A DNA stretch of 64,000 nucleotides from Macrostomum lignano (Eukaryota), in assembly GCA_002269645.1 (NCBI GenBank), contig NIVC01000217.1, positions 62,001-126,000 on the forward strand, given 5' to 3'. The notes under the pieces were generated by a model. It searched no databases. It had not been told where the DNA came from and saw only the letters and a list, made by a program, of their open reading frames with translations. The position numbers were made by a program, and so were the translations under genes. The stretch's first letter is position 1; each line of letters starts with the position of its first letter. Positions 1 to 64,000 of this stretch are shown here, piece after piece.

Positions 1-176
1 AATTAATGGGATCTTAGGATTTTACAAATCAAATCAAATTTGCTTAGTGGCTTGTGCGAGTAGCAAAAATAAATTATTGTAATTAATAAAAAAATTAATT
101 ACAATTAATCAAAAAATGTTCAAAATAGTCGAGGCAGAAGCTACTAATGAATGAATTTATTTAATTTTAATTATCC

Positions 177-260
177 GCTGGGGAGGCGGACTCGAACCTT
201 GGACCTTATTGCCTAGCCTAAGCCTAGTCCTAGTGCCTACACTGCGGCTATTCCGCCTAC
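177..260 (-). mobile_element. tRNA-derived SINE head (degenerate)
   Basis: Reverse strand reads ...tagccgcagtgtagg...ggttcgagtccgcctcccc, giving A-box-like and B-box (GGTTCGAGTCC) motifs without a clean cloverleaf. Confidence 0.4.
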
Positions 261-792
261 TGATCGGAGGGCACAAAAATCAGCCATATATGCTTCGGCA
301 CTGCAGTCAAATACATAGCAGTGATAGGCTGCTCAGTGTGCACAGGTTGTATGCAGGCAGAGCCAATGCACAGTTGAGTGAAATCTATTAATAGCAATTG
401 TCTATGCAGTCCGCCAGTCAGCCAGGGTCAGAATGTACACACGCAGCCACTGAGCATTATTTTCCTCTCCTTTATTGCAGCCAGTATTGACTCCCTTATT
501 GAGTCTTCACGTACACAGTGAACAGAGAAAAGTTGTGGCGCAATCTTAATTGGAATTGAAATTCAGTTAGTGAGATTTTGACCTTTTCTAGCCTCCCATT
601 GAAAGCATTAAAAAACTCGTTTTTCGAATATTTAACCAACTTCCCATTCGAATTTTTTAAATGCAATTACACCCACACAATCTCACAAGAATTTGCAATT
701 GAATGAAGCAAGTTTGAAAAAAATTGGTTCAGGCATTCAGGCTGTGGACTGGAATACCGGTCAGACAGACCTTAGAGATTTAGTATATTGTG

Positions 793-873
793 ATTAATGT
801 GACTGCACTTGGAATCGAGCCTGGGTCACTGGCACACCAGAGCAGCTGCGCTACCGCTGGGCTACGGCCCCCC
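793..873 (-). mobile_element. tRNA-derived SINE, family A copy 1
   Basis: Reverse strand ggggccgtagcccagcggtagcgcagctg...gtgacccaggctcgattccaagtgcagtcacattaat has A/B boxes. It is homologous to 27020-27083 and 38740-38820. Confidence 0.6.
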
Positions 874-1099
874 TTGATGCTACTGACGTGTTAGAAAGAC
901 ATGGTAGTGTCTATGGAAAAAAGCAGAAATGCTCATAAAGCTAATCTGAGCTTTTGCACAAGTGCAGATAATTCGTACCAAGCGCTTGCTTTCAACTTGA
1001 AATTTTTTTGCGAAAATGAGTTCTCTTCAAAGCCTTGAAAGTCAGCGAAGTCAAGTTTTTGCCCTTTGGTCAGTAGGATGGAGTGGAGCCAAGATTTCT

Positions 1100-1449
1100 G
1101 ACCACTTATTCTCAATCCACGGTGAGAACAGCCTGAAAAAACTGCAATTTACGGATGGATCGAACGCTTTAGAGATGGCCAGTCTGCTGTGAATGAATTC
1201 AAAATGAAAAAATCCAAAAATGGAGATGAAAAAATTATTGCCATAGATTGTTAAGGTTGTGTAACACTACCCCTGACCTTTGCGCAAGTTTCTTGCTGTA
1301 GCTCTTGAATAAAAAAGATATCAACATGATTTTAACTTTGTATTCTTTGTGACAAAATTTCCTTTCATTTGACACCATGGGCGTGAAATTTCATGGCTCT
1401 GTTGAAGAGTTACGTTAGACATTCCGGGAACTTTTGGGACACCCCTTGT
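1100..1449 (+). mobile_element. degenerate mariner remnant (HTH fragment plus one terminal repeat)
   Basis: About 1130-1197 translates LKKTAIYGWIERFRDGQSAVNE, like a mariner N-terminal HTH. It ends in cattccgggaacttttgggacaccccttgTA, a mariner-type TIR end. No partner TIR was seen. Confidence 0.45.
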
Positions 1450-3058
1450 ATATTGTTATAATAACCATTATGCCTTATAGTTCCAAGTATACACCATGCA
1501 TGCAATTTTTTTTTGCTTTGTATAGTCTAAAGCTTAGAGAAGTTCTAAAAATTCCTAAAATAGTATCAGTTTTGCATACACAAAGACAAAGTATAAAAAT
1601 GTGTTTATAGCTGAAATTGGGCTGTAAAATTGCAGGAGGACCTTTAAAGGGAAATTGTTTTTGAAATTAAAAAATTAGCTACTAAGCTGTCAATACTAAG
1701 ATTCAAGTCAAGCATTGCTTGATTTTTTATTTTGGATTATTACTCTCTAGATAGCTAGACAACTAGTAGCCTCAAGTTGTTGTGCCACCAATAGAGGTAT
1801 AGCTAGTTTTAGTGTAGTGATTGACTATACCAAACAATTTTGCTGCCAATACATATTAAACTATTAATTTGTTAACTTGTTTTATATGTTTGGACTTTGA
1901 AAATAGAAAGGAATCAAAGTCAAGCAAAAAAGATAATTTAACAAACAATTCTATAGGATAGTGTACAAATGTTACGTGGTTTTATTCTGATTTGTTGCAA
2001 TTTTGTACATTTGTGTTCTTTGATTTTTTGGCTTTATTTTACCATATATATTGTTTGACCATAATTTATTATGTGGCTTTGTTACTTATATGCATTGATT
2101 TGTTTCAATTTTGGTTTGCTTTTCACAATTGCTTCCAATGTCCTCAGTCAATGTAATCAAGGAAATTATAATTTATAAAATGATATTTACAAAACTGAAG
2201 CTATACAATCTGTGTTGCTGTTACAGTATGGATCTGTCACCAAAAAGGTTTGGTGACAGATCCAGTGTCATATCTATTACTTCACTACAAAAGCTTGCAA
2301 TTACCTAAAGTTCTAGTACCTAAATTATTTAAAATGGCACTAACATGTTTAATTAATATTTTTGTTTATATTCTTGCTACCTCTTAACCACTTTTTTCTT
2401 CCTTTCTACCCTTCTACCTTTCATTATAGAAACTAGAAGATACTTGCACCTATTTTCAAATTGCTTTTTATATTAATTTTTGTATGCCTTATAACTCTTT
2501 AAGATTTAAGCATTCCAAATATACATACCAATGACATATGAAAGGCAAATGCACACCAGAAAATTCTGGCATATAGGAAACCCTCCTAACTATTAATATG
2601 CCTAAATCTTTTTTTTTGCAAAAAAAACAAAAAACACTAAAATCAATATTTTCCATTTGAAGAATATCTATAAAACTCATATTTGAATCTGTTTTATAGA
2701 ACTCAATGTTACCATTCTTTAATTGGAAAAGCTGTCCATACACTAGTTAACAAAAAAGTGCTTGTTTCTATCTATAAAAATATTGTCTTACCAAAAGTTT
2801 TTTGTCTTGCGCCAGTGCCATACTGCACTAGATTTTTCTTTCCTTCTTGCTATTGCGCTAGAATGTGCCAGTTTGGTGCACTTTCAACATCCTTTTGTGA
2901 TATAATTTTTTATGAAAGAGGCTATCTTCTTGACTATGGACTGGTAAGGTAATATAGTGTAATTAGTGTAAAGCCTATCATTAGTCACTGTTGATTATAG
3001 TGAATGCCATAATTTTGGACTTGAAGTTTAAATTATAATGCTATAATGCTTGGTTATA

Positions 3059-4373
3059 CAAGGGATACTCTAAAAGTTTTGCAATTCAACTATTTAAAGT
3101 TAATTCTGCCAAACTTTTCTATTACAATCCTTCAAAGTAGGCTCCCCGGAACTGCAAACACTTGTGCACTCATCCGAGCCACTTGTTCATGAAGCCCTGG
3201 AAGGCTTCAATTGGGATGCCATCAATCGCCTCCTTTGCCGCCCGCTCCAGCTCCTTGTTGGACTGAAACCTGCACCCCCTAAGCGACTTTTTGATTTCTG
3301 GAAAGAGCCAGAAGTCACAGGGGGCAAGGTCTGGTGAGTAGGGTGGGTGTGGTAGCGTTGAAATGCCCTCTTGGTCCAGGAATGCTCGAGTTGCAGCAGC
3401 CGTGTAGGCGGGGGCATTGTCATGGTGAAGTTTCCACCCTCGCATTCCCGTCCTTGGCTCCCTCTAGGCCACGCTGTTGATCACGACAGGCAAGCACTCT
3501 TCAGTATACTATCGAGCAGTGACTGTAGCTTGACCCTCCAGCTTCACCATCGCCACCACGCCTTGTGAGTCGAAGAAGATGGCAAACATCCGCTTGCCCT
3601 GGGACCGAGACCGCCTTGCTTTCAGGGGTCATTGCCCACCTTCCGGTACCCACTCTGCACTGCTACACTTTGTCTCAACGTCAAAATGATACAGAAACAT
3701 CTCATCACCAGTGATGACTTTAGAGTGGCACTGATGGCTCCCGTGCTCATATCAATCGATGAGAAACTGACAGAACTCCATGCGGGCCTGTTTCTGAGCA
3801 TCTGTCAGGATTTGGGGTATCCATTGGGCACAAAGCTTCCTGACTCTCAGGTGATCGTGTAGAATCGTATCGACCGCTGCCAATCCAATGCCAACATTCA
3901 TAGCTAACATGTCCGTGGTGATTCGCAGATCCTGATGAATCAGCTCCTGCACTGCAGCGATGTTTTCCTCCGTCACTGCTGTCGGAGGTCTCCTGGGCCA
4001 GGGGTCGTCAGAAAAGCTGGTCCTGCTGGCCTGGAACTTGCGGTACCAGTGTGTAACTGTAGCATATGACGGCGCTTGAGCCTCCAATGTTGCTAGTAGC
4101 TCGGCATGAGTCTCAAGCACCGTGAGCTTTTGCTTGTGGCAGTACCAAATTAGTAGCCGATTTTGCTCACGAATCAATTCCATGGCTGCAGCTGTACAAG
4201 CTACAGTTAAGGAGTCTCTGATTTTGACTGGGGGCTGAGCAGGCATATATGTATGAATTCACTTGAAAATTGAGGTGGAGACTATGTACATGTTTATTGT
4301 ACAGAGAGTTGGTTTTGAAGATTGTGCAACTTGCACAAGTGGTTGAATTGCAAAACTTTTGGAGTATCCCTCG
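3059..4373 (-). mobile_element. mariner (DD34D) DNA transposon, full length (~1.3 kb), inactive
   Basis: TIRs of about 32 bp (caagggatactctaaaagttttgcaattcaac / gttgaattgcaaaacttttggagtatccctcg, 2 mismatches). TA TSD at 3057-3058 and 4374-4375. Confidence 0.93.
3170..4246 (-). pseudogene. mariner transposase pseudogene
   Basis: One reading frame contains WIPQILT (WVPHEL-like), ITGDE, HHDNAPAY and HPPYSPDLAPCD, with D-34-D spacing. It is broken by four in-frame stops (TGA, TGA, TAG, TAG). Confidence 0.92.
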
Positions 4374-6466
4374 TACTTAGGAATGTGTCATGTCTATGCA
4401 GGAATATATTTTAGCATATTTTTAATATGCATTATACCAAAGTTAAAGTTACAAATTGTGTGCTAGGGCCTATATTTGTTTTTTGACATATGCATAGCTA
4501 GAGCACCAATGCTTAGTAACTTTAGAAAATCCAAAAAAAATTGGATTAAATTAAAAATAAAAATAACAAATCAATGTTTGTAGCTTTTTTGGGCTTTTTA
4601 AGTAAAAAAATTGTTTTATTTTAGCTTATATTAAAATTTATCAAAAAAAATCAACTTAAACTTTATGATAATATGCTATTTTATATTTTAATAATTTGTT
4701 TAATTAACTAAGAAACTATTATCTAATAGACACATCAAATTATGCCCTGGAAAATGATCTAAAAGCATATTTCATGTAGACATATAGATTATACATTTTG
4801 GATGACCCATTATAAAGCTAAATATTGCTACTCAGCTTTAGCTAGGCACTACTATGCACTTTTAATTTTTTGATAAACATTTTTATTGTGTATAGTATGT
4901 GCCACTTCATGAACATTTTGTTTATGTATACTAGAATTTCCACCACACTTTCTTGAGTGGGACTGCTTGGACACTTGTCATTACTAAAATGCAATGCTTA
5001 TTACTATGGTCTTATGCCAATAATGACAATATTATCCACATAGCACCATGCCAATAATGCTCTGCTTATTAGTATAGCAACTAAATTATATATGTAGGAA
5101 TGGCCTGCTACTCTTAGCATATACCATTCTAATAACAACAATATTATCTATTTAGTGCTATACCAATAATGCTATGCTAATTTACATAGTAGCTTAATTA
5201 TTCACAGATAATAAAAGAACTAGATGGGGCTTTTCCATTACAGGAAAACACTAAGTTACAGGTCATCATATTGCAGGAGCATTTTCCCAAAAAATTGTGT
5301 GCTTCAGAAATAACGAAAAACCAAAAATTTGTAAAATAGCTAATTTGATTGCAAGCTTATTCAAAATGTGGTACAAATCCTCAAAATTGCTTATGGAATG
5401 CCACAAATCGATACAATGTCCAACCATGATTAATTTAGTTTGAAAATATGTAGTTGCGCTTTGTCATATATATACACTATTTATACTGTCCTGCTCCTAT
5501 AAGTTATGTTTAAGTTTAAGTAGCGATTTTTAACTGTGAACAAAACTACAACAGCTTAGAGGTGTATTTTTATTTTAACTTTTAAAAGATAGCATGTATA
5601 CAAAGTCCAAAATAATAAATAGTGATAAAGAAGTGATAAAAGTTAATTAAAAGTCTTTTTATTTTCAACAACCAACTCGGAAAAAAAATTTGAAGGGTTC
5701 AAACCGTTGAAAATTAGAACAGCTAGACTATTGGCAAACTTTGAAATGGAGAAAAATGGAGAAGTTCAAAATAGATTCAAAGAAAAATTTAACTTGCTGC
5801 AACTGCGTAAATACTAACTAATGCAATTTTAATGGCTGAGCTATAAAATGAAGAACTTACTATAAATACTACCCCTTGCGATTTGAATGCTGTAAAATGA
5901 AGGACTTCACCTATCAATCTGATGAATATGTAATATTTATATACGATAAAATGCTGACAGAAAAGAGATATTTGGCAAAAATGAACCAAACTAAAGCTTT
6001 AACCAGCTTTAAAATTTAGAACACAAGTCAATTTGGCTTCAAAGTGGTGTAGCAGCTAAGATAAAGAGAAAACATAGAACAGTTTCAATTGACCAGCATA
6101 TAAAAGTACTTTGCTGAAAAATGCAGAAATTCTGCAACAGACAGGGGTCGTAGAACGAATCGCACAATGTTAAACAATTGGTGGTAAATAAGTAGCTTAA
6201 GAAAAAGCAAACAGTTTCAAGGTATCGTATTCAAAGCCATTAAAGCATAGTAGCATGCCAAACAAAGTGCTAATAAAATGACCATAGAAAATCAGCACAA
6301 TAGTCTTAAAGCACACTGAATGCCCTAAATGTCATCCCAGCAATTTGAATATCTGAGCTGTAAAATGAAGGATTTGCTATAAATGCCAATACCAACCCTG
6401 CTATTTAGAATGCCTGCTGTAAAATGAAGAACAGAACCAACAATATCAAGGGCAATTTGTAGGCTT

Positions 6467-9400
6467 TCACTTTGACTGCCGACTGCCGCCGGCTGTTTCG
6501 GCCTGGCGTTTCTTCGCTGCAGCCGACTGTCGACTCTTCGCTGGATTCGCTTGATCGGCGGCTGTTTCAGCGGGACGTTCCTTCGCTGCAGCCGCCTGTC
6601 GACTCTTCGCTGGGTTTGCTTTCGCTTGATCGACGGCTGTTTCAGCCTTGCGTTTCTTTGCTGCAGCCGCCTGTCGAGTCTTCGCTGGGTTCGCTTTCGC
6701 TTGATCGACGGCTGTTTCAGCCTTGCGTTTCTTTGCTGCAGCCGCCTGTCGACTCTTCGCTGGGTTCGCTTTCGCTTGATCGATGGCTGTTTCAGCCTTG
6801 CGTTTCTTTGCTGCAGCCGCCTGTCGACTCTTCGCTGGATTCACCGTGTTTGACTTGTGAGATGCTGCCGCTGGACCTCGGACAAAAGCAAGGAATGCCT
6901 CCGGTCCAACGATGTCCGGTTGCTGCATGTTGGCCAGACCAGAAATGATGCCACCAATCGCAAATCGTGCAGCCATGCTCATTGACTTCATTGTAGCTTG
7001 GTACGACTGGCGTGCAACATTGGGTTTGTGGCACAGTCGGATCGATACTGCCTTTTGTTGATTTTCGTCTAGGTACATTGCGGAGTACGTTTCAATGAAT
7101 TTCCGATAGGCTGTATTAGTCACATGCTCGATTTTCGAATTCTTTGCTCGCTCCCTTGTCCATACCCTCGCAAAGCCACCCGTGCCAAGTGGGAAGAGCC
7201 TGTCAGTTGGTGAGGCCGTCTTTGCTCTCTCTTGAATGTAATTCGCGAGAATTTCGGCAACGCTGTCGACCGCAACTCTACAGGCGCCATACATGTTGGA
7301 CGTCTTGTGCTCTTTAACGAAAAATTCGCTCTTCTGATCAGTCAGCCACTCAAGGCCTTCCTCAATGGTTGCATTAGTCGGAATGTCCGGCCTACTGGCG
7401 TTGCCATTCGAGAAGCACATTGAAGTGGTGATGCCAACAATGACGTCGTTGGACAAAATGTTTGATTCTGCAGCTGATTCTGCTCTAGTAATTAAGGAAT
7501 GCACATGCGAGTGCAAACTTTCGACTTCTTCTGGCTTCAGTAATTCCTTATCGAGAACGTTCCGCAATCTGGCATCATTTGGCCGACGAACCTTAAGTCC
7601 ATACGCCTTGGTTAGGCGCTTTAGACGCTCTTCGAACTCCAGAAGGTAGCATTTCAGGCCTAGATTCCGTAGTTCGACAAAACGGCGTGCTCGGAAAAAC
7701 GAAACTAAATGCGTTAACGCGTTGATGCATGATCGATCGGCTGATTTATTTCGCTTCGAGTCCTCCTCAACGAACGCGCTAACTTTATCACGAAACTCTT
7801 CAGTCAAAATCGAAAGAAGGTCCGTCAGCCCACAAGCTTTAGCTAATCGAGACAGAGCATCAGTGTTCTTCCGAATCGACGACGCCTTAAGTCCGCCTCC
7901 TTCCCACTTTGGTAGCCACTTGGCCAAGTCTGAGAGCTCGACCTCCAGCAAAGTCGCCTCCTTTTTGGCATCAATGGACTTTTTAAGCGCATCAAATTTT
8001 TCCTGGGCTTTCTTGGCAGCAGCTTCTGCAGGCTTGTAGTAATGAAACCGCACACGATGGGCAGTCATTGAGCGCTTCTCAAACAGAACATCACAATCTG
8101 GGCACTTCACCTTTCTGGAAGAGTCATCTTCAACCTCTTGCTGATTAAATACTTTGATCTCTGCAACCAGATCGTCTATATTCTTCGAGCCAAGAATATC
8201 TTTGTGGCTTTCGCGTAGATGTTGACGGATCCGGGAATGGAAAATTCCATGTTGTTGTCCCTCGGATTCCGATGGCTTCTTGAACGGGCAAATATAATTC
8301 ACACCTCGCTGCTTCGATGAATTTTCCTTACCGGAAAAGGCTGCATTAGAAGAACCAGCATCAGCGGCATCGGCATCAAGATCAACAGCGGCATCGGCAT
8401 CAAGATCGACAACGGCAACATGACAACCAGCGGCGAGAATGGCATTTAAGTCTTCCTCGGAAATAGGGACCAGATGGTAATTGCCGTCCTGAAGAGTTCC
8501 ATTTAGATGTTCAGGCACAACGAACTCTTGCTGCTGCTGCTGCTCAGGTGGCAACGATGGTAGAGTTGGCGGGTTGCCAGAAACTGGGTCACTTGTCCTG
8601 CTGTCCGAGCCAACACTGGCAGGAGTTGCATTGTCCTTGGACATTTTCTTATGGCCTGCATCGAGGTTAGGATGAAGGTAAGATAAAATGTAATGAACAT
8701 GATAGTCAGTGACTGCTAGCTATGAAAATATTTTCTTAAATAATAAATTTACATTACAGGGTATGCTTATGAAGCAATAGGATAATATATAGGTAAAGTA
8801 ACCTTCCATCAGCCATTTCTGCAATTTAACAGCCAACTGTGATTTGAAGTATCAGATCTGCAATTTAATGTCCCCTCCCTGCTGTGATTTGAGTCCTACT
8901 TAATCAGTCAACCTGCAAATATACTTTGAATTACAAAAAATGTATTTACCTAGAGAAGCAGTCAATTGCTGCTGTGGCTGCTGCTGCTCAGGTGGCAACG
9001 ATGGTAGAGTTGGCGGGTTGCCAGAAACTGGGTCACTTGTCTTGCTGTCCGAGCCAACACTGGCAGGAGTTGCATTGTCCTTGGACATTTTCTTATGGCC
9101 TGCATCGAGGTTAGGATGAAGGTAAGATAAAATGTAATGAACATGATAGTCAGTGACTGCTAGCTATGAAAATATTTTCTTAAATAATAAATTTACATTA
9201 CAGGGTATGCTTATGAAGCAATAGGATAATATATAGGTAAAGTAACCTTCCATCAGCCATTTCTGCAATTTAACAGCCAACTGTGATTTGAAGTATCAGA
9301 TCTGCAATTTAATGTCCCCTCCCTGCTGTGATTTGAGTCCTACTTAATCAGTCAACCTGCAAATATACTTTGAATTACAAAAAATGTATTTACCTAGAGA

Positions 9401-11185
9401 AGCAGTCAATTGCTGCTGTGGCTGCTGCTGCTCAGGTGGCAACGATGGTAGAGTTGGCGGGTTGCCAGAAACTGGGTCACTTGTCCTGCTGTCCGAGCCA
9501 ACACTGGCAGGAGTTGCATTGTCCTTGGACATTTTCTTATGGCCTGCATCGAGGTTAGGATGAAGGTAAGATAAAATGTAATGAACATGATAGTCAGTGA
9601 CTGCTAGCTATGAAAATATTTTCTTAAATAATAAATTTACATTACAGGGTATGCTTATGAAGCAATAGGATAATATATAGGTAAAGTAACCTTCCATCAG
9701 CCATTTCTGCAATTTAACAGCCAACTGTGATTTGAAGTATCAGATCTGCAATTTAATGTCCCCTCCCTGCTGTGATTTGAGTCCTACTTAATCAGTCAAC
9801 CTGCAAATATACTTTGAATTACAAAAAATGTATTTACCTAGAGAAGCAGTCAATTGCTGCTGTGGCTGCTGCTGCTCAGGTGGCAACGATGGTAGAGTTG
9901 GCGGGTTGCCAGAAACTGGGTCACTTGTCCTGCTGTCCGAGCCAACACTGGCAGGAGTTGCATTGTCCTTGGACATTTTCTTATGGCCTGCATCGAGGTT
10001 AGGATGAAGGTAAGATAAAATGTAATGAACATGATAGTCAGTGACTGCTAGCTATGAAAATATTTTCTTAAATAATAAATTTACATTACAGGGTATGCTT
10101 ATGAAGCAATAGGATAATATATAGGTAAAGTAACCTTCCATCAGCCATTTCTGCAATTTAACAGCCAACTGTGATTTGAAGTATCAGATCTGCAATTTAA
10201 TGTCCCCTCCCTGCTGTGATTTGAGTCCTACTTAATCAGTCAACCTGCAAATATACTTTGAATTACAAAAAATGTATTTACCCGGAGAAGCAGTCAATTG
10301 CTGCTGTGGCTGCTGCTGCTCAGGTGGCAACGATGGTAGAGTTGGCGGGTTGCCAGAAACTGGGTCACTTGTCCTGCTGTCCGAGCCAACACTGGCAGGA
10401 GTTGCATTGTCCTTGGACATTTTCTTATGGCCTGCATCGAGGTTAGGATGAAGGTAAGATAAAATGTAATGAACATGATAGTCAGTGACTGCTAGCTATG
10501 AAAATATTTTCTTAAATAATAAATTTACATTACAGGGTATGCTTATGAAGCAATAGGATAATATATAGGTAAAGTAACCTTCCATCAGCCATTTCTGCAA
10601 TTTAACAGCCAACTGTGATTTGAAGTATCAGATCTGCAATTTAATGTCCCCTCCCTGCTGTGATTTGAGTCCTACTTAATCAGTCAACCTGCAAATATAC
10701 TTTGAATTACAAAAAATGTATTTACCCGGAGAAGCAGTCAATTGCTGCTGTGGCTGCTGCTGCTCAGGTGGCAACGATGGTAGAGTTGGCGGGTTGCCAG
10801 AAACTGGGTCACTTGTCCTGCTGTCCGAGCCAACACTGGCAGGAGTTGCATTGTCCTTGGACATTTTCTTATGGCCTGCATCGAGGTTAGGATGAAGGTA
10901 AGATAAAATGTAATGAACATGATAGTCAGTGACTGCTAGCTATGAAAATATTTTCTTAAATAATAAATTTACATTACAGGGTATGCTTATGAAGCAATAG
11001 GATAATATATAGGTAAAGTAACCTTCCATCAGCCATTTCTGCAATTTAACAGCCAACTGTGATTTGAAGTATCAGATCTGCAATTTAATGTCCCCTCCCT
11101 GCTGTGATTTGAGTCCTACTTAATCAGTCAACCTGCAAATATACTTTGAATTACAAAAAATGTATTTACCTGGAGAAGCAGTCGA

Positions 11186-11221
<36 letters not shown>

Positions 11222-11757
11222 AGATGGCAGCAATGTTGGGGTCAGTCGTCTAGAAGTAGGTGCCAAGATAGTAGAAGTAGTAGACAAGACCTTTCTAAAA
11301 TGTTGAAGTTATATAGGACATTTAAAATCTATTGACTTGCATTGCATAGCCATAGATATAGTGGTGCTTATCTATCTTAGTCACCTTATACAAGTTGCAT
11401 TTAGTAGAGATCAGTTTATGCATCATAAAGTCCAAAATGGCATTATACATTAGGTGCAATGATGCCATGTGACATAATTTGCAGTGAAAATCTCAAGCCT
11501 TAACTCATGCCTATGCCCAATTGAATGCTAAATTTCAGAATAATAAAATAGAAAGAGAATACTTACTTGCCAACACAACCAATCCATGACTTGCCATTTT
11601 CGTCATTGTACATGACAAATGCACCTTTCTTGATTTTCCTACTTTCATTTTCTGACCCTGGAATGATTTGCAAATCCTCTTTAAACACATAATGGCATTC
11701 ACCTTCAGTTTGGTCCTGCCAGTAAACTAAAACTCGTGTTTTATGGCGATGAGCCAT
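6467..11757 (-). CDS. multi-exon tyrosine-recombinase-like protein (~1084 aa): Tudor/SH3-like N-terminus, polyQ, 5x 50-aa repeat exons, 2 C2H2-like fingers, YR catalytic domain, basic C-terminal repeats
   Basis: Predicted exons: 11757-11567, 11294-11170, 10875-10726, 10431-10282, 9987-9838, 9543-9394, 9099-8950, 8655-6467. All are GT-AG and phase-compatible, totalling 3255 bp. The last exon has CPDC..H..FH fingers and the YR motifs NASRP (R), HKT (K), TNTAYRK (R), LCH (H) and RQSY (Y). Confidence 0.75.
6470..6850 (-). repeat. 75-bp coding tandem repeat (25 aa: ANPAKSRQAAAAKKRKAETAVDQAK) x~5
   Basis: Directly visible in the DNA and in the ORF translation. The last copies are degenerate. Confidence 0.9.
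8531..11200. repeat. 444-bp tandem array, ~6 near-identical units (150-bp exon + 294-bp intron)
   Basis: The MSKDNATP start recurs at 8644, 9088, 9532, 9976, 10420 and 10864, a period of 444. Units differ at only a few positions (ctagag/ccggag/ctggag). Confidence 0.97.
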
Positions 11758-12485
11758 TGTTTTATCCTATTAGGATCGAATTGCTTCACAATTAGGTACT
11801 AGCCTGTAGGCCTAGTGTTCATGTTCTAGATAAAATCTGCAAGTGAAAACTTGTCTACCAAATGGCAGCAAATAAGAATAAACGAAAGAAATTTTAATTT
11901 AAAAAATTTTAGGTCAGTCTTTTCTAGCTAATCTGATAGTTCTCATTAGAACAAATGTTGGATAAAGATTTTTAATTTAACTGATTGGTCTTCATCCAGA
12001 GAAAATGAACTTTTTCTTTAATATATAATATTCTTTTTTTCCAAAAGCTTATTCGGTCACACTGTTTGTATTTGTCGCTACCACTATTTAATTTTCTTAA
12101 TATCTAATTATCTACTTATTGTAGATAAGATTAATATATAATTGTAATTGATGTCATCGCTTTGCTTTATCTGGTTCTAACTGATTTGAAAAAAAAATTA
12201 AACGGTAATGAATTTATAAGGTTGTGGTTAAGATTAAAGAAAAGATTAAATGAGCAACCTGTCAGAACCATTTTAGTGCCTAAATATTAAGGCTTAATGC
12301 AGTTCGAAATCGAAATGAAACTTTTTTCTTTTTATGAAGAACTAGTACACACAGTTACGCACATAGGGTCAGTGGGCAGTGGGGCATACATTCTTGTAAT
12401 TTATATTAGTCTAGTCGAATATGCAGCTATATCTAAATTCACTGAATCCACTATAAATTCTAGTTGTCACTCTGTGGTATTAACT

Positions 12486-12741
12486 AAATTTGTATTGTGA
12501 TAGCTTATTTAATTCTATAGTTTTAGACTAAAATAATAAAACTATATTAAACTTTGAATATTACTTGAATATTAAATTTCAAGAACTATATTTAAAACTA
12601 ATATTAAACTTAAATTTTATATTACTTTGAATATTAAACTTTGAAACTATATTAAACTTTATACTTTGAATAATTTGGAAAGAATGTCTATAGTTTTAGA
12701 CTAAAACTATAGAATTAAATAAGCTATCACAATACAAATTT
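12486..12741. repeat. foldback/MITE-like structure with 41-bp inverted repeats
   Basis: aaatttgtattgtgatagcttatttaattctatagttttag (12486-12526) is the reverse complement of 12701-12741. The interior has aaactatattaaacttt direct subrepeats. Confidence 0.75.
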
Positions 12742-13918
12742 TGTTTGGATTTTATTGTTTTGATTAAGCAAACATGGAAGAAACCATTCTGCCAATTTGG
12801 TATATATATAACTGCAATTACTACTGCATATATTGCATTTCATTTTGTAAATTAAACTGATATAAAATCAAGTACAAGTTTCAGTTACCGGAATTTACCC
12901 AATTCCGGTAAATTAATGCCTTTCTGTACTTTGATGCCTGTAATCTGGTGCTCATCTTTAATTTGAAGACAGAAGCTAAAAATTCCTATATCTTTTGAAT
13001 AAAATGCAACTATGATCTTAAATTACAGTAGGTGATAGATCTATAGCAGTAGGCACGATCAAAGGGGTTTTCAAAAATCTGTAATTTGAAGCCTTTCTGT
13101 GATCTAATGTGCACCTGTAATTTTATGCTAAACTCCTGTAACCCTGCGCCAATCTGTAACGATTTGGAAAGTATGGGCCATTCAGGCATATATACTTAGT
13201 AAAACAGCTTTCTACTTTCAGTTCAAAGTTTAGAAGCCCAAGCTTGCAAGCATAAACAACTTGCTAATTGGTTAAGCAATAATGTACATTAGCCAGTCCA
13301 CTGAATGTACATGGCAGCTTTAGACTGGAATTCCGAGAAAGGCAATAAAAATTGGGGTAGGGCAGGTCAGGGGTTGAGTGGAAAAGGGCAGTTGGAGGTT
13401 TAAATGGGGGGTAAGAGCCAATAAATGAGCTTTGGCTTTAAAAAAAATCATTAAAATGCTTCCGCTTAACTTACTACTGAATTGAAAGTAGCTTACACGC
13501 AAATGTGCTGAGTGGCCCATCTGGTTATTCTAGTACCTGTGATTATATAGGAAGAGACCTACTATTTTTAGCATGTACCATGCCTAACTATTAAACACAT
13601 TTAAGTGTATATTATACTAATTATAATTTAGTTGCCATGCAAATAAGCAGAACATTAATGGCATGATGCTATGTGGATATTGTTATTATTATTAGCAGAA
13701 GACTATGGGAATAATTGTGCTGACTTAATAGAAAGATTTCTTGGTAATTAAGTAATGAAACAAATTTCTTTGCACGATTTGGCAACACTAGTGAAATATA
13801 TGGAAGCTCTATAATAGTAGTTATAAGCTTAGTAAGCTCAATAGCAAGAACCACCTTATTTTACCATTATATTAAAATATTTAAAACAAGTTTCATCATT
13901 TTATCATTCCTATACCAG

Positions 13919-14669
13919 TTGAAGTGCCGCGCAGCTTCTACCTGTTGGAAGAACTGGACGAAGGTCAGAAAGGCACTCAAGATGGCACAATAAGCTGGGG
14001 CCTTGAGAATGACAATGACCAGACTCTTACTAATTGGATTGGCATGATTCTGGGCCCACCAAAGACGCCATATGACAATCGAATGTACAATTTGCACATC
14101 ACTTGCGGTCCCAACTACCCTGAACAGGTGAGAGGCGCCTGTTTCTTTATTGGTGTACTTTATGGATTATAGCTCGGGCTGGTTTAAGTTTAGAAACTTA
14201 TGTTAATCGTTCCGGAATTTTTTAAGTTAGTTTTGAAGTAATTCAGGGTTCGAATATCAGTACTCAGATAATTCAGAATTCGAATATCAGTACTCAGGTC
14301 ATTCAGAATTCGAATATCAGTACTCAGGTCATTCAGAATTCGAATATCAGTACTCAGGTCATTCAGAGTTCGAATATCAGTATTTAGGTAGTTCAGAGTT
14401 CGAGAGAAAAGTGCGCCAAAATTCACATAGCCATATACCGTTCCCATCCAACCACCCCTGACCAGCCTCCAACCGTGCGCTTCATCAGTCGCATCAAGAT
14501 GAACGGTGTACACGAGACTACAGGGCTGGTGGACGGCAGGAAGCTGCCCAGTCTGGCTCAATGGCGCAGGGGCTACCACATCAAGACTGTGCTGCAAGAG
14601 CTGAGACGCCAGATGACCGCTAGAGAGAATGCCAAGCTGTCCCAGCCGCCCGAAGGCTCTTCGTTCTAA
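13919..14669 (+). CDS. UBE2V: ubiquitin-conjugating enzyme E2 variant (UEV1/Mms2); first coding exon not located
   Basis: Exons 13919-14127 and 14466-14669 (GT-AG) give [60 protein letters not shown]|PPTVRF...[10 protein letters not shown], the hallmark UEV sequence. Confidence 0.93.
14230..14405. repeat. 30-bp intronic minisatellite
   Basis: ttcagaattcgaatatcagtactcaggtca x~5.5 inside the UBE2V intron. Confidence 0.9.
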
Positions 14670-14869
14670 TACTAAAATACTACTTTAAAGTAATGCTTAA
14701 TTATATAATTCAAAATTGGTCCGTTCGTTCTGATGTCGACTTGCTTCGTATAAATATGAATATGATTTTTTTTATAGTTTTGGAAAATACCACAGCTAAT
14801 TTTGTTTTAGCAACCGGGTGTTTCTTGTGTTGGTTAGGTAATCCATTTCTGGGAAGCGCCAGTTCTCTT

Positions 14870-15290
14870 TAGTCAAATCTAGGGGAATCCCAGTTCCCTG
14901 AGTCGTATCTAGGGAAATCCCAGTTCCCCTGAGTCGTATCTTGGGAAATCCCTGTTCCTCTAAATCGCATCTGGGGGAATCCCAGTTCCTCGGAGTCGTA
15001 TCTAGGGGAATCCCAGTTCCTCTGAATCGTATCTAGGGAACTCCCAGTTCCCCTGAGTCGTATCTAGGGAAATCCCAGTTCCCCTGAGTCGTATCTAGGG
15101 AAATCCCTGTTCCTCTAAATCGTATCTAGGCGAATCCCAGTTCCTCGGAGCCGTATCTAGGGAAATCCCTGTTCCTATGAGTCGTATCTAGGGGAATCCT
15201 AGATCCTCTGTTTCGTATCTAGGGGAATCCCACTTCCTCTAATTCATATCTAGGGGAATCCCAGTTCCTCGGAGTCGGATCTAAAGAAAT
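14870..15290. repeat. ~31-bp minisatellite
   Basis: gtcgtatctaggggaatcccagttcctctga-type unit x~13, diverged. Confidence 0.9.
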
Positions 15291-16224
15291 CGCATTACCT
15301 AATGGTCGCATCAAATGAACTCACTTTTTTATTAGCGTCAGTCCAATATCTCCCCGTTGCTATGCTGTTTGTTAAACGTTATCCTAGAGATGTATAATAA
15401 CACAAGTATGCCCGTGAACTTGTTGCTGGGGATAATTCCGTGTGAATGAAAAATTTATAAATAGAAAATGAAGTGTGTTGATAACCCATGTTTGAGGAAG
15501 ATAGATGCGCTTGATATCAATGTAGTATCGGCTGAACTAATTAATTCTGTTTAATTGGCGCGCAAGACAAAATTATTAATGCTAAATAATTCACAAATTC
15601 ACAAATCAATTTTTGTTGTTCTCTTATTATAACTAGTTCCACTTAAGTAGTACCTTATATTATTGCTATCGTTAAATTAATATTTTTTATTTTTTATCCC
15701 AAGTTTTTCTTTTGTCTCCCCTCCCCTCTGCTACAGTCGTAACCAGTTAATAGCAAAGATTAGTAAATAATAATTCAGTATATGTTTGTTCGTAAAATGT
15801 AATATATACTTTGTAGAAATGTACTTTAATATTTTATAGTATAAGTATGCAAATTTCCATTGTAATGGTTTTTTTTTCAATTTTTTTCTATTGTAGGCAC
15901 CTTTCTTATTTGTACTTTATAAACTAATTAAGTTATTAAGTTATTAAATATATTAAACAATTGTGTTCGATGCTATGGCCGTTTCTAGATGACTGATCTA
16001 ATGAAGCTTGCTTAAAATATTAAATGTGCGGGCTATTTAATACGAGTAAGAGTGACAGAAAGATTCAAACAGCAAATAAACCAACACGATGCTAAATATA
16101 GGGAGTCTATAAACTCTTATTGTGTGTTCATTGTTATATTTTTGCTTGCTTTCTCACAAAGCTCAATAAAAATCCTGTTTGTGCTTTTTCAATCTACTTT
16201 ATTTGTTTTTTAGCTGCTCAATCC

Positions 16225-16800
16225 CCAACTGCCCCACCCTCCTCGACTACCCCACTCCCCACTACCCCACTCCCCACTGCTCCACTCTCCCCCTCTACCC
16301 CACTCCCCCACTACCCCACTCCCCACTGCTCCACTCCCCCACTGCCCCACTCTCCCCCACTACCCCACTCTCCCCAATCCCCCACTGCCCCACTCTCCCC
16401 CACTACTCCACTACCCCACTCCCCCACTACCCCACTCCCCCACTACCCCACTCCCCCACTGCTCCACTCCCCACTGCCCCACTCTCCCCTCTACCCCACT
16501 CTCCCCCAATCCCCCACTGCCCCACCCTCCTCCACTACCCCACTCCCCCACTCCCCCACTGCCCCACTCTCCCCCACTGCCCCACTGCCCCATTCTCCCC
16601 ACTACCCCACTCCTACTGCCCCACCCTCCCCCATTGCCCCACTCCCACTGCCCCACTCTCCCCCACTGACCCACTCTCCCCTACTGACCCACTCCACCAC
16701 TCTCCCACACTCCCCCACTGACCCGCTCTCCCCCACTCTCCCCCACTCTTCCCCACTGCCCTACTACCCCACTCCCCCCCCTGCCGCACTTCAATTGATC
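16225..16800. repeat. C-rich low-complexity repeat (ccccact variants)
   Basis: Degenerate CCCCACT/CCCCACTA/CCCCACTG units. The opposite strand is G-tract rich. Confidence 0.9.
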
Positions 16801-18399
16801 CACTCTTTCCCACTAACCCATTCGCCTCCACTGAACATTGATCCGCTTGCTCCACTGTCCCAATCTCGCCCACTGCCTTACTCTACCGCACTGCAATGGC
16901 GCTTAAATAGTGGTAAAAATTGTATGCCTTAAGCATACAAGCGTACATGCATTAAAGTGCTTACTGTACAATATTATACGTGCAAGCGCACACCAGCCTA
17001 CTTGTAGTAGTAGAACTGTGGCACAGTTATGCGTGACAACCATAGTATTGTTTCAGTCGCTTCCAATCACCGAACAGTCTAACCCAGTGGGTGACGAGCA
17101 CCAAGTACTGAGAGCTGTGCAGATTTTAGTAATCTTATTAATCTTCACAGGAAAAATTATTTTTGAAAGTTTTGATTTGAGTTTTCTAGGAAAGAAAATC
17201 GATAAGTTACTTTTAAAGTTTCAAAGCGTTGATTATTCCTTGTGTAAAACTCGTCTAAACTGAATTATAAACGAGTACCAGATCACGAAAAAAACACTGA
17301 GTATCCCGAGTATCGAGTACTCGCCCGACAACCTCCGAACACTGCTTCAGTTCCTGGGTACTTAACCTGAGATAATAGATGTAGAAATCCTCACATGAGA
17401 TCGGATTCGACTTTGCATGTACTGTATTTTCGTTTAGTCAACTCCAGCAACGTCTACAAACTTCACCTGTGCAAATGAGCTACTGTATGCATTAGATCTT
17501 ACATGTACATGTTAACTTACAGCTTTAGTTTCAGTAATATCGATGTAATTGTGCGTACTTTTTAATCGATTTATTGCTTTCTCTTACAAGTAGAAACCAA
17601 GTGTAATAAATAAGCGCCTACCTACTTAATTGGTGCTGTACTGATTAAGCACACCGATGACTAATTAAAAAAGTCGATAGACAATAAAAACTGGTCGGTT
17701 CCAAATTTCCTATCTTATCATTTGAAATTGTTCAATTTACTGCTATTATTATGTTTATGTACGGTGATACGGCCAATTATTTGATTCACTAACATTGTAC
17801 TATGCATGCGTTTTATCAAAATGATTTCAACACTGGCCAACACTAAAGTATTTAACTAATCTCATGATGCACGAATGAAAATATAAGGTCAATGAACACA
17901 ATGAATGAAGGCAACAAAAAAGCAATGTAGGAACTATTTTTACAATTTACAATCACGGAGCTATTCATTTTATATATATCATAAATGCACGAAAGTCGAA
18001 ACTATAAAGAGAGACCTTTCAATAAAGTACTCACTGCTCCTTTACCTCCACCATGGCAGGCTCCAGGTTTACAGAACAGAATTACATGTAAATAAATTAA
18101 AACGGGGATTCGTGCAGATGGTCACTCTCAGCATGAGTGCAGTTGGAGGAGTTGAATCTCATCTTTATACAAATATCAGAGTGCCGGAGCTTTGATCCAG
18201 CGCGTCTGATAATTATTAATTTAAGCTTGACGAGATACAACTCTCTCCACTGAACTTGCAAGATGGTTTTCGTTTGATTCGACTTAATCGCTTCGCCCTG
18301 CTTCAATGAAGATCTTTTCTATCTATAGATAGTTATAAGCTGTTTCTGCTGCTGCAGTTGCCGCTCTGTTAACGAAATCGAAACTAGTTAAAAAGCCAT

Positions 18400-19723
18400 G
18401 AGATCGTACCTGTTGTGGCCATAGACAATCAAAGTCTGCGAGCTGGAGCTGCCGTCTGCTGGGGCCATAGACAAAATAAAGAGATTAAGAGAGCCCTAGT
18501 ATGTTCAGCTAGCCTGAAAAAATCGATACAAGGGAAGGGGAACTTGCGTTTGTTGTTTGTAAATGTAAAGCTAGCAAGAAGTCCAGACAGGGCTTACGAA
18601 AACTCTGAAATGTCTGAGAGGGGGAGCGGCACCAACAAGCAAGACGAAGAACGAGCGGGAGTGGCGCCCGCTGATTTTATGAACAGTCTGGCGGAGGGAG
18701 GGGGGTTGGGCAGGGGTGGGTTAGGGGACCAATGTTGGCCCGTGGCCTGTGCGCGGGCCATGCTGGGGTTTGAGGGGTCGGGACTCCTGATAAGATAAGA
18801 CGGGGTTTGACATAAGTGAGCCACCCCTGACTTTGGGAAGAGTTCCTCCGGCTAGAGTCATGCCTTCCTTTTTTAACGTGGGCCCGTATTTATTCACTGT
18901 GCGTGCAGAAGGGAGCCCTAAAACCCCCAGTCTCAATTCAGGCCCTCTCAGCTATTTGCCTTATTCCCAGTCTCGTATTTTAATTTATTTCGATGAAATT
19001 CAAAATAGAAGCCGCTGCACTCGGGTTCCGGGTCGGCCCTGGCGTCGCCTCTGCTCTCTCGGAGCACAAAATCTTAACTCTCAAATCCTCATCTCAATCC
19101 CAAATTCCCAATGCTAAAATCTACGTACATGTTTAGTTGCTTTCTCTAATCTGAGAGTCAGTCTAGTCTAGTCTAACAGCAAGTCATCAAAGGATTCTAA
19201 GCTCTAGTTTGACCATCGACTATTTACAATACAATATACATGCAAATAAGCTTCAATAATGACAATGGGATATAAAATACTTGACTGACCTGTGAATCAC
19301 CGTCAGTGCTTCTTGCCTATTTGCTTCTTCAAGTTTCTACCTGCTTTTGGGATGGTCTCTCGATCCTCTTGAGCAGCCAACCAAATCTTTCCGTTCTCAT
19401 GCTGATAATAGATAAGTGATAACGGAGGGGTCTATGTGTTATCGTTTAACTACCGGTATACTCGTAGTTTTCCAAGGCGTTTCCATCTCATCCTATCTTA
19501 TGTTTGCTGATAGCTGATACCTGTATTTGCTTTTGCAGCAGGAGTTTCTGTTCAATCAGGACTCCACAGCGCATGCAGCCGATCCTGAAAAATTAATAAT
19601 CGACTTAAAAACAAAACAAGAGGCTACAGAGTTTTAGAACCCTCGAAGACTCGAACTCCGAATTGTGGCCGTGGGACAGGGGCAGTTAAAGACATGTGGG
19701 CCAACTTGATATCAAATTGATAA
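18400..19723 (-). mobile_element. possible LTR-retrotransposon remnant (LTR plus leader)
   Basis: The minus strand begins TGTTATCAATTTGATATC at 19723. A PBS-like tt(t)gtgctccgagag lies near 19065, followed by a GC-rich leader-like stretch. No second LTR or recognisable gag motif. Confidence 0.25.
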
Positions 19724-20074
19724 CAGATAACAGATAAAATGCATTGTGCTGTGCATAGGCTCTGTTCTAGAGTTACTGTTTCTGTTTGCATCTCCTATTC
19801 TTCCGATAATAAATTTTACTCGTAGCTTATCTAAACCCAAAATTCAATTCCGAATTCGAGTTTATCTAAGCTCTCGATTCTTAAGTCTCTGGCTTTTGAA
19901 ATCTAACTGTTGTTCAGTACTTCAGATCGTTTCCTCTTTGACTTACTTCATTTGGATGAAATGTTGCGCATTAAGGCAGAAGAATGGCGATGGTGATGCT
20001 ACAAGTTGTGCGAAATTCCAAGTGTGCATGCAGCATAATCAAAATTCTTTTTAAGGCTCTGCTTCGGCGGCCAG

Positions 20075-20400
20075 AGATCCCATCTCCAGTATAGCTCCCT
20101 TCGATCTGGTCTCCTATTTCTAGTTTGGTGCCCTTCTGGTCTCCTATTTCTAGTTTGGCGCCCTTCATGGTCTCCTATTTCTAGTTTGGTGCCCTTCTGG
20201 TCTTCTATTTATAGTTTGCATGGCGCCTTCTGATCTCCTATTTCCAGCTTGGCGCCCTCCTGGTCTCCTATTTTCTGCGCCCTTCTGAGCTCCTACATGT
20301 ATTTCTATTTTAGCGCCCTCCTGGGCTTCTATCTCCAATTTAGCGCCCTTCTGCATGGTCTCCTATCTACAGTTTGGCGTCCTTCTGGTCTCTTGCGCCA
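20075..20400. repeat. 30-bp minisatellite
   Basis: ctggtctcctatttctagtttggtgccctt-type unit, period 30, diverged. Confidence 0.85.
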
Positions 20401-20978
20401 TAATCCTAAATTCGCGCCGTTCTGTTGCAATCTTTCGAAACATGGCGCTATACCTTACCTTCATAATTTGAAAATCGATCACTTGAAAATAATTTTGTCT
20501 ATTCTCAATTATGTTTCAGCTTTTTTATTCTTAGAAAGATATTTTAATTAAATAACTATTAAGGTTAGGTTATAATTGGCGATGGGAGACCAGTTTCCCT
20601 ATAGGCTGGCTCTTAAGCTTATTTATGTATTTGTTCTTTTGGAGATTCCAATTAACTCCTTTTTTCTGCACTCTGCGGGAAGGACACGATGCTCTTTTAT
20701 ATGACTCTCTTTGTAAGCCCAAACAAAGCGAAATTTTGATTGCAGTCAGAGAAAGACGGATGCATTTTTAAGCCTTAAGACAGCTTAAGGCAGTTTTCGT
20801 CATAGAATAATTGTTCTTTTTTCTCGACTCCGTTTCTCCGTTTCCTTTCCTCTCTATCCTCTCTTAACCGTGCGCATCACTCAGTGGAGCTAGATCGATC
20901 GATAGGACCTCCGTTTCTCTGGCTTTGCCCCCTCCTCTTATTGATTCCCACGACACAGCTATTCAATTTAATTCTACG

Positions 20979-21821
20979 ATGCAACAAAATCGAAATCAAT
21001 CCGCTGCTAAAGTCGGTCAGAAGCCGAAAAAAGTCAACGGGCGAAGGCAACTAAAGCAGAATAGGCGACAGACTTCTTCCGCCGCCGAGCTGTCTAATGC
21101 TGCCTTGACGTCGGGCTCCGCTAACTGCAAAAGACGCAGGCTGCATGCTCTGCTGCCAAAGCTGACGCTAGCATGCGAAGAAGCTTCGACTAACGAATAT
21201 CTGCAAGGATCAGAAACCAAAGATTCGGCTGTCCAGTTGAATCCCAGGAAGAAGCCAGCTAAGACCTACCTCACCAAGCCGTTGCGACTCTACCAGCTGG
21301 TTGCATCATCTAAAGCTGTTGAGAAGCCTGCGGGTTCTCGATTGAGCACCGAGCTGCCACAGCAGCAGCAGCCGGTGCAGCAGCGCAGCATCCGGTCGCC
21401 GCGCAAGATTCCGGTGCCGTGGCATCGCTTTGAAGCTCTCGACTTTGACGGCAAACCGGTGCCGACACTAGGCCGCCTCCGCCTGATTGAAACAGACCAG
21501 GACGAGAGCAGGATGCGCTGGCAGCACCTGTGCCTGGTTTGCCAGCGTCAATTCCAATCTCCCAGCCAGCTGTTCACCCACCTGGAGGTTCACTGCCAGA
21601 CTCTTCACCGAGCCTCCAGGTACTTGCTCGGCTGTCAGATTCGCTGCTGCCTGTGCCTGGAGCTGCTGTCCACGTGGAAGCGGTTCCGCACTCACATGCA
21701 GCGCCACGTGGGCTACCAGCCGTTCCGGTGCAAGGACTGCGCCGAGACCTTCAGCACCAACGGCAACCTCAAGCGGCACATCGGCAGAAAGCACAGCGGG
21801 CTTGAGCACTGCTCAGATTGA
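20979..21821 (+). CDS. C2H2 zinc-finger protein (3 C-terminal fingers)
   Basis: CLVC..HLEVH, CCLC..HMQRH and CKDC..HIGRKH, with a TGEKP-like linker (VGYQPFRC). An AATAAA follows at ~21894. The start codon is uncertain. Confidence 0.85.
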   Translation: MQQNRNQSAAKVGQKPKKVNGRRQLKQNRRQTSSAAELSNAALTSGSANCKRRRLHALLPKLTLACEEASTNEYLQGSETKDSAVQLNPRKKPAKTYLTKPLRLYQLVASSKAVEKPAGSRLSTELPQQQQPVQQRSIRSPRKIPVPWHRFEALDFDGKPVPTLGRLRLIETDQDESRMRWQHLCLVCQRQFQSPSQLFTHLEVHCQTLHRASRYLLGCQIRCCLCLELLSTWKRFRTHMQRHVGYQPFRCKDCAETFSTNGNLKRHIGRKHSGLEHCSD

Positions 21822-22109
21822 ATGATTGATTAATAACTGATTGAATATCGAAGAAACTGGAAACTACTGATAATTGTTTCTCTGTTCATCTAAATAAAAG
21901 CCGTTTGAAAATACACGTAAAGCCCAGTTTTTTAGAAATTTGTTTGACTGAAGTTGCAGCGAAAATACATGTACATGCCATATAGCTATTCAATTTATGC
22001 AAGTAACAGTTCTTAGAAGGGCGACTTGACGAGTTACACTTGAAAGTAACAGACTGGTTCTTCTATTCTAATAACCGACGATGGGCCCTATTGTGTGCAT
22101 GATTATAGT

Positions 22110-23435
22110 GTGTTCCAATGTGTCTAACAGCTGGCTGTTCCATCAGTGTGTCTAACAGCTGGCTGTTCCATCAGTGTGTCTAACAGCTGACTGTTCCACC
22201 AGTGTGTCTATATAACAGTTGGCTGTTCCATCAGTGTGTCTAACAGCCGGCTGTTCCATCAGTGTGTCTAACAGCTGGCTGTTCCATCAGTGTGTCTAAC
22301 AGCTGGCTGTTCTATCAGAGTGTCTACAGTTGGCTGTTCCATCAGTGTGTCTAACAGCTGGCTGTTCCATCAGTGTGTCTAACAGCTGGCTGTTCCAACA
22401 GTGTGTCTAACAGCTGGCTGTTCCATCAGTATTTCTAACAGCTGACTGTTCTATCAGTGTGTCTAACAGCCGGCTGTTCTATCAGTGTGTCTAACAGCTG
22501 ACTGTTCCATCAGTGTGTCTAACAGCTGGCTGTTCCATCAGAGAGTCTAACAGCTGGCTGTTCCATCAGAGTGTCTAACAGCTGGCTGTTTCATCAGTGT
22601 GTCTAACAGCTGGCTGTTCCATCAGTGTGTCTAACAGCTGGCTGTTCCATCAGAGTGTCTAACAGCTGGCTGTTCCATCAGTGTGTCTAACAGCTGGCTG
22701 TTCCATCAGAGTGTCTAACAGCTGGCTGTTCCATCAGTGTGTCTAACAGCTGACTGTTCCATCAGTGTGTCTAACAGCTCACTGTTCCATCAGTGTGTCT
22801 AACAGCTCACTGTTCCATCAGTGTGTCTAACAGCTCACTGTTCCATCAGTGTGTCTAACAGCTGGCTGTTCCATCGATCGGTGTGTCTAACAGCTGGCTG
22901 TTCCATCGATCGGTGTGTCTAACAGCTGGCTGTTCCATCAGAGTGTCTAACAGCTGGCTGTTCCATCAGTGTGTCTAACAGCTGGCTGTTCCATCAGAGT
23001 GTCTAACAGCTGGCTGTTCCATCAGAGTGTCTAACAGCTGGCTGTTTCATCAGTGTGTCTAACAGCTGGCTGTTCCATCAGTGTGTCTAACAGCTGGCTG
23101 TTCCATCAGAGTGTCTAACAGCTGGCTGTTCCATCAGTGTGTCTAACAGCTGGCTGTTCCATCAGAGTGTCTAACAGCTGGCTGTTCCATCAGAGTATCT
23201 AACAGCTGGCTGTTCCATCAGAGTGTCTAACAGCTGGCTGTTCCATCAGTGTGTCTAACAGCTGGCTGTTCCATCAGTGTGTCTAACAGCTGACTGTTCA
23301 TCAGTGTGTCTAACAGCTGGCTGTTCTATCAGTGTGTCTAACAGCTGGCTGTTCCATCAGAGTGTCTAACAGCTGGCTGTTCCATCAGTGTGTCTAACAG
23401 CTGGCTGTTCCATCAGTGGCTGTTCCATCAGTGTG
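22110..23435. repeat. 28-bp minisatellite, ~47 copies
   Basis: catcagtgtgtctaacagctggctgttc, highly homogeneous. Confidence 0.97.
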
Positions 23436-23859
23436 ATACTTGAGCACCTGTATTTCTATACTTGAGCACCTGTATTTCTCTTTCATAGAAAACATTCAAC
23501 ATAGACCAACTCCTTTTGCAGTGCCAAATCATCAGGCTAAAGTGTCGAGCATCTTTGGAAACTGCGGCTTTGAGAACTATGCATGTTTCACTTTGGGTGA
23601 CAAATTGATTTTTACATTGTCAAATTTCGACTACAAACTGATAAACTGCACTAGCTGTGACATTTATTATTAACTCTTTTCGCGTAGCTGGTACTTTAGT
23701 TTTAATGATTTTTCCTTTTTGTTCATTTACTTCTTGTTGTTCTGCATTTATTAACAAAAATACTGAGCGATGGATTTTTTCAATCCAAATGTCTATGGTA
23801 CACATCAAAACTGTGGAATAATGGCCAAAAGATTTTTTCATTGCGTCTGGGTAAAAGTA

Positions 23860-24734
23860 TAGCATTTTGCAGTCAAGTTTGAACTGCGGGCATTCAAATT
23901 AGACAAGAAGGGAAGAGCCAAATTTCAGAATCCGTCCCCAAGTCAAGCAGAACTTTATGTCTGTGGCACAAACTGAAACACACTGACGGGCACTCAATTT
24001 AGACAACGGGCATTCAAATTAGACAAGCAGCGGAAAGTCTATGTGTGCCAGAGAGAAAGACCATGGACAATCCACGACGGATTGCAAATCCCGGAGGAGT
24101 GGGTTGGTCGAATTGAACTGAAGATCTTACCACCTTACTCTCCTTTCCTGAACCCAGTTGAACTGGCTCACAGTGCCTTTAAATCAGCAGTCAAGAGGCA
24201 GCTGTCCAATCCTGAAGTTCAGAGAGAATTGGCTGTTTCGCCTCCTGACATGACTGCCGTTCAATGGAGACTGATGGTGCTGCAGAGGTGCGGGGAAATC
24301 GCGATGGATGACGTGACTCCACTGAAGTGCGTTCACTGGTATCAGCACACGCTCCGCTTCATCCCACGCTGTCTGGCAAATGAAGACATCGTTTGAACTC
24401 TCTATCAGATGAGACTCTTGTGAGACTCTTGTTCATTGATGTGCTGAGCACCCTGTTTTGTTTGTTCACACATGCTTACTTTGTTATAACTTGTTCTTAG
24501 GTATCTTCATAGTTCAGGGTTCACAGAATGGTTGTCTGACAACAGACGCAACACGATCTTGAATTGCCCAGCCAATGCGCCTGAGAACTTGTCTAATTTG
24601 AATGCCCCTTGTCTAAATTGAGTGCCCACCAGTGTGATTTTGTCTAGGCCATAGATAGCATTTGTGCCAGCAGTGAGATCTGGTCAAGCGTCTAATTTGA
24701 ATGCCCGCAGTTCAAACTTGACTGCAAAATGCTA
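23860..24734 (+). mobile_element. internally deleted Tc1/IS630-like transposon (IR/DR type)
   Basis: 45-bp perfect TIRs (tagcattttgcagtcaagtttgaactgcgggcattcaaattagac), TA flanks, and a C-terminal transposase remnant ILPPYSPFLNPVELAHSAFK (24043-24396). Confidence 0.88.
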
Positions 24735-25417
24735 TATAATTACAATGCACAGCTGGCTTAGATGGAATGTCATTCATGCAGCTTTCGTTTCGAGTAAGTC
24801 ATATTTGTCTATGGTCGAAAGGCACACTTCAGGCTTCGCTTTTCTAGCTTTATGTACATGTAGCATTGCCATTGTGGCCTTAATAACATACATGTATACT
24901 ATTATATGTTCACCCTAACCCCCGATTATAGTTGGCAACTATTTATTAATTTATTATTACTTTACGAGTTATTACGTAGAAAAAAAGTACTTTTTATTGC
25001 CAAATAAAAAGTGGCAATGACATAAGGCATGGTAAGCCAGGCCAACCCGCCCCCCCCCCACAATTGAAATTCCTGGCTACGCCACTGTACCATTTGAACC
25101 ATTTGAAACATTTGTACAAAATACGTTAATAAACCCTTTGAAACACAGTAAAAGTGACTCAGCTTTCCAGAGTCTCGAAGTTCTACACAGTAGTTCAAAA
25201 CAAGCAGATTTTTTGAGCTGCTCCTTTTGTTAATATATAGATGATTCACTCGTTGCGATGTCGTAACCTAATTATTACCAACGAATTCAAAATATTGTAC
25301 ATGGCCTACGTATAGATTCTACCTGATTTCTATGGCCAAAGAAGCTCCCTCCGTAAATGAAGTATTTATTATACATGAGTTTTTGTTCGGCGGTATAAAC
25401 CATAATTCGAAGCAAGC

Positions 25418-25900
25418 ATGCCAGCAGACAGCAGCAGCAACCAGTCGTCCGAAGTTCAACCGATCAGAGTTCTACAACGTCGCCTAGCGGATGCTCGCCA
25501 GTACTACCTGCGAAGGCGACAGCGGCAGGAGCGACACTCCAGATTGCTGACAGCTGCAGCTGCGGCCGCTGACAGGCTGGGAAATCGAAGTCGCAGCATG
25601 AAGTCATTGACAGGTAAGAAAGTGCACCAACGATGCAGTTGCACAGTGTGCACCTGTCCCTGCAGAGCTTCTGCAAGCGGCGCTGGTCAGGCAAAACTGA
25701 AGCAGCAATCCGCGGGTAGCGCTGTCAGAGCTCATGCTTTCAATTTTCAAAAGTCGGAAAACTTCAAACGAATCCGGATGTTGAACGAGTTGGCCGAATC
25801 GATGGCAGCAGACCCGAATCAGGCGAGAAGGTCGCGGCTGAGGACGAGACTGAGGGCCAACGCTGCAAGGACACGGGGAGCCTCTGGACACCATGGCTGA
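25418..25900 (+). CDS. hypothetical basic protein, 160 aa
   Basis: ATG-initiated ORF forming a GC-rich island in AT-rich flanks. It is Arg-rich with a CSCTVCTCPC cluster. No family recognised. Confidence 0.4.
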   Translation: MPADSSSNQSSEVQPIRVLQRRLADARQYYLRRRQRQERHSRLLTAAAAAADRLGNRSRSMKSLTGKKVHQRCSCTVCTCPCRASASGAGQAKLKQQSAGSAVRAHAFNFQKSENFKRIRMLNELAESMAADPNQARRSRLRTRLRANAARTRGASGHHG

Positions 25901-27019
25901 TCAATAATCTTACGCGGGTTTTGTAAGAAAGTCAAAAAGCTGGATAAAAATTGATAAACTGATTTACGCTCCTCCTGAAAACAAAATCACCTTACATGCA
26001 TTTGCACCCATCGGAGAGTCCATACTGTACTATTTAGAAAATACTATAACTATAAACCTTCTAAAATGAAAATATTTGATATACGAGCCTATGTACATTT
26101 ACAAAGTACATCAATAAAATTGCAGCATAAAAATTTGAACATGACTTTGTTTATTGCTAATACGACTTGTTTCTTTGCTTAGTTTAATTAAAGCATATTT
26201 AAATTTATACTATCGTAGACTTCAGATTTTTATTGATTTATGGATCCTGCTCATTGCTATGAGTACCTCTTTATGAATCCTGCTCTTCTCTATGAGCACT
26301 TTATAAATACTGCTTATTGCTAAGAGTACCTCTTTATGGATCCTGCTCATTTGACTCTGAATATTTTATGTATCCTGAGTATTCCAAATACGTTTAACGT
26401 GTAATTTACATGTACATATACTTTTGAAAGCAAAGCGAGTATTTTAAAGTCTGGATAGAATTTTATCATTTACTTGATGAAATGTGCTCTAGGAAAATGA
26501 CTGTTCACACATGCCACGTGCAAAATATATTGTAACTTTTGCCAGGCGATACAATTTTATTTTAAAGTCTGTCGGTTTGGTGATATTTAGTAGTGTAAAT
26601 AACAATCAATAAATTCTGTAGGAAATCGATGTACCTGATAAGTAACAACTCATTACTTGCGAAGACATATTGGTTGAGCGTGCACACTTAGTTTAGAAAG
26701 TTTGATACAATATATAGTGCAATACACAACACTGGCTACTTAAAAATAATGACAGTAGCGCCATATAGCTTAGATTTAAAATTTAGCCTTAAACTTCTGC
26801 AAAATTTGACCCAATAGTATTATTTGTACACTCTATCTTCAGGATTGGACAGTTTTGAGACAGTTTTTGAAAGTAAACACAAGTGTGGACGCAGTCATAC
26901 GCACAGGCAGACACTCATCCTAGGTTTTGTTAATCGTTATAGACATGTACAATTCAATATGCCTTGTGGGTAGGCCCTTAGAGCGCTAATTTCACTAAGA
27001 GAACCAAAATAAATTGATA

Positions 27020-27083
27020 AGACTGTATTTGGAATCTAGCCTGGGCCGCTGGCACATCGGAAACCTGCACTATACGGCCGCCC
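27020..27083 (-). mobile_element. tRNA-derived SINE, family A copy 2 (partial)
   Basis: ttggaatctagcctgggccgctggcacatc aligns with 810-840 (cttggaatcgagcctgggtcactggcacacc). Confidence 0.5.
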
Positions 27084-27569
27084 TCTGCACATACTGTACT
27101 GATGCATTCAAATACTCCTAGAGAAAGTAAAAAAAAAATCAAAAAAAGTTGTTTAAAATATCAATCTCTAAATAAATCCATTATAAAAAGAAATTATATA
27201 AATTATACGGTGGATAGCAGGATACAAACCGCGCAAAATCGTTTCTTGGTAAATTTGAAGGCTTATTTTTAGATGTACATACAAGTAAAACCCGTGATAC
27301 TCGGATTAATAGTCTACATCTTTCAAAATTTCAGCATTGAATAACAAAAATTATTGTCACGTAATGTAAAATACTGGTAATGACAACTAACGACTCATAA
27401 CTCGTAGTTATGAACTAAAAACTTTATTTATACTACAAACGTACATGCATGCAGTGCAAAGTGAGCATTTTGGGACTGACAGCAAAATGTTATTCGTAGA
27501 TAAAATTTAAAAATATTTGAAATTTATTAGCAAGTAAAATATAATGGAGTCTTTAAATGTATTATAAAA

Positions 27570-35614
<8,045 letters not shown>

Positions 35615-38600
35615 GACGTCTCAGAAAACTTGTATTATCTTTTTAAACTTTCAGAGCTGTAATGAGCAAGATGAAATTGTAACTTCTGGTCCTAATAAAT
35701 TTAAGAATTCAGCGATCGATAATATGCAGCTGATTTGTTAGTCAATAGGGACGATTAACTCAGTAAACTAAGTATAAAAACGATAAGTTCACTGATTCTA
35801 AGTACTAGTTTGCTATAAGAGGAAGCGTATAAATGCCCGAAGCAGAAGTAAGCGAATTAAAGTCTGGGTAATTCTCGGTGTGATTTAAGTTTTGATGCAG
35901 TGTATTCTGGTATTGATAATGAGTTTGTAGACTTTAGTTAAAATAGGTAGCCTAAAAAAATAGCAAAATATATTTTACGGATAAGCAATGCATAAATGTA
36001 TCCGAAAAATCGATGTAGAAACAATAAAAATCGCAAATGGAATTAGAATTTTAAAATAAACAAAATGATATAAGAATAAAAGAATACTGCAATATGCACA
36101 TTTGACTACTTTGAAAACTCAGTAGTAGAGTGTTATTTTTGTGCTAAATATCGTGTTTTGTAGTCTTAATCGAAAAAAGGCCTATAATGGCCTTCTGAAG
36201 GGAGATTTTTGCTCAAAAAATTATTTCTTGCAACTGTTTTGATGAAAATGAAGGCCTTGGCTCCAAATCATTTTGCAGCAACTCCTCCCCAAACTTCACC
36301 TTTCTATTGTTATTCGGTTTGTACACACAAGGGTGGAAAATTTGTGTCATATTTTATCAAATTAATTGTTATACCTTCGAGAGAATCGAACTCCCGACCT
36401 TTCGTATTTAAAAATGCGCGTTGATTCACCCTCTTCCCAATAGCAGTGGAGGCGCAACAAAAAACAGGAAATTCTTTAAAGCTGTTTAGGAGTTCGTAAA
36501 TGAAAAAAATAAATTGGTACCGTACATGTTAAGGCAAAGAAACTGTAAAAAAATCAATAACAAGTTGAATATCTGCTGTACAAAATTGAATCGCACCAAT
36601 AAGTGTGAATTAAATGTCTCAGAAAGAGGAATCCAACCGGATTAAGATGTCAAGCAAAATAAATTATTACGGGTGTAGTAGTGCTTAGATAATGAAGATA
36701 ATTAAATAGATAATGCAGATGCAGAGAGATGGTAAATTTTATAGTAAGCCAGAATGAAACATTAACATTAAACAGCGTTGTATATTAAACAGCTACAGCC
36801 CACCATGAACATCCAACTTGGTGGTAGAGGGGCGAGTGTCCATTTAAGGGTGTTGCCTCCACGCGCTTGCCTCTTATTTAGGGTCATCAAACTCTGTTAC
36901 TTTTTGAAAGCGCCATGAAATTAACCGTCAAATTAAACGTCTGCTGTGCAAAACCACGAAAAACTTGTAACAAGCTATGTGTTCTCAAATAGTTCAGAAT
37001 CATTTATTAGGTGGATGTGTGAACAAGCCTGTAAATAGTAAACTGTAATACTTGCAATTATTTACATATTTACAATCCCATTTAAAGTCGAATGGTTGTG
37101 TCCTACTTAAAATGTTACGTATACTAGTTTTAGTAGTAAAATAGCTCTTTATTATTCTTTATTCTCTCTTTATTACTCTTTACTCTTTACTCTTTATTAT
37201 TATTCTTTTTTTATTATAATCACATAGACATAGAGACAAGTTTTTGTTTCTAAAAAGTACATGCCACAGTGGAATAGCTCTTGATAAATTTCTGAGTTAA
37301 GAACCGTTAAACGTACTTGTGAGATATTTTTAGTAGAACGTTTTGCTTTGCCTTTGCTTTTTCAAATAGTTAAATTTGAAAATAATAACTTTAATTAATT
37401 AAATTTTATTGGAAAATCAATAATAAAATAACAGTTGCTAACGCTAATCAGTTCAAGTTAGCTTAACCGCCGTTTTCTATCGGTGAGAGAAATATTTATT
37501 TCCTAAAGTATTATGTAAATATGAAGTTCTTTTTAACTTACATAATAGTTACACATTAGTAACATATTAGCTATTCAAAAGGTAAAGCAGTGAAGCACCA
37601 TTCCAATTAGAGTAGCATGCTAAGGACAGCAACTTAAATTAAGCTGAACAAAAAGATAAGTTAAAAATCTGCATAGTTTCCACCACGCTAAAGATATCTT
37701 CAAAAAGAAAAACTATTGTTTCAAAAATGTAATTTTTAAGTATATTTGAAAATTATGATTTTGGTGTCTGTTTGCATATTTAACCTGTTGAGCGATAAAA
37801 ATATGTATTATTTGTTATAACGCGTTATAATTTTAAATTAATATCTTTTTCGCAGAATCGCTGGTTGAGACTTACGAGACTGGCATCTTGCTTGCTGTAC
37901 TTGCGTGGCTAAAGGGGCTTGCCCTAACTCTAAGCTGAGGTGGATAAGAACTGACGTAAATTCATATGTCTTTCGTGATTGAAGGATTCAAAACCATATA
38001 CATTTGGGATTGGGACTCAAGTTTTTACTGGCTGGGGATTTGGTATTCATATATTTTAAGTTAGCCTATCAAATATTTTAACTTACTCTTTTTTAACTTG
38101 CCAGGCACTTAGGAGGTTTCCATCTGTATTTTGTATCCAAACTGATAAGTGACACTAAGTAACACTAAGTACTAAAAGTAAAACTAAGTCTGAGGTATCT
38201 ATCTATAAGGCATTATATGAAGCAATGTCCAAGTAAGGTTTACTTAGGCCCTAATCAAATATTTAATCAAATTTAATCAAATCACATTTAACAATTTAAT
38301 TAAGTCCCTAACAATGCAATATACGTTGTCCTAATCTTAACCTAAGTAGGCTTAAGTAGTCAATTTTATGTTTATGTTAGTTTTTTATTTTATAATAAAT
38401 CCTTAAAAAAGAAGTATTATGGCCTAGGACAAGGTCCTTAAAATATTAAGTCATAAAAAATAGAAAATAGTCAAAATCTAATTAAGTTAGATTAGAATTT
38501 GTTACAAAAATCCTTTAAACTCTAATTTGCATAGGCCTAGGCCTATGATATGGTAAATATTGATGCGACACAGACAATTTATTTTAGTTTGAATGATAAT

Positions 38601-38739
38601 GCAGCAAACTGATCTATTTGCTAAGTAAAAATTCACAACAAAGAAAGGCTAGATTTAGTTATATAAATACAAAATGGTATAAAATGATATTTGAGTTATC
38701 AATAAAAGTTAAAATAGAAAGTATGTTATGTATGCAAGA

Positions 38740-38820
38740 GAGCCATAGCCTAGCAGTCTAGCATAAGCTCTAGTATTCCAGTAACCCAGGCTTGATTCCA
38801 AGTGCAATCACATTAATTTG
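38740..38820 (+). mobile_element. tRNA-derived SINE, family A copy 3
   Basis: gccatagcctagcag...gtaacccaggcttgattccaagtgcaatcacattaat matches the reverse complement of 793-873. Confidence 0.55.
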
Positions 38821-39017
38821 GGACTGAATTGGAATCTTGGCTTGGCTCTACTCTTGCAATTAATGGCCTTGAAAGCCAACCCTCCCCTAAGGCGCAATGA
38901 AATATATATGCCTAACAATAAAATAAAGTTAGGGCCACTATACATCCCTATATGAGTGAGTACCTATGTACATATCCATGCACTTGTATGCTTGCTCAGG
39001 GGAGTTGGTGGAATGGG

Positions 39018-39160
39018 AAGCAATGGAGGGTTCATCGGAAGTCAGAGTTAAAGGCAATGGCCTAATTGACACTCGCGGCTACCGCCACTCTGCGGCTACC
39101 ATGGCTTGTGTCAAAGGCCATTGCCTTAAACTCTGACTTCCGATGAACCCTCCATTGCTT
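39018..39160. repeat. long hairpin (~55-bp arms, 35-nt spacer) upstream of the Crypton ORF
   Basis: aagcaatggagggttcatcggaagtcagagttaaaggcaatggcctaattgacac versus gtgtcaaaggccattgccttaaactctgacttccgatgaaccctccattgctt: one mismatch and a 2-nt indel. Confidence 0.9.
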
Positions 39161-39362
39161 AAAATTTCAAAACTCTTACGTAATCTATGCACTTTATGGA
39201 CACTATCTTGAATTCTTATCAGTCGATGCTTCTAAGGAGATTTGAGATAGGCCTAAGGTTACCTCCACCTCGCCTATGTCTCACCTTTAAGTCGCGCACC
39301 TGAAGTCACCCACCCCTTACTCTGCACCCACCCCTAAATTAATTACAAATATAAATATTTGC

Positions 39363-40900
39363 ATGTCTAGAGGTCAAATCTCAGATAGAGAAAAGCGGAC
39401 GGCTGCAGAGATGGAGGCACCGCTCATTAATTGGAAGCATTTGCCCTGCAGTGAGCTGGGCAACGTGACTAAGGACAAATTGAATTTTGTTTCGGAGGCT
39501 TCTTACAATGACAGAAGGGACAATGAGTTCGCTAGATTTCTCGAATTCATTCAAAAGGAGCCCGAGCCCAATGAGCATCTGCCGCTCCTGCAGGAAGGTG
39601 GCGTAGATATCAGCGCCATGGACATCGCCGAGATTGACAGCCTACCAGCAGACAGCAGGAAGCAGATGATCAGCCATGGACAGCGGTTCAAGACATTCCT
39701 CACAGAGGAAAATCTTCAGCGCAATTTACAAACCATTCCGAATTCGGTGCTCAACCAATACATTCGCTACTTCTACTTTAAACTGAAGAAGATTGACGGC
39801 AAACCTTACTTGCCCGCATCGCTGGTGTGCATCAGGGCTGGACTGCAGCACTATTTGTGGATGATTGAGAAGCTAACCGTTGACATCATCAATGGAGAAG
39901 ACTTTTCTTCTGCAAATAGCATGCTGCGTGTGAAGGTTCGAGACTTTCACCAGAGTGGTGGGAGGACGCAGCAGTTTGAGCCAATCGAGGAGGGGGACAT
40001 GAGGAAGCTGATGATCTACTTCCAAGGCAGCACAGCTGAAGTTGAGCAGGACAAATTCTTATTCTACATCATATACAGCTTTGGCGAGCGAGGCCAGGAG
40101 CACCTCAAGTTCTTGAAGGATAGAAGCTCACTTCAATTGCACGTCGACTCTGATGGAAAGCCGTTCTACTGTCTGCCTCCGTTGCCCTCGAAAAATAAGT
40201 CAGCAGATCCAGAGAAGGCCAAGAAGCAGCCGGACAACAAGCAGGCCAGAATTTACGACGTGGAAAAGGTGGAGAAATACCTCAAGCTGCTTCCAGTTAC
40301 AACGAAAGACAACAATCTGTTTCCTCGTCCTTTGGCCAGCTGCAACGATGGAGGCCCTGTTTTCTCCTCGAAGCAGAACCGTGGAGAGAATTATCTGAGT
40401 GGCTTCATGAGAAAATTGAGTATGAAGGCAGGACTTGCGAAGACCTACACAAATCATTGCATTCGGTAAGACTGATAAATTAATAATAGTAACTTTAATT
40501 ATGTTATGATACATGTTATGTTACCAATTACTCATGAATCCAACTATATAAATTTGCACTCTAAAACAGGGTCACGCGAATATGCGATCTCGAGGCGGCA
40601 GGGCACAGCATGAGCAATATAATGAGCATTACTGGACAGCTGAGCGAGCGAACGACTAGGAGGTACCTAGCCAAGCGTCGCAACCGGTCGCTTCAAAAGA
40701 CGAGTGAGTCTGTTCAGGTGGCATTGAATCGTCATGATCTAGAGCAAGAAGCTGGGCCACCCGAACATGCTGATGCTGTTGAGATCGTCGGTGAGACTGC
40801 AGTATCGACGGAGGTTAGTGTTAGCACTGAAGCTGCCTATTCTGTTGGTACGAAGTTTGCCTTCAACAATTGCACCTTTCACGGATGTTCCTTTAATTAG
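39363..40900 (+). CDS. CryptonA-like (DUF3504-type) tyrosine recombinase, 2 exons
   Basis: Exons 39363-40465 and 40570-40900 (GT-AG, phase 2). Motifs: KIDGKPYLPASLVCIRAGLQHYL, FGERGQE (R), KNK, YTNHCIR|VT (HxxR), ITGQLSERTTRRY (Y), and a C-terminal FNNCTF tail. Confidence 0.88.
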
Positions 40901-42661
40901 GCATGCAATCTTTACTTCTACAGGAATCAGCAAATTGTACTCGTAGAATTACTGAAAGAATAAGAATGACAGTCTAGTTTAATATTTTTTATTTAGTGAC
41001 TTTAACGACCAGTATGATGTTCATCACCGACAAAAGTTTACATGATACACTGACACTGTGCTTTTTGTACTGTCGATTTTGCAATTCCTGTGCCAGTTTA
41101 ATTATTTACATCTTAAAATAAACATTTTGAATTGACTGATGCAAAATATGCTTTGCAAGATGCTGGATAAAAACTGGCTTGAATTAATTGGTTGCATTGG
41201 AATTGGAATTCTAGGCAATGGCCGGCCATTGCCATGGGTCATTGCCATGAGGAGAAATTTTGGGCAATGCCTCTTGTCAGTTGTATGTTATGTCATTTAA
41301 AGTGCGCCAGGGTGCATATAACCCCCTTGCCTCTAATAAAAAATGTTATGTATAGGCATTGATATACACATGAATAGGGTGCACGCTTAGCATGGTAAGC
41401 AGCCCACAAAGTGAGTCAAGGTTTAATAGCTAGGCAGTCAATAGTGAGCAATAACCCCCCAACACTTCAAATATAATAAAATTTATTGAGTTATTTATAG
41501 AGTTAAGACTTTATATAAATTTAATTTAGTTAGATTAAGAACAAGTCAATAAAAAATTGTGTCAAATTTCAAGTCAATTGCATCATATGGAGCAAACTTT
41601 AATAGCAAAAAGTTATTTCATTTTAAAACCTATTTATACTAAGGCTAGATAAAAAAGAAAAGGAAATAAAAGTTAGGGTAATTGTCTTGCTAAAAAAAGT
41701 AGGCTAGCTTCAAAAGTGCACATCACCATTTAGGAATCACTTTCAGATTCAAAATTTTATATAATTGCATTGAAATAGTTAAGATTGGTTTTTTCAAATT
41801 TCAAACTGATTAGTAAAAGTGGAGCAACACTGAAAGATAAAAGAAAAATATAAATATACTATTTAGTAGGCCTAGTTTTAAGTAGGAAGACTTGAATTTA
41901 GGAAATTTCAATGGTACATAGCCCTTTGATGGCTTTGAAGACATTTTCTATAGGCTAGGCCTAATGTTTTTAAAAATAGGTACAAAATTTGGTATCATTT
42001 GGTTGAGTGGTTCAGAAATCCATAGCAAATAGATTTGTACATAAGCTTAAAGTTTATAAATATATAAAATCTATATCTATATATTTTTTCTAAAATCTAT
42101 ATATATAGATTTCCTAATTTTTCTATATATATATATACAATGGAAAAAATGACAAGACCTCATTTGTACGCTAGGTTTGTGTACCAATACAAAAAATTGT
42201 CATTTGACACAATGTATCTGCTGTGTTATGTATGCCGGGATATAGCCTAATGTATGTTGAAGAATAGTAAGACCTTGGCTATATGGCAAGAAATCCTAAA
42301 AGTGTATATGTTGCCTTCCAAACTATGGCAATTATAATTGTCTTAATAAGCCTAAATGTCCCATCATCTAATATTAGTACTATATCTATATACTAATAGA
42401 CATTTTCTCAACTTACTATTGGTCTACTATAAATTACAATGGCTGGATTGGCTAGGTTGGCCAAAAGTATGCATGTATATTGCTATACTTGATTTCTTTT
42501 GTCCTGTGACTTAAATATATTTTTCCAAAACGTACAAAGTGCCAACATGCTTTTTCCAAATATAATATGCCAAAATCTATGAAAATAGGAATTGGCTCCA
42601 ATTGGGATTAATTTACTTGTTATATAACATTGAATATATTGTTTACTTTAATATTCATATA

Positions 42662-43983
42662 CTGATTGGTAAAAATCTGGACATGGTTAGTTTTTGCCAT
42701 AGACAAAATTTAACGAGGCAAATTTATTGAGCTGATGCTTTTGAGCAATACTGGGGGTCTTCCTCACAACTTAAGTTGTTTTTTTCACTTGTTTGCCCCG
42801 TCACGTCTGAGATGCAGTCTCTAAATGAAGAGCAGCGGCGTAAACTGGTTGTACAATATAAAATTGAGCACCCTGGGCTGAGCAACAATGCAATCGCAAA
42901 ATATTTTGCTGAGCTTGGTGTCCCAAGATCAACCATTTATGGAATTCTGGATCGCTACTCAGCAACTGGAGAAGATTCTGTGCTACGGAAGGAGGGGTCA
43001 GGACGACCAGCTACCAAGGTCACTGCCACTTTGATGGAGAAGATGTCAAATGATGCCAGGACGGGTCTGTCCCAGCGCGAAATTGCACGCAAATATGACA
43101 TCAGCCAGCCGTACGTCAACGAGATTCTCAAGAAGCAGGGACTAAGTGCATACAAGAAAGAAAAAGTGCCATTTGTGTCGTTTGAGCAGAAAGAGCGCCA
43201 GCGTGTGAGGATTAACAGGCTCTACCGTGCTGTGCTGGCAGGAGATGACGGCGGACTGGACATTGTCATGGACGATGAATCGTACTTCTCTCTGTCATCC
43301 AATGTCATCCCTGGTAACAGGTTCTATTATGCAACAGCTCGAGGTGATGCACCTGATGAGGTTAGGTGTTCACCCAGCAAGAAATTTGAGGCCAAAGTCT
43401 TGGTCTGGCTGGCCATCAGCAAGAAGGGCATGTCCAAGGTCTTCTTCTGCCACGGCAGCTCAATGAACAAAGAGATCTACATAAGAGAGTGCATTCACAA
43501 GCGTCTATTGCCATTTATTAAGGAACAGCATGCTGACGGCAACTACCTGTTCTGGCCTGACCTGGCGAGCTGTCACTATGCTCGTGACGTCATTGACACA
43601 TTTGAAGAGGAAGGTGTCAATTTTGTCAGCAAGGAGCTCAATCCTCCCAATGTACCACAGCTGCCACCAATTGAGAACTTCTGGGGGATGTTGAAGCAAA
43701 AGGTTTACCATCACAATTGGACGACGGACAGTCTGGAACAGCTGGAAAATCGCATTCGCTACTGCCTCCGCCAGGTGGATCTGCACTGTGTACAGGAGAT
43801 GATGACCAATGTCAAGTCCGGGATTCGCCGAGCTCGGGCTAATGGTGTCGGAGCCGTTTGGCAATGAGCCAGACAATCCCTTATATATTGAACTTAATCC
43901 AAGTTAAAAGGCATGTGTTCAATTTGTTTATTGTTGTCTTGCTAAAACAAATAAAAATGTCCAGATTTTTACCAATCACCCAG
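42662..43983 (+). mobile_element. Tc1/mariner DD37E (TRT/ITmD37E-type) transposon
   Basis: TIR tgattggtaaaaatctggacat / atgtccagatttttaccaatca. TA flanks at 42660-61 and 43984-85. The left terminus lacks 4 bp relative to the right. Confidence 0.9.
42812..43867 (+). CDS. DD37E transposase, uninterrupted ORF
   Basis: N-terminal HTH pair, VMDDESYF, FWPDLASCH and PNVPQLPPIE. 37 residues lie between the second D and the E. Confidence 0.92.
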   Translation: MQSLNEEQRRKLVVQYKIEHPGLSNNAIAKYFAELGVPRSTIYGILDRYSATGEDSVLRKEGSGRPATKVTATLMEKMSNDARTGLSQREIARKYDISQPYVNEILKKQGLSAYKKEKVPFVSFEQKERQRVRINRLYRAVLAGDDGGLDIVMDDESYFSLSSNVIPGNRFYYATARGDAPDEVRCSPSKKFEAKVLVWLAISKKGMSKVFFCHGSSMNKEIYIRECIHKRLLPFIKEQHADGNYLFWPDLASCHYARDVIDTFEEEGVNFVSKELNPPNVPQLPPIENFWGMLKQKVYHHNWTTDSLEQLENRIRYCLRQVDLHCVQEMMTNVKSGIRRARANGVGAVWQ

Positions 43984-44581
43984 TAACTATAAGGTTTATT
44001 ATATAATATAATGTTCTTTGACTATATAACTTTTTTCTGTTTTTTAGGTAAGTAAATGGTAAACAAAGTGGTAAACAAAGTAAACAAATGGTAAAACATG
44101 GTATTTTCATTCCAAACAAAGTTGCATGGCCAATTTAATTTTAAACTTTATATGAAATATATATAAGCTACTTTACTATCATAACTAAAATAACTTTGGT
44201 AGCTTATATGACATGCTCAATACATTTAAATCTAGGAAGAGTAATAAGGAATAAGTTATTGGAATTATTTGAAAAGTTTAAGTATTATTCATATTTTCTT
44301 TTGCCTAATAAAACTTAATATATTTTCTGTTTATTTAGTACTTAATAGGTTACTTAAAATGAAAATAATACCCATTATGAAGAATGAAATAAATTCTTGT
44401 TAGAAACAAGAATTCTTTCTCAAAAGGAATAGATATATTGCAGTTAAAACTTAATTTAGTTTATAATTCAAAAAATTATATTGTTTCAATTAATCCAGTT
44501 GTTACTGCTGAGGTTTATAATTTTTGGACATTTTAAAAAGTTATTAATCAAGCTGCTAATCGATATTTTGCAGTGTCCAGA

Positions 44582-46876
44582 ATGGCATCCAATGGTACAA
44601 ATGACAGCTCCAGTGCCAGCCCTGCTGGTCATCTGTCCATGGACGAGCGATTGGAAATCTTTCTCGAAGCAAATCTTGTTGCTTCTCTAATCGATAATGT
44701 TGCAGACAGCTGCACCAGTGCGGACTGCAATACTAATGCTGTTGATAATTTGCTGTTAGACCCTCTGGCTAGCAGAGATTGCACCAACAATCGGGTTGTC
44801 AGGAATCGGGTGAGCTTTGCCAACAAGCAGCCGCAACAACAGAAGCATCGCAGGAGAGGCACCTACGAACTCAACGACAGTCAGGTGAAATCGCCACCTC
44901 CTAGTTGGCTTCTAGATAAACCGGAACAAGACCTGAATCGAACATTCTGTTTAGTTGAATCCAACGATCAGGATAAGAAATCTCCGATTGTCAGTTCTGA
45001 GGACAAAGACCTGCTGTCGCCGCTGAACTCCTTGCCGATTCCAGCAACTCGCCAGTCGGCTTCCAGTCGGTCGTCCTACGCCACGGCGAGATCTTCGCTG
45101 TCTCCTCCGCCTATGTCGCGTCTAGTTGAAGTTGAAATCGATGATGAGTCCAGGTGCGAGAATGAGGATGATGCGGTCAGCTCCGATGTGGGCACAATGT
45201 CTCCGCCTTTGCCGCCGCCGCCGCAGGAGCTTCTGGATAATGAAGAGATTGCAATATCCGAATTTGACGATGCGGACAGAACCCTGGTGCCGCAGCAGCG
45301 GTCGCAATCGATCATTGCTTCTCCTGCTTTGCCATTGCCGTCGCGTTTATCGAATCTTGATGCCACATTTTTGCGATCGCCAGCGCAACAGCATTCAGTC
45401 TTGAAAATGGCAGTTGAAGACTCAGATTGTCCACTTGAACAGTCCTTAGCTCAGTCTGAAGTCTTGGCAACAGAACCTGATGGACCTGAACTTGGCCATA
45501 CAGTTTCTGGGAATTTTCCTGAAGTTTTGAGAACTAAGCCTGAAGTCTCATCAGATGAGCCTGAAGACTCAACAGCCAAGTCTGAAGTCTCATCAGGTGA
45601 GACTGAAGTCTCAACAGCCAAGCCTGAAGAATCAACAACCAAGCCTGAAGAATCAACAACCAAGCCTGAAGAATCAACAACCAAGCCTGAACTCTCAGCA
45701 GATAAGCCTGAAGTCTTAACCGCTGAGCTTGATGACTCAACAGCCAAGCCTGAAGTCTCATCAACTAAGCCTGAAAATTCAACAGCCAAGCTTGAAGTCT
45801 CATCAGCTAAGCCTGAAATCTCACCAGCTAAGCCTGAAGTGTCATCAGCTAAGCCTGAAGATTCAACAGCCAAGCTTGAAGTCTCATCAGCTAAGCCCGA
45901 AATCTCATCAGCTAAGCCTGAAGTCTCATCAGCTAAGCCTGAAGATTCAACAGCCAAGCTTGAAGTCTCATCAGCTAAGCCTGAAATCTCATCAGCTAAG
46001 CCTGAAGTCTCATCAGCTAAGCCTGAAGACTCACCAGCTAAGCCTGAGGATTCAACAGTTAGGCCTGAAGAGTCAATAGCAAAGCCTGAAGTGTCGCAAG
46101 AAGAATATGAAGTATTGACGACTAACTCTCAGCCGGATTGTTTTGAAACAGAGCTTGAAGACCAACAAATCGAGACTGGTTCCTTGAAAGCAGAGCCCGA
46201 AGCCACAGTTGCCCAACGCGAGGTACTTAAAGTCGTGTCCGAAAACCCACCGGTTGAGATCGAACAGCCCGAAGAGTCTAAAAAAGCCCATAATGAGGGC
46301 TTAAGATCAGAGCCTGAAAAATCATCCGTTAAGCAAGCATATTCGGAAACCAAGTTTGTAGACTCAGCGTCTCGGCTTCATCAACCAGCTACTCAACTTC
46401 ATCAACCAGCTTCTCAGCTTTATAAACCGGCTTCCCAGCTGCATCAGCCGGCTTCGCAACTTCATCAACGAGTTTCTCAGCTTCATCAGCCAGCTTCTCA
46501 GCTTCATCAGCCAGCTTCTCAGCTTCATCAACGAGTTTCCCAGCTTCAGCAGCCAGCTTCTCAGCTTCATCAGCCAGCGTCTCAACGATCGATGCTTCCT
46601 CCTCGTAGTCAAACGCTTCCCCAGCCTCGCCAGTCGGTGCTTTCCCAGCCTCCTCGCCTGTCGATGCCTCCGCCTCATCAGTCGGCTCTTTCCCAGCCGC
46701 AGCCGCAGTCCCGGCTTCGAGGTTCAGTCGTCAATCTTCGTCCTCCAGTCGCTCCGGCAGCCGCAGCTGCGGAACCAAAGAGTCGCTTGAGTCGCCTGCC
46801 CTGCCCATCAGCCACAGGCGGCGCGGCGCGACCTTCTGGACTTCGTCGACCTTCCGTTATGCCTCAGAATCGCTGA
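44582..46876 (+). CDS. large disordered protein with 7-aa repeats (SSAKPEV, SQLHQPA)
   Basis: 767-aa open frame, Ser/Pro/Glu-rich, with two 21-bp coding repeat arrays (~45530-46090 and ~46365-46585). No folded domain recognised. Confidence 0.65.
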   Translation: MASNGTNDSSSASPAGHLSMDERLEIFLEANLVASLIDNVADSCTSADCNTNAVDNLLLDPLASRDCTNNRVVRNRVSFANKQPQQQKHRRRGTYELNDSQVKSPPPSWLLDKPEQDLNRTFCLVESNDQDKKSPIVSSEDKDLLSPLNSLPIPATRQSASSRSSYATARSSLSPPPMSRLVEVEIDDESRCENEDDAVSSDVGTMSPPLPPPPQELLDNEEIAISEFDDADRTLVPQQRSQSIIASPALPLPSRLSNLDATFLRSPAQQHSVLKMAVEDSDCPLEQSLAQSEVLATEPDGPELGHTVSGNFPEVLRTKPEVSSDEPEDSTAKSEVSSGETEVSTAKPEESTTKPEESTTKPEESTTKPELSADKPEVLTAELDDSTAKPEVSSTKPENSTAKLEVSSAKPEISPAKPEVSSAKPEDSTAKLEVSSAKPEISSAKPEVSSAKPEDSTAKLEVSSAKPEISSAKPEVSSAKPEDSPAKPEDSTVRPEESIAKPEVSQEEYEVLTTNSQPDCFETELEDQQIETGSLKAEPEATVAQREVLKVVSENPPVEIEQPEESKKAHNEGLRSEPEKSSVKQAYSETKFVDSASRLHQPATQLHQPASQLYKPASQLHQPASQLHQRVSQLHQPASQLHQPASQLHQRVSQLQQPASQLHQPASQRSMLPPRSQTLPQPRQSVLSQPPRLSMPPPHQSALSQPQPQSRLRGSVVNLRPPVAPAAAAAEPKSRLSRLPCPSATGGAARPSGLRRPSVMPQNR

Positions 46877-47629
46877 CTAAAGTTTCCACTCAATGGTATC
46901 CAAGCAGCTCTAATTAGATGACGAGGCATTGGTGTATATTAAAGTGGCAATAGTTGCTCCCGCTGTTTACCATTAAGCAAGTTTTTCTATAATATTAGGT
47001 ATCCTAAGCCTATAACAAAAGTCCATTTGGCATTTAAGTTTAATTATTTTCTTGGTAAAATATTTATCAACAATCTTAATTGCATTTTTGCCTGTATTTC
47101 GCAGTTTGCGCCTGTGTAAAGTGTTCAACCAAAATTGTTTATTTTTTAAAAATGAATTTTTATATTCCAATTGATGTGTCACCTGTGTGCAATTTCAACT
47201 TGCATTCTACTGCAACTTGATTTGCAATCTGCCATAAATTTAATTATTGTCTTCTTGGATTTCTTGGAAAAGTTTTTGAAGGCTCATTTTATAGAATCTT
47301 CCATAATCGTAATCAATGGCTATGATAATTATGAGTAACGTAAAATTTCTAAAAGTTTTCCAAGAAATAAAGTTCCCAACCTCTTACTTTTAAGTGATCC
47401 TTGATAATGAACCTGTTATGGTTATGTACAATCTCACTGTATTGTCTCTATGCCTTTATTACCTTAATTTAAACCCAGTTTTTATATTATTAGCCTGCAG
47501 CTGGCAAGTTAAAAGTCAATAAACAAGTTGCACTGGTTTGAAGTTTTGTTAAACATTTTGCTTGTAGTTTCTTTTAATTTTGATAGTGTCAGTTTTAATT
47601 ACAGATATTGTCATCTGAATAGTGGGATC

Positions 47630-48070
47630 TCTAATTATAAATTATTATATCACCTGGTTAATGGGATATCTAATTATAGATTATTATCACCTGGTTAATG
47701 GGACCTCTGATTATTATCACCTGGATAAAGGGATCTCTAATTATAGATTATTATCACCTGGATAAAGGGATCTCTAATTATAGATTATTATCACCTGGAT
47801 AAAGGGATCTCTAATTATAGATTATTATCACCTGGATAAAGGGATCTCTAATTATAGATTATTATCACCTGGATAAAGGGATCTCTAATTATAGATTATT
47901 ATCACCTGGATTATGGGATATCTAATTATAGATTATTATCACTCGGATAATGGGATCTCTAATTATAGATTATTATCACCTGGATAAAGGGATCTCTAAT
48001 TATAGATTATTATCACCTGGATAAAGGGATCTCTAATTATAGATTATTATCACCTGGATAAAAGGATCTA
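47630..48070. repeat. 37-bp minisatellite
   Basis: atcacctggataaagggatctctaattatagattatt x~11. Confidence 0.95.
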
Positions 48071-48195
48071 TAGAACCTCTAGAACCTGTTCAGTAGCAGA
48101 CCCAGTGTGTGTGTGTGTGTGTGTGTGGGCAGGGCACTCGCACCTGTTTCTATCTATATCTGTATCTGTTTTATTGAATCATTTTCATCAGCAGC

Positions 48196-51100
48196 ATGGC
48201 CAGCAGTTCAAGTCTGCTGGATGACTCCAGGGCTCAAAGCGGCTCTCACAGACGTTACGTAGCTCTGGCATCCCAGACTCAGTCAGATGCTGCTGCAAAT
48301 GCCTCATCTTCTTCATCAACATTAGCTTCGGATGAAGATGAGGCACCGCTAGTTACTGAGCGGCATCAGCGTAGATGCAGCGGCGGCTCTGCATACGTCT
48401 CAGCCGGGTTGCTCTGCCTTGTGAATTTGTTAAATTATGCCGATCGAAGCACAGTGGCAGCTGTCTTGCACAGAATTAAAAGCAGTTTTAAAGTTGATTT
48501 CAAAGATTCTGGACTGCTGCAGACTTGCTTCATCCTGTCGTATATGATGCTGTGTCCGGTGAGTGTGTTGTGTGTGTGGAAGCTAAAATTGTTGTACGAG
48601 TATTAGTAAATTTTATAAATCACAATGATGAACGAAAGTAGGTTTGTTAAACCTCTAAACTGATTCCAAGAAACCACTAAACTGGAATTTTAATAAATCT
48701 TTTAACAAATTCAAAGAAAGCGTTTCGCGGAATCTCTTCACAGATTTTAAGAAATCCAAACGAATTCTAAAAATTAACCTATTAACTGATTCTAAGAAAC
48801 CTCCGGGAGGATTTGAAGAAACATTTCAACAAGTTCTAAGAAACCTCTGGGAGGATTCCAAGAAACATTTCAACAAGTTCTAAGAAACCTCTGGGAGGAT
48901 TCCAAGAAGCATTTCAACAAGTTCTAAGAAGCCTCCTGGAGGATTCCAAGAAACATTTCAACAAGTTCTAAGAAGCCTCCTGGAGGATTCCAAGAAACAT
49001 TTCAACAAGTTCTAAGAAACCTCCTAGAGGATTCCAAGAAACATTTCAACAAGTTCTAAGAAACCTCTGGGAGGATTCCAAGAAACATTTCAACAAGTTC
49101 TAAGAAGCCTCCTGGAGGATTCCAAGAAACATTTCAACAAGTTCTAAGAAAGCTAGAGGATTCCAAGAAACATTTCAACAAGTTCTAAGAAACCTCCTAG
49201 AGGATTCCAAGAAACATTTCAACAAGTTCTAAGAAACCTCCTAGAGGATTCCAAAAAACATTTCAACAAGTTCTAAGAAACCTCCTGGAGGATTCCAAAA
49301 AACATTTCAGCAAGTTCTAAGAAACCTCCTAGAGGATTCCAAGAAACATTTCAACAAGTTCTAAGAAACCTCCTAGAGGATTTCAAGAAACATTTCAACA
49401 AGTTCTAAGAAACCTCCTAGAGGATTCCAAGAAACATTTCAACAAGTTCTAAGAAACCTCCTAGAGGATTCCAAGAAACATTTCAACAAGTTCTAAGAAA
49501 CCTCCTAGAGGATTCCAAGAAACATTTCAACAAGTTCTAAGAAACCTCCAGACGGTTTTAGGAAAATCTCTAAACAGATTCCAAGCAATAGCAAACTGGT
49601 TTTAAAAAACTATCAAAGCGAATTCTTAAAAATCTTAATTGATTCTAAAAAAAATACTCACAATGAAAATCTTTGAATGCATTCCTAAACGGGATTAAAT
49701 AGGCATTAAACAGAAAAACTGTCAATCAGTAAAATGCCCTTTAAACTGCAGATATTTGGTTATCTAGGCGACCGCGGTCAACCAGGTCGTTTGCTATTCA
49801 GCCGAAAAGGCATCATGCTGCTGGGAGTCTGTCTCTGGTCTGGCATCACTTTAGCTTCATCATTTGTGCCAAACAGCATGTTCGGCCTGCTGCTGGTCTC
49901 CCGCAGTCTGGTGGGTGTCGGCGAGGCTTCCTATGCCACCGTGTCTGCGCCCATCATTGCCGACCTGTTTGCTCACGATGCCAGGACTTGGGCGTTGATC
50001 CTGTTTAATCTGCAGGTTTGTGCGATCGCTTGTGAAGCTGGTTAGTGATGCAGATTGTCTGGCTACTACACCCCTGATCCTTCAGTGACCCCCTTTCTCT
50101 GATCCCTCAGTGAGACCCTCCACTGATCCTTCAGTGACCCCCTCCACTGATCCTTCAGTGACCCCTGTCCCTGATCCCTCAGTGACCCCTTTCCCTGATC
50201 CTTAGTGACCCCTTTCCCTGATCCCTCACTGACCTCTTTCCCTGATCCCTCAGTGACCCCTTTCCCTGATCCCTTAGTGACCCCTTTCTCTGATCCCTCA
50301 GTGACCCCTTTCTCTGATCCCTCAATGACCCTTTTCCCTGATTCTTCAGTGACCCCCTTTCTCTGATCCCTCAGTGATCCCTTCCCTGATCCCTCAGTGA
50401 TCCCTTTCCCTGATCCCTCAGTGATCCCTTTCCCTGATCCCTCAGTGACCCCTTTCCCTGATCCCTCAGTGACCCCTTTCCCTGATCCCTCAGTGACCCC
50501 TTTCCCTGATCCCTCAGTGACCCCTTTCTCTGATCCCTCAATGACCCAATTCTCTGATCCCTCAGTGACCCCTTTCCCTGATCCCTCAGTGACCCCTTTC
50601 CCTGATCCCTCAGTGACCCCTTTCCCTGATCCCTCAGTGACCCCTTTCCCTGATCTCTCATCGACCCCTTCCCTAATCCTTAAGTGACGCTCGCTAAATC
50701 TTGTATCGCAGCAAATAAAATATTGCCTTTGATTAAATCTGAATATTTAAAAATGAAGTTCATTATGGCGTGCCGAATGCTGCCAACCTGTAATTATAAA
50801 ACACGCGTGTTCAGATTAGCGTCACCAGCTAAACAGGAAGCTCTGTAGCTTTGATGTGAAATTTGCATAGAATATTGTGCCAGTTTAAACTGCAGAAAGT
50901 GCAGAAAGTAGTGCTGGTCATACAGAGATGTGTGCCTTTGCGTATGACTGCGTACGTATCCGCGCGCTTGTGTGTGCCTGCTCAGGGGAGTCGGCAGAAT
51001 GGGCAGTAATGCCTCTTGCCGGTTGTCTCTCATGTCTTTAATAAGATTGGTTGCTCAAAATGGGCCCCTTTAAAAAGCCCCAAAGCCAATTTCTAACATT

Positions 51101-54100
51101 GCAAATCACCCTGCATAATCGGCCTTCAAAAAAGCCCCCAAACAAAACCCCAGGTGCCCTTCGGCACAGGCGTCGGATTCGTGATTGGCCAGCTGGTATC
51201 AGACGCCACTGATAGTTGGAACTCGGCTCTGCGAGTCACTCCACCTCTGGGCCTGCTCTGCGTCAACTTGCTGGCCGTCTGCTTTCGGGAGCCGCGGCGA
51301 GGCCAGTCCGAAGGACCCGCGGCCACGGCGGCGGCCGCTGCGGCGGCTATCAATCCATCCAGATGGTTGGACGATCTGCGAGCCCTGTCAAAGATTAGCA
51401 CTTTTGTGCTTACAACGCTGGGATTGAGTTCGGTGTCCTTTGTGACTGGAGCGCTGGCTCTGTGGACACCTGAGATGCTTAGACTGTCTGTTCTCAGTAG
51501 AGGTGAGAAACTTCATTGAAAATGATTGTCCTTAACATTCCTAATTGCCTCCCCCACCCCAGACAGCAGCCAATAAGAACTAGACACCAACACCCCACCC
51601 CCCACCCCAGACGGCAGCCAATAAGAATCAGACACCAACACCCCTCCCCCACACCAGACAGCAGCCAATAAGAATCAGACACCAACACCCCTCCCCCACC
51701 CCAGACAGCAGCCAATAAGAATCAGACACCAACACCCCTCCCCCACCCCAGACGGCAGCCAATAAGAATCAGACACCAACACCCCTCCCCCACCCCAGAC
51801 AGCAGCCAATAAGAATCAGACACCAACACCCCTCCCCCACCCCAGACGGCAGGCAATAAGAATCAGACACCAACACCCCTCCCCCCACCCCAGACAGCAG
51901 CCAATAAGAATCAGACACCAACACCCCTCCCCCCACCCCAGACGGCAGCCAATAAGAATCAGACACCAACACCCCTCCCCCCACCCCAGACAGCAGCCAA
52001 TAAGAATCAGACACCAACACCCCTCCCCCCACCCCAGACAGCAGCCAATAAGAATCAGACACCAACTCCTCCCCCACCCCAGACAGCAGCCAATAAGAAT
52101 CAGACACTACCCCCACCACAGACAGCACCCAATAAGAATCAGACACTACCCCGCCTGGCTGTCGTAATCCGGTTTTCATCCGGAGCGACGTCCGGAATTT
52201 CATCCGGTACGTAATAAAAATCATTTAAAAACCGGATGAGAGCCGGATGAAAAGTTTACAAACCGGATGAAAACATACATATTTGACCTTTCATCCGGGT
52301 GTTCACCCAACATTAGTCCGGAAATTCATCCGGGAAGCTATCTGGAAAGCCGCGGAGAACAGGGCGGAGCAAATTCCGGAGCGAATCCGGACGAAATGTA
52401 TGCACGCCTCCACCGGATGAGAAACCGGACGAAATTCCGGATGAATGCTGGATCAAATGTATGCACTCCTCCACCGGATGAGAAACCGGACGAAATTCCG
52501 GATGAATGCTGGATCAAATGTATGCACGCCTCCACCGGATGAGAAACCGGACGAAATTCCGGATGAATGCTGGATCAAATGTATGCACGCCTCCACCGGA
52601 TGAGAAACCGGACGAAATTCCGGATGAATGCCGGATCAAATGTATGCACATGTCTACCGGATGAAAAACCGGACGAAGTTCCGGATGAATGCCGGATCAA
52701 ATGTATGCACATGTCTACCGGATGAAAAACCGGACGAAGTTCCGGATGAATGCCGGATCAAATGTATGCACATGTCTACCGGATGAGAAACCGGACGAAA
52801 TTCCGGATGAATGCCAGATCAAATGTATGCACATGTCTACCGGATGGTAAAGCAGATGACATGTTAAAGAACCAAGTAAGGTTGACAACAAGACGAAATC
52901 TTTTGAAAACGTAAGAAAACAAATTGCTGGAAACACCTCAAAGAAAGCAAGGTATATTGCACTTGCACAGAGGGTGGCCAACCTCTAATTCACTGTGCTG
53001 GATAGAGTAGTGGAAGCTGAATATATTGAAACCGAAGATAATTGTTAAAGTTGCGTGTCGCTAAAAATGCAAATACACAAGACATGCTTGAGTCAAAAAT
53101 AGAATGGCAAAACCTCACATTGGGTGGACAAATCAGGAGAAATAGAGAATGAGACGACACACTGTCTTTTGGGCGGCTACAAATTAGTACCAGGCAGAAA
53201 AACTAGAAATTTCACAGAAGAAAAACTTCCAGCTACACGAAGAAACAGGCGCAGAAAAAAACTCACTTATAAAATTGGGGACAACAGAAAAAATAGCGAC
53301 ATATACATTTTTCCATACTGGGAGTGAAACAGAAAGTGTCAACAGAAAACCAGAAACGCAGACCCGAGGGCGATATTACCTATCTGCAGAACAGTGATTA
53401 CTGTACACGTTAGTAACGTTAAGTAACGTTACTGTTCTAAAACACCCACCATGATGTACAGATTGCAGGCGATGGGTACATCGTGCACTTTACATACTGC
53501 AGAATTTTTGAGGATTTTTGTCCTCATGATATGCTACTGTCTAATCGAGCACATGCTCTTAAGACCCCTAGGCGCTACATATTTGATTCGTGACCAATAG
53601 TAAGTTGCAGTCGCAGAAGCAGTAGTGTCATGAGCATATTCGCGCCACGCCGCGGCCACTGGCAATGGCACACGGCTCCCTCTTATATCCTATAGTCTGC
53701 GACAAAACGACTGGCCCACGACTATATAGCCTACTATCCCATCAGGGAAAGTAGCATATCTTCCGCATCGCCGGCCGGACGCTGACTTGTGGGCCCAAAC
53801 TCTGCGAAGACAGTTCTGGCCAGGTCAAAGATCGCGCTAGCGGGGGCATTGTCCGAGTCAGCGGCGACTTCTTCCGCCTCACTCGTCGGTCCGATTATGC
53901 GCACAATCGTACCCACGTCTTCGTGTCTGCCTGTCCCCCGTTTAGCCGAGCTGCCTGGCCCTGATTGGGCAGAGCCGCCTCGCCGTGGCTTGGCAGTCTT
54001 TGTACCAGGCCGACCGTTTAGTGTGCCACGGGTGCGCTTTGGCATCCCCAGTCTTTCCCGTGCAGTTTCACCGCAGCGCGTAAACGCGCGCTGCAGCTCT

Positions 54101-57100
54101 GCAGATGTGTACTGCACGGCAGCATTGGCAAGCCACTGGTTGGCGGCGGCCAGCTTTCCGGGATTTGCCGGCACTGAGATGTAGCCGCAAGCCTTGCGAC
54201 CTGACAGGCTACTGTTCGCCAGCTGGGTGTCAGTAAAAATGGCCCTGAAAAGGGCCCTGATCGTCGCCAGTCGGGCCGATCGGCGCGCTAAAAGAAGCTC
54301 AGTCTCGTCGCGCTCATCGAGATCGACGCCTTCCATCATCGCCTTTTGCAGGTCGGCTAGGCGGCTGTCCAGTCTGGGACGCCGACAGCTCGCAATTAGC
54401 ATCAAAGGCGCCACCTCCGGGGTCCGCCAGCGCGTCATCGCCAGCGTCAGAAGCCGTGCTGTCCGACTCCACTGGACCTGGCTGGCAGCCAGAAGCTGGG
54501 ATCGCTGCTGCGTCTGCAGAGTGTGGCACCATGCACTGTGAGGCCCGAACGATTAGCGGTTGGTGGTTCCAAGCGGTTCCAGGTTGGTGAACTTCGAACG
54601 TTCCTGATCTAATTGTCGCAAGAGCTTTGCTTCCATCTTCTGTGCCACGACTGCCTTCTGCTGCAGAACTTTTATCTCTTCTCGCAATCGGGCTTCAGTG
54701 ACGCGGGCTGCCCGAACTTCGGAACCTGAAATATTGGTTTATTCAATACCCTAGACTACCAATGACTGGATGTACGTATATGTATACAAACAAAACATAT
54801 GTATGTATGTATGTATGCTAACATGTACACATGCACTACGGCAGAACCTCAGTATACTCACCTTGTGCATTAGTGAGTGTCTTGGCCCTTTGCAACTCGA
54901 GAAGGAGTCCTTTGCAGGACACGCAAGCTCGGGGCAGCTCCGTCGGCTGAGCGTGGACGTTAGTCAAGCTTGCGGCTCGAGAGGCTTCGGCTTTATTAGA
55001 AAATGGTCCCCGTACTAGCCTCCCTGGGTATCGCTTTGCGGTCTTTCGGTTGGTCTTCGCCGTGACAATGCAGACGCGACAGCCTACTTGTACGGGAATA
55101 GCCGATTCCCGCGCAACGGCAACAATAAGCGGTGCTGCCGTGGATCCATCAGTGCCGACAACTTGGGTCTTGTCAAGATAGTCGTCATATTGAAAAAGGA
55201 AGTACCGCTGCGTCCTCTCTGCTTTGTACGGCACCATATCAGGCGACGGATTGCAACCTGCAGCTGTTGCGCCAGCCTGCAGAGCAGTAGTCGCAGCATC
55301 CGGCGGTTGGGTGTCACCTGCAGTCGTCACCTCAGCCTGCAGTGCAGTAGCTGTAGCACCTGGCGGTTGGGTGTCACCTGCAGTCGTCACCTCAGCCTGC
55401 AGTGCAGTAGCTGTAGCATCTGGCGGTTGGGTGTCACCTGCAGAGTAGAGTAATAGTGCTCAGAAACTTACTAAGAGAAGGGAGTGGGATAATATACAAA
55501 GTGGATTCAGAGAGAGTTGTACCGTGACCCTCTAATCTTGGCGAACGCCCGATTAAGACTGCAAACTATTACATGTACCAGTACTAAGACCGCTCAGGCC
55601 AATACTTAAGACGCTACCAGAGCGCTACCAGAACGCTACCAGAAACGCTACCAGAAACGCTACCCAGAAAGTATTTGAATGAAATTCTAGGAAATAGGTA
55701 AAATTATCAGAGGCAAAAGATCTGTTACAACTTTGGTGGCAGCTTAAAGGATAGTTAAAAGGACAGGACCATAACGCCTGTTACAGCTCGTATCAGCGGT
55801 GGTATCCTCTTTCTCACCCGTACGGACGTAATTAAATAAAAATAGTTACTCAAAAATATGGACACAAAACAGTTGCAGTTCAGATTCGCGATTGCCCAGA
55901 CGGAGCAAGCAAGACAGTATACTTCTATACAAGTGCAGTTTAGCAGATGAACCAGCATACGAGCGTGATATAGTGAGGCCCGCACTAAAATCAGTGACGC
56001 GAAATGTACGCATATAGAGGATGTACGAAAAATTCAATTGCATGGGACGCAGCATGACTAAAAATATTTGTTAAGAAAAGCCAAACTGCGCATAAGGAAG
56101 CAAAGTAATCTTTGTGTTTGACACAACGCAGGCGCCGACGATGTCCTCCGGTGCAGCCTGCCTGACTTCACCAAGGTACTCTGCGACTCCAAAAGGATCG
56201 GCGAGGAGCCGCCTGACATGTGCGAATCGGCAACCGCGGTGAGCAGACTCCTTCGGCACGGCACACAGCATTTCCAGAGGATCGATTTCGACGTCCTGCA
56301 CACGCAGCTCACGCAGCGTCAGTACAACACCTGTGGCAGTCGCACTGATGGTCTCCACGCGCTGGAACCTAAAAGACGTTGTCTCGACTCTACGAGTGGC
56401 AACAAGGCAGGAGACTTTCGGATGCTCATCGCCTATAGGCTGTCGAAATACTTCATTAAACAACCCACTTGGAAGCGACGCCGTGTGCCATCCGTCCGCC
56501 GTACCCATGGGTCGTCGCAGCTTAACGCCGAAGTGAATAATGCACTGCATTCTGTGATTCACGTGCTGCTGCGGCTCCAAGTCATCGCTCTTCAGTCGGC
56601 TCTCAGCTTCTATGAGAGCAAATTCACGCTCAATGACATGTACAATTTCAACGTCCGTACGCCGCGAACCGTGAAGACGCTGTCGTAAGTGGACGTGCAT
56701 CGTCTCAAAAAGCCCTGCCGATTGCGTGTGCAGTGGGCCTGCGAGATACGCGTATGACACCATATGGGCACAAACATGGTGGGCGTTATACGTCAGTGCG
56801 CGAAGAGAATATAGACGAGCCAAATTGGCGTGGAAGTGCCTCAGCGAAACTTCGACGTGACACAGTTCACTCTTTGGCGCACCTTCAAGCGTCAACCAGA
56901 ACACTGCGGACGAAAGCACGAGCAAATGCCAATAGTGAGCCTCTGGCAGAAAATCTTCTAGTAGCATTGGGAAGTAAGCAATTATCCACAATGCCAGTTC
57001 ATGTCCCCGTAGGTGCCTGATGTCCTTCAGCAGTCGGATGGAATTCGCTGAACGGACCTGGGAACTCGAATGTAGCGCATGCGCTGTGATATGTCACCAA

Positions 57101-60100
57101 TCCGTTTGTGCAGGTCGGGGCAATTCTCCGCGAACCGATCAGGTTTCTCGTGGCGCACGAGGAAAAGCTGAAACAGTAGCCAGCGCACTAATCCCAAGCA
57201 AAGCTGATGGAGAAAACAAGAAGGCGTCGCTCTGACAAAGTCGAAGCCAAACAGATCACCAAGCGGAGATTGTCCACGTACACCCAGAGTGTCATCTCCG
57301 TTGCCACGTAACGTCCGGTGTTCCGCAAGGATACGTGTCATTCAGCGATCGAACTACTGTCTGGACACATCCGAGGCGGCGTGCGTTAATTTGCATGGCG
57401 TCTGTCAACTCCACACATCATACACTCTGCCGTGGCCTGACGGATGAACTGACGTCCGTAGGTAGCACTTGTCGCATCCGTATACGGCGGAAAAGCGCTT
57501 AAAGCACAAAGCGTCTGCCCTGGCAGGTGCGTCAAACATGGCGAACAATACATGTACCCGAAGACGCTGCCGAACGCCATGTCGGTCCACATACTGTATA
57601 CCATTCAGACGCAGATCGTTAAGTCCGTCAACTATAATAGGTAGACATGCCTTGGGATGCACCTTTGTAGTTCCTGCCCAGACTCCGAGCTTCATTACGA
57701 ATTGCAACTTGTACCGGTCGTGAACTTCAACGAAGCACAAATAAAAGGGGCACACCTCAACAGTACTTGTTGTAGGCAGCGCCTACTATCGTGTGTGTGT
57801 TGGGGGGGGGGGTTGTTAGCGGCTGCGCCGCGTGACTCTGCTAGCTCAACCCTTATGCGTACAATATCAAATGTGCATGGTGCGACTTTAGCCACCATTC
57901 TGACTCAGCTCAATAATTCAATAAATATACTGATCGCTATTATTCTCGCCTGTAAGCTTTCGGCAACTATCGACTACAACAAGCAGTCTAGCCTCGTTTC
58001 ACTCACTACAGTGGCATCGCAAGCAACCGCATCCAGCGCGGGGCATGGCCACAAATTACATCGCACTACCGCCCCCCGAACCATTTGTCATCTCTGACGA
58101 CCCTCACAACGCTGGCAAGCGTTGGCGCGAATGGGCAGCGCGCTTCACAGACTTTATCGAGGCGTCCGGAGTTGCAAATGATAACCAGAAGTGCAAGCTG
58201 CTCTGCTACACTGCCGGAAAGGAGGTCTCTGATATCGTTCGCGAGCTACCAAAGCCTCAGGTTGAAGGCGAAGAGAAGGAGCACACAATGGCCAGCATCT
58301 TCGACGGACTGAAGCGCCACTTCGACGACAGGAAAAACATCGTTTTTGCGAGATACCAATTTCGCCTGTGCATCCAACAAGCCGGTGAGAAAATCGAGGC
58401 CTGGCACAGCAGACTGCGGGCGGCAGCCGAACCGTGCGAATTCGAAAACCTGAGGGACTCGCTCATCCGGGACCAGCTCGTCGCGACATGCACCTCCGAC
58501 AAACTGCGCAGACGGCTGCTCCAAGAAGCAGACATCACGCTGGAGGATGCCTTGCGGAACGCCAGAAGCCAGTCGTCCAGGGCCTCTCTCCAGTTCCGAC
58601 CTTCAGCGACAGCAGTCTTCACCACCTTCCCGATGCTGCGGTTGACACGCTCGGTGGCTCCGTTGGACTCCGGATGCAGCGGACAGATGAGACGATGATG
58701 AACTCCGTATCCGCTGAGGAAGCTGCGAAAGTCGGCAGAGTTAAAGGGCGGTCCGTTGTCCGTGATGACCTCAGCAGGGATGCCGTGCCGACCGAACAGC
58801 CGTCTTAGATGCGGTGTCACGTTGCCGGCCGTCGTTGACTGCATGATGTCGACTTCCGGGTACTTGGAGTACAGGTCCGTGGTGACCAGCAGCATCTGAC
58901 CTTGCACCGGGCCGTAGAAGTCCATCCCGAGCAGTTGCCAAGGTCCGTCCGGCATCTCCGTCGGCTTCAAAGGCGTCTGGTGCACGTGCGTGGCCGCTGC
59001 TTGGCAACCGACACAGCACTTGACGAATACTTCGCAGTCGCTGCGCATCTTTGGCCACCAGACTTTGGTCTGCAGTCGCTTCAGGGTTCTGTCCGCACCG
59101 AGATGTCCCGTATGGGCCAGCTGCAGTATCGGTCTCCGCAGCGACTCGGGGACAACGATGAGATCTTTCCTTTCCGAGAGCGACGGAATTCTGCTCCGCG
59201 GAGATCTCGGAGCCGCATAAGATGCCGGAGACGTCGCTGCGACTCTCCACATCGATTCCATCGACGAATTCTTTGTACAGTTCGCTGCTACGCACGTGGA
59301 GCACCTCGGGATCTATGGCACGGTCGGCAGGGAACACAACGTGGTCGAGCATTCCACGCCACATCACAAGCGCTTTCAGCTGCATAGGACCATCAAAGTG
59401 CCAGAAATTTGCGACGCTGCGTCCTCCGCAGTGGACGCACGTTGCGGTGCTTGGATCACGTCCGGGAGAGTTCTTGTAACACTCGTTGCAGACTGTGGAG
59501 CACAGCGTCGTTCCAGAGAATGACTGAGCAGTCTTTATCGCATCCCGCGCAGCACGTCCAGTTTTGGGCAGCCTGTTGTTGGGCACAAGGCGGTGCAACA
59601 TCTCTAGAAGTCTTGTAAACTTCTCACGGGACAGTTTGAGATCCTCCGCACAGGAATTGACCTCAAAAGAGCCTCGCCTAGTGTGTGCGGAAATCCCGGG
59701 TGCCAGTCTTCCAGCAGCCTGGCGTTGATACGACGCGGTTCCTCGCCATCATCGCCTGTGTGGGATATGCGGTGGAAAAAGATTACTGTATACTCAGTAA
59801 GACTAATTAGAGCAAGACTCACACAGTGCCCGGTGTGTGAATGTGTGGAGCAGCGTATGCAGGCAATCTGTATTCTGTATTGTGTCACACACAGTAATGC
59901 GTCAAAGGAATATTACCGTCTTCGTTATCGTCCTCTTCGTCATCCGATGTATGGGACCCAGTGGACGTGTCTGCTCCCGATGGCGAGTCCGATGTATGGG
60001 ACCCAGCGGACGTGTCCGCACCCGATGGCGGCTTCTCGCCATCATCGCCTGTGTGGGATCGCCCGTCTTCGTTATCGTCCTCTTCGTCATCCGATGAGAC

Positions 60101-62830
60101 GCTCGCAGAGTTGTCCAGTGGCTCACCTGTGCGGGATGAGCGGTGCAAAAAATTTGTACTGTATAACCAGCCACATCATCTCAACGTCACATCGCCTCAT
60201 AAAGACAAGTGTCTCACTTTCAGAAATATCTGCAGGTTTTCCGTCAGTGTTGCAGTTGCCAGAGCTGGTAGCACCTGAGCTGGTAGCACATGAGCTGGTA
60301 GCACATGAGCTGGTAGCACCCGGGCCATTGTGCGCGGCTTCAGCTGATGCCCTTTCCGAAGAACGTGATCGGCTTACGCCAGCAGAACCACGCCCGCGTC
60401 TGGCAGACAGCCTGCGTTGGCGCATGTAGTGTCGCATCCAGTCGCGACGGCGAGTGCTACGATCATCGCCATCCATATCCATGCGCTGTAATGAGGTTTG
60501 CTTCTTCACATTATCAGTAGTACGAAAAAAAATTCTAGACGGATTTTTAGCATGAACCTACGCATGCATTTAAATCTGAAATATATTCAGCATGTCTTTG
60601 TTCCTTCAACTGATAATATAATATACTCCCTTACTTCTTTTTCATGTGTCTTAGATCTGATTGCTGGACTGACAAGAAAGATACGCTACAGACAACTAAA
60701 CATAATCAGTTATGGAATCACAAAGCATGAGCCATAAACTTTGGAAAATTCCATTAAACATAGGCCATAGGCAACATAGACAACAGTGTATTTAAATTGA
60801 AATTAGGATAACATATGGCACGAAATTACTACGGCTTTTGCCACAAAATGTATGGCTTTTATACCGTCTTTGGCGATACAGCTCTATAATTCAATACTTA
60901 CGAGTACTTCACAATTTACGTCACTCACAGTGTGACCAGCAACAAAAATGTGAGAAATAACACAGCTAGAAAGAAAAAACACAGCAGCTACTTAAATGAA
61001 GAAAAAGGGAAAAACATTCACTATAGCAATTTTGCCAATGCTTACTTATTGTCCGAATAGCAATTCTCGTTTTAATTAATTCCAGCTAATTCAAGCAGTA
61101 CATTTTCTTCTTAAATCGACATCATCATCAATCATACGTTGTAGGGATGTATTGAAACGGTATTACCCTATTTGTCTGGGCTAGTGGCCTTCCTTGCTAC
61201 TGCCAGTTGCTTTCCACCCAGGTAGAAAATATAAAAACACAAGAAAAAGCTAAATTGGGCTGTTTATTTAAGTTTAACACAGAAAAGGGATGACTTCTAA
61301 AAAAACACAATAACACAGCTATTTTAAAAAAAGCACAGAAAAACACAAATAACACAGCAGTGGTCACACTGGTCACTCATTACATATTTCTTTACCTAAT
61401 AACAACTCAACGCGGTCTTGCAAATTACATACTCATAAAAAATCCAAGTCCCCTTTCCGAACTCGGTATTTCATCCGGACTTCTTCCGTTTCGTGCATCG
61501 GTCTTTATCCGGCTTTCGGCGGGTCAATGGACGGATGTAAAACTGGACGAAATTCCGGACCAAAATATGCTTTCTTCCGGTTTTCATCCGGTTTTCAATC
61601 CGGCTGATTGTTCGAGTTTAATCGACGAGTCAACCGGATCAAAAACCGGATGAAAAGAGTCACAAAGAGAACTCTTTCATCCGGCTTTACTCCGGATTTC
61701 GGCCCGGTTTTTGGTCCGGAAACAAAAACCGGATCAAAACCGGATCAAAATCTTTTTCGTCCGGAAACACCCCCCTAAAACGGGTTAAACCGGACGAGGC
61801 CGGATGAAAACCGGATTATGACAGCCAGGCGGGACCCCCACCACAGACAGCAGCCAATAAGAATCAGACACTACCCCCACCACAGACAGCAGCCAAAAAG
61901 AATCAGACACTAACCCCACCCCAGACAGCAGCCAATAAGAATCAGACACCAACACCCCTCCCCCACCCCAGACAGCAGCCAATAAGAATCAGACACCAAC
62001 ACCCCTCCCCCCACCCCAGACAGCAGCCAATAAGAATCAGATACCAACTCCTCCCCCACCCCAGACAGCAGCCAATAAGAATCAGACACCAACACCCCTC
62101 CCCCACCTCATACAGCAGCCAATAAGAATCAGACACCAACACCCCTCCCCCCACCCCAGACGGCAGCCAATCAGAAGCGGGCAGCACCACGCTGGTGTTC
62201 GGCGTCTTGACGTGCTTGGCCGGCATCTTCGGTGTGATCGGCGGCACCGAGCTCGCCCGCCGACTTCGCCGAAGAACCGCCAGAGCGGATCCGCTGGTCT
62301 GCGCTGGCGGCCTGATGCTCTCGCTTCCGTTCCTAATGGCCACCCTGCTCACCGTCCGGTCCTACCTGGTCCTTGGCTACGCCTTCATCTTCTTAACTGA
62401 GTTGGCCCTCTTCACCAACTGGGCCCTGGTCACCGATATGTGCATGCGAGTCTGCCTGCCGAGCTTGAGAGCTACGGCAACTGGCTTGAGTCTGCTCAGC
62501 TCCCATCTGCTTGGCGATGCCACCTCGCCCTACCTGTTGGGCCTGTTGACCGACTGGTTTCGTGCCGGTGGGTCTGACAGCTATTATCGGCAGTTCATTG
62601 CTTTGCGACGGGCCATGTACCTGGGGCTGTTCGTGCTCGTCGCCGGGTCTGCAGCGTTTATGGCCTGCGCTATTCGCTATCCGGAAGACTGCCGACGCGT
62701 GGCCAAGATCGAGGAGGCCGCCCTGATTGCCGCTGCTAACAATAGGTGTCTGGATGATGAGGACGATGGGGAGACTGGGAATGAGGGCGAGTCTGAGCGG
62801 CTAGTGGCTGCTGCAGCAACTGTGGCTTAA
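48196..62830 (+). CDS. spns: spinster-family MFS transporter (SPNS1-like), 4 exons
   Basis: Exons 48196-48558, 49752-50015, 51154-51502 and 62175-62830. Motifs: NLLNYADRSTVAAVL, GLLQTCFILSYMMLCP|IFGYLGDR, RSLVGVGEASYATVSAPIIADLF, VPFGTGVGF, LRVTPPLG, ADPLVCA, HLLGDATSPYLLG. Confidence 0.92.
48790..49555. repeat. 44-bp intronic minisatellite
   Basis: aagaaacatttcaacaagttctaagaaacctcctagaggattcc x~17. Confidence 0.96.
50070..50680. repeat. 24-bp intronic minisatellite
   Basis: ctgatccctcagtgacccctttcc x~25. Confidence 0.96.
51545..52149. repeat. ~46-bp intronic minisatellite, left part
   Basis: ccccaccccagacagcagccaataagaatcagacaccaacacccct units. The same array resumes at 61834. Confidence 0.95.
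52390..52850. repeat. 61-bp subterminal tandem repeat of the CACTA-like element
   Basis: ccggatgagaaaccggacgaaattccggatgaatgctggatcaaatgtatgcacgcctcca x~7. Confidence 0.9.
53734..55436 (-). CDS. BEN-domain accessory gene of the transposon (Tudor/SH3-like - coiled coil - BEN), probably disrupted
   Basis: C-terminal IRALFRAIFTDTQLANSSLSG...AELQRAFTRCGETARER is BEN-like. A coiled-coil exon lies at 54726-~54550. The upstream exon (55436-~54862) carries YFLFQYDD...VGCRVCIV..KRYPGRLV. A stop and frame changes occur around 54550-54400. Confidence 0.65.
58045..58568 (+). pseudogene. Gypsy gag, 3'-truncated
   Basis: PPPEPF..WREWAARFTDFIEA..GLKRHF..ARYQFRLCIQQAGEKIEAWHSRLRAAAEPCEF..LIRDQLV..LRRRLLQEADITLEDAL. 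Confidence 0.9.
58553..59220 (-). pseudogene. Gypsy integrase fragment (HHCC + DDE core)
   Basis: AHTGHLG..VWWPKM..CVGCQ, PWQLLGMDF, ITDNGPPF, HPESNGATERVNR. Truncated at both ends. Confidence 0.92.
61440..61833. repeat. CCGGA-rich subterminal region of the CACTA-like element
   Basis: Many ccgga/tccgg motifs in both orientations, mirroring 52150-52850. Confidence 0.85.
61834..62170. repeat. ~46-bp intronic minisatellite, right part
   Basis: Same unit as 51545-52149. The last unit supplies the predicted splice acceptor (aatcag|aagcgg). Confidence 0.93.
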
Positions 62831-62869
62831 GGAGTTTGATAATTTAGAAAATGAGATCACAGAATGAAG

Positions 62870-63425
62870 GTTGCTATGATGCCTGAAGTGTTCCTGAGGG
62901 TTTTCCGTGTGATTCCTGAAGCTTTCCTGAGTTCTATGATGCCTAAAGCGTTCCTGAGGATTTTCCGTGTGATGCCTGAACCTTTCCTGAGTTCTATGAT
63001 GCCTGAAGCGTTCCTGAGGATTTTCCGTGTGATGCCTGAAGTTTTTCTGAGTTCTATCATGCCTGAAGTGTTCCTGAGGATTTTCCATGTGATTCCTGAA
63101 GTTTTTCTGAGTTCTATGATGCCTGAAGTGTTCCTGAGGGTTTCCATGTGATGCCTGAAGTTTTCCTGAGTTCTATGATTCCTGAAGTGTTCCTGAGAGT
63201 TTTCGGTGTGATTCCTGAAGCTTTCCTGAGTTCTATGATGCCTGAAGCGTTCCTGAGGGTTTCCATGTGATGCCTGAAGTTTTCCTGAGCTCTACCGGTA
63301 TGATGCCTGAAGCGTTCCTGAGGGTTTTCCATGTGATGCCTGAAGTGTTCCCGAGGGTTTTCCATGTAATGAATGAAATTTTCCTGAGTATTTTGTTTCA
63401 TGCCTGAAGCTTCCCTGAAGATTTG
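62870..63425. repeat. 60-bp higher-order minisatellite (33+27 subunits)
   Basis: atgcctgaagtgttcctgaggattttccgtgtg alternates with atgcctgaagtttttctgagttctatg. Confidence 0.9.
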
Positions 63426-63774
63426 TGCAACACTTGAAGTTTCCCTGAAGATTCTTTCTTACATTTGAAGATATGTTTATTTTGTGGCCTTAAAAGCCTC
63501 CCTGAAGATTATTCTCGTGCTAGAAAGTTTCTAGATATTAAAGATATTTTATTCGTATGATTTCTGAAGTTTTTATGATAATACGTGTTGTTTTTTTTTC
63601 TTGAAAATTGTGCCAATTATCTCAACTGCCACAATCAGTCTATTGGCTTTATGGGATACTTACCTATTCAAGATGTCAAGATTTTTTCCTATCTATAATT
63701 GCTAATGTTTTGAATTCATGAAATTATGGCTTCAGTGCATATAGTAAAATAGATATTTTTATTCCATTTTTATT

Positions 63775-63995
63775 ATCTCAAGTAAAGATCAGGGAGAATT
63801 TATTTCCTCACTTAAGGATCTGGGAGAATTTATTCCCTTACTTAAGGACCTGGGAGTATTTATTCCCTCACTTAAGGACCTGGGAAAATCTATTCCTTCA
63901 CTTAAGGATCTAAGAGAATTTATTCCCTCACTTAAGGATCTAAGAGAATTTATTCCCTCACTTAAGGATCTGGGAGAATTTATTCCCTCGCTTGA
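63775..63995. repeat. 30-bp minisatellite
   Basis: cttaaggatctgggagaatttattccctca x~7. Confidence 0.92.
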
Positions 63996-64000
63996 TTAGG

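Follow-up and report, generated by a model that had tools for sequence, protein, structure and literature searches.

A copy-number-variable array of chimeric exons and whole introns bounded by CAG tracts in a putative Crypton-like element of Macrostomum lignano

A minus-strand gene on Macrostomum lignano contig NIVC01000217.1 contains, within the 64-kb stretch analysed here (the window, whose positions are used throughout), a 444-bp tandem array (8533..11208, minus strand) that is bounded by a CAG tract on each side and consists of six identical 294-nt introns alternating with five 150-nt exons. We think it probable that a misaligned exchange between two CAG tracts created the chimeric exons, that the number of units changed later, and that the array predates the element copies now carrying it and is made of spliceable units.

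Structure of the array and its parent exons

Tandem Repeats Finder gives the array 6.0 copies with 99% matches and no indels (score 5289), and units aligned in register differ pairwise at only 1-3 positions. Each head-to-tail unit comprises a 150-nt chimeric exon, in phase 1 at entry and in phase 1 at exit, and one complete 294-nt intron. The original prediction was of five new in-frame exons created by a 444-bp duplication, with an acceptor, a 150-bp phase 1-1 exon and a GTAAAT donor in each unit. Both statements are borne out: the acceptor CCTAACCTCGATGCAG/G and the donor G/GTAAAT are present in every unit, so that the inherited splice signals are unchanged and the frame is kept, and joining exon 1, exon 2, the five unit exons and the last exon gives a full-inclusion frame of 3255 nt that is open over 1084 aa.

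The gene, all on the minus strand, begins with an ATG at 11757 in exon 1 (11567..11757), which ends in phase 2 at a GTAAGT donor. Exon 2, the polyQ exon (11170..11294; CAG tract at 11187-11220), ends in ...QQQSTASP-G/GTAAAT, and the last exon (6467..8655; CAG/CAA tract at about 8529-8545) begins with the ~122 nt that encode GHKKMSKD...PPEQQQ. These two exons are the parents of the unit exons, in which a 5' part identical to the start of the last exon is followed by a 3' part corresponding to the end of exon 2 (QQQ-LTAS-P/L-G), the junction falling within the CAG run; the predicted chimera of last-exon start and polyQ-exon end thus matches the sequences. Chimeric exons 1 (10726..10875) and 2 (10282..10431) have a CCGG end, and chimeric exons 3 (9838..9987), 4 (9394..9543) and 5 (8950..9099) a CTAG end. 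On the plus strand the blockwise unit variants are, as described earlier, ctagag in three units, ccggag in two and ctggag in one. A single Arg>Lys replacement, at 9042, is found in one unit, that of chimeric exon 5. All unit exons have an in-frame ATG 12 nt from their start and a CCA (Pro) codon within the Gln run (EQQQPQQQL) that is absent in both parent tracts. The unit intron next to the last exon (8656..8949; GTAAAT...CTAAC...CAG) is identical to the five others (9100-9393, 9544-9837, 9988-10281, 10432-10725 and 10876-11169).

Tandem Repeats Finder detects two further in-frame arrays in the same gene, of 75 bp and 24 bp; the 75-bp array (6546..6842, minus strand) has four copies and encodes a basic 25-aa repeat, NPAKSRQAAAAKKRKAETAVDQAKA. 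The same program returned 54 rows for the whole window, and the M. lignano genome is unusually rich in tandem repeats, which make up 15% of it (PMC5730564). The possibility that the multiplied intron holds a small RNA was rejected, there being no Rfam match and a folding z-score of +0.32.

A tyrosine-recombinase fold in a multi-copy element

The protein had been called a recombinase from its sequence, and this holds at the level of the predicted fold only. Pfam searches at E<=1 with the protein and its 14 relatives gave zinc-finger and chance matches only, with DUF3504 and Phage_integrase absent; searches of PDB sequences and PHROGs with the protein and its relatives gave no recombinase match, and hhalign of the family profile against an approximate Cre sequence gave a probability of 0.17%. 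AlphaFold2 run with a 19-sequence alignment produced a model with a pLDDT of 87.9 (the single-sequence model, with a pLDDT of 36.7, was unusable), and in a fold search with this model the best 8 PDB matches and the best 30 viral-library matches were all tyrosine recombinases or integrases. The modelled tyrosine-recombinase-fold domain spans 6920..7951 (minus strand). The family conserves the motifs GNAxRxD, HKT, TNTxYRK and RLxHxxxVAxQxY, which place R, K, R, H and Y in the usual order; the candidate catalytic codons, on the minus strand, are Arg 7393-7391, Lys 7306-7304, Arg 7105-7103, His 7030-7028 and Tyr 7003-7001, and the usual position of His-II is occupied by Thr (codon 7114-7112). Upstream of this domain lie two zinc-finger-like motifs (8042..8296, minus strand), the first CHHC-like and the second C2H2-like, which match the GTSF1/U11-48K CHHC finger and C2H2 fingers weakly and are conserved in the relatives. 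A word-indexed homology search returned the M. lignano cluster only; an exhaustive HMMER search returned 20 relatives, mostly short metagenome or Logan contigs.

The gene appears to belong to a multi-copy mobile element of ~7.95 kb (5224..13177, minus strand) that carries it whole. We compared three copies from the same assembly, on NIVC01000217.1 (the window), NIVC01000073.1 and NIVC01000033.1. The two copies outside the window, at loci L001 and L003, match it at 99.4-99.8% from 5224/5228 to 13176/13177, beyond which the flanks are unrelated, and it is from these three copies with unrelated flanks that we infer mobility. Outside the array the copies are ~99.8% identical (27 differing alignment columns in ~5.4 kb, a few of which, at the ends, are flank). 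In the three-way comparison of ends, a short direct repeat CCCAT, of which CCAT is common to all three copies, stands at the 5' terminus (13173..13177, minus strand) and at the 3' terminus (5224..5228, minus strand). The array gene is the only open reading frame above about 160 aa in the element, which encodes no reverse transcriptase or DDE transposase. No long terminal repeats, direct or inverted, were found at the element ends, and the terminal inverted similarity is not significant, its best match being reached in 104 of 1000 shuffles. The end symmetry CTTT(T)CCA...TTACAG was rejected as terminal inverted repeats, shuffled ends doing as well, so that a lox-like site at the joined ends is a weak lead only. 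Joined in a putative circular junction, the ends would read ...GGAAAAGCC-CCAT-ACTTTCC...

A different reading, in which a host gene underwent segmental duplication to give the three copies, would agree with the small number of known copies (three), with the lack of terminal inverted repeats and with the retention of the gene by an annotation that left out repeat-overlapping transcripts (PMC5730564). It is hard to reconcile with the same end bases on both sides and the same CCAT in all three copies amid unrelated flanks, with the antisense position of two of the three copies in introns of unrelated genes, one UBC/UEV-like (intron 1; rebuilt product 142 aa) and one TRAM/LAG1/CLN8, and with the tyrosine-recombinase fold of the only long open reading frame; we consider it improbable. 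As a mobile element, it looks Crypton-like. Crypton DNA transposons (Goodwin 2003; Kojima & Jurka 2011, PMC3212892) are defined, among other features, by the lack of terminal inverted repeats and LTRs and by short (4-6 bp) direct repeats at the termini (PMC3212892). The M. lignano element shares with them a single intron-containing gene with a predicted tyrosine-recombinase fold, the lack of a reverse transcriptase or DDE transposase, the lack of terminal inverted repeats or LTRs, and CCAT/CCCAT direct repeats at its ends. It differs from them in that its protein matches no Pfam family at the sequence level, not even DUF3504 or Phage_integrase, and has Thr where the second catalytic His is expected. 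We found no literature on Cryptons in Macrostomum.

The array varies in length among these copies. The window has five chimeric exons, L001 six and L003 four, as foreseen by the original prediction that other copies should show 0-n units, and this variation occurs in DNA that is otherwise nearly identical. The variant types CCGG and CTAG are common to all three arrays, which argues that the array was in place before the copies arose and has since been reshuffled, and the counts of four, five and six likewise indicate that it predates the copies and is still changing in length. Among the 18 introns that the three copies contain, the sole difference is a 7-bp indel, found in four introns of L001. 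No zero-unit copy, the presumed ancestral state, was seen in the DNA of the three copies compared. In L003 a premature stop interrupts exon 1, and the element copies are thus not all coding.

The unit counts come from a single PacBio-based assembly, and mis-assembly of noisy long reads could in principle have made the array or its copy number, the more so as all three loci were taken from the same assembly and the genome is rich in repeats and partly polyploid (PMC5730564). We regard such an artefact as extremely improbable: the three contigs are independent and have structured shared variants and the 7-bp indel pattern, and a chimeric junction occurs in a transcript-derived model. An array of 2.7 kb is also within PacBio read length.

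Splicing of the chimeric exons

The GenBank annotation of M. lignano was built on RNA-seq and de novo transcripts (PMC5730564), and two of its models bear on the use of the units. PAA87763, from this locus, consists of part of chimeric exon 1 (from 10867), chimeric exon 2 and the last exon; it contains the peptide EQQQPQQQLTASPG-HKK twice, which requires chimeric exons spliced on both sides. According to this transcript-based annotation, at least some units appear to be spliced in. In PAA91811, the model at L001, exon 2 is followed immediately by the last exon, all six chimeric exons being left out. The proposed 5x50-aa spacer is still putative at the protein level: the transcript-derived model at this locus has two chimeric exons rather than all five, and that of the other copy has none.

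These models could also be taken to mean that the units are pseudo-exons, exon 2 being mostly joined to the last exon, the array being a minisatellite in one ~3-kb intron and the protein having no spacer. The complete skipping in PAA91811 and the use of just two of five units at this locus, where three are left out, would fit. We nevertheless judge this reading unlikely, because the repeated EQQQPQQQLTASPG-HKK peptide needs two-sided splicing of chimeric exons and the parental intron has the very same splice signals as the units. In addition, compared with the genome, PAA87763 and PAA91811 are each short of one C-terminal repeat of 75 nt; the transcripts are thus probably collapsed, or come from another copy, and the loss of this repeat in both models suggests that repeats were collapsed in the transcripts, more than that units were truly skipped. 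Because the transcripts appear to collapse tandem repeats, the unit number in RNA is provisional. With no units in PAA91811 and two of five in PAA87763, full inclusion is a prediction, and the majority of units may be skipped. Our preferred reading remains one of spliceable units: every donor and acceptor is an identical copy of a functional splice site, which makes the units spliceable, and since any donor with any later acceptor keeps the frame, a mixture of isoforms containing 0 to n units is to be expected. Each unit would add a linker of 50 aa, rich in Ser/Pro/Gln and probably disordered, that separates the small N-terminal domain of exon 1 from the zinc-finger and recombinase part, and this linker may be neutral.

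Origin of the array and comparison with known systems

A model based on the parent exons starts from an ancestral exon 2 that would have ended in ...(CAG)n CAA TTG ACT GCT TCT CCA G, followed by the 294-nt intron, and an ancestral last exon beginning with GC CAT AAG AAA ATG ... CCT GAG (CAG)n. A misaligned exchange of the two CAG tracts, 444 bp apart, would have duplicated the end of exon 2, the intron and the start of the last exon, through unequal crossover, replication slippage or template switching. Its product would have been one additional intron and one chimeric exon, which would take its entry phase from the last exon and its exit phase from exon 2 (1-1, 150 nt). The original proposal of unequal crossover or slippage between the CAG tracts is supported by the limits of the array, which lie inside the tracts, and by the expected chimeric structure. 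The CCA codon at the junction counts against a simple CAG-to-CAG exchange, which leaves it unexplained; the founder unit may have acquired or inherited it within the Gln run. From two 444-bp units onward, ordinary unequal homologous exchange could have altered unit number, the array having probably arisen before the three sampled copies separated. Exon 2 and intron 1 were also considered as an older diverged unit, a possibility rejected for the intron, which shows no similarity; the weak similarity upstream of the CAG tracts covers about 20 nt only.

The array could instead have been kept as useful to the element, by providing an adjustable linker through exon choice or intron binding sites for transposition or regulation. 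All three copies have arrays, so array-bearing elements have spread, and the motif AAATYRCAG is concentrated in the element (26 of its 27 gene-strand occurrences in the 64 kb), with two sites in the 5' subterminal 100 nt and four in each unit intron. We think retention by usefulness quite improbable. Because CAG is the codon in which both tracts are read, the mechanism itself preserves the frame, which is then no evidence of selection, and the copies are so young that intact units need no selection; AAATYRCAG was chosen post hoc, a small internal duplication accounts for half of its copies in the introns, the inverted similarity of the termini does not reach significance, and a stop codon already interrupts one copy. 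That the array forms part of element function, through isoform linkers of 0 to n x 50 aa or a putative intron binding platform, is in our view very improbable. If true, copy number would tune transposition where AAATYRCAG is a binding platform for the element's own protein, and isoform linkers would change the reach or regulation of the recombinase.

Under our preferred reading of CAG-tract exchange followed by unit turnover, the array has documented counterparts. Internal duplications that multiply introns are exemplified by Arabidopsis TOUCH3 (Knowles & McLysaght 2006), and segmental duplications can contain whole introns (Gao & Lynch 2009), both as summarised in PMC4974935. As in the TOUCH3 type outlined in that summary, the duplicated segment is a whole intron with exon sequence on either side, and the result is additional in-frame exons and additional introns whose splice signals are inherited. 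Relative to that outline, the M. lignano case has its breakpoints in two CAG microsatellites, its unit has been multiplied to 4-6 additional copies, copy number varies among near-identical copies in one genome, and the gene belongs to a putative transposon. The array also resembles the gain of introns through tandem genomic duplication in that intron number is raised; unlike intron creation from exon sequence, it copies an existing intron whole and lengthens the protein. Tandem exon duplication reportedly feeds alternative splicing, as Kondrashov and Koonin in 2001 and Letunic et al. in 2002 are said to have described. The M. lignano array is similar in having identical adjacent exons of symmetric phase whose inclusion or skipping keeps the frame. 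In tandem exon duplications the breakpoints are usually intronic and exon use is mutually exclusive, whereas here the breakpoints are exonic and the exons chimeric.

Duplications that copy whole introns are already documented, and the array, a clean, young and copy-number-variable example of them, leaves the general view unchanged. As a record of exon and intron multiplication it is unusually clean, with the parents still present, the breakpoints in microsatellites and the splice signals inherited, and three near-identical copies in one genome record the gain and loss of its units. A by-product is a flatworm family of elements, with a predicted tyrosine-recombinase fold, that profile libraries missed and that was annotated as an ordinary gene. 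The array also offers a simple experimental system for how the spliceosome handles identical donors and acceptors in a row.

Structure of the 444-bp array

Tandem Repeats Finder (TRF) delimits the array at 8533–11208 of the window (period 444 bp, 6.0 copies, 99% matches, 0 indels), and units aligned in register differ pairwise at just 1–3 positions. The gene lies on the minus strand and comprises exon 1 (11757–11567, with the ATG at 11757 and a GTAAGT donor), exon 2 or polyQ exon (11294–11170), five unit exons of 150 nt each (10875–10726, 10431–10282, 9987–9838, 9543–9394 and 9099–8950) and the last exon (8655–6467). On this strand every unit has the acceptor CCTAACCTCGATGCAG/G and the donor G/GTAAAT. 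All five unit exons are entered and left in phase 1, and the proposed chain with all of them joined is an open frame of 3255 nt (1084 aa). The TRF analysis and the exon chain bear out the original prediction of 444-bp units with an acceptor, a 150-bp phase 1-1 exon and a GTAAAT donor; its variant counts (ctagag three times, ccggag twice, ctggag once) were also correct.

The unit-exon peptide, HKKMSKDNATPASVGSDS(R/K)TSDPVSGNPPTLPSLPPEQQQ-P-QQQLTAS(P/L), confirms by comparison with the parent exons that the last-exon head and the exon 2 tail are fused within the Gln run, as had been proposed for the CAG run. A CCA codon, which the prediction did not mention, lies at the junction of every unit and is absent from both parent tracts, so it must have been in the founder unit. 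The unit intron is unrelated to intron 1 and gave no RNA-structure signal and no Rfam match. Two further arrays are in frame: one at the gene C-terminus (75 bp x 4, 6546–6842, minus strand), encoding the basic 25-aa repeat NPAKSRQAAAAKKRKAETAVDQAKA, and one in the last exon (24 bp x 2.3, 8362–8417), encoding DLDADAAV twice.

A probable mobile element with a recombinase-like gene

Copies on NIVC01000073.1 (L001) and NIVC01000033.1 (L003) match the window at 99.4–99.8% from 5224/5228 to 13176/13177 and for zero bases beyond, and the flanks of the three copies are unrelated to each other. The third locus, L002 on NIVC01000217.1, is 100% identical to window 1–20867 and is thus the window copy itself. 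From these common ends and unrelated flanks we infer that the ~7.95-kb segment is a mobile element. All three copies start with (C/T)CCATACTTTCC... and end with ...GGAAAAGCC(CC)AT, which places a short CCAT direct repeat at both termini of each. No LTRs or other long terminal repeats were found in the element, the inverted similarity of its ends is not above chance (104/1000 shuffles reach it), and the recombinase-like gene is the only ORF above ~160 aa within 5224–13177. The window copy lies in antisense orientation within intron 1 (17 kb) of a plus-strand gene whose 142-aa product is UBC/UEV-like (Pfam UQ_con, 7.5e-16; first exon ~3.1 kb before the window start, further exons at 13919–14127 and 14466–14669), and the L003 copy lies within a TRAM/LAG1/CLN8-domain gene. 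A 30-bp x 5.5 tandem repeat occupies 14238–14403 in the second intron of the UBC/UEV-like gene.

Across the 64 kb, the gene strand has 27 matches to the motif AAATYRCAG and the other strand 3; 26 of the 27 are in the element, with 2 in its 5′ subterminal region (13087–13123) and four in each of the six unit introns (24 in all, spanning 8826–11110). Copies of TTACAG(G) cluster at 13084–13159 and, in inverted orientation, at 5238–5256. A 57-nt inverted repeat in the 5′ non-coding region (12482–12745; 93% complementary, 150-nt spacer) could represent a small hairpin element nested there. At 3170–4246, minus strand, the window contains a broken mariner/Mos1-type transposase remnant (HTH_48, 3.9e-8; DDE_3 as a fragment that misses the Pfam cut-off).

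Among 5.8 billion proteins the protein core matched one cluster, the three M. lignano 'hypothetical proteins' PAA91811, PAA87763 and PAA93120, and no recombinase was matched by sequence in Pfam, PDB sequences or PHROGs, or by hhalign against Cre. Scanning 1.84 billion representatives exhaustively with HMMER gave 20 relatives, mostly on short environmental contigs, which include a second M. lignano family (PAA84835/PAA66829) and whose alignment conserves GNAxRxD, HKT..YG, TNTxYRKxxET and RLxHxxxVAxQxY. That family, encoded on other M. lignano contigs, is a distant paralog (27% identity) sharing the zinc-finger and recombinase-like core, with its own long repeat arrays (N-terminal EGTEGVHV, C-terminal QQSSDAQQAKKAKKRGPGG). 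With the relatives' alignment, AlphaFold2 modelled residues LLEVEL...ANMQQ confidently (pLDDT 87.9). Searched by fold, the top eight PDB hits were tyrosine recombinases only (XerA, Tn1549 integrase, integron integrase, Cre; best E-value 4e-3), and the top thirty viral predicted structures were integrases or tyrosine recombinases only (probability ~1.0, best E-value 1.7e-4). The candidate catalytic order R...K...R...H...Y fits tyrosine recombinases, with Thr at the usual second-His position. With a predicted recombinase fold, terminal direct repeats of 4–5 bp and no TIRs, the element agrees with Cryptons as they have been described (PMC3212892). Sequence-level membership was tested and not found for any described Crypton group, and we therefore use only the term Crypton-like.

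Transcript-derived gene models

The GenBank annotation of this assembly rests on RNA-seq data processed by StringTie/TACO and on a de novo transcriptome that was aligned using BLAT, with TransDecoder ORFs and removal of transcripts overlapping annotated repeats (PMC5730564). PAA87763 corresponds exactly to the first two chimeric exons of the window copy (the first of them from 10867) plus the last exon, and PAA91811 to L001 exon 1 (partial), exon 2 and the last exon, with 0 of 6 units included. Since the peptide EQQQPQQQLTASPG-HKK can arise only from chimeric exons joined at both ends, the transcript-based annotation points to the splicing-in of at least some of them. Each model is one 25-aa C-terminal repeat short relative to the genome. 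The absent 75-nt repeat suggests that the source transcripts collapse tandem repeats or come from another copy, and unit counts in the models therefore do not fix the unit number in mature RNA. The annotation of the L003 copy is limited to PAA93120, a C-terminal fragment of 195 aa; exon 1 of this copy has a C>T change at ~5857 (window 11718) that creates a stop at codon 14.

Origin and variation of the array

The array begins in one CAG tract and ends in the other; ~20-nt stretches upstream of both are weakly similar. The array limits, together with exons that are chimeric at the Gln run, support the original proposal of crossover or slippage between the tracts. The simplest history would be a single misaligned exchange or slippage between the two CAG tracts and, later, unequal homologous exchange among the 444-bp units. 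Because both tracts read as CAG codons, frame and exon phase are kept by construction and hence do not point to selection. Tandem arrays are very dense in the window (54 TRF rows in 64 kb), in agreement with the 15% of the M. lignano genome reported as tandem and simple repeats (PMC5730564). Other arrays include those at 22119–23418 (28 bp x 46), 16222–16778 (8 bp x 67), 48790–49549 (44 bp x 17), and 51548–52146 and 61834–62176 (both 47 bp).

Unit number was expected to vary between copies, and it does: L003 has 5 unit-type introns and 4 chimeric exons, the window copy 6 and 5, and L001 7 and 6. The 15 chimeric exons share a length of 150 nt, and their sequences differ solely by one Arg>Lys change and in the final codon, where CCAG, CCGG or CTAG precedes the donor. 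Among the 18 unit introns the sole difference is a 7-bp insertion, CCTAGGG, present in four of those in L001. Alignment of the three copies outside the array shows 27 variable columns in ~5.4 kb, a few of which, at the extreme ends, are flank. Each of the three arrays contains the CCGG and CTAG variants, in a similar 5′-to-3′ order, which in copies this alike indicates that several units were already in the array when the copies separated. Unit number and order have been altered since then, more quickly than point mutations build up, and elements bearing the array could spread.

Internal duplications that took in an entire intron together with the exon edges on either side are known from Arabidopsis TOUCH3 and from the cases of Gao and Lynch (2009; summarised in PMC4974935). 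The present array resembles these in copying the whole intron and both exon edges but differs in lying in a transposon gene. The type of duplication is thus already known, and the M. lignano array is a further case of it, very clean and still variable.

What the first reader, a model, noticed from the sequence alone, without database searches (positions are those of the whole stretch)
6467..8655. Intact non-Crypton tyrosine recombinase fused to C2H2 fingers - candidate uncharacterised eukaryotic YR element
Seen: a 729-codon uninterrupted exon with two C2H2-like fingers, a helical core-binding-like region and a correctly ordered motif set, NASRP...KEHKT..YG...TNTAYRK...LCHKPNVARQSY. Established: tyrosine recombinases use R-K-(H)xxR-(H/W)-Y, and the classic eukaryotic carriers are Crypton, DIRS/Ngaro/VIPER, Starships and some large DNA viruses. 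Inference: the motif signature (HKT; TxRK in place of HxxR) differs from the CryptonA-type enzyme at 39363. No RT, capsid or DUF3504 features are nearby. This may be a separate, little-described YR transposon/integrase family or a domesticated recombinase with all catalytic residues retained.
Basis: partly seen in the sequence, partly recalled or inferred. Interest (0 to 1): 0.85.

Follow-up and report, generated by a model that had tools for sequence, protein, structure and literature searches.

The report
New tyrosine-recombinase transposon in a flatworm
The long open reading frame is the last exon of the only gene in an 8-kb mobile DNA element of the flatworm Macrostomum lignano; the gene encodes a very divergent tyrosine recombinase fused to zinc fingers, and the element looks like a recently active, previously unrecognised branch of the rare "Crypton-type" cut-and-paste elements.

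Summary
Window 6467-8655 (minus strand) is an intact 729-codon terminal exon, 725 aa from its ATG. No Pfam, PHROGs, NCBIfam or PDB sequence model recognises it. An AlphaFold model built on an 18-sequence alignment (pLDDT 85) matches tyrosine recombinases in two structure libraries: XerA, IntI and Cre in PDB, and phage or giant-virus integrases and VLF-1 in BFVD. R418-K447-R514-H539-Y548 are essentially invariant in the small family (19 representatives among 1.84 billion proteins) and have canonical spacing.

The exon belongs to a multi-exon, RNA-seq-annotated gene inside a 7,949-bp unit (window 5228-13176). That unit occurs at three or more Macrostomum lignano loci at 99.5-99.9% identity, with identical ends and unrelated flanks. 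At least two copies lie in host-gene introns. Each copy is bracketed by ATGG. A 26%-identical paralog family shows the same design (14-bp inverted termini, CCCC direct repeat).

Best reading: an autonomous Crypton-like YR DNA transposon that moves through a circular intermediate and recombines at a 4-bp core. It fits the operational definition of Crypton but shows no detectable sequence link to CryptonA/I/F/S. It also carries novel N-terminal CHHC-like and C2H2 fingers. This is a new variant of a known kind. The mechanism is inferred, not shown.

The parts
5228..13176 (-). Whole mobile unit (7,949 bp in this copy). Its single gene is on the minus strand.
   Evidence: The same unit is present in L001 (8,423 bp) and L010 (7,504 bp) at 99.5-99.9% identity outside the tandem array, with identical ends and no flank similarity. 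L009 is the window's own locus.
5224..5227 (.). ATGG immediately outside the left end. It is one half of the 4-bp direct repeat and the putative crossover core contributed by the target.
   Evidence: Junction alignment of three copies: window and L010 read ...ATGG|GGCTTTTCC, while L001 reads ...ccAT|GGCTTTTCC (ATGG overlapping the first GG).
13173..13176 (.). ATGG at the right terminus, the second half of the 4-bp direct repeat.
   Evidence: All three copies end ...GGAAAG(T/G)ATGG|flank.
5228..5262 (+). Left terminal region GGCTTTTCCATTACAGG...GTTACAGG: the arm CTTTTCCA plus two TTACAGG motifs.
   Evidence: Motif enrichment at the ends is only modest (27 of 1000 controls reach it).
12937..13172 (+). 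Right terminal region carrying five CTGTAA / CCTGTAA motifs (inverted relative to the left end) and the arm TTGGAAAG.
   Evidence: If the ends were joined, the sequence would read TTGGAAAG-TATGGGG-CTTTTCCA, i.e. inverted arms around a 7-bp spacer.
11567..11757 (-). Exon 1 (ATG at 11757; MAHRHKTRVLVYW...GCVGK). No recognisable domain.
   Evidence: tblastn of the annotated N-terminus, sequence with a GTAAGT donor, no Pfam hit.
11170..11294 (-). Exon 2 (KVLSTTSTIL...poly-Q...TASPG). Its 3' end is already part of the 444-bp array.
8533..11208 (-). Tandem array of six 444-bp units at 99% identity. Each unit is a 150-nt in-frame exon (50 aa, GHKKMSKDNATPASV...) plus a 294-nt intron. Internal exons lie at 10875-10726, 10431-10282, 9987-9838, 9543-9394 and 9099-8950.
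   Evidence: TRF, sequence and splice sites. The RNA-seq-based model P0021 splices three units in frame. Unit number is 5, 6 or 7 in the three copies.
6467..8655 (-). Terminal exon, which is the reported finding: zinc fingers, core-binding-like helices, catalytic domain and C-terminal basic repeats.
   Evidence: Intact in all three copies.
8204..8296 (-). CHHC-like zinc knuckle (residues 117-147: C119, H132, H142, H147).
   Evidence: Conserved in the family. Weak zf-U11-48K (best E 6.9e-5 in 2 members) and GTSF1 matches. Modelled as beta-beta-alpha.
8042..8107 (-). C2H2 zinc finger (residues 180-201: C181, C184, H196, H201).
   Evidence: Conserved CxxC...HxxxxH. Weak matches to C2H2 fingers in PDB.
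7664..7951 (-). All-helical core-binding-like domain (about residues 232-327).
   Evidence: AlphaFold helices with pLDDT around 90. Marginal profile matches to the XerD/Cre N-terminal domain (E 0.063) and to Phage_int_SAM_1 (E 0.62).
6929..7450 (-). Catalytic domain (about residues 399-572). Candidate active-site codons: R418 7391-7393, K447 7304-7306, R514 7103-7105, H539 7028-7030, Y548 7001-7003. T511 (7112-7114) sits where YRs usually have His-II.
   Evidence: pLDDT 92-98, fold matches, conservation and coordinates, register with XerD.
6546..6842 (-). Four 75-bp repeats encoding the basic 25-aa unit NPAKSRQAAAAKKRKAETAVDQAKA (possible nuclear localisation signal or disordered tail).
   Evidence: TRF. 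Relatives also end in tandem peptide repeats of unrelated sequence.

Best explanation
The ORF is the terminal exon of the transposase gene of an autonomous tyrosine-recombinase (YR) DNA transposon of Macrostomum lignano, with Crypton-like design.

The roughly 8-kb element carries one intron-containing gene. Its product reads, in order: a short N-terminal region with variable 50-aa repeats, a CHHC-like zinc knuckle, a C2H2 finger, a helical core-binding domain, a YR catalytic domain (R418, K447, R514, H539, nucleophile Y548, with Thr in place of the second His) and a basic repeat tail.

Inferred mechanism: recombinase subunits bind the short inverted arms at the two ends (TTGGAAAG / CTTTTCCA, perhaps helped by subterminal TTACAGG motifs and the zinc fingers). 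They recombine across the 4-bp ATGG repeats and excise a circle whose junction reads arm-TATGGGG-arm. The circle then integrates by conservative site-specific recombination into genomic sites that contain ATGG. This leaves ATGG on both sides and makes no true target-site duplication.

Shown: the intact conserved ORF; the YR fold; the conserved pentad; three or more near-identical copies with exact ends in unrelated loci; the ATGG bracketing; a second family with the same design; transcription.

Inferred: catalysis, the circular intermediate, the crossover position, the role of the fingers, and current activity.
For: (1) Fold. The MSA-based AlphaFold model has mean pLDDT 85.4, with 92-98 across the catalytic half. 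In Foldseek against PDB the top hit is XerA 5hxy_B (E 5.5e-4, prob 1.0). Next come IntI 2a3v, Cre 4crx/2hof/1ma7, smallpox and bacterial topo IB; non-YR hits have prob <= 0.1. In BFVD the top 25 are essentially all integrases, Tyr-recombinase-domain proteins or VLF-1, at prob 0.8-1.0.

(2) Active site. In the family, R-I is R in 13 of 14 sequences, K in 14/14, R-II in 15/15, H in 10/10 and Y in 10/10. Spacings are 29/67/25/9, against 28/91/23/9 in Cre and 24/75/23/9 in XerD (residue numbers are established knowledge; both sequences were verified against PDB). A low-stringency HMM-HMM alignment is collinear, placing K447, T511/R514, H539 and Y548 on XerD K172, H244/R247, H270 and Y279.

(3) Mobility. 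The unit 5228-13176 recurs in L001 and L010 at 99.5-99.9% identity with the same first and last bases. There are no flank hits between loci over 4-10 kb per side. The hosts differ: an intron of a UQ_con/UEV gene here, an intron of a TRAM_LAG1_CLN8 gene in L010, and a location near a Miff gene in L001.

(4) Ends. ATGG brackets all three copies. The Crypton literature describes 4-6-bp terminal direct repeats as recombination substrates, and TATGG termini in most CryptonS elements (PMC3212892; PMC13465315).

(5) Independent replicate. The 26%-identical paralog (P0007/P0020) lies in a 9.4-10.5-kb unit with unrelated flanks, perfect 14-bp terminal inverted repeats (GGCACGTTTATGAC) and CCCC at both ends. 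Joined, these would give 14 bp - CCTATA - 14 bp, a textbook YR core site.

(6) DNA-based movement. Introns are retained in every copy and there is no RT.

(7) Expression. The GenBank gene models are RNA-seq-derived and were filtered against repeat annotations (PMC5730564).
Against: No sequence-based model recognises a YR domain: Pfam, PHROGs, NCBIfam, PDB phmmer/hmmsearch, and hhalign against a YR profile give only marginal core-binding-domain hits. The assignment therefore rests on a predicted structure built from a shallow 18-row alignment.

TM-scores are modest (0.26-0.47). The canonical His-II is Thr.

Only three copies were examined. L001's left junction lacks two bases of the expected ATGG-GG. 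The terminal inverted symmetry of this family is short and imperfect, and subterminal motif enrichment is weak. No empty site, circle junction or head-to-tail copy was seen in the DNA at hand. The Mlig_3_7 assembly is known to be redundant, although redundancy does not explain unrelated flanks.
Confidence: 0.75

Rival explanations
1. This is a host (domesticated) recombinase-derived gene. The three copies come from the recent polyploidy or assembly redundancy of M. lignano, or from segmental duplication, and not from transposition.
For: [quoted passage not shown] The gene has introns, is annotated as an ordinary transcribed gene and escaped repeat masking. Copy number is low.
Against: Ploidy or assembly duplicates would share flanks. 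Here there are no flank hits over 4-10 kb per side in all pairwise comparisons, while the unit is 99.5-99.9% identical and starts and stops at the same nucleotide in three loci. At least two copies sit in introns of unrelated genes. All are bracketed by ATGG. A second, 26%-identical family repeats the pattern with a 14-bp TIR. About 1.2-1.4 kb of non-coding sequence on each side of the gene is as conserved as the coding sequence.
Confidence: 0.07
2. The unit is mobile, but the YR-fold protein is not its transposase. It could be a DNA-binding or regulatory protein, or a topoisomerase IB-like enzyme carried as cargo, with the unit moved in trans by another enzyme such as a DDE transposase that recognises the short terminal inverted repeats and makes a 4-bp target-site duplication.
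For: Type IB topoisomerases are among the fold hits (3igc_A prob 0.91, 3m4a_A 0.72). His-II is replaced by Thr. Family B has clean 14-bp TIRs flanked by a 4-bp repeat, which superficially resembles a TIR/TSD transposon. Tc1/mariner-like DDE_3 transposases exist in this genome (window 42776-43867).
Against: The 4-bp repeat is the same sequence in every copy of a family (ATGG three times, CCCC twice) but differs between the two families. That is expected for a recombination core that co-evolves with the element and is unusual for a staggered-cut duplication. All five catalytic residues are conserved across relatives as distant as 24% identity, which argues for retained chemistry. YR hits cover both domains (350-380 aligned columns), whereas topo IB hits cover only the catalytic domain (229-236 columns). 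The N-terminal domain is helical and weakly SAM-like. The unit holds no other ORF above 80 aa apart from overlaps with this gene.
Confidence: 0.1
3. It is the integrase module of a larger integrated virus-like or cargo element (giant-virus, nudivirus/hytrosavirus-like or Polinton-like), or a decayed DIRS/Ngaro-type YR retroelement that has lost its RT.
For: The best BFVD matches include giant-virus proteins (AaV, TetV-1, Harvfovirus, PoV), Musca hytrosavirus and nudivirus/baculovirus VLF-1.
Against: Conservation between copies stops sharply at 5228 and 13176, and the 8-kb unit holds one gene. There are no capsid, polymerase or RT hits. No viral contig in IMG/VR encodes a relative. Spliceosomal introns are retained in all copies, which a retroelement would lose. 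There are no LTRs, split direct repeats or an internal complementary region.
Confidence: 0.03

Closest known systems
Crypton DNA transposons (Goodwin 2003; Kojima & Jurka 2011, PMC3212892), as a mechanistic class
   Same: It is a YR-only coding element with no RT. Its gene contains introns. It has low copy number and no LTRs or long TIRs. It has 4-bp terminal direct repeats of fixed sequence that look like recombination cores and not target-site duplications. The ATGG terminus echoes the TATGG termini reported for most CryptonS elements. The inferred circle-and-integrate mechanism is the same.
   Different: The YR has no detectable sequence similarity to any described Crypton group, to DUF3504 or to PF00589. 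It carries N-terminal CHHC-like and C2H2 fingers, whereas animal CryptonA/I have no accessory domain and CryptonF has a C-terminal GCR1_C domain. Animal Cryptons are reported to have no terminal repeats at all, but these elements have direct repeats plus short inverted arms, which are 14 bp and perfect in the paralog family. Thr stands in place of His-II.
Prokaryotic/archaeal Xer-type and phage integrase YRs (XerA 5hxy, XerD 1a0p, IntI 2a3v, Cre)
   Same: They are the best structural matches over both the helical core-binding domain and the catalytic domain. The R...K...R...H...Y order and spacing are the same. The inferred core site has inverted arms flanking a 6-7-bp spacer.
   Different: Structure-based alignment identity is only 8-11%. 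The protein has zinc-finger and repeat extensions and long extra helices between the domains. It is eukaryotic, its gene contains introns, and it sits in a transposon.
Starship 'Captain' (DUF3435) and DIRS/Ngaro/VIPER YRs
   Same: They are eukaryotic YR-mobilised elements. Starships also leave short direct repeats and use a circular intermediate.
   Different: There is no DUF3435 hit, no cargo, and the element is 8 kb, not tens to hundreds of kb. There is no RT/RNase H and there are no split direct repeats.
CHHC zinc fingers (U11-48K, TRM13, GTSF1; PF05253)
   Same: The first knuckle has a C-x5(12)-H-x9-H-x3/4-(C/H) ligand pattern and gives weak HMM hits.
   Different: The last ligand is His (x4) in most members, not Cys (x3). 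The known CHHC fingers bind RNA, whereas here the finger sits in a DNA recombinase.

Membership tests
Tyrosine recombinase / type IB topoisomerase superfamily | Two-domain architecture: helical core-binding domain plus mixed alpha/beta catalytic domain of the YR fold | tested here: met
   AlphaFold model with pLDDT 85. Foldseek: XerA E 5.5e-4 prob 1.0, then IntI, Cre and topo IB. BFVD top 25 are integrases/VLF-1.
Tyrosine recombinase / type IB topoisomerase superfamily | Conserved catalytic residues R-K-(H)-R-(H/W)-Y in that order with canonical spacing | tested here: met
   R418, K447, R514, H539 and Y548 are conserved in 13/14, 14/14, 15/15, 10/10 and 10/10 sequences. Spacing is 29/67/25/9. 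His-II is replaced by Thr511 (T in 11/15), a position that also varies in topo IB (Lys).
Tyrosine recombinase / type IB topoisomerase superfamily | Those residues superpose on the active site of a solved YR | tested here: inconclusive
   Model coordinates and Foldseek residue alignments were not available. As a surrogate, a non-significant (E 0.19) but collinear HMM-HMM alignment puts K, T/R, H and Y on XerD K172, H244/R247, H270 and Y279. R-I is offset by a 10-residue insertion.
Tyrosine recombinase / type IB topoisomerase superfamily | Recognition by the curated sequence model (Pfam PF00589 Phage_integrase or related) | tested here: not met
   No hit for any of the 18 members even at E <= 1. 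None in PHROGs or NCBIfam either.
Tyrosine recombinase / type IB topoisomerase superfamily | Covalent 3'-phosphotyrosine DNA cleavage and strand exchange | not testable with these tools
   Needs biochemistry.
Crypton (YR-only DNA transposons, operational definition) | Element encodes a YR and no reverse transcriptase or other transposase | tested here: met
   The unit 5228-13176 holds a single gene. There is no other long ORF and no RT or DDE hit.
Crypton (YR-only DNA transposons, operational definition) | Repeated copies with defined ends at unrelated loci | tested here: met
   Three copies with identical termini and no flank similarity.
Crypton (YR-only DNA transposons, operational definition) | No LTR or long TIR; 4-6-bp terminal direct repeats that act as recombination substrates | tested here: met
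   ATGG at both junctions in 3 of 3 copies, with one copy having a 2-bp overlap. CCCC in the paralog family. Definition taken from PMC3212892. Departure: short inverted arms are present, and these are 14 bp and perfect in the paralog.
Crypton (YR-only DNA transposons, operational definition) | Excision as a circle and integration by site-specific recombination | not testable with these tools
   No read data are available. No head-to-tail junction was found in the DNA held.
Described Crypton clades (CryptonA/DUF3504, CryptonI, CryptonF, CryptonS) | YR sequence clusters with that clade (for CryptonA, a DUF3504/PF12012 or QRICH1-type hit) | tested here: not met
   The exhaustive HMMER search of 1.84 billion representatives returned only 19 unannotated relatives. 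No DUF3504 hit. hhalign against the window's own Crypton-like ORF gave prob 0.1. Repbase itself could not be searched.
DIRS / Ngaro / VIPER YR retroelements | RT/RNase H gene; split direct repeats or ITR plus internal complementary region; intronless copies | tested here: not met
   No RT, no such repeats, introns retained.
Starship (Captain, DUF3435) | DUF3435 YR at the element's 5' end; large cargo-carrying element | tested here: not met
   No DUF3435 hit. The unit is 8 kb with a single gene.
Type IB topoisomerase proper | Topo IB N-terminal domain and stand-alone relaxase role outside a mobile element | tested here: not met
   Topo IB hits cover only about 230 columns, the catalytic domain. 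The N-terminal domain is helical and weakly SAM-like. The gene lies in a mobile unit.
CHHC zinc finger (PF05253) | C-x5-H-x9-H-x3-C ligand set recognised by the Pfam model | tested here: inconclusive
   2 of 18 members hit (best E 6.9e-5), and a GTSF1 alignment was obtained. In most members the last ligand is His at x4, and the window copy has a 12-residue first loop.

The most novel reading that the evidence does not exclude
This is a founding member of an undescribed superfamily of eukaryotic YR DNA transposons. It would be of independent origin from CryptonA/I/F/S, Starships and DIRS-like elements. It is defined by a CHHC + C2H2 + core-binding + catalytic architecture and a T-x-x-R motif, and it would still be transposing in the transgenesis-ready flatworm M. 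lignano by site-specific integration at a 4-bp ATGG core. That would make it the first animal YR transposon whose mechanism could be tested directly in vivo.
Probability: 0.4. Interest if true: 0.72.

Novelty: new variant of a known kind. Interest (0 to 1): 0.62.

Why it matters
YR-mobilised DNA transposons are the least understood class of eukaryotic transposons. For animal Cryptons, neither the termini nor the mechanism has been established; the reference survey found no terminal repeats at all in them (PMC3212892).

This case offers several things at once:
- Exact termini, a fixed 4-bp core and inverted arms that together predict a classical YR core site.
- Two divergent sister families that replicate the design.
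- Near-identical copies, implying recent movement, with introns of host genes as landing sites.
- An RNA-seq-annotated transcript, in an animal where microinjection transgenesis works.

The circle-and-integrate model therefore becomes directly testable. It also shows that divergent YR families invisible to Pfam-type annotation exist in animal genomes and are being annotated as ordinary 'hypothetical' genes. A compact eukaryotic site-specific integrase with built-in zinc fingers could also interest genome engineers. The 444-bp exon-plus-intron array, with 5, 6 or 7 units in the three copies, is an unusual example of rapid modular evolution of a transposase's N-terminus.

Tried and rejected
- **Sequence annotation:** Pfam, PHROGs, NCBIfam and PDB phmmer/hmmsearch gave no YR hit at sequence level.
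- **Single-sequence AlphaFold:** unusable, pLDDT 38.
- **Word-indexed homolog searches:** all three returned only the protein itself. The second was probably swamped by low-complexity repeats, and the third failed even after trimming. Relatives came only from the exhaustive HMMER search.
- **hhalign:** runs against Cre alone, the window's Crypton-like ORF and a 5-sequence YR profile gave only marginal core-binding-domain alignments. Global mode was uninformative.
- **The search for related loci:** the full alignment had no sufficiently conserved stretch. With a trimmed alignment there were no viral relatives and one extra metagenome locus.
- **100-bp inverted match (4998-5097 / 13617-13714):** I first considered it as possible TIRs. 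Rejected, because it lies outside the unit shared by the three copies.
- **Subterminal motif enrichment:** only modest, so given little weight.
- **Head-to-tail or solo ends:** none found in the DNA held.
- **Literature:** no paper links M. lignano to Cryptons or describes this architecture. Repbase/Dfam could not be queried, so prior curation there cannot be excluded.
Full report
**Observation.** The window holds an uninterrupted ORF on the minus strand at 6467..8644, 725 aa from its first ATG. Every quoted motif is present. The window is Macrostomum lignano DNA. Locus L009 (GCA_002269645.1, contig NIVC01000217.1) matches it at 100% identity over 20.9 kb, and the ORF is annotated there as hypothetical protein BOX15_Mlig028483g1.

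**Gene structure.** The exon is not a whole gene. The annotated proteins extend N-terminally, and their extra residues map upstream in the window.
- Exon 1 is 11757-11567 (ATG preceded by in-frame stops, GTAAGT donor).
- Exon 2 is 11294-11170.
- Five copies of a 150-nt exon follow, each with a 294-nt intron. Together with the start of the terminal exon they form six units of a 444-bp tandem array at 99% identity (8533-11208).

Each repeat exon is in frame (50 aa) and contains the MSKDN... methionine. The RNA-seq-based model P0021 splices three of them. According to the genome paper, the GenBank models derive from a genome-guided transcriptome and exclude transcripts overlapping repeat annotations (PMC5730564). 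So the gene is transcribed, and the 2017 repeat library did not recognise it as a repeat.

**Protein family.** No Pfam, PHROGs, NCBIfam or PDB sequence search gives a recombinase hit. An exhaustive HMMER scan of 1.84 billion representative proteins found only 19 relatives. These comprise four strong full-length matches (E 1e-70 to 1e-35, 32-42% identity) on short ENA/Logan environmental contigs; a 26%-identical M. lignano paralog (P0007/P0020); and fragments. One environmental relative occurs as the same 4.8-kb sequence in four metagenome samples. It is a eukaryotic gene with short introns and the same domain order. No IMG/VR viral contig encodes a relative, and the JGI metagenome scan added one locus.

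The alignment shows these conserved blocks:
- a C...H-x9-H-x4-H knuckle;
- a CxxC...H-x4-H finger;
- W/F-x-GG(G/K);
- GNAxR(P)D...NAT..E(F)..W;
- HKT...YG;
- GFS..W;
- T-x-(Y/F)-R...ET;
- RLxH...VAxQSY.

**Fold.** A single-sequence AlphaFold model was useless (pLDDT 38). With the 18-row alignment the model reached mean pLDDT 85.4, with 92-98 across most of the C-terminal half. It shows two beta-beta-alpha zinc-finger units, an all-helical region, and a catalytic-type domain with a beta-hairpin.
- *Foldseek against PDB:* the only hit below E 1e-3 is the archaeal tyrosine recombinase XerA (5hxy_B, E 5.5e-4, prob 1.00). It is followed by integron integrase, smallpox and bacterial type IB topoisomerases, and several Cre structures. 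Unrelated proteins have probabilities of 0.1 or less.
- *Foldseek against BFVD:* the top 25 are essentially all integrases, 'Tyr recombinase domain' proteins, VLF-1, or giant-virus proteins of that fold, at prob 0.8-1.0.

TM-scores are modest (0.26-0.47). That is expected for a query with extra fingers and a two-domain clamp whose domain orientation varies. YR hits align over 350-380 columns (both domains), whereas topoisomerase IB hits align over about 230 (catalytic domain only).

**Active site.** The candidates are R418 (GNASR), K447 (HKT), R514 (YRK), H539 and Y548 (CHKPNVARQSY). Among sequences covering each position they are conserved in 13/14 (one fragment has Q), 14/14, 15/15, 10/10 and 10/10. 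The spacings are 29, 67, 25 and 9. In Cre (R173, K201, R292, W315, Y324) they are 28, 91, 23 and 9, and in XerD (R148, K172, R247, H270, Y279) they are 24, 75, 23 and 9. Those residue numbers are established knowledge. I recalled both sequences and verified them against PDB.

The position that is usually His (HxxR) is Thr511 here. Profile-profile comparison with a small authentic YR profile gives only a marginal match. That match lies in the core-binding helices (E 0.063), consistent with a faint Phage_int_SAM_1 trace (E 0.62). A low-stringency hhalign of the catalytic halves is not significant (E 0.19) but is collinear over 157 columns. It puts K447, T511/R514, H539 and Y548 on XerD K172, H244/R247, H270 and Y279, and only R418 is displaced, by a 10-residue insertion. 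I could not obtain model coordinates, so true 3D superposition remains untested.

**Mobile element.** Two other annotated copies exist (g3 in L001, g2 in L010). Both align to the window only across 5228-13176. Outside the tandem array the three copies are 99.5-99.9% identical. Their flanks (4-10 kb per side) share nothing at E 1e-5 in any pairwise comparison. The window copy lies in an intron of a UEV/UQ_con gene, whose exons 2 and 3 are at 13919-14127 and 14466-14669. The L010 copy lies in an intron of a TRAM_LAG1_CLN8 gene, and the L001 copy lies near a Miff-domain gene. The copies differ mainly in the number of 444-bp units: 6 here, 7 in L001 and 5 in L010. All three keep the roughly 725-codon terminal exon intact. 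The known redundancy of this assembly cannot explain identical internal boundaries with unrelated flanks.

**Ends.** All copies begin GGCTTTTCCATTACAGG and end TTGGAAAG(T/G)ATGG. The left flank ends in ATGG in two copies and in AT, directly abutting the element's GG, in the third. So each insertion is bracketed by ATGG. If the ends were joined with one ATGG, the sequence would read TTGGAAAG-TATGGGG-CTTTTCCA, which is imperfect inverted arms around a 7-bp spacer. TTACAG(G) motifs occur twice at the left end and five times, inverted, within 240 bp of the right end, but this enrichment is only modest against internal controls (27/1000).

**The paralog family gives a cleaner replicate.** Its two copies (L003, L011) share a 9.4-10.5-kb unit with unrelated flanks. 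The unit starts CCCCTATAGGCACGTTTATGAC and ends GTCATAAACGTGCCCC. That is a perfect 14-bp terminal inverted repeat with CCCC at both ends and no flank duplication. Joined with one CCCC, this gives 14 bp - CCTATA - 14 bp, the classical YR core-site layout ('two inverted repeats of 11-13 bp separated by 6-8 bp'; PMC3212892). The 4-bp repeat is constant within a family but differs between families. This is what a recombination core co-evolving with its element would give, and it is not what a staggered-cut target-site duplication would give.

**Comparison with known systems.** Kojima & Jurka define Cryptons as follows: YR-only DNA transposons without TIRs or long direct repeats, with 4- or 6-bp terminal direct repeats thought to be recombination substrates, and moving via an extrachromosomal circle. 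Most CryptonS elements share TATGG termini. Animal CryptonA/I have no accessory domain and no terminal repeats. The four groups may have independent origins. A 2026 paper restates the same definition.

By that operational definition this element works like a Crypton and qualifies as one. Phylogenetically it cannot be placed in any described group, because there is no detectable sequence similarity. Its architecture, with N-terminal CHHC-like and C2H2 fingers, short inverted arms and variable peptide repeats at both protein ends, is not described in the papers I could search. Repbase/Dfam could not be searched.

**Rivals.**
- *Duplication of a domesticated host gene* is contradicted by the exact boundaries, unrelated flanks, intronic landing sites and equally conserved non-coding ends.
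- *Mobilisation in trans by another transposase, with the YR-like protein as passenger,* cannot be excluded without experiments. It is disfavoured by the family-specific fixed 4-bp core, the conserved pentad and the absence of any other ORF.
- *A viral integrase module or decayed YR retroelement* is contradicted by the sharp 8-kb limits, the single gene, the retained introns, the lack of RT and the absence of relatives in viral contigs.

**Verdict.** This is a transcribed, apparently autonomous, recently mobile YR DNA transposon, a new and deeply divergent variant of the Crypton kind. The YR fold, the residue conservation and the repeated-unit structure are shown. Catalysis, the circular intermediate and the ATGG crossover are inferred.

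Noticed in passing
window 8533-11208: A 444-bp tandem array whose unit is a complete 150-nt in-frame exon plus its 294-nt intron. The unit count differs among the three element copies (5, 6, 7), and annotated transcripts splice 1-3 units. This is an unusual exon-level amplification of a transposase N-terminus, and each unit carries its own ATG.
   Followed up: partly
window 4998-5097 and 13617-13714: A 100-bp inverted repeat pair (83% identity) lies just outside both ends of the element and is absent from the other two copies' flanks. It may be a roughly 770-bp foldback/MITE-like element that served as the insertion target.
   Followed up: partly
window 12482-12745: An imperfect palindrome (about 130-bp arms, 76% identity) in the element's upstream non-coding region, conserved in the L001 and L010 copies. 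Its function is unknown; a promoter or binding region is possible.
   Followed up: no
L001 16904-16925 (left flank of that copy): The target flank reads CATTACAGTGTTTTCCAT. It contains an exact CATTACAG and a TTTTCCAT, both also found in the element's own left end, and AGTGTTTTCC is the reverse complement of element bases 15-24. This could reflect a preference for pseudo-sites or a remnant of an earlier event. The window's right flank (GCCATTCAGG) also resembles CCATTACAGG.
   Followed up: partly
window 13919-14127 and 14466-14669 (+): Exons 2 and 3 of a UEV/MMS2-like ubiquitin-conjugating-enzyme-variant gene (142 aa; exon 1 lies about 3.1 kb before the window start). The transposon sits in its 17-kb first intron, in antisense orientation.
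   Followed up: yes
It gives only a weak QRICH1-domain hit (E 0.0014), no PDB sequence hit, and no profile similarity to the family studied here.
   Followed up: partly
window 42776-43867 (+): A 363-aa ORF with HTH_23/HTH_29 and DDE_3 domains: a Tc1/mariner-type transposase.
   Followed up: no
window 28264-34717 (-): Three consecutive long ORFs (1388, 305 and 431 aa). The last has AAA_22/AAA_16/nSTAND1/NACHT-type NTPase hits, so this may be a large STAND NTPase gene or element.
   Followed up: no
L005-L008 (environmental contigs, about 4.8 kb): The same 4.8-kb sequence (99.5-99.98% identity) was recovered from four different metagenome samples. It encodes a relative with short introns and a DKQDSSV tandem-repeat tail. 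A roughly 190-bp direct repeat (85% identity) lies near both contig ends (L005 257-443 and 4084-4281), which might mark that element's boundaries.
   Followed up: partly
family-wide (window 6546-6842; P0007 C-terminus; L006 about 3500-3700): Every full-length relative ends in tandem peptide repeats, but the repeat sequences are unrelated (AAAAKKRKAETA..., QQAKKAKKRGPGG..., DKQDSSV...). This suggests recurrent, lineage-specific evolution of a disordered basic tail.
   Followed up: no
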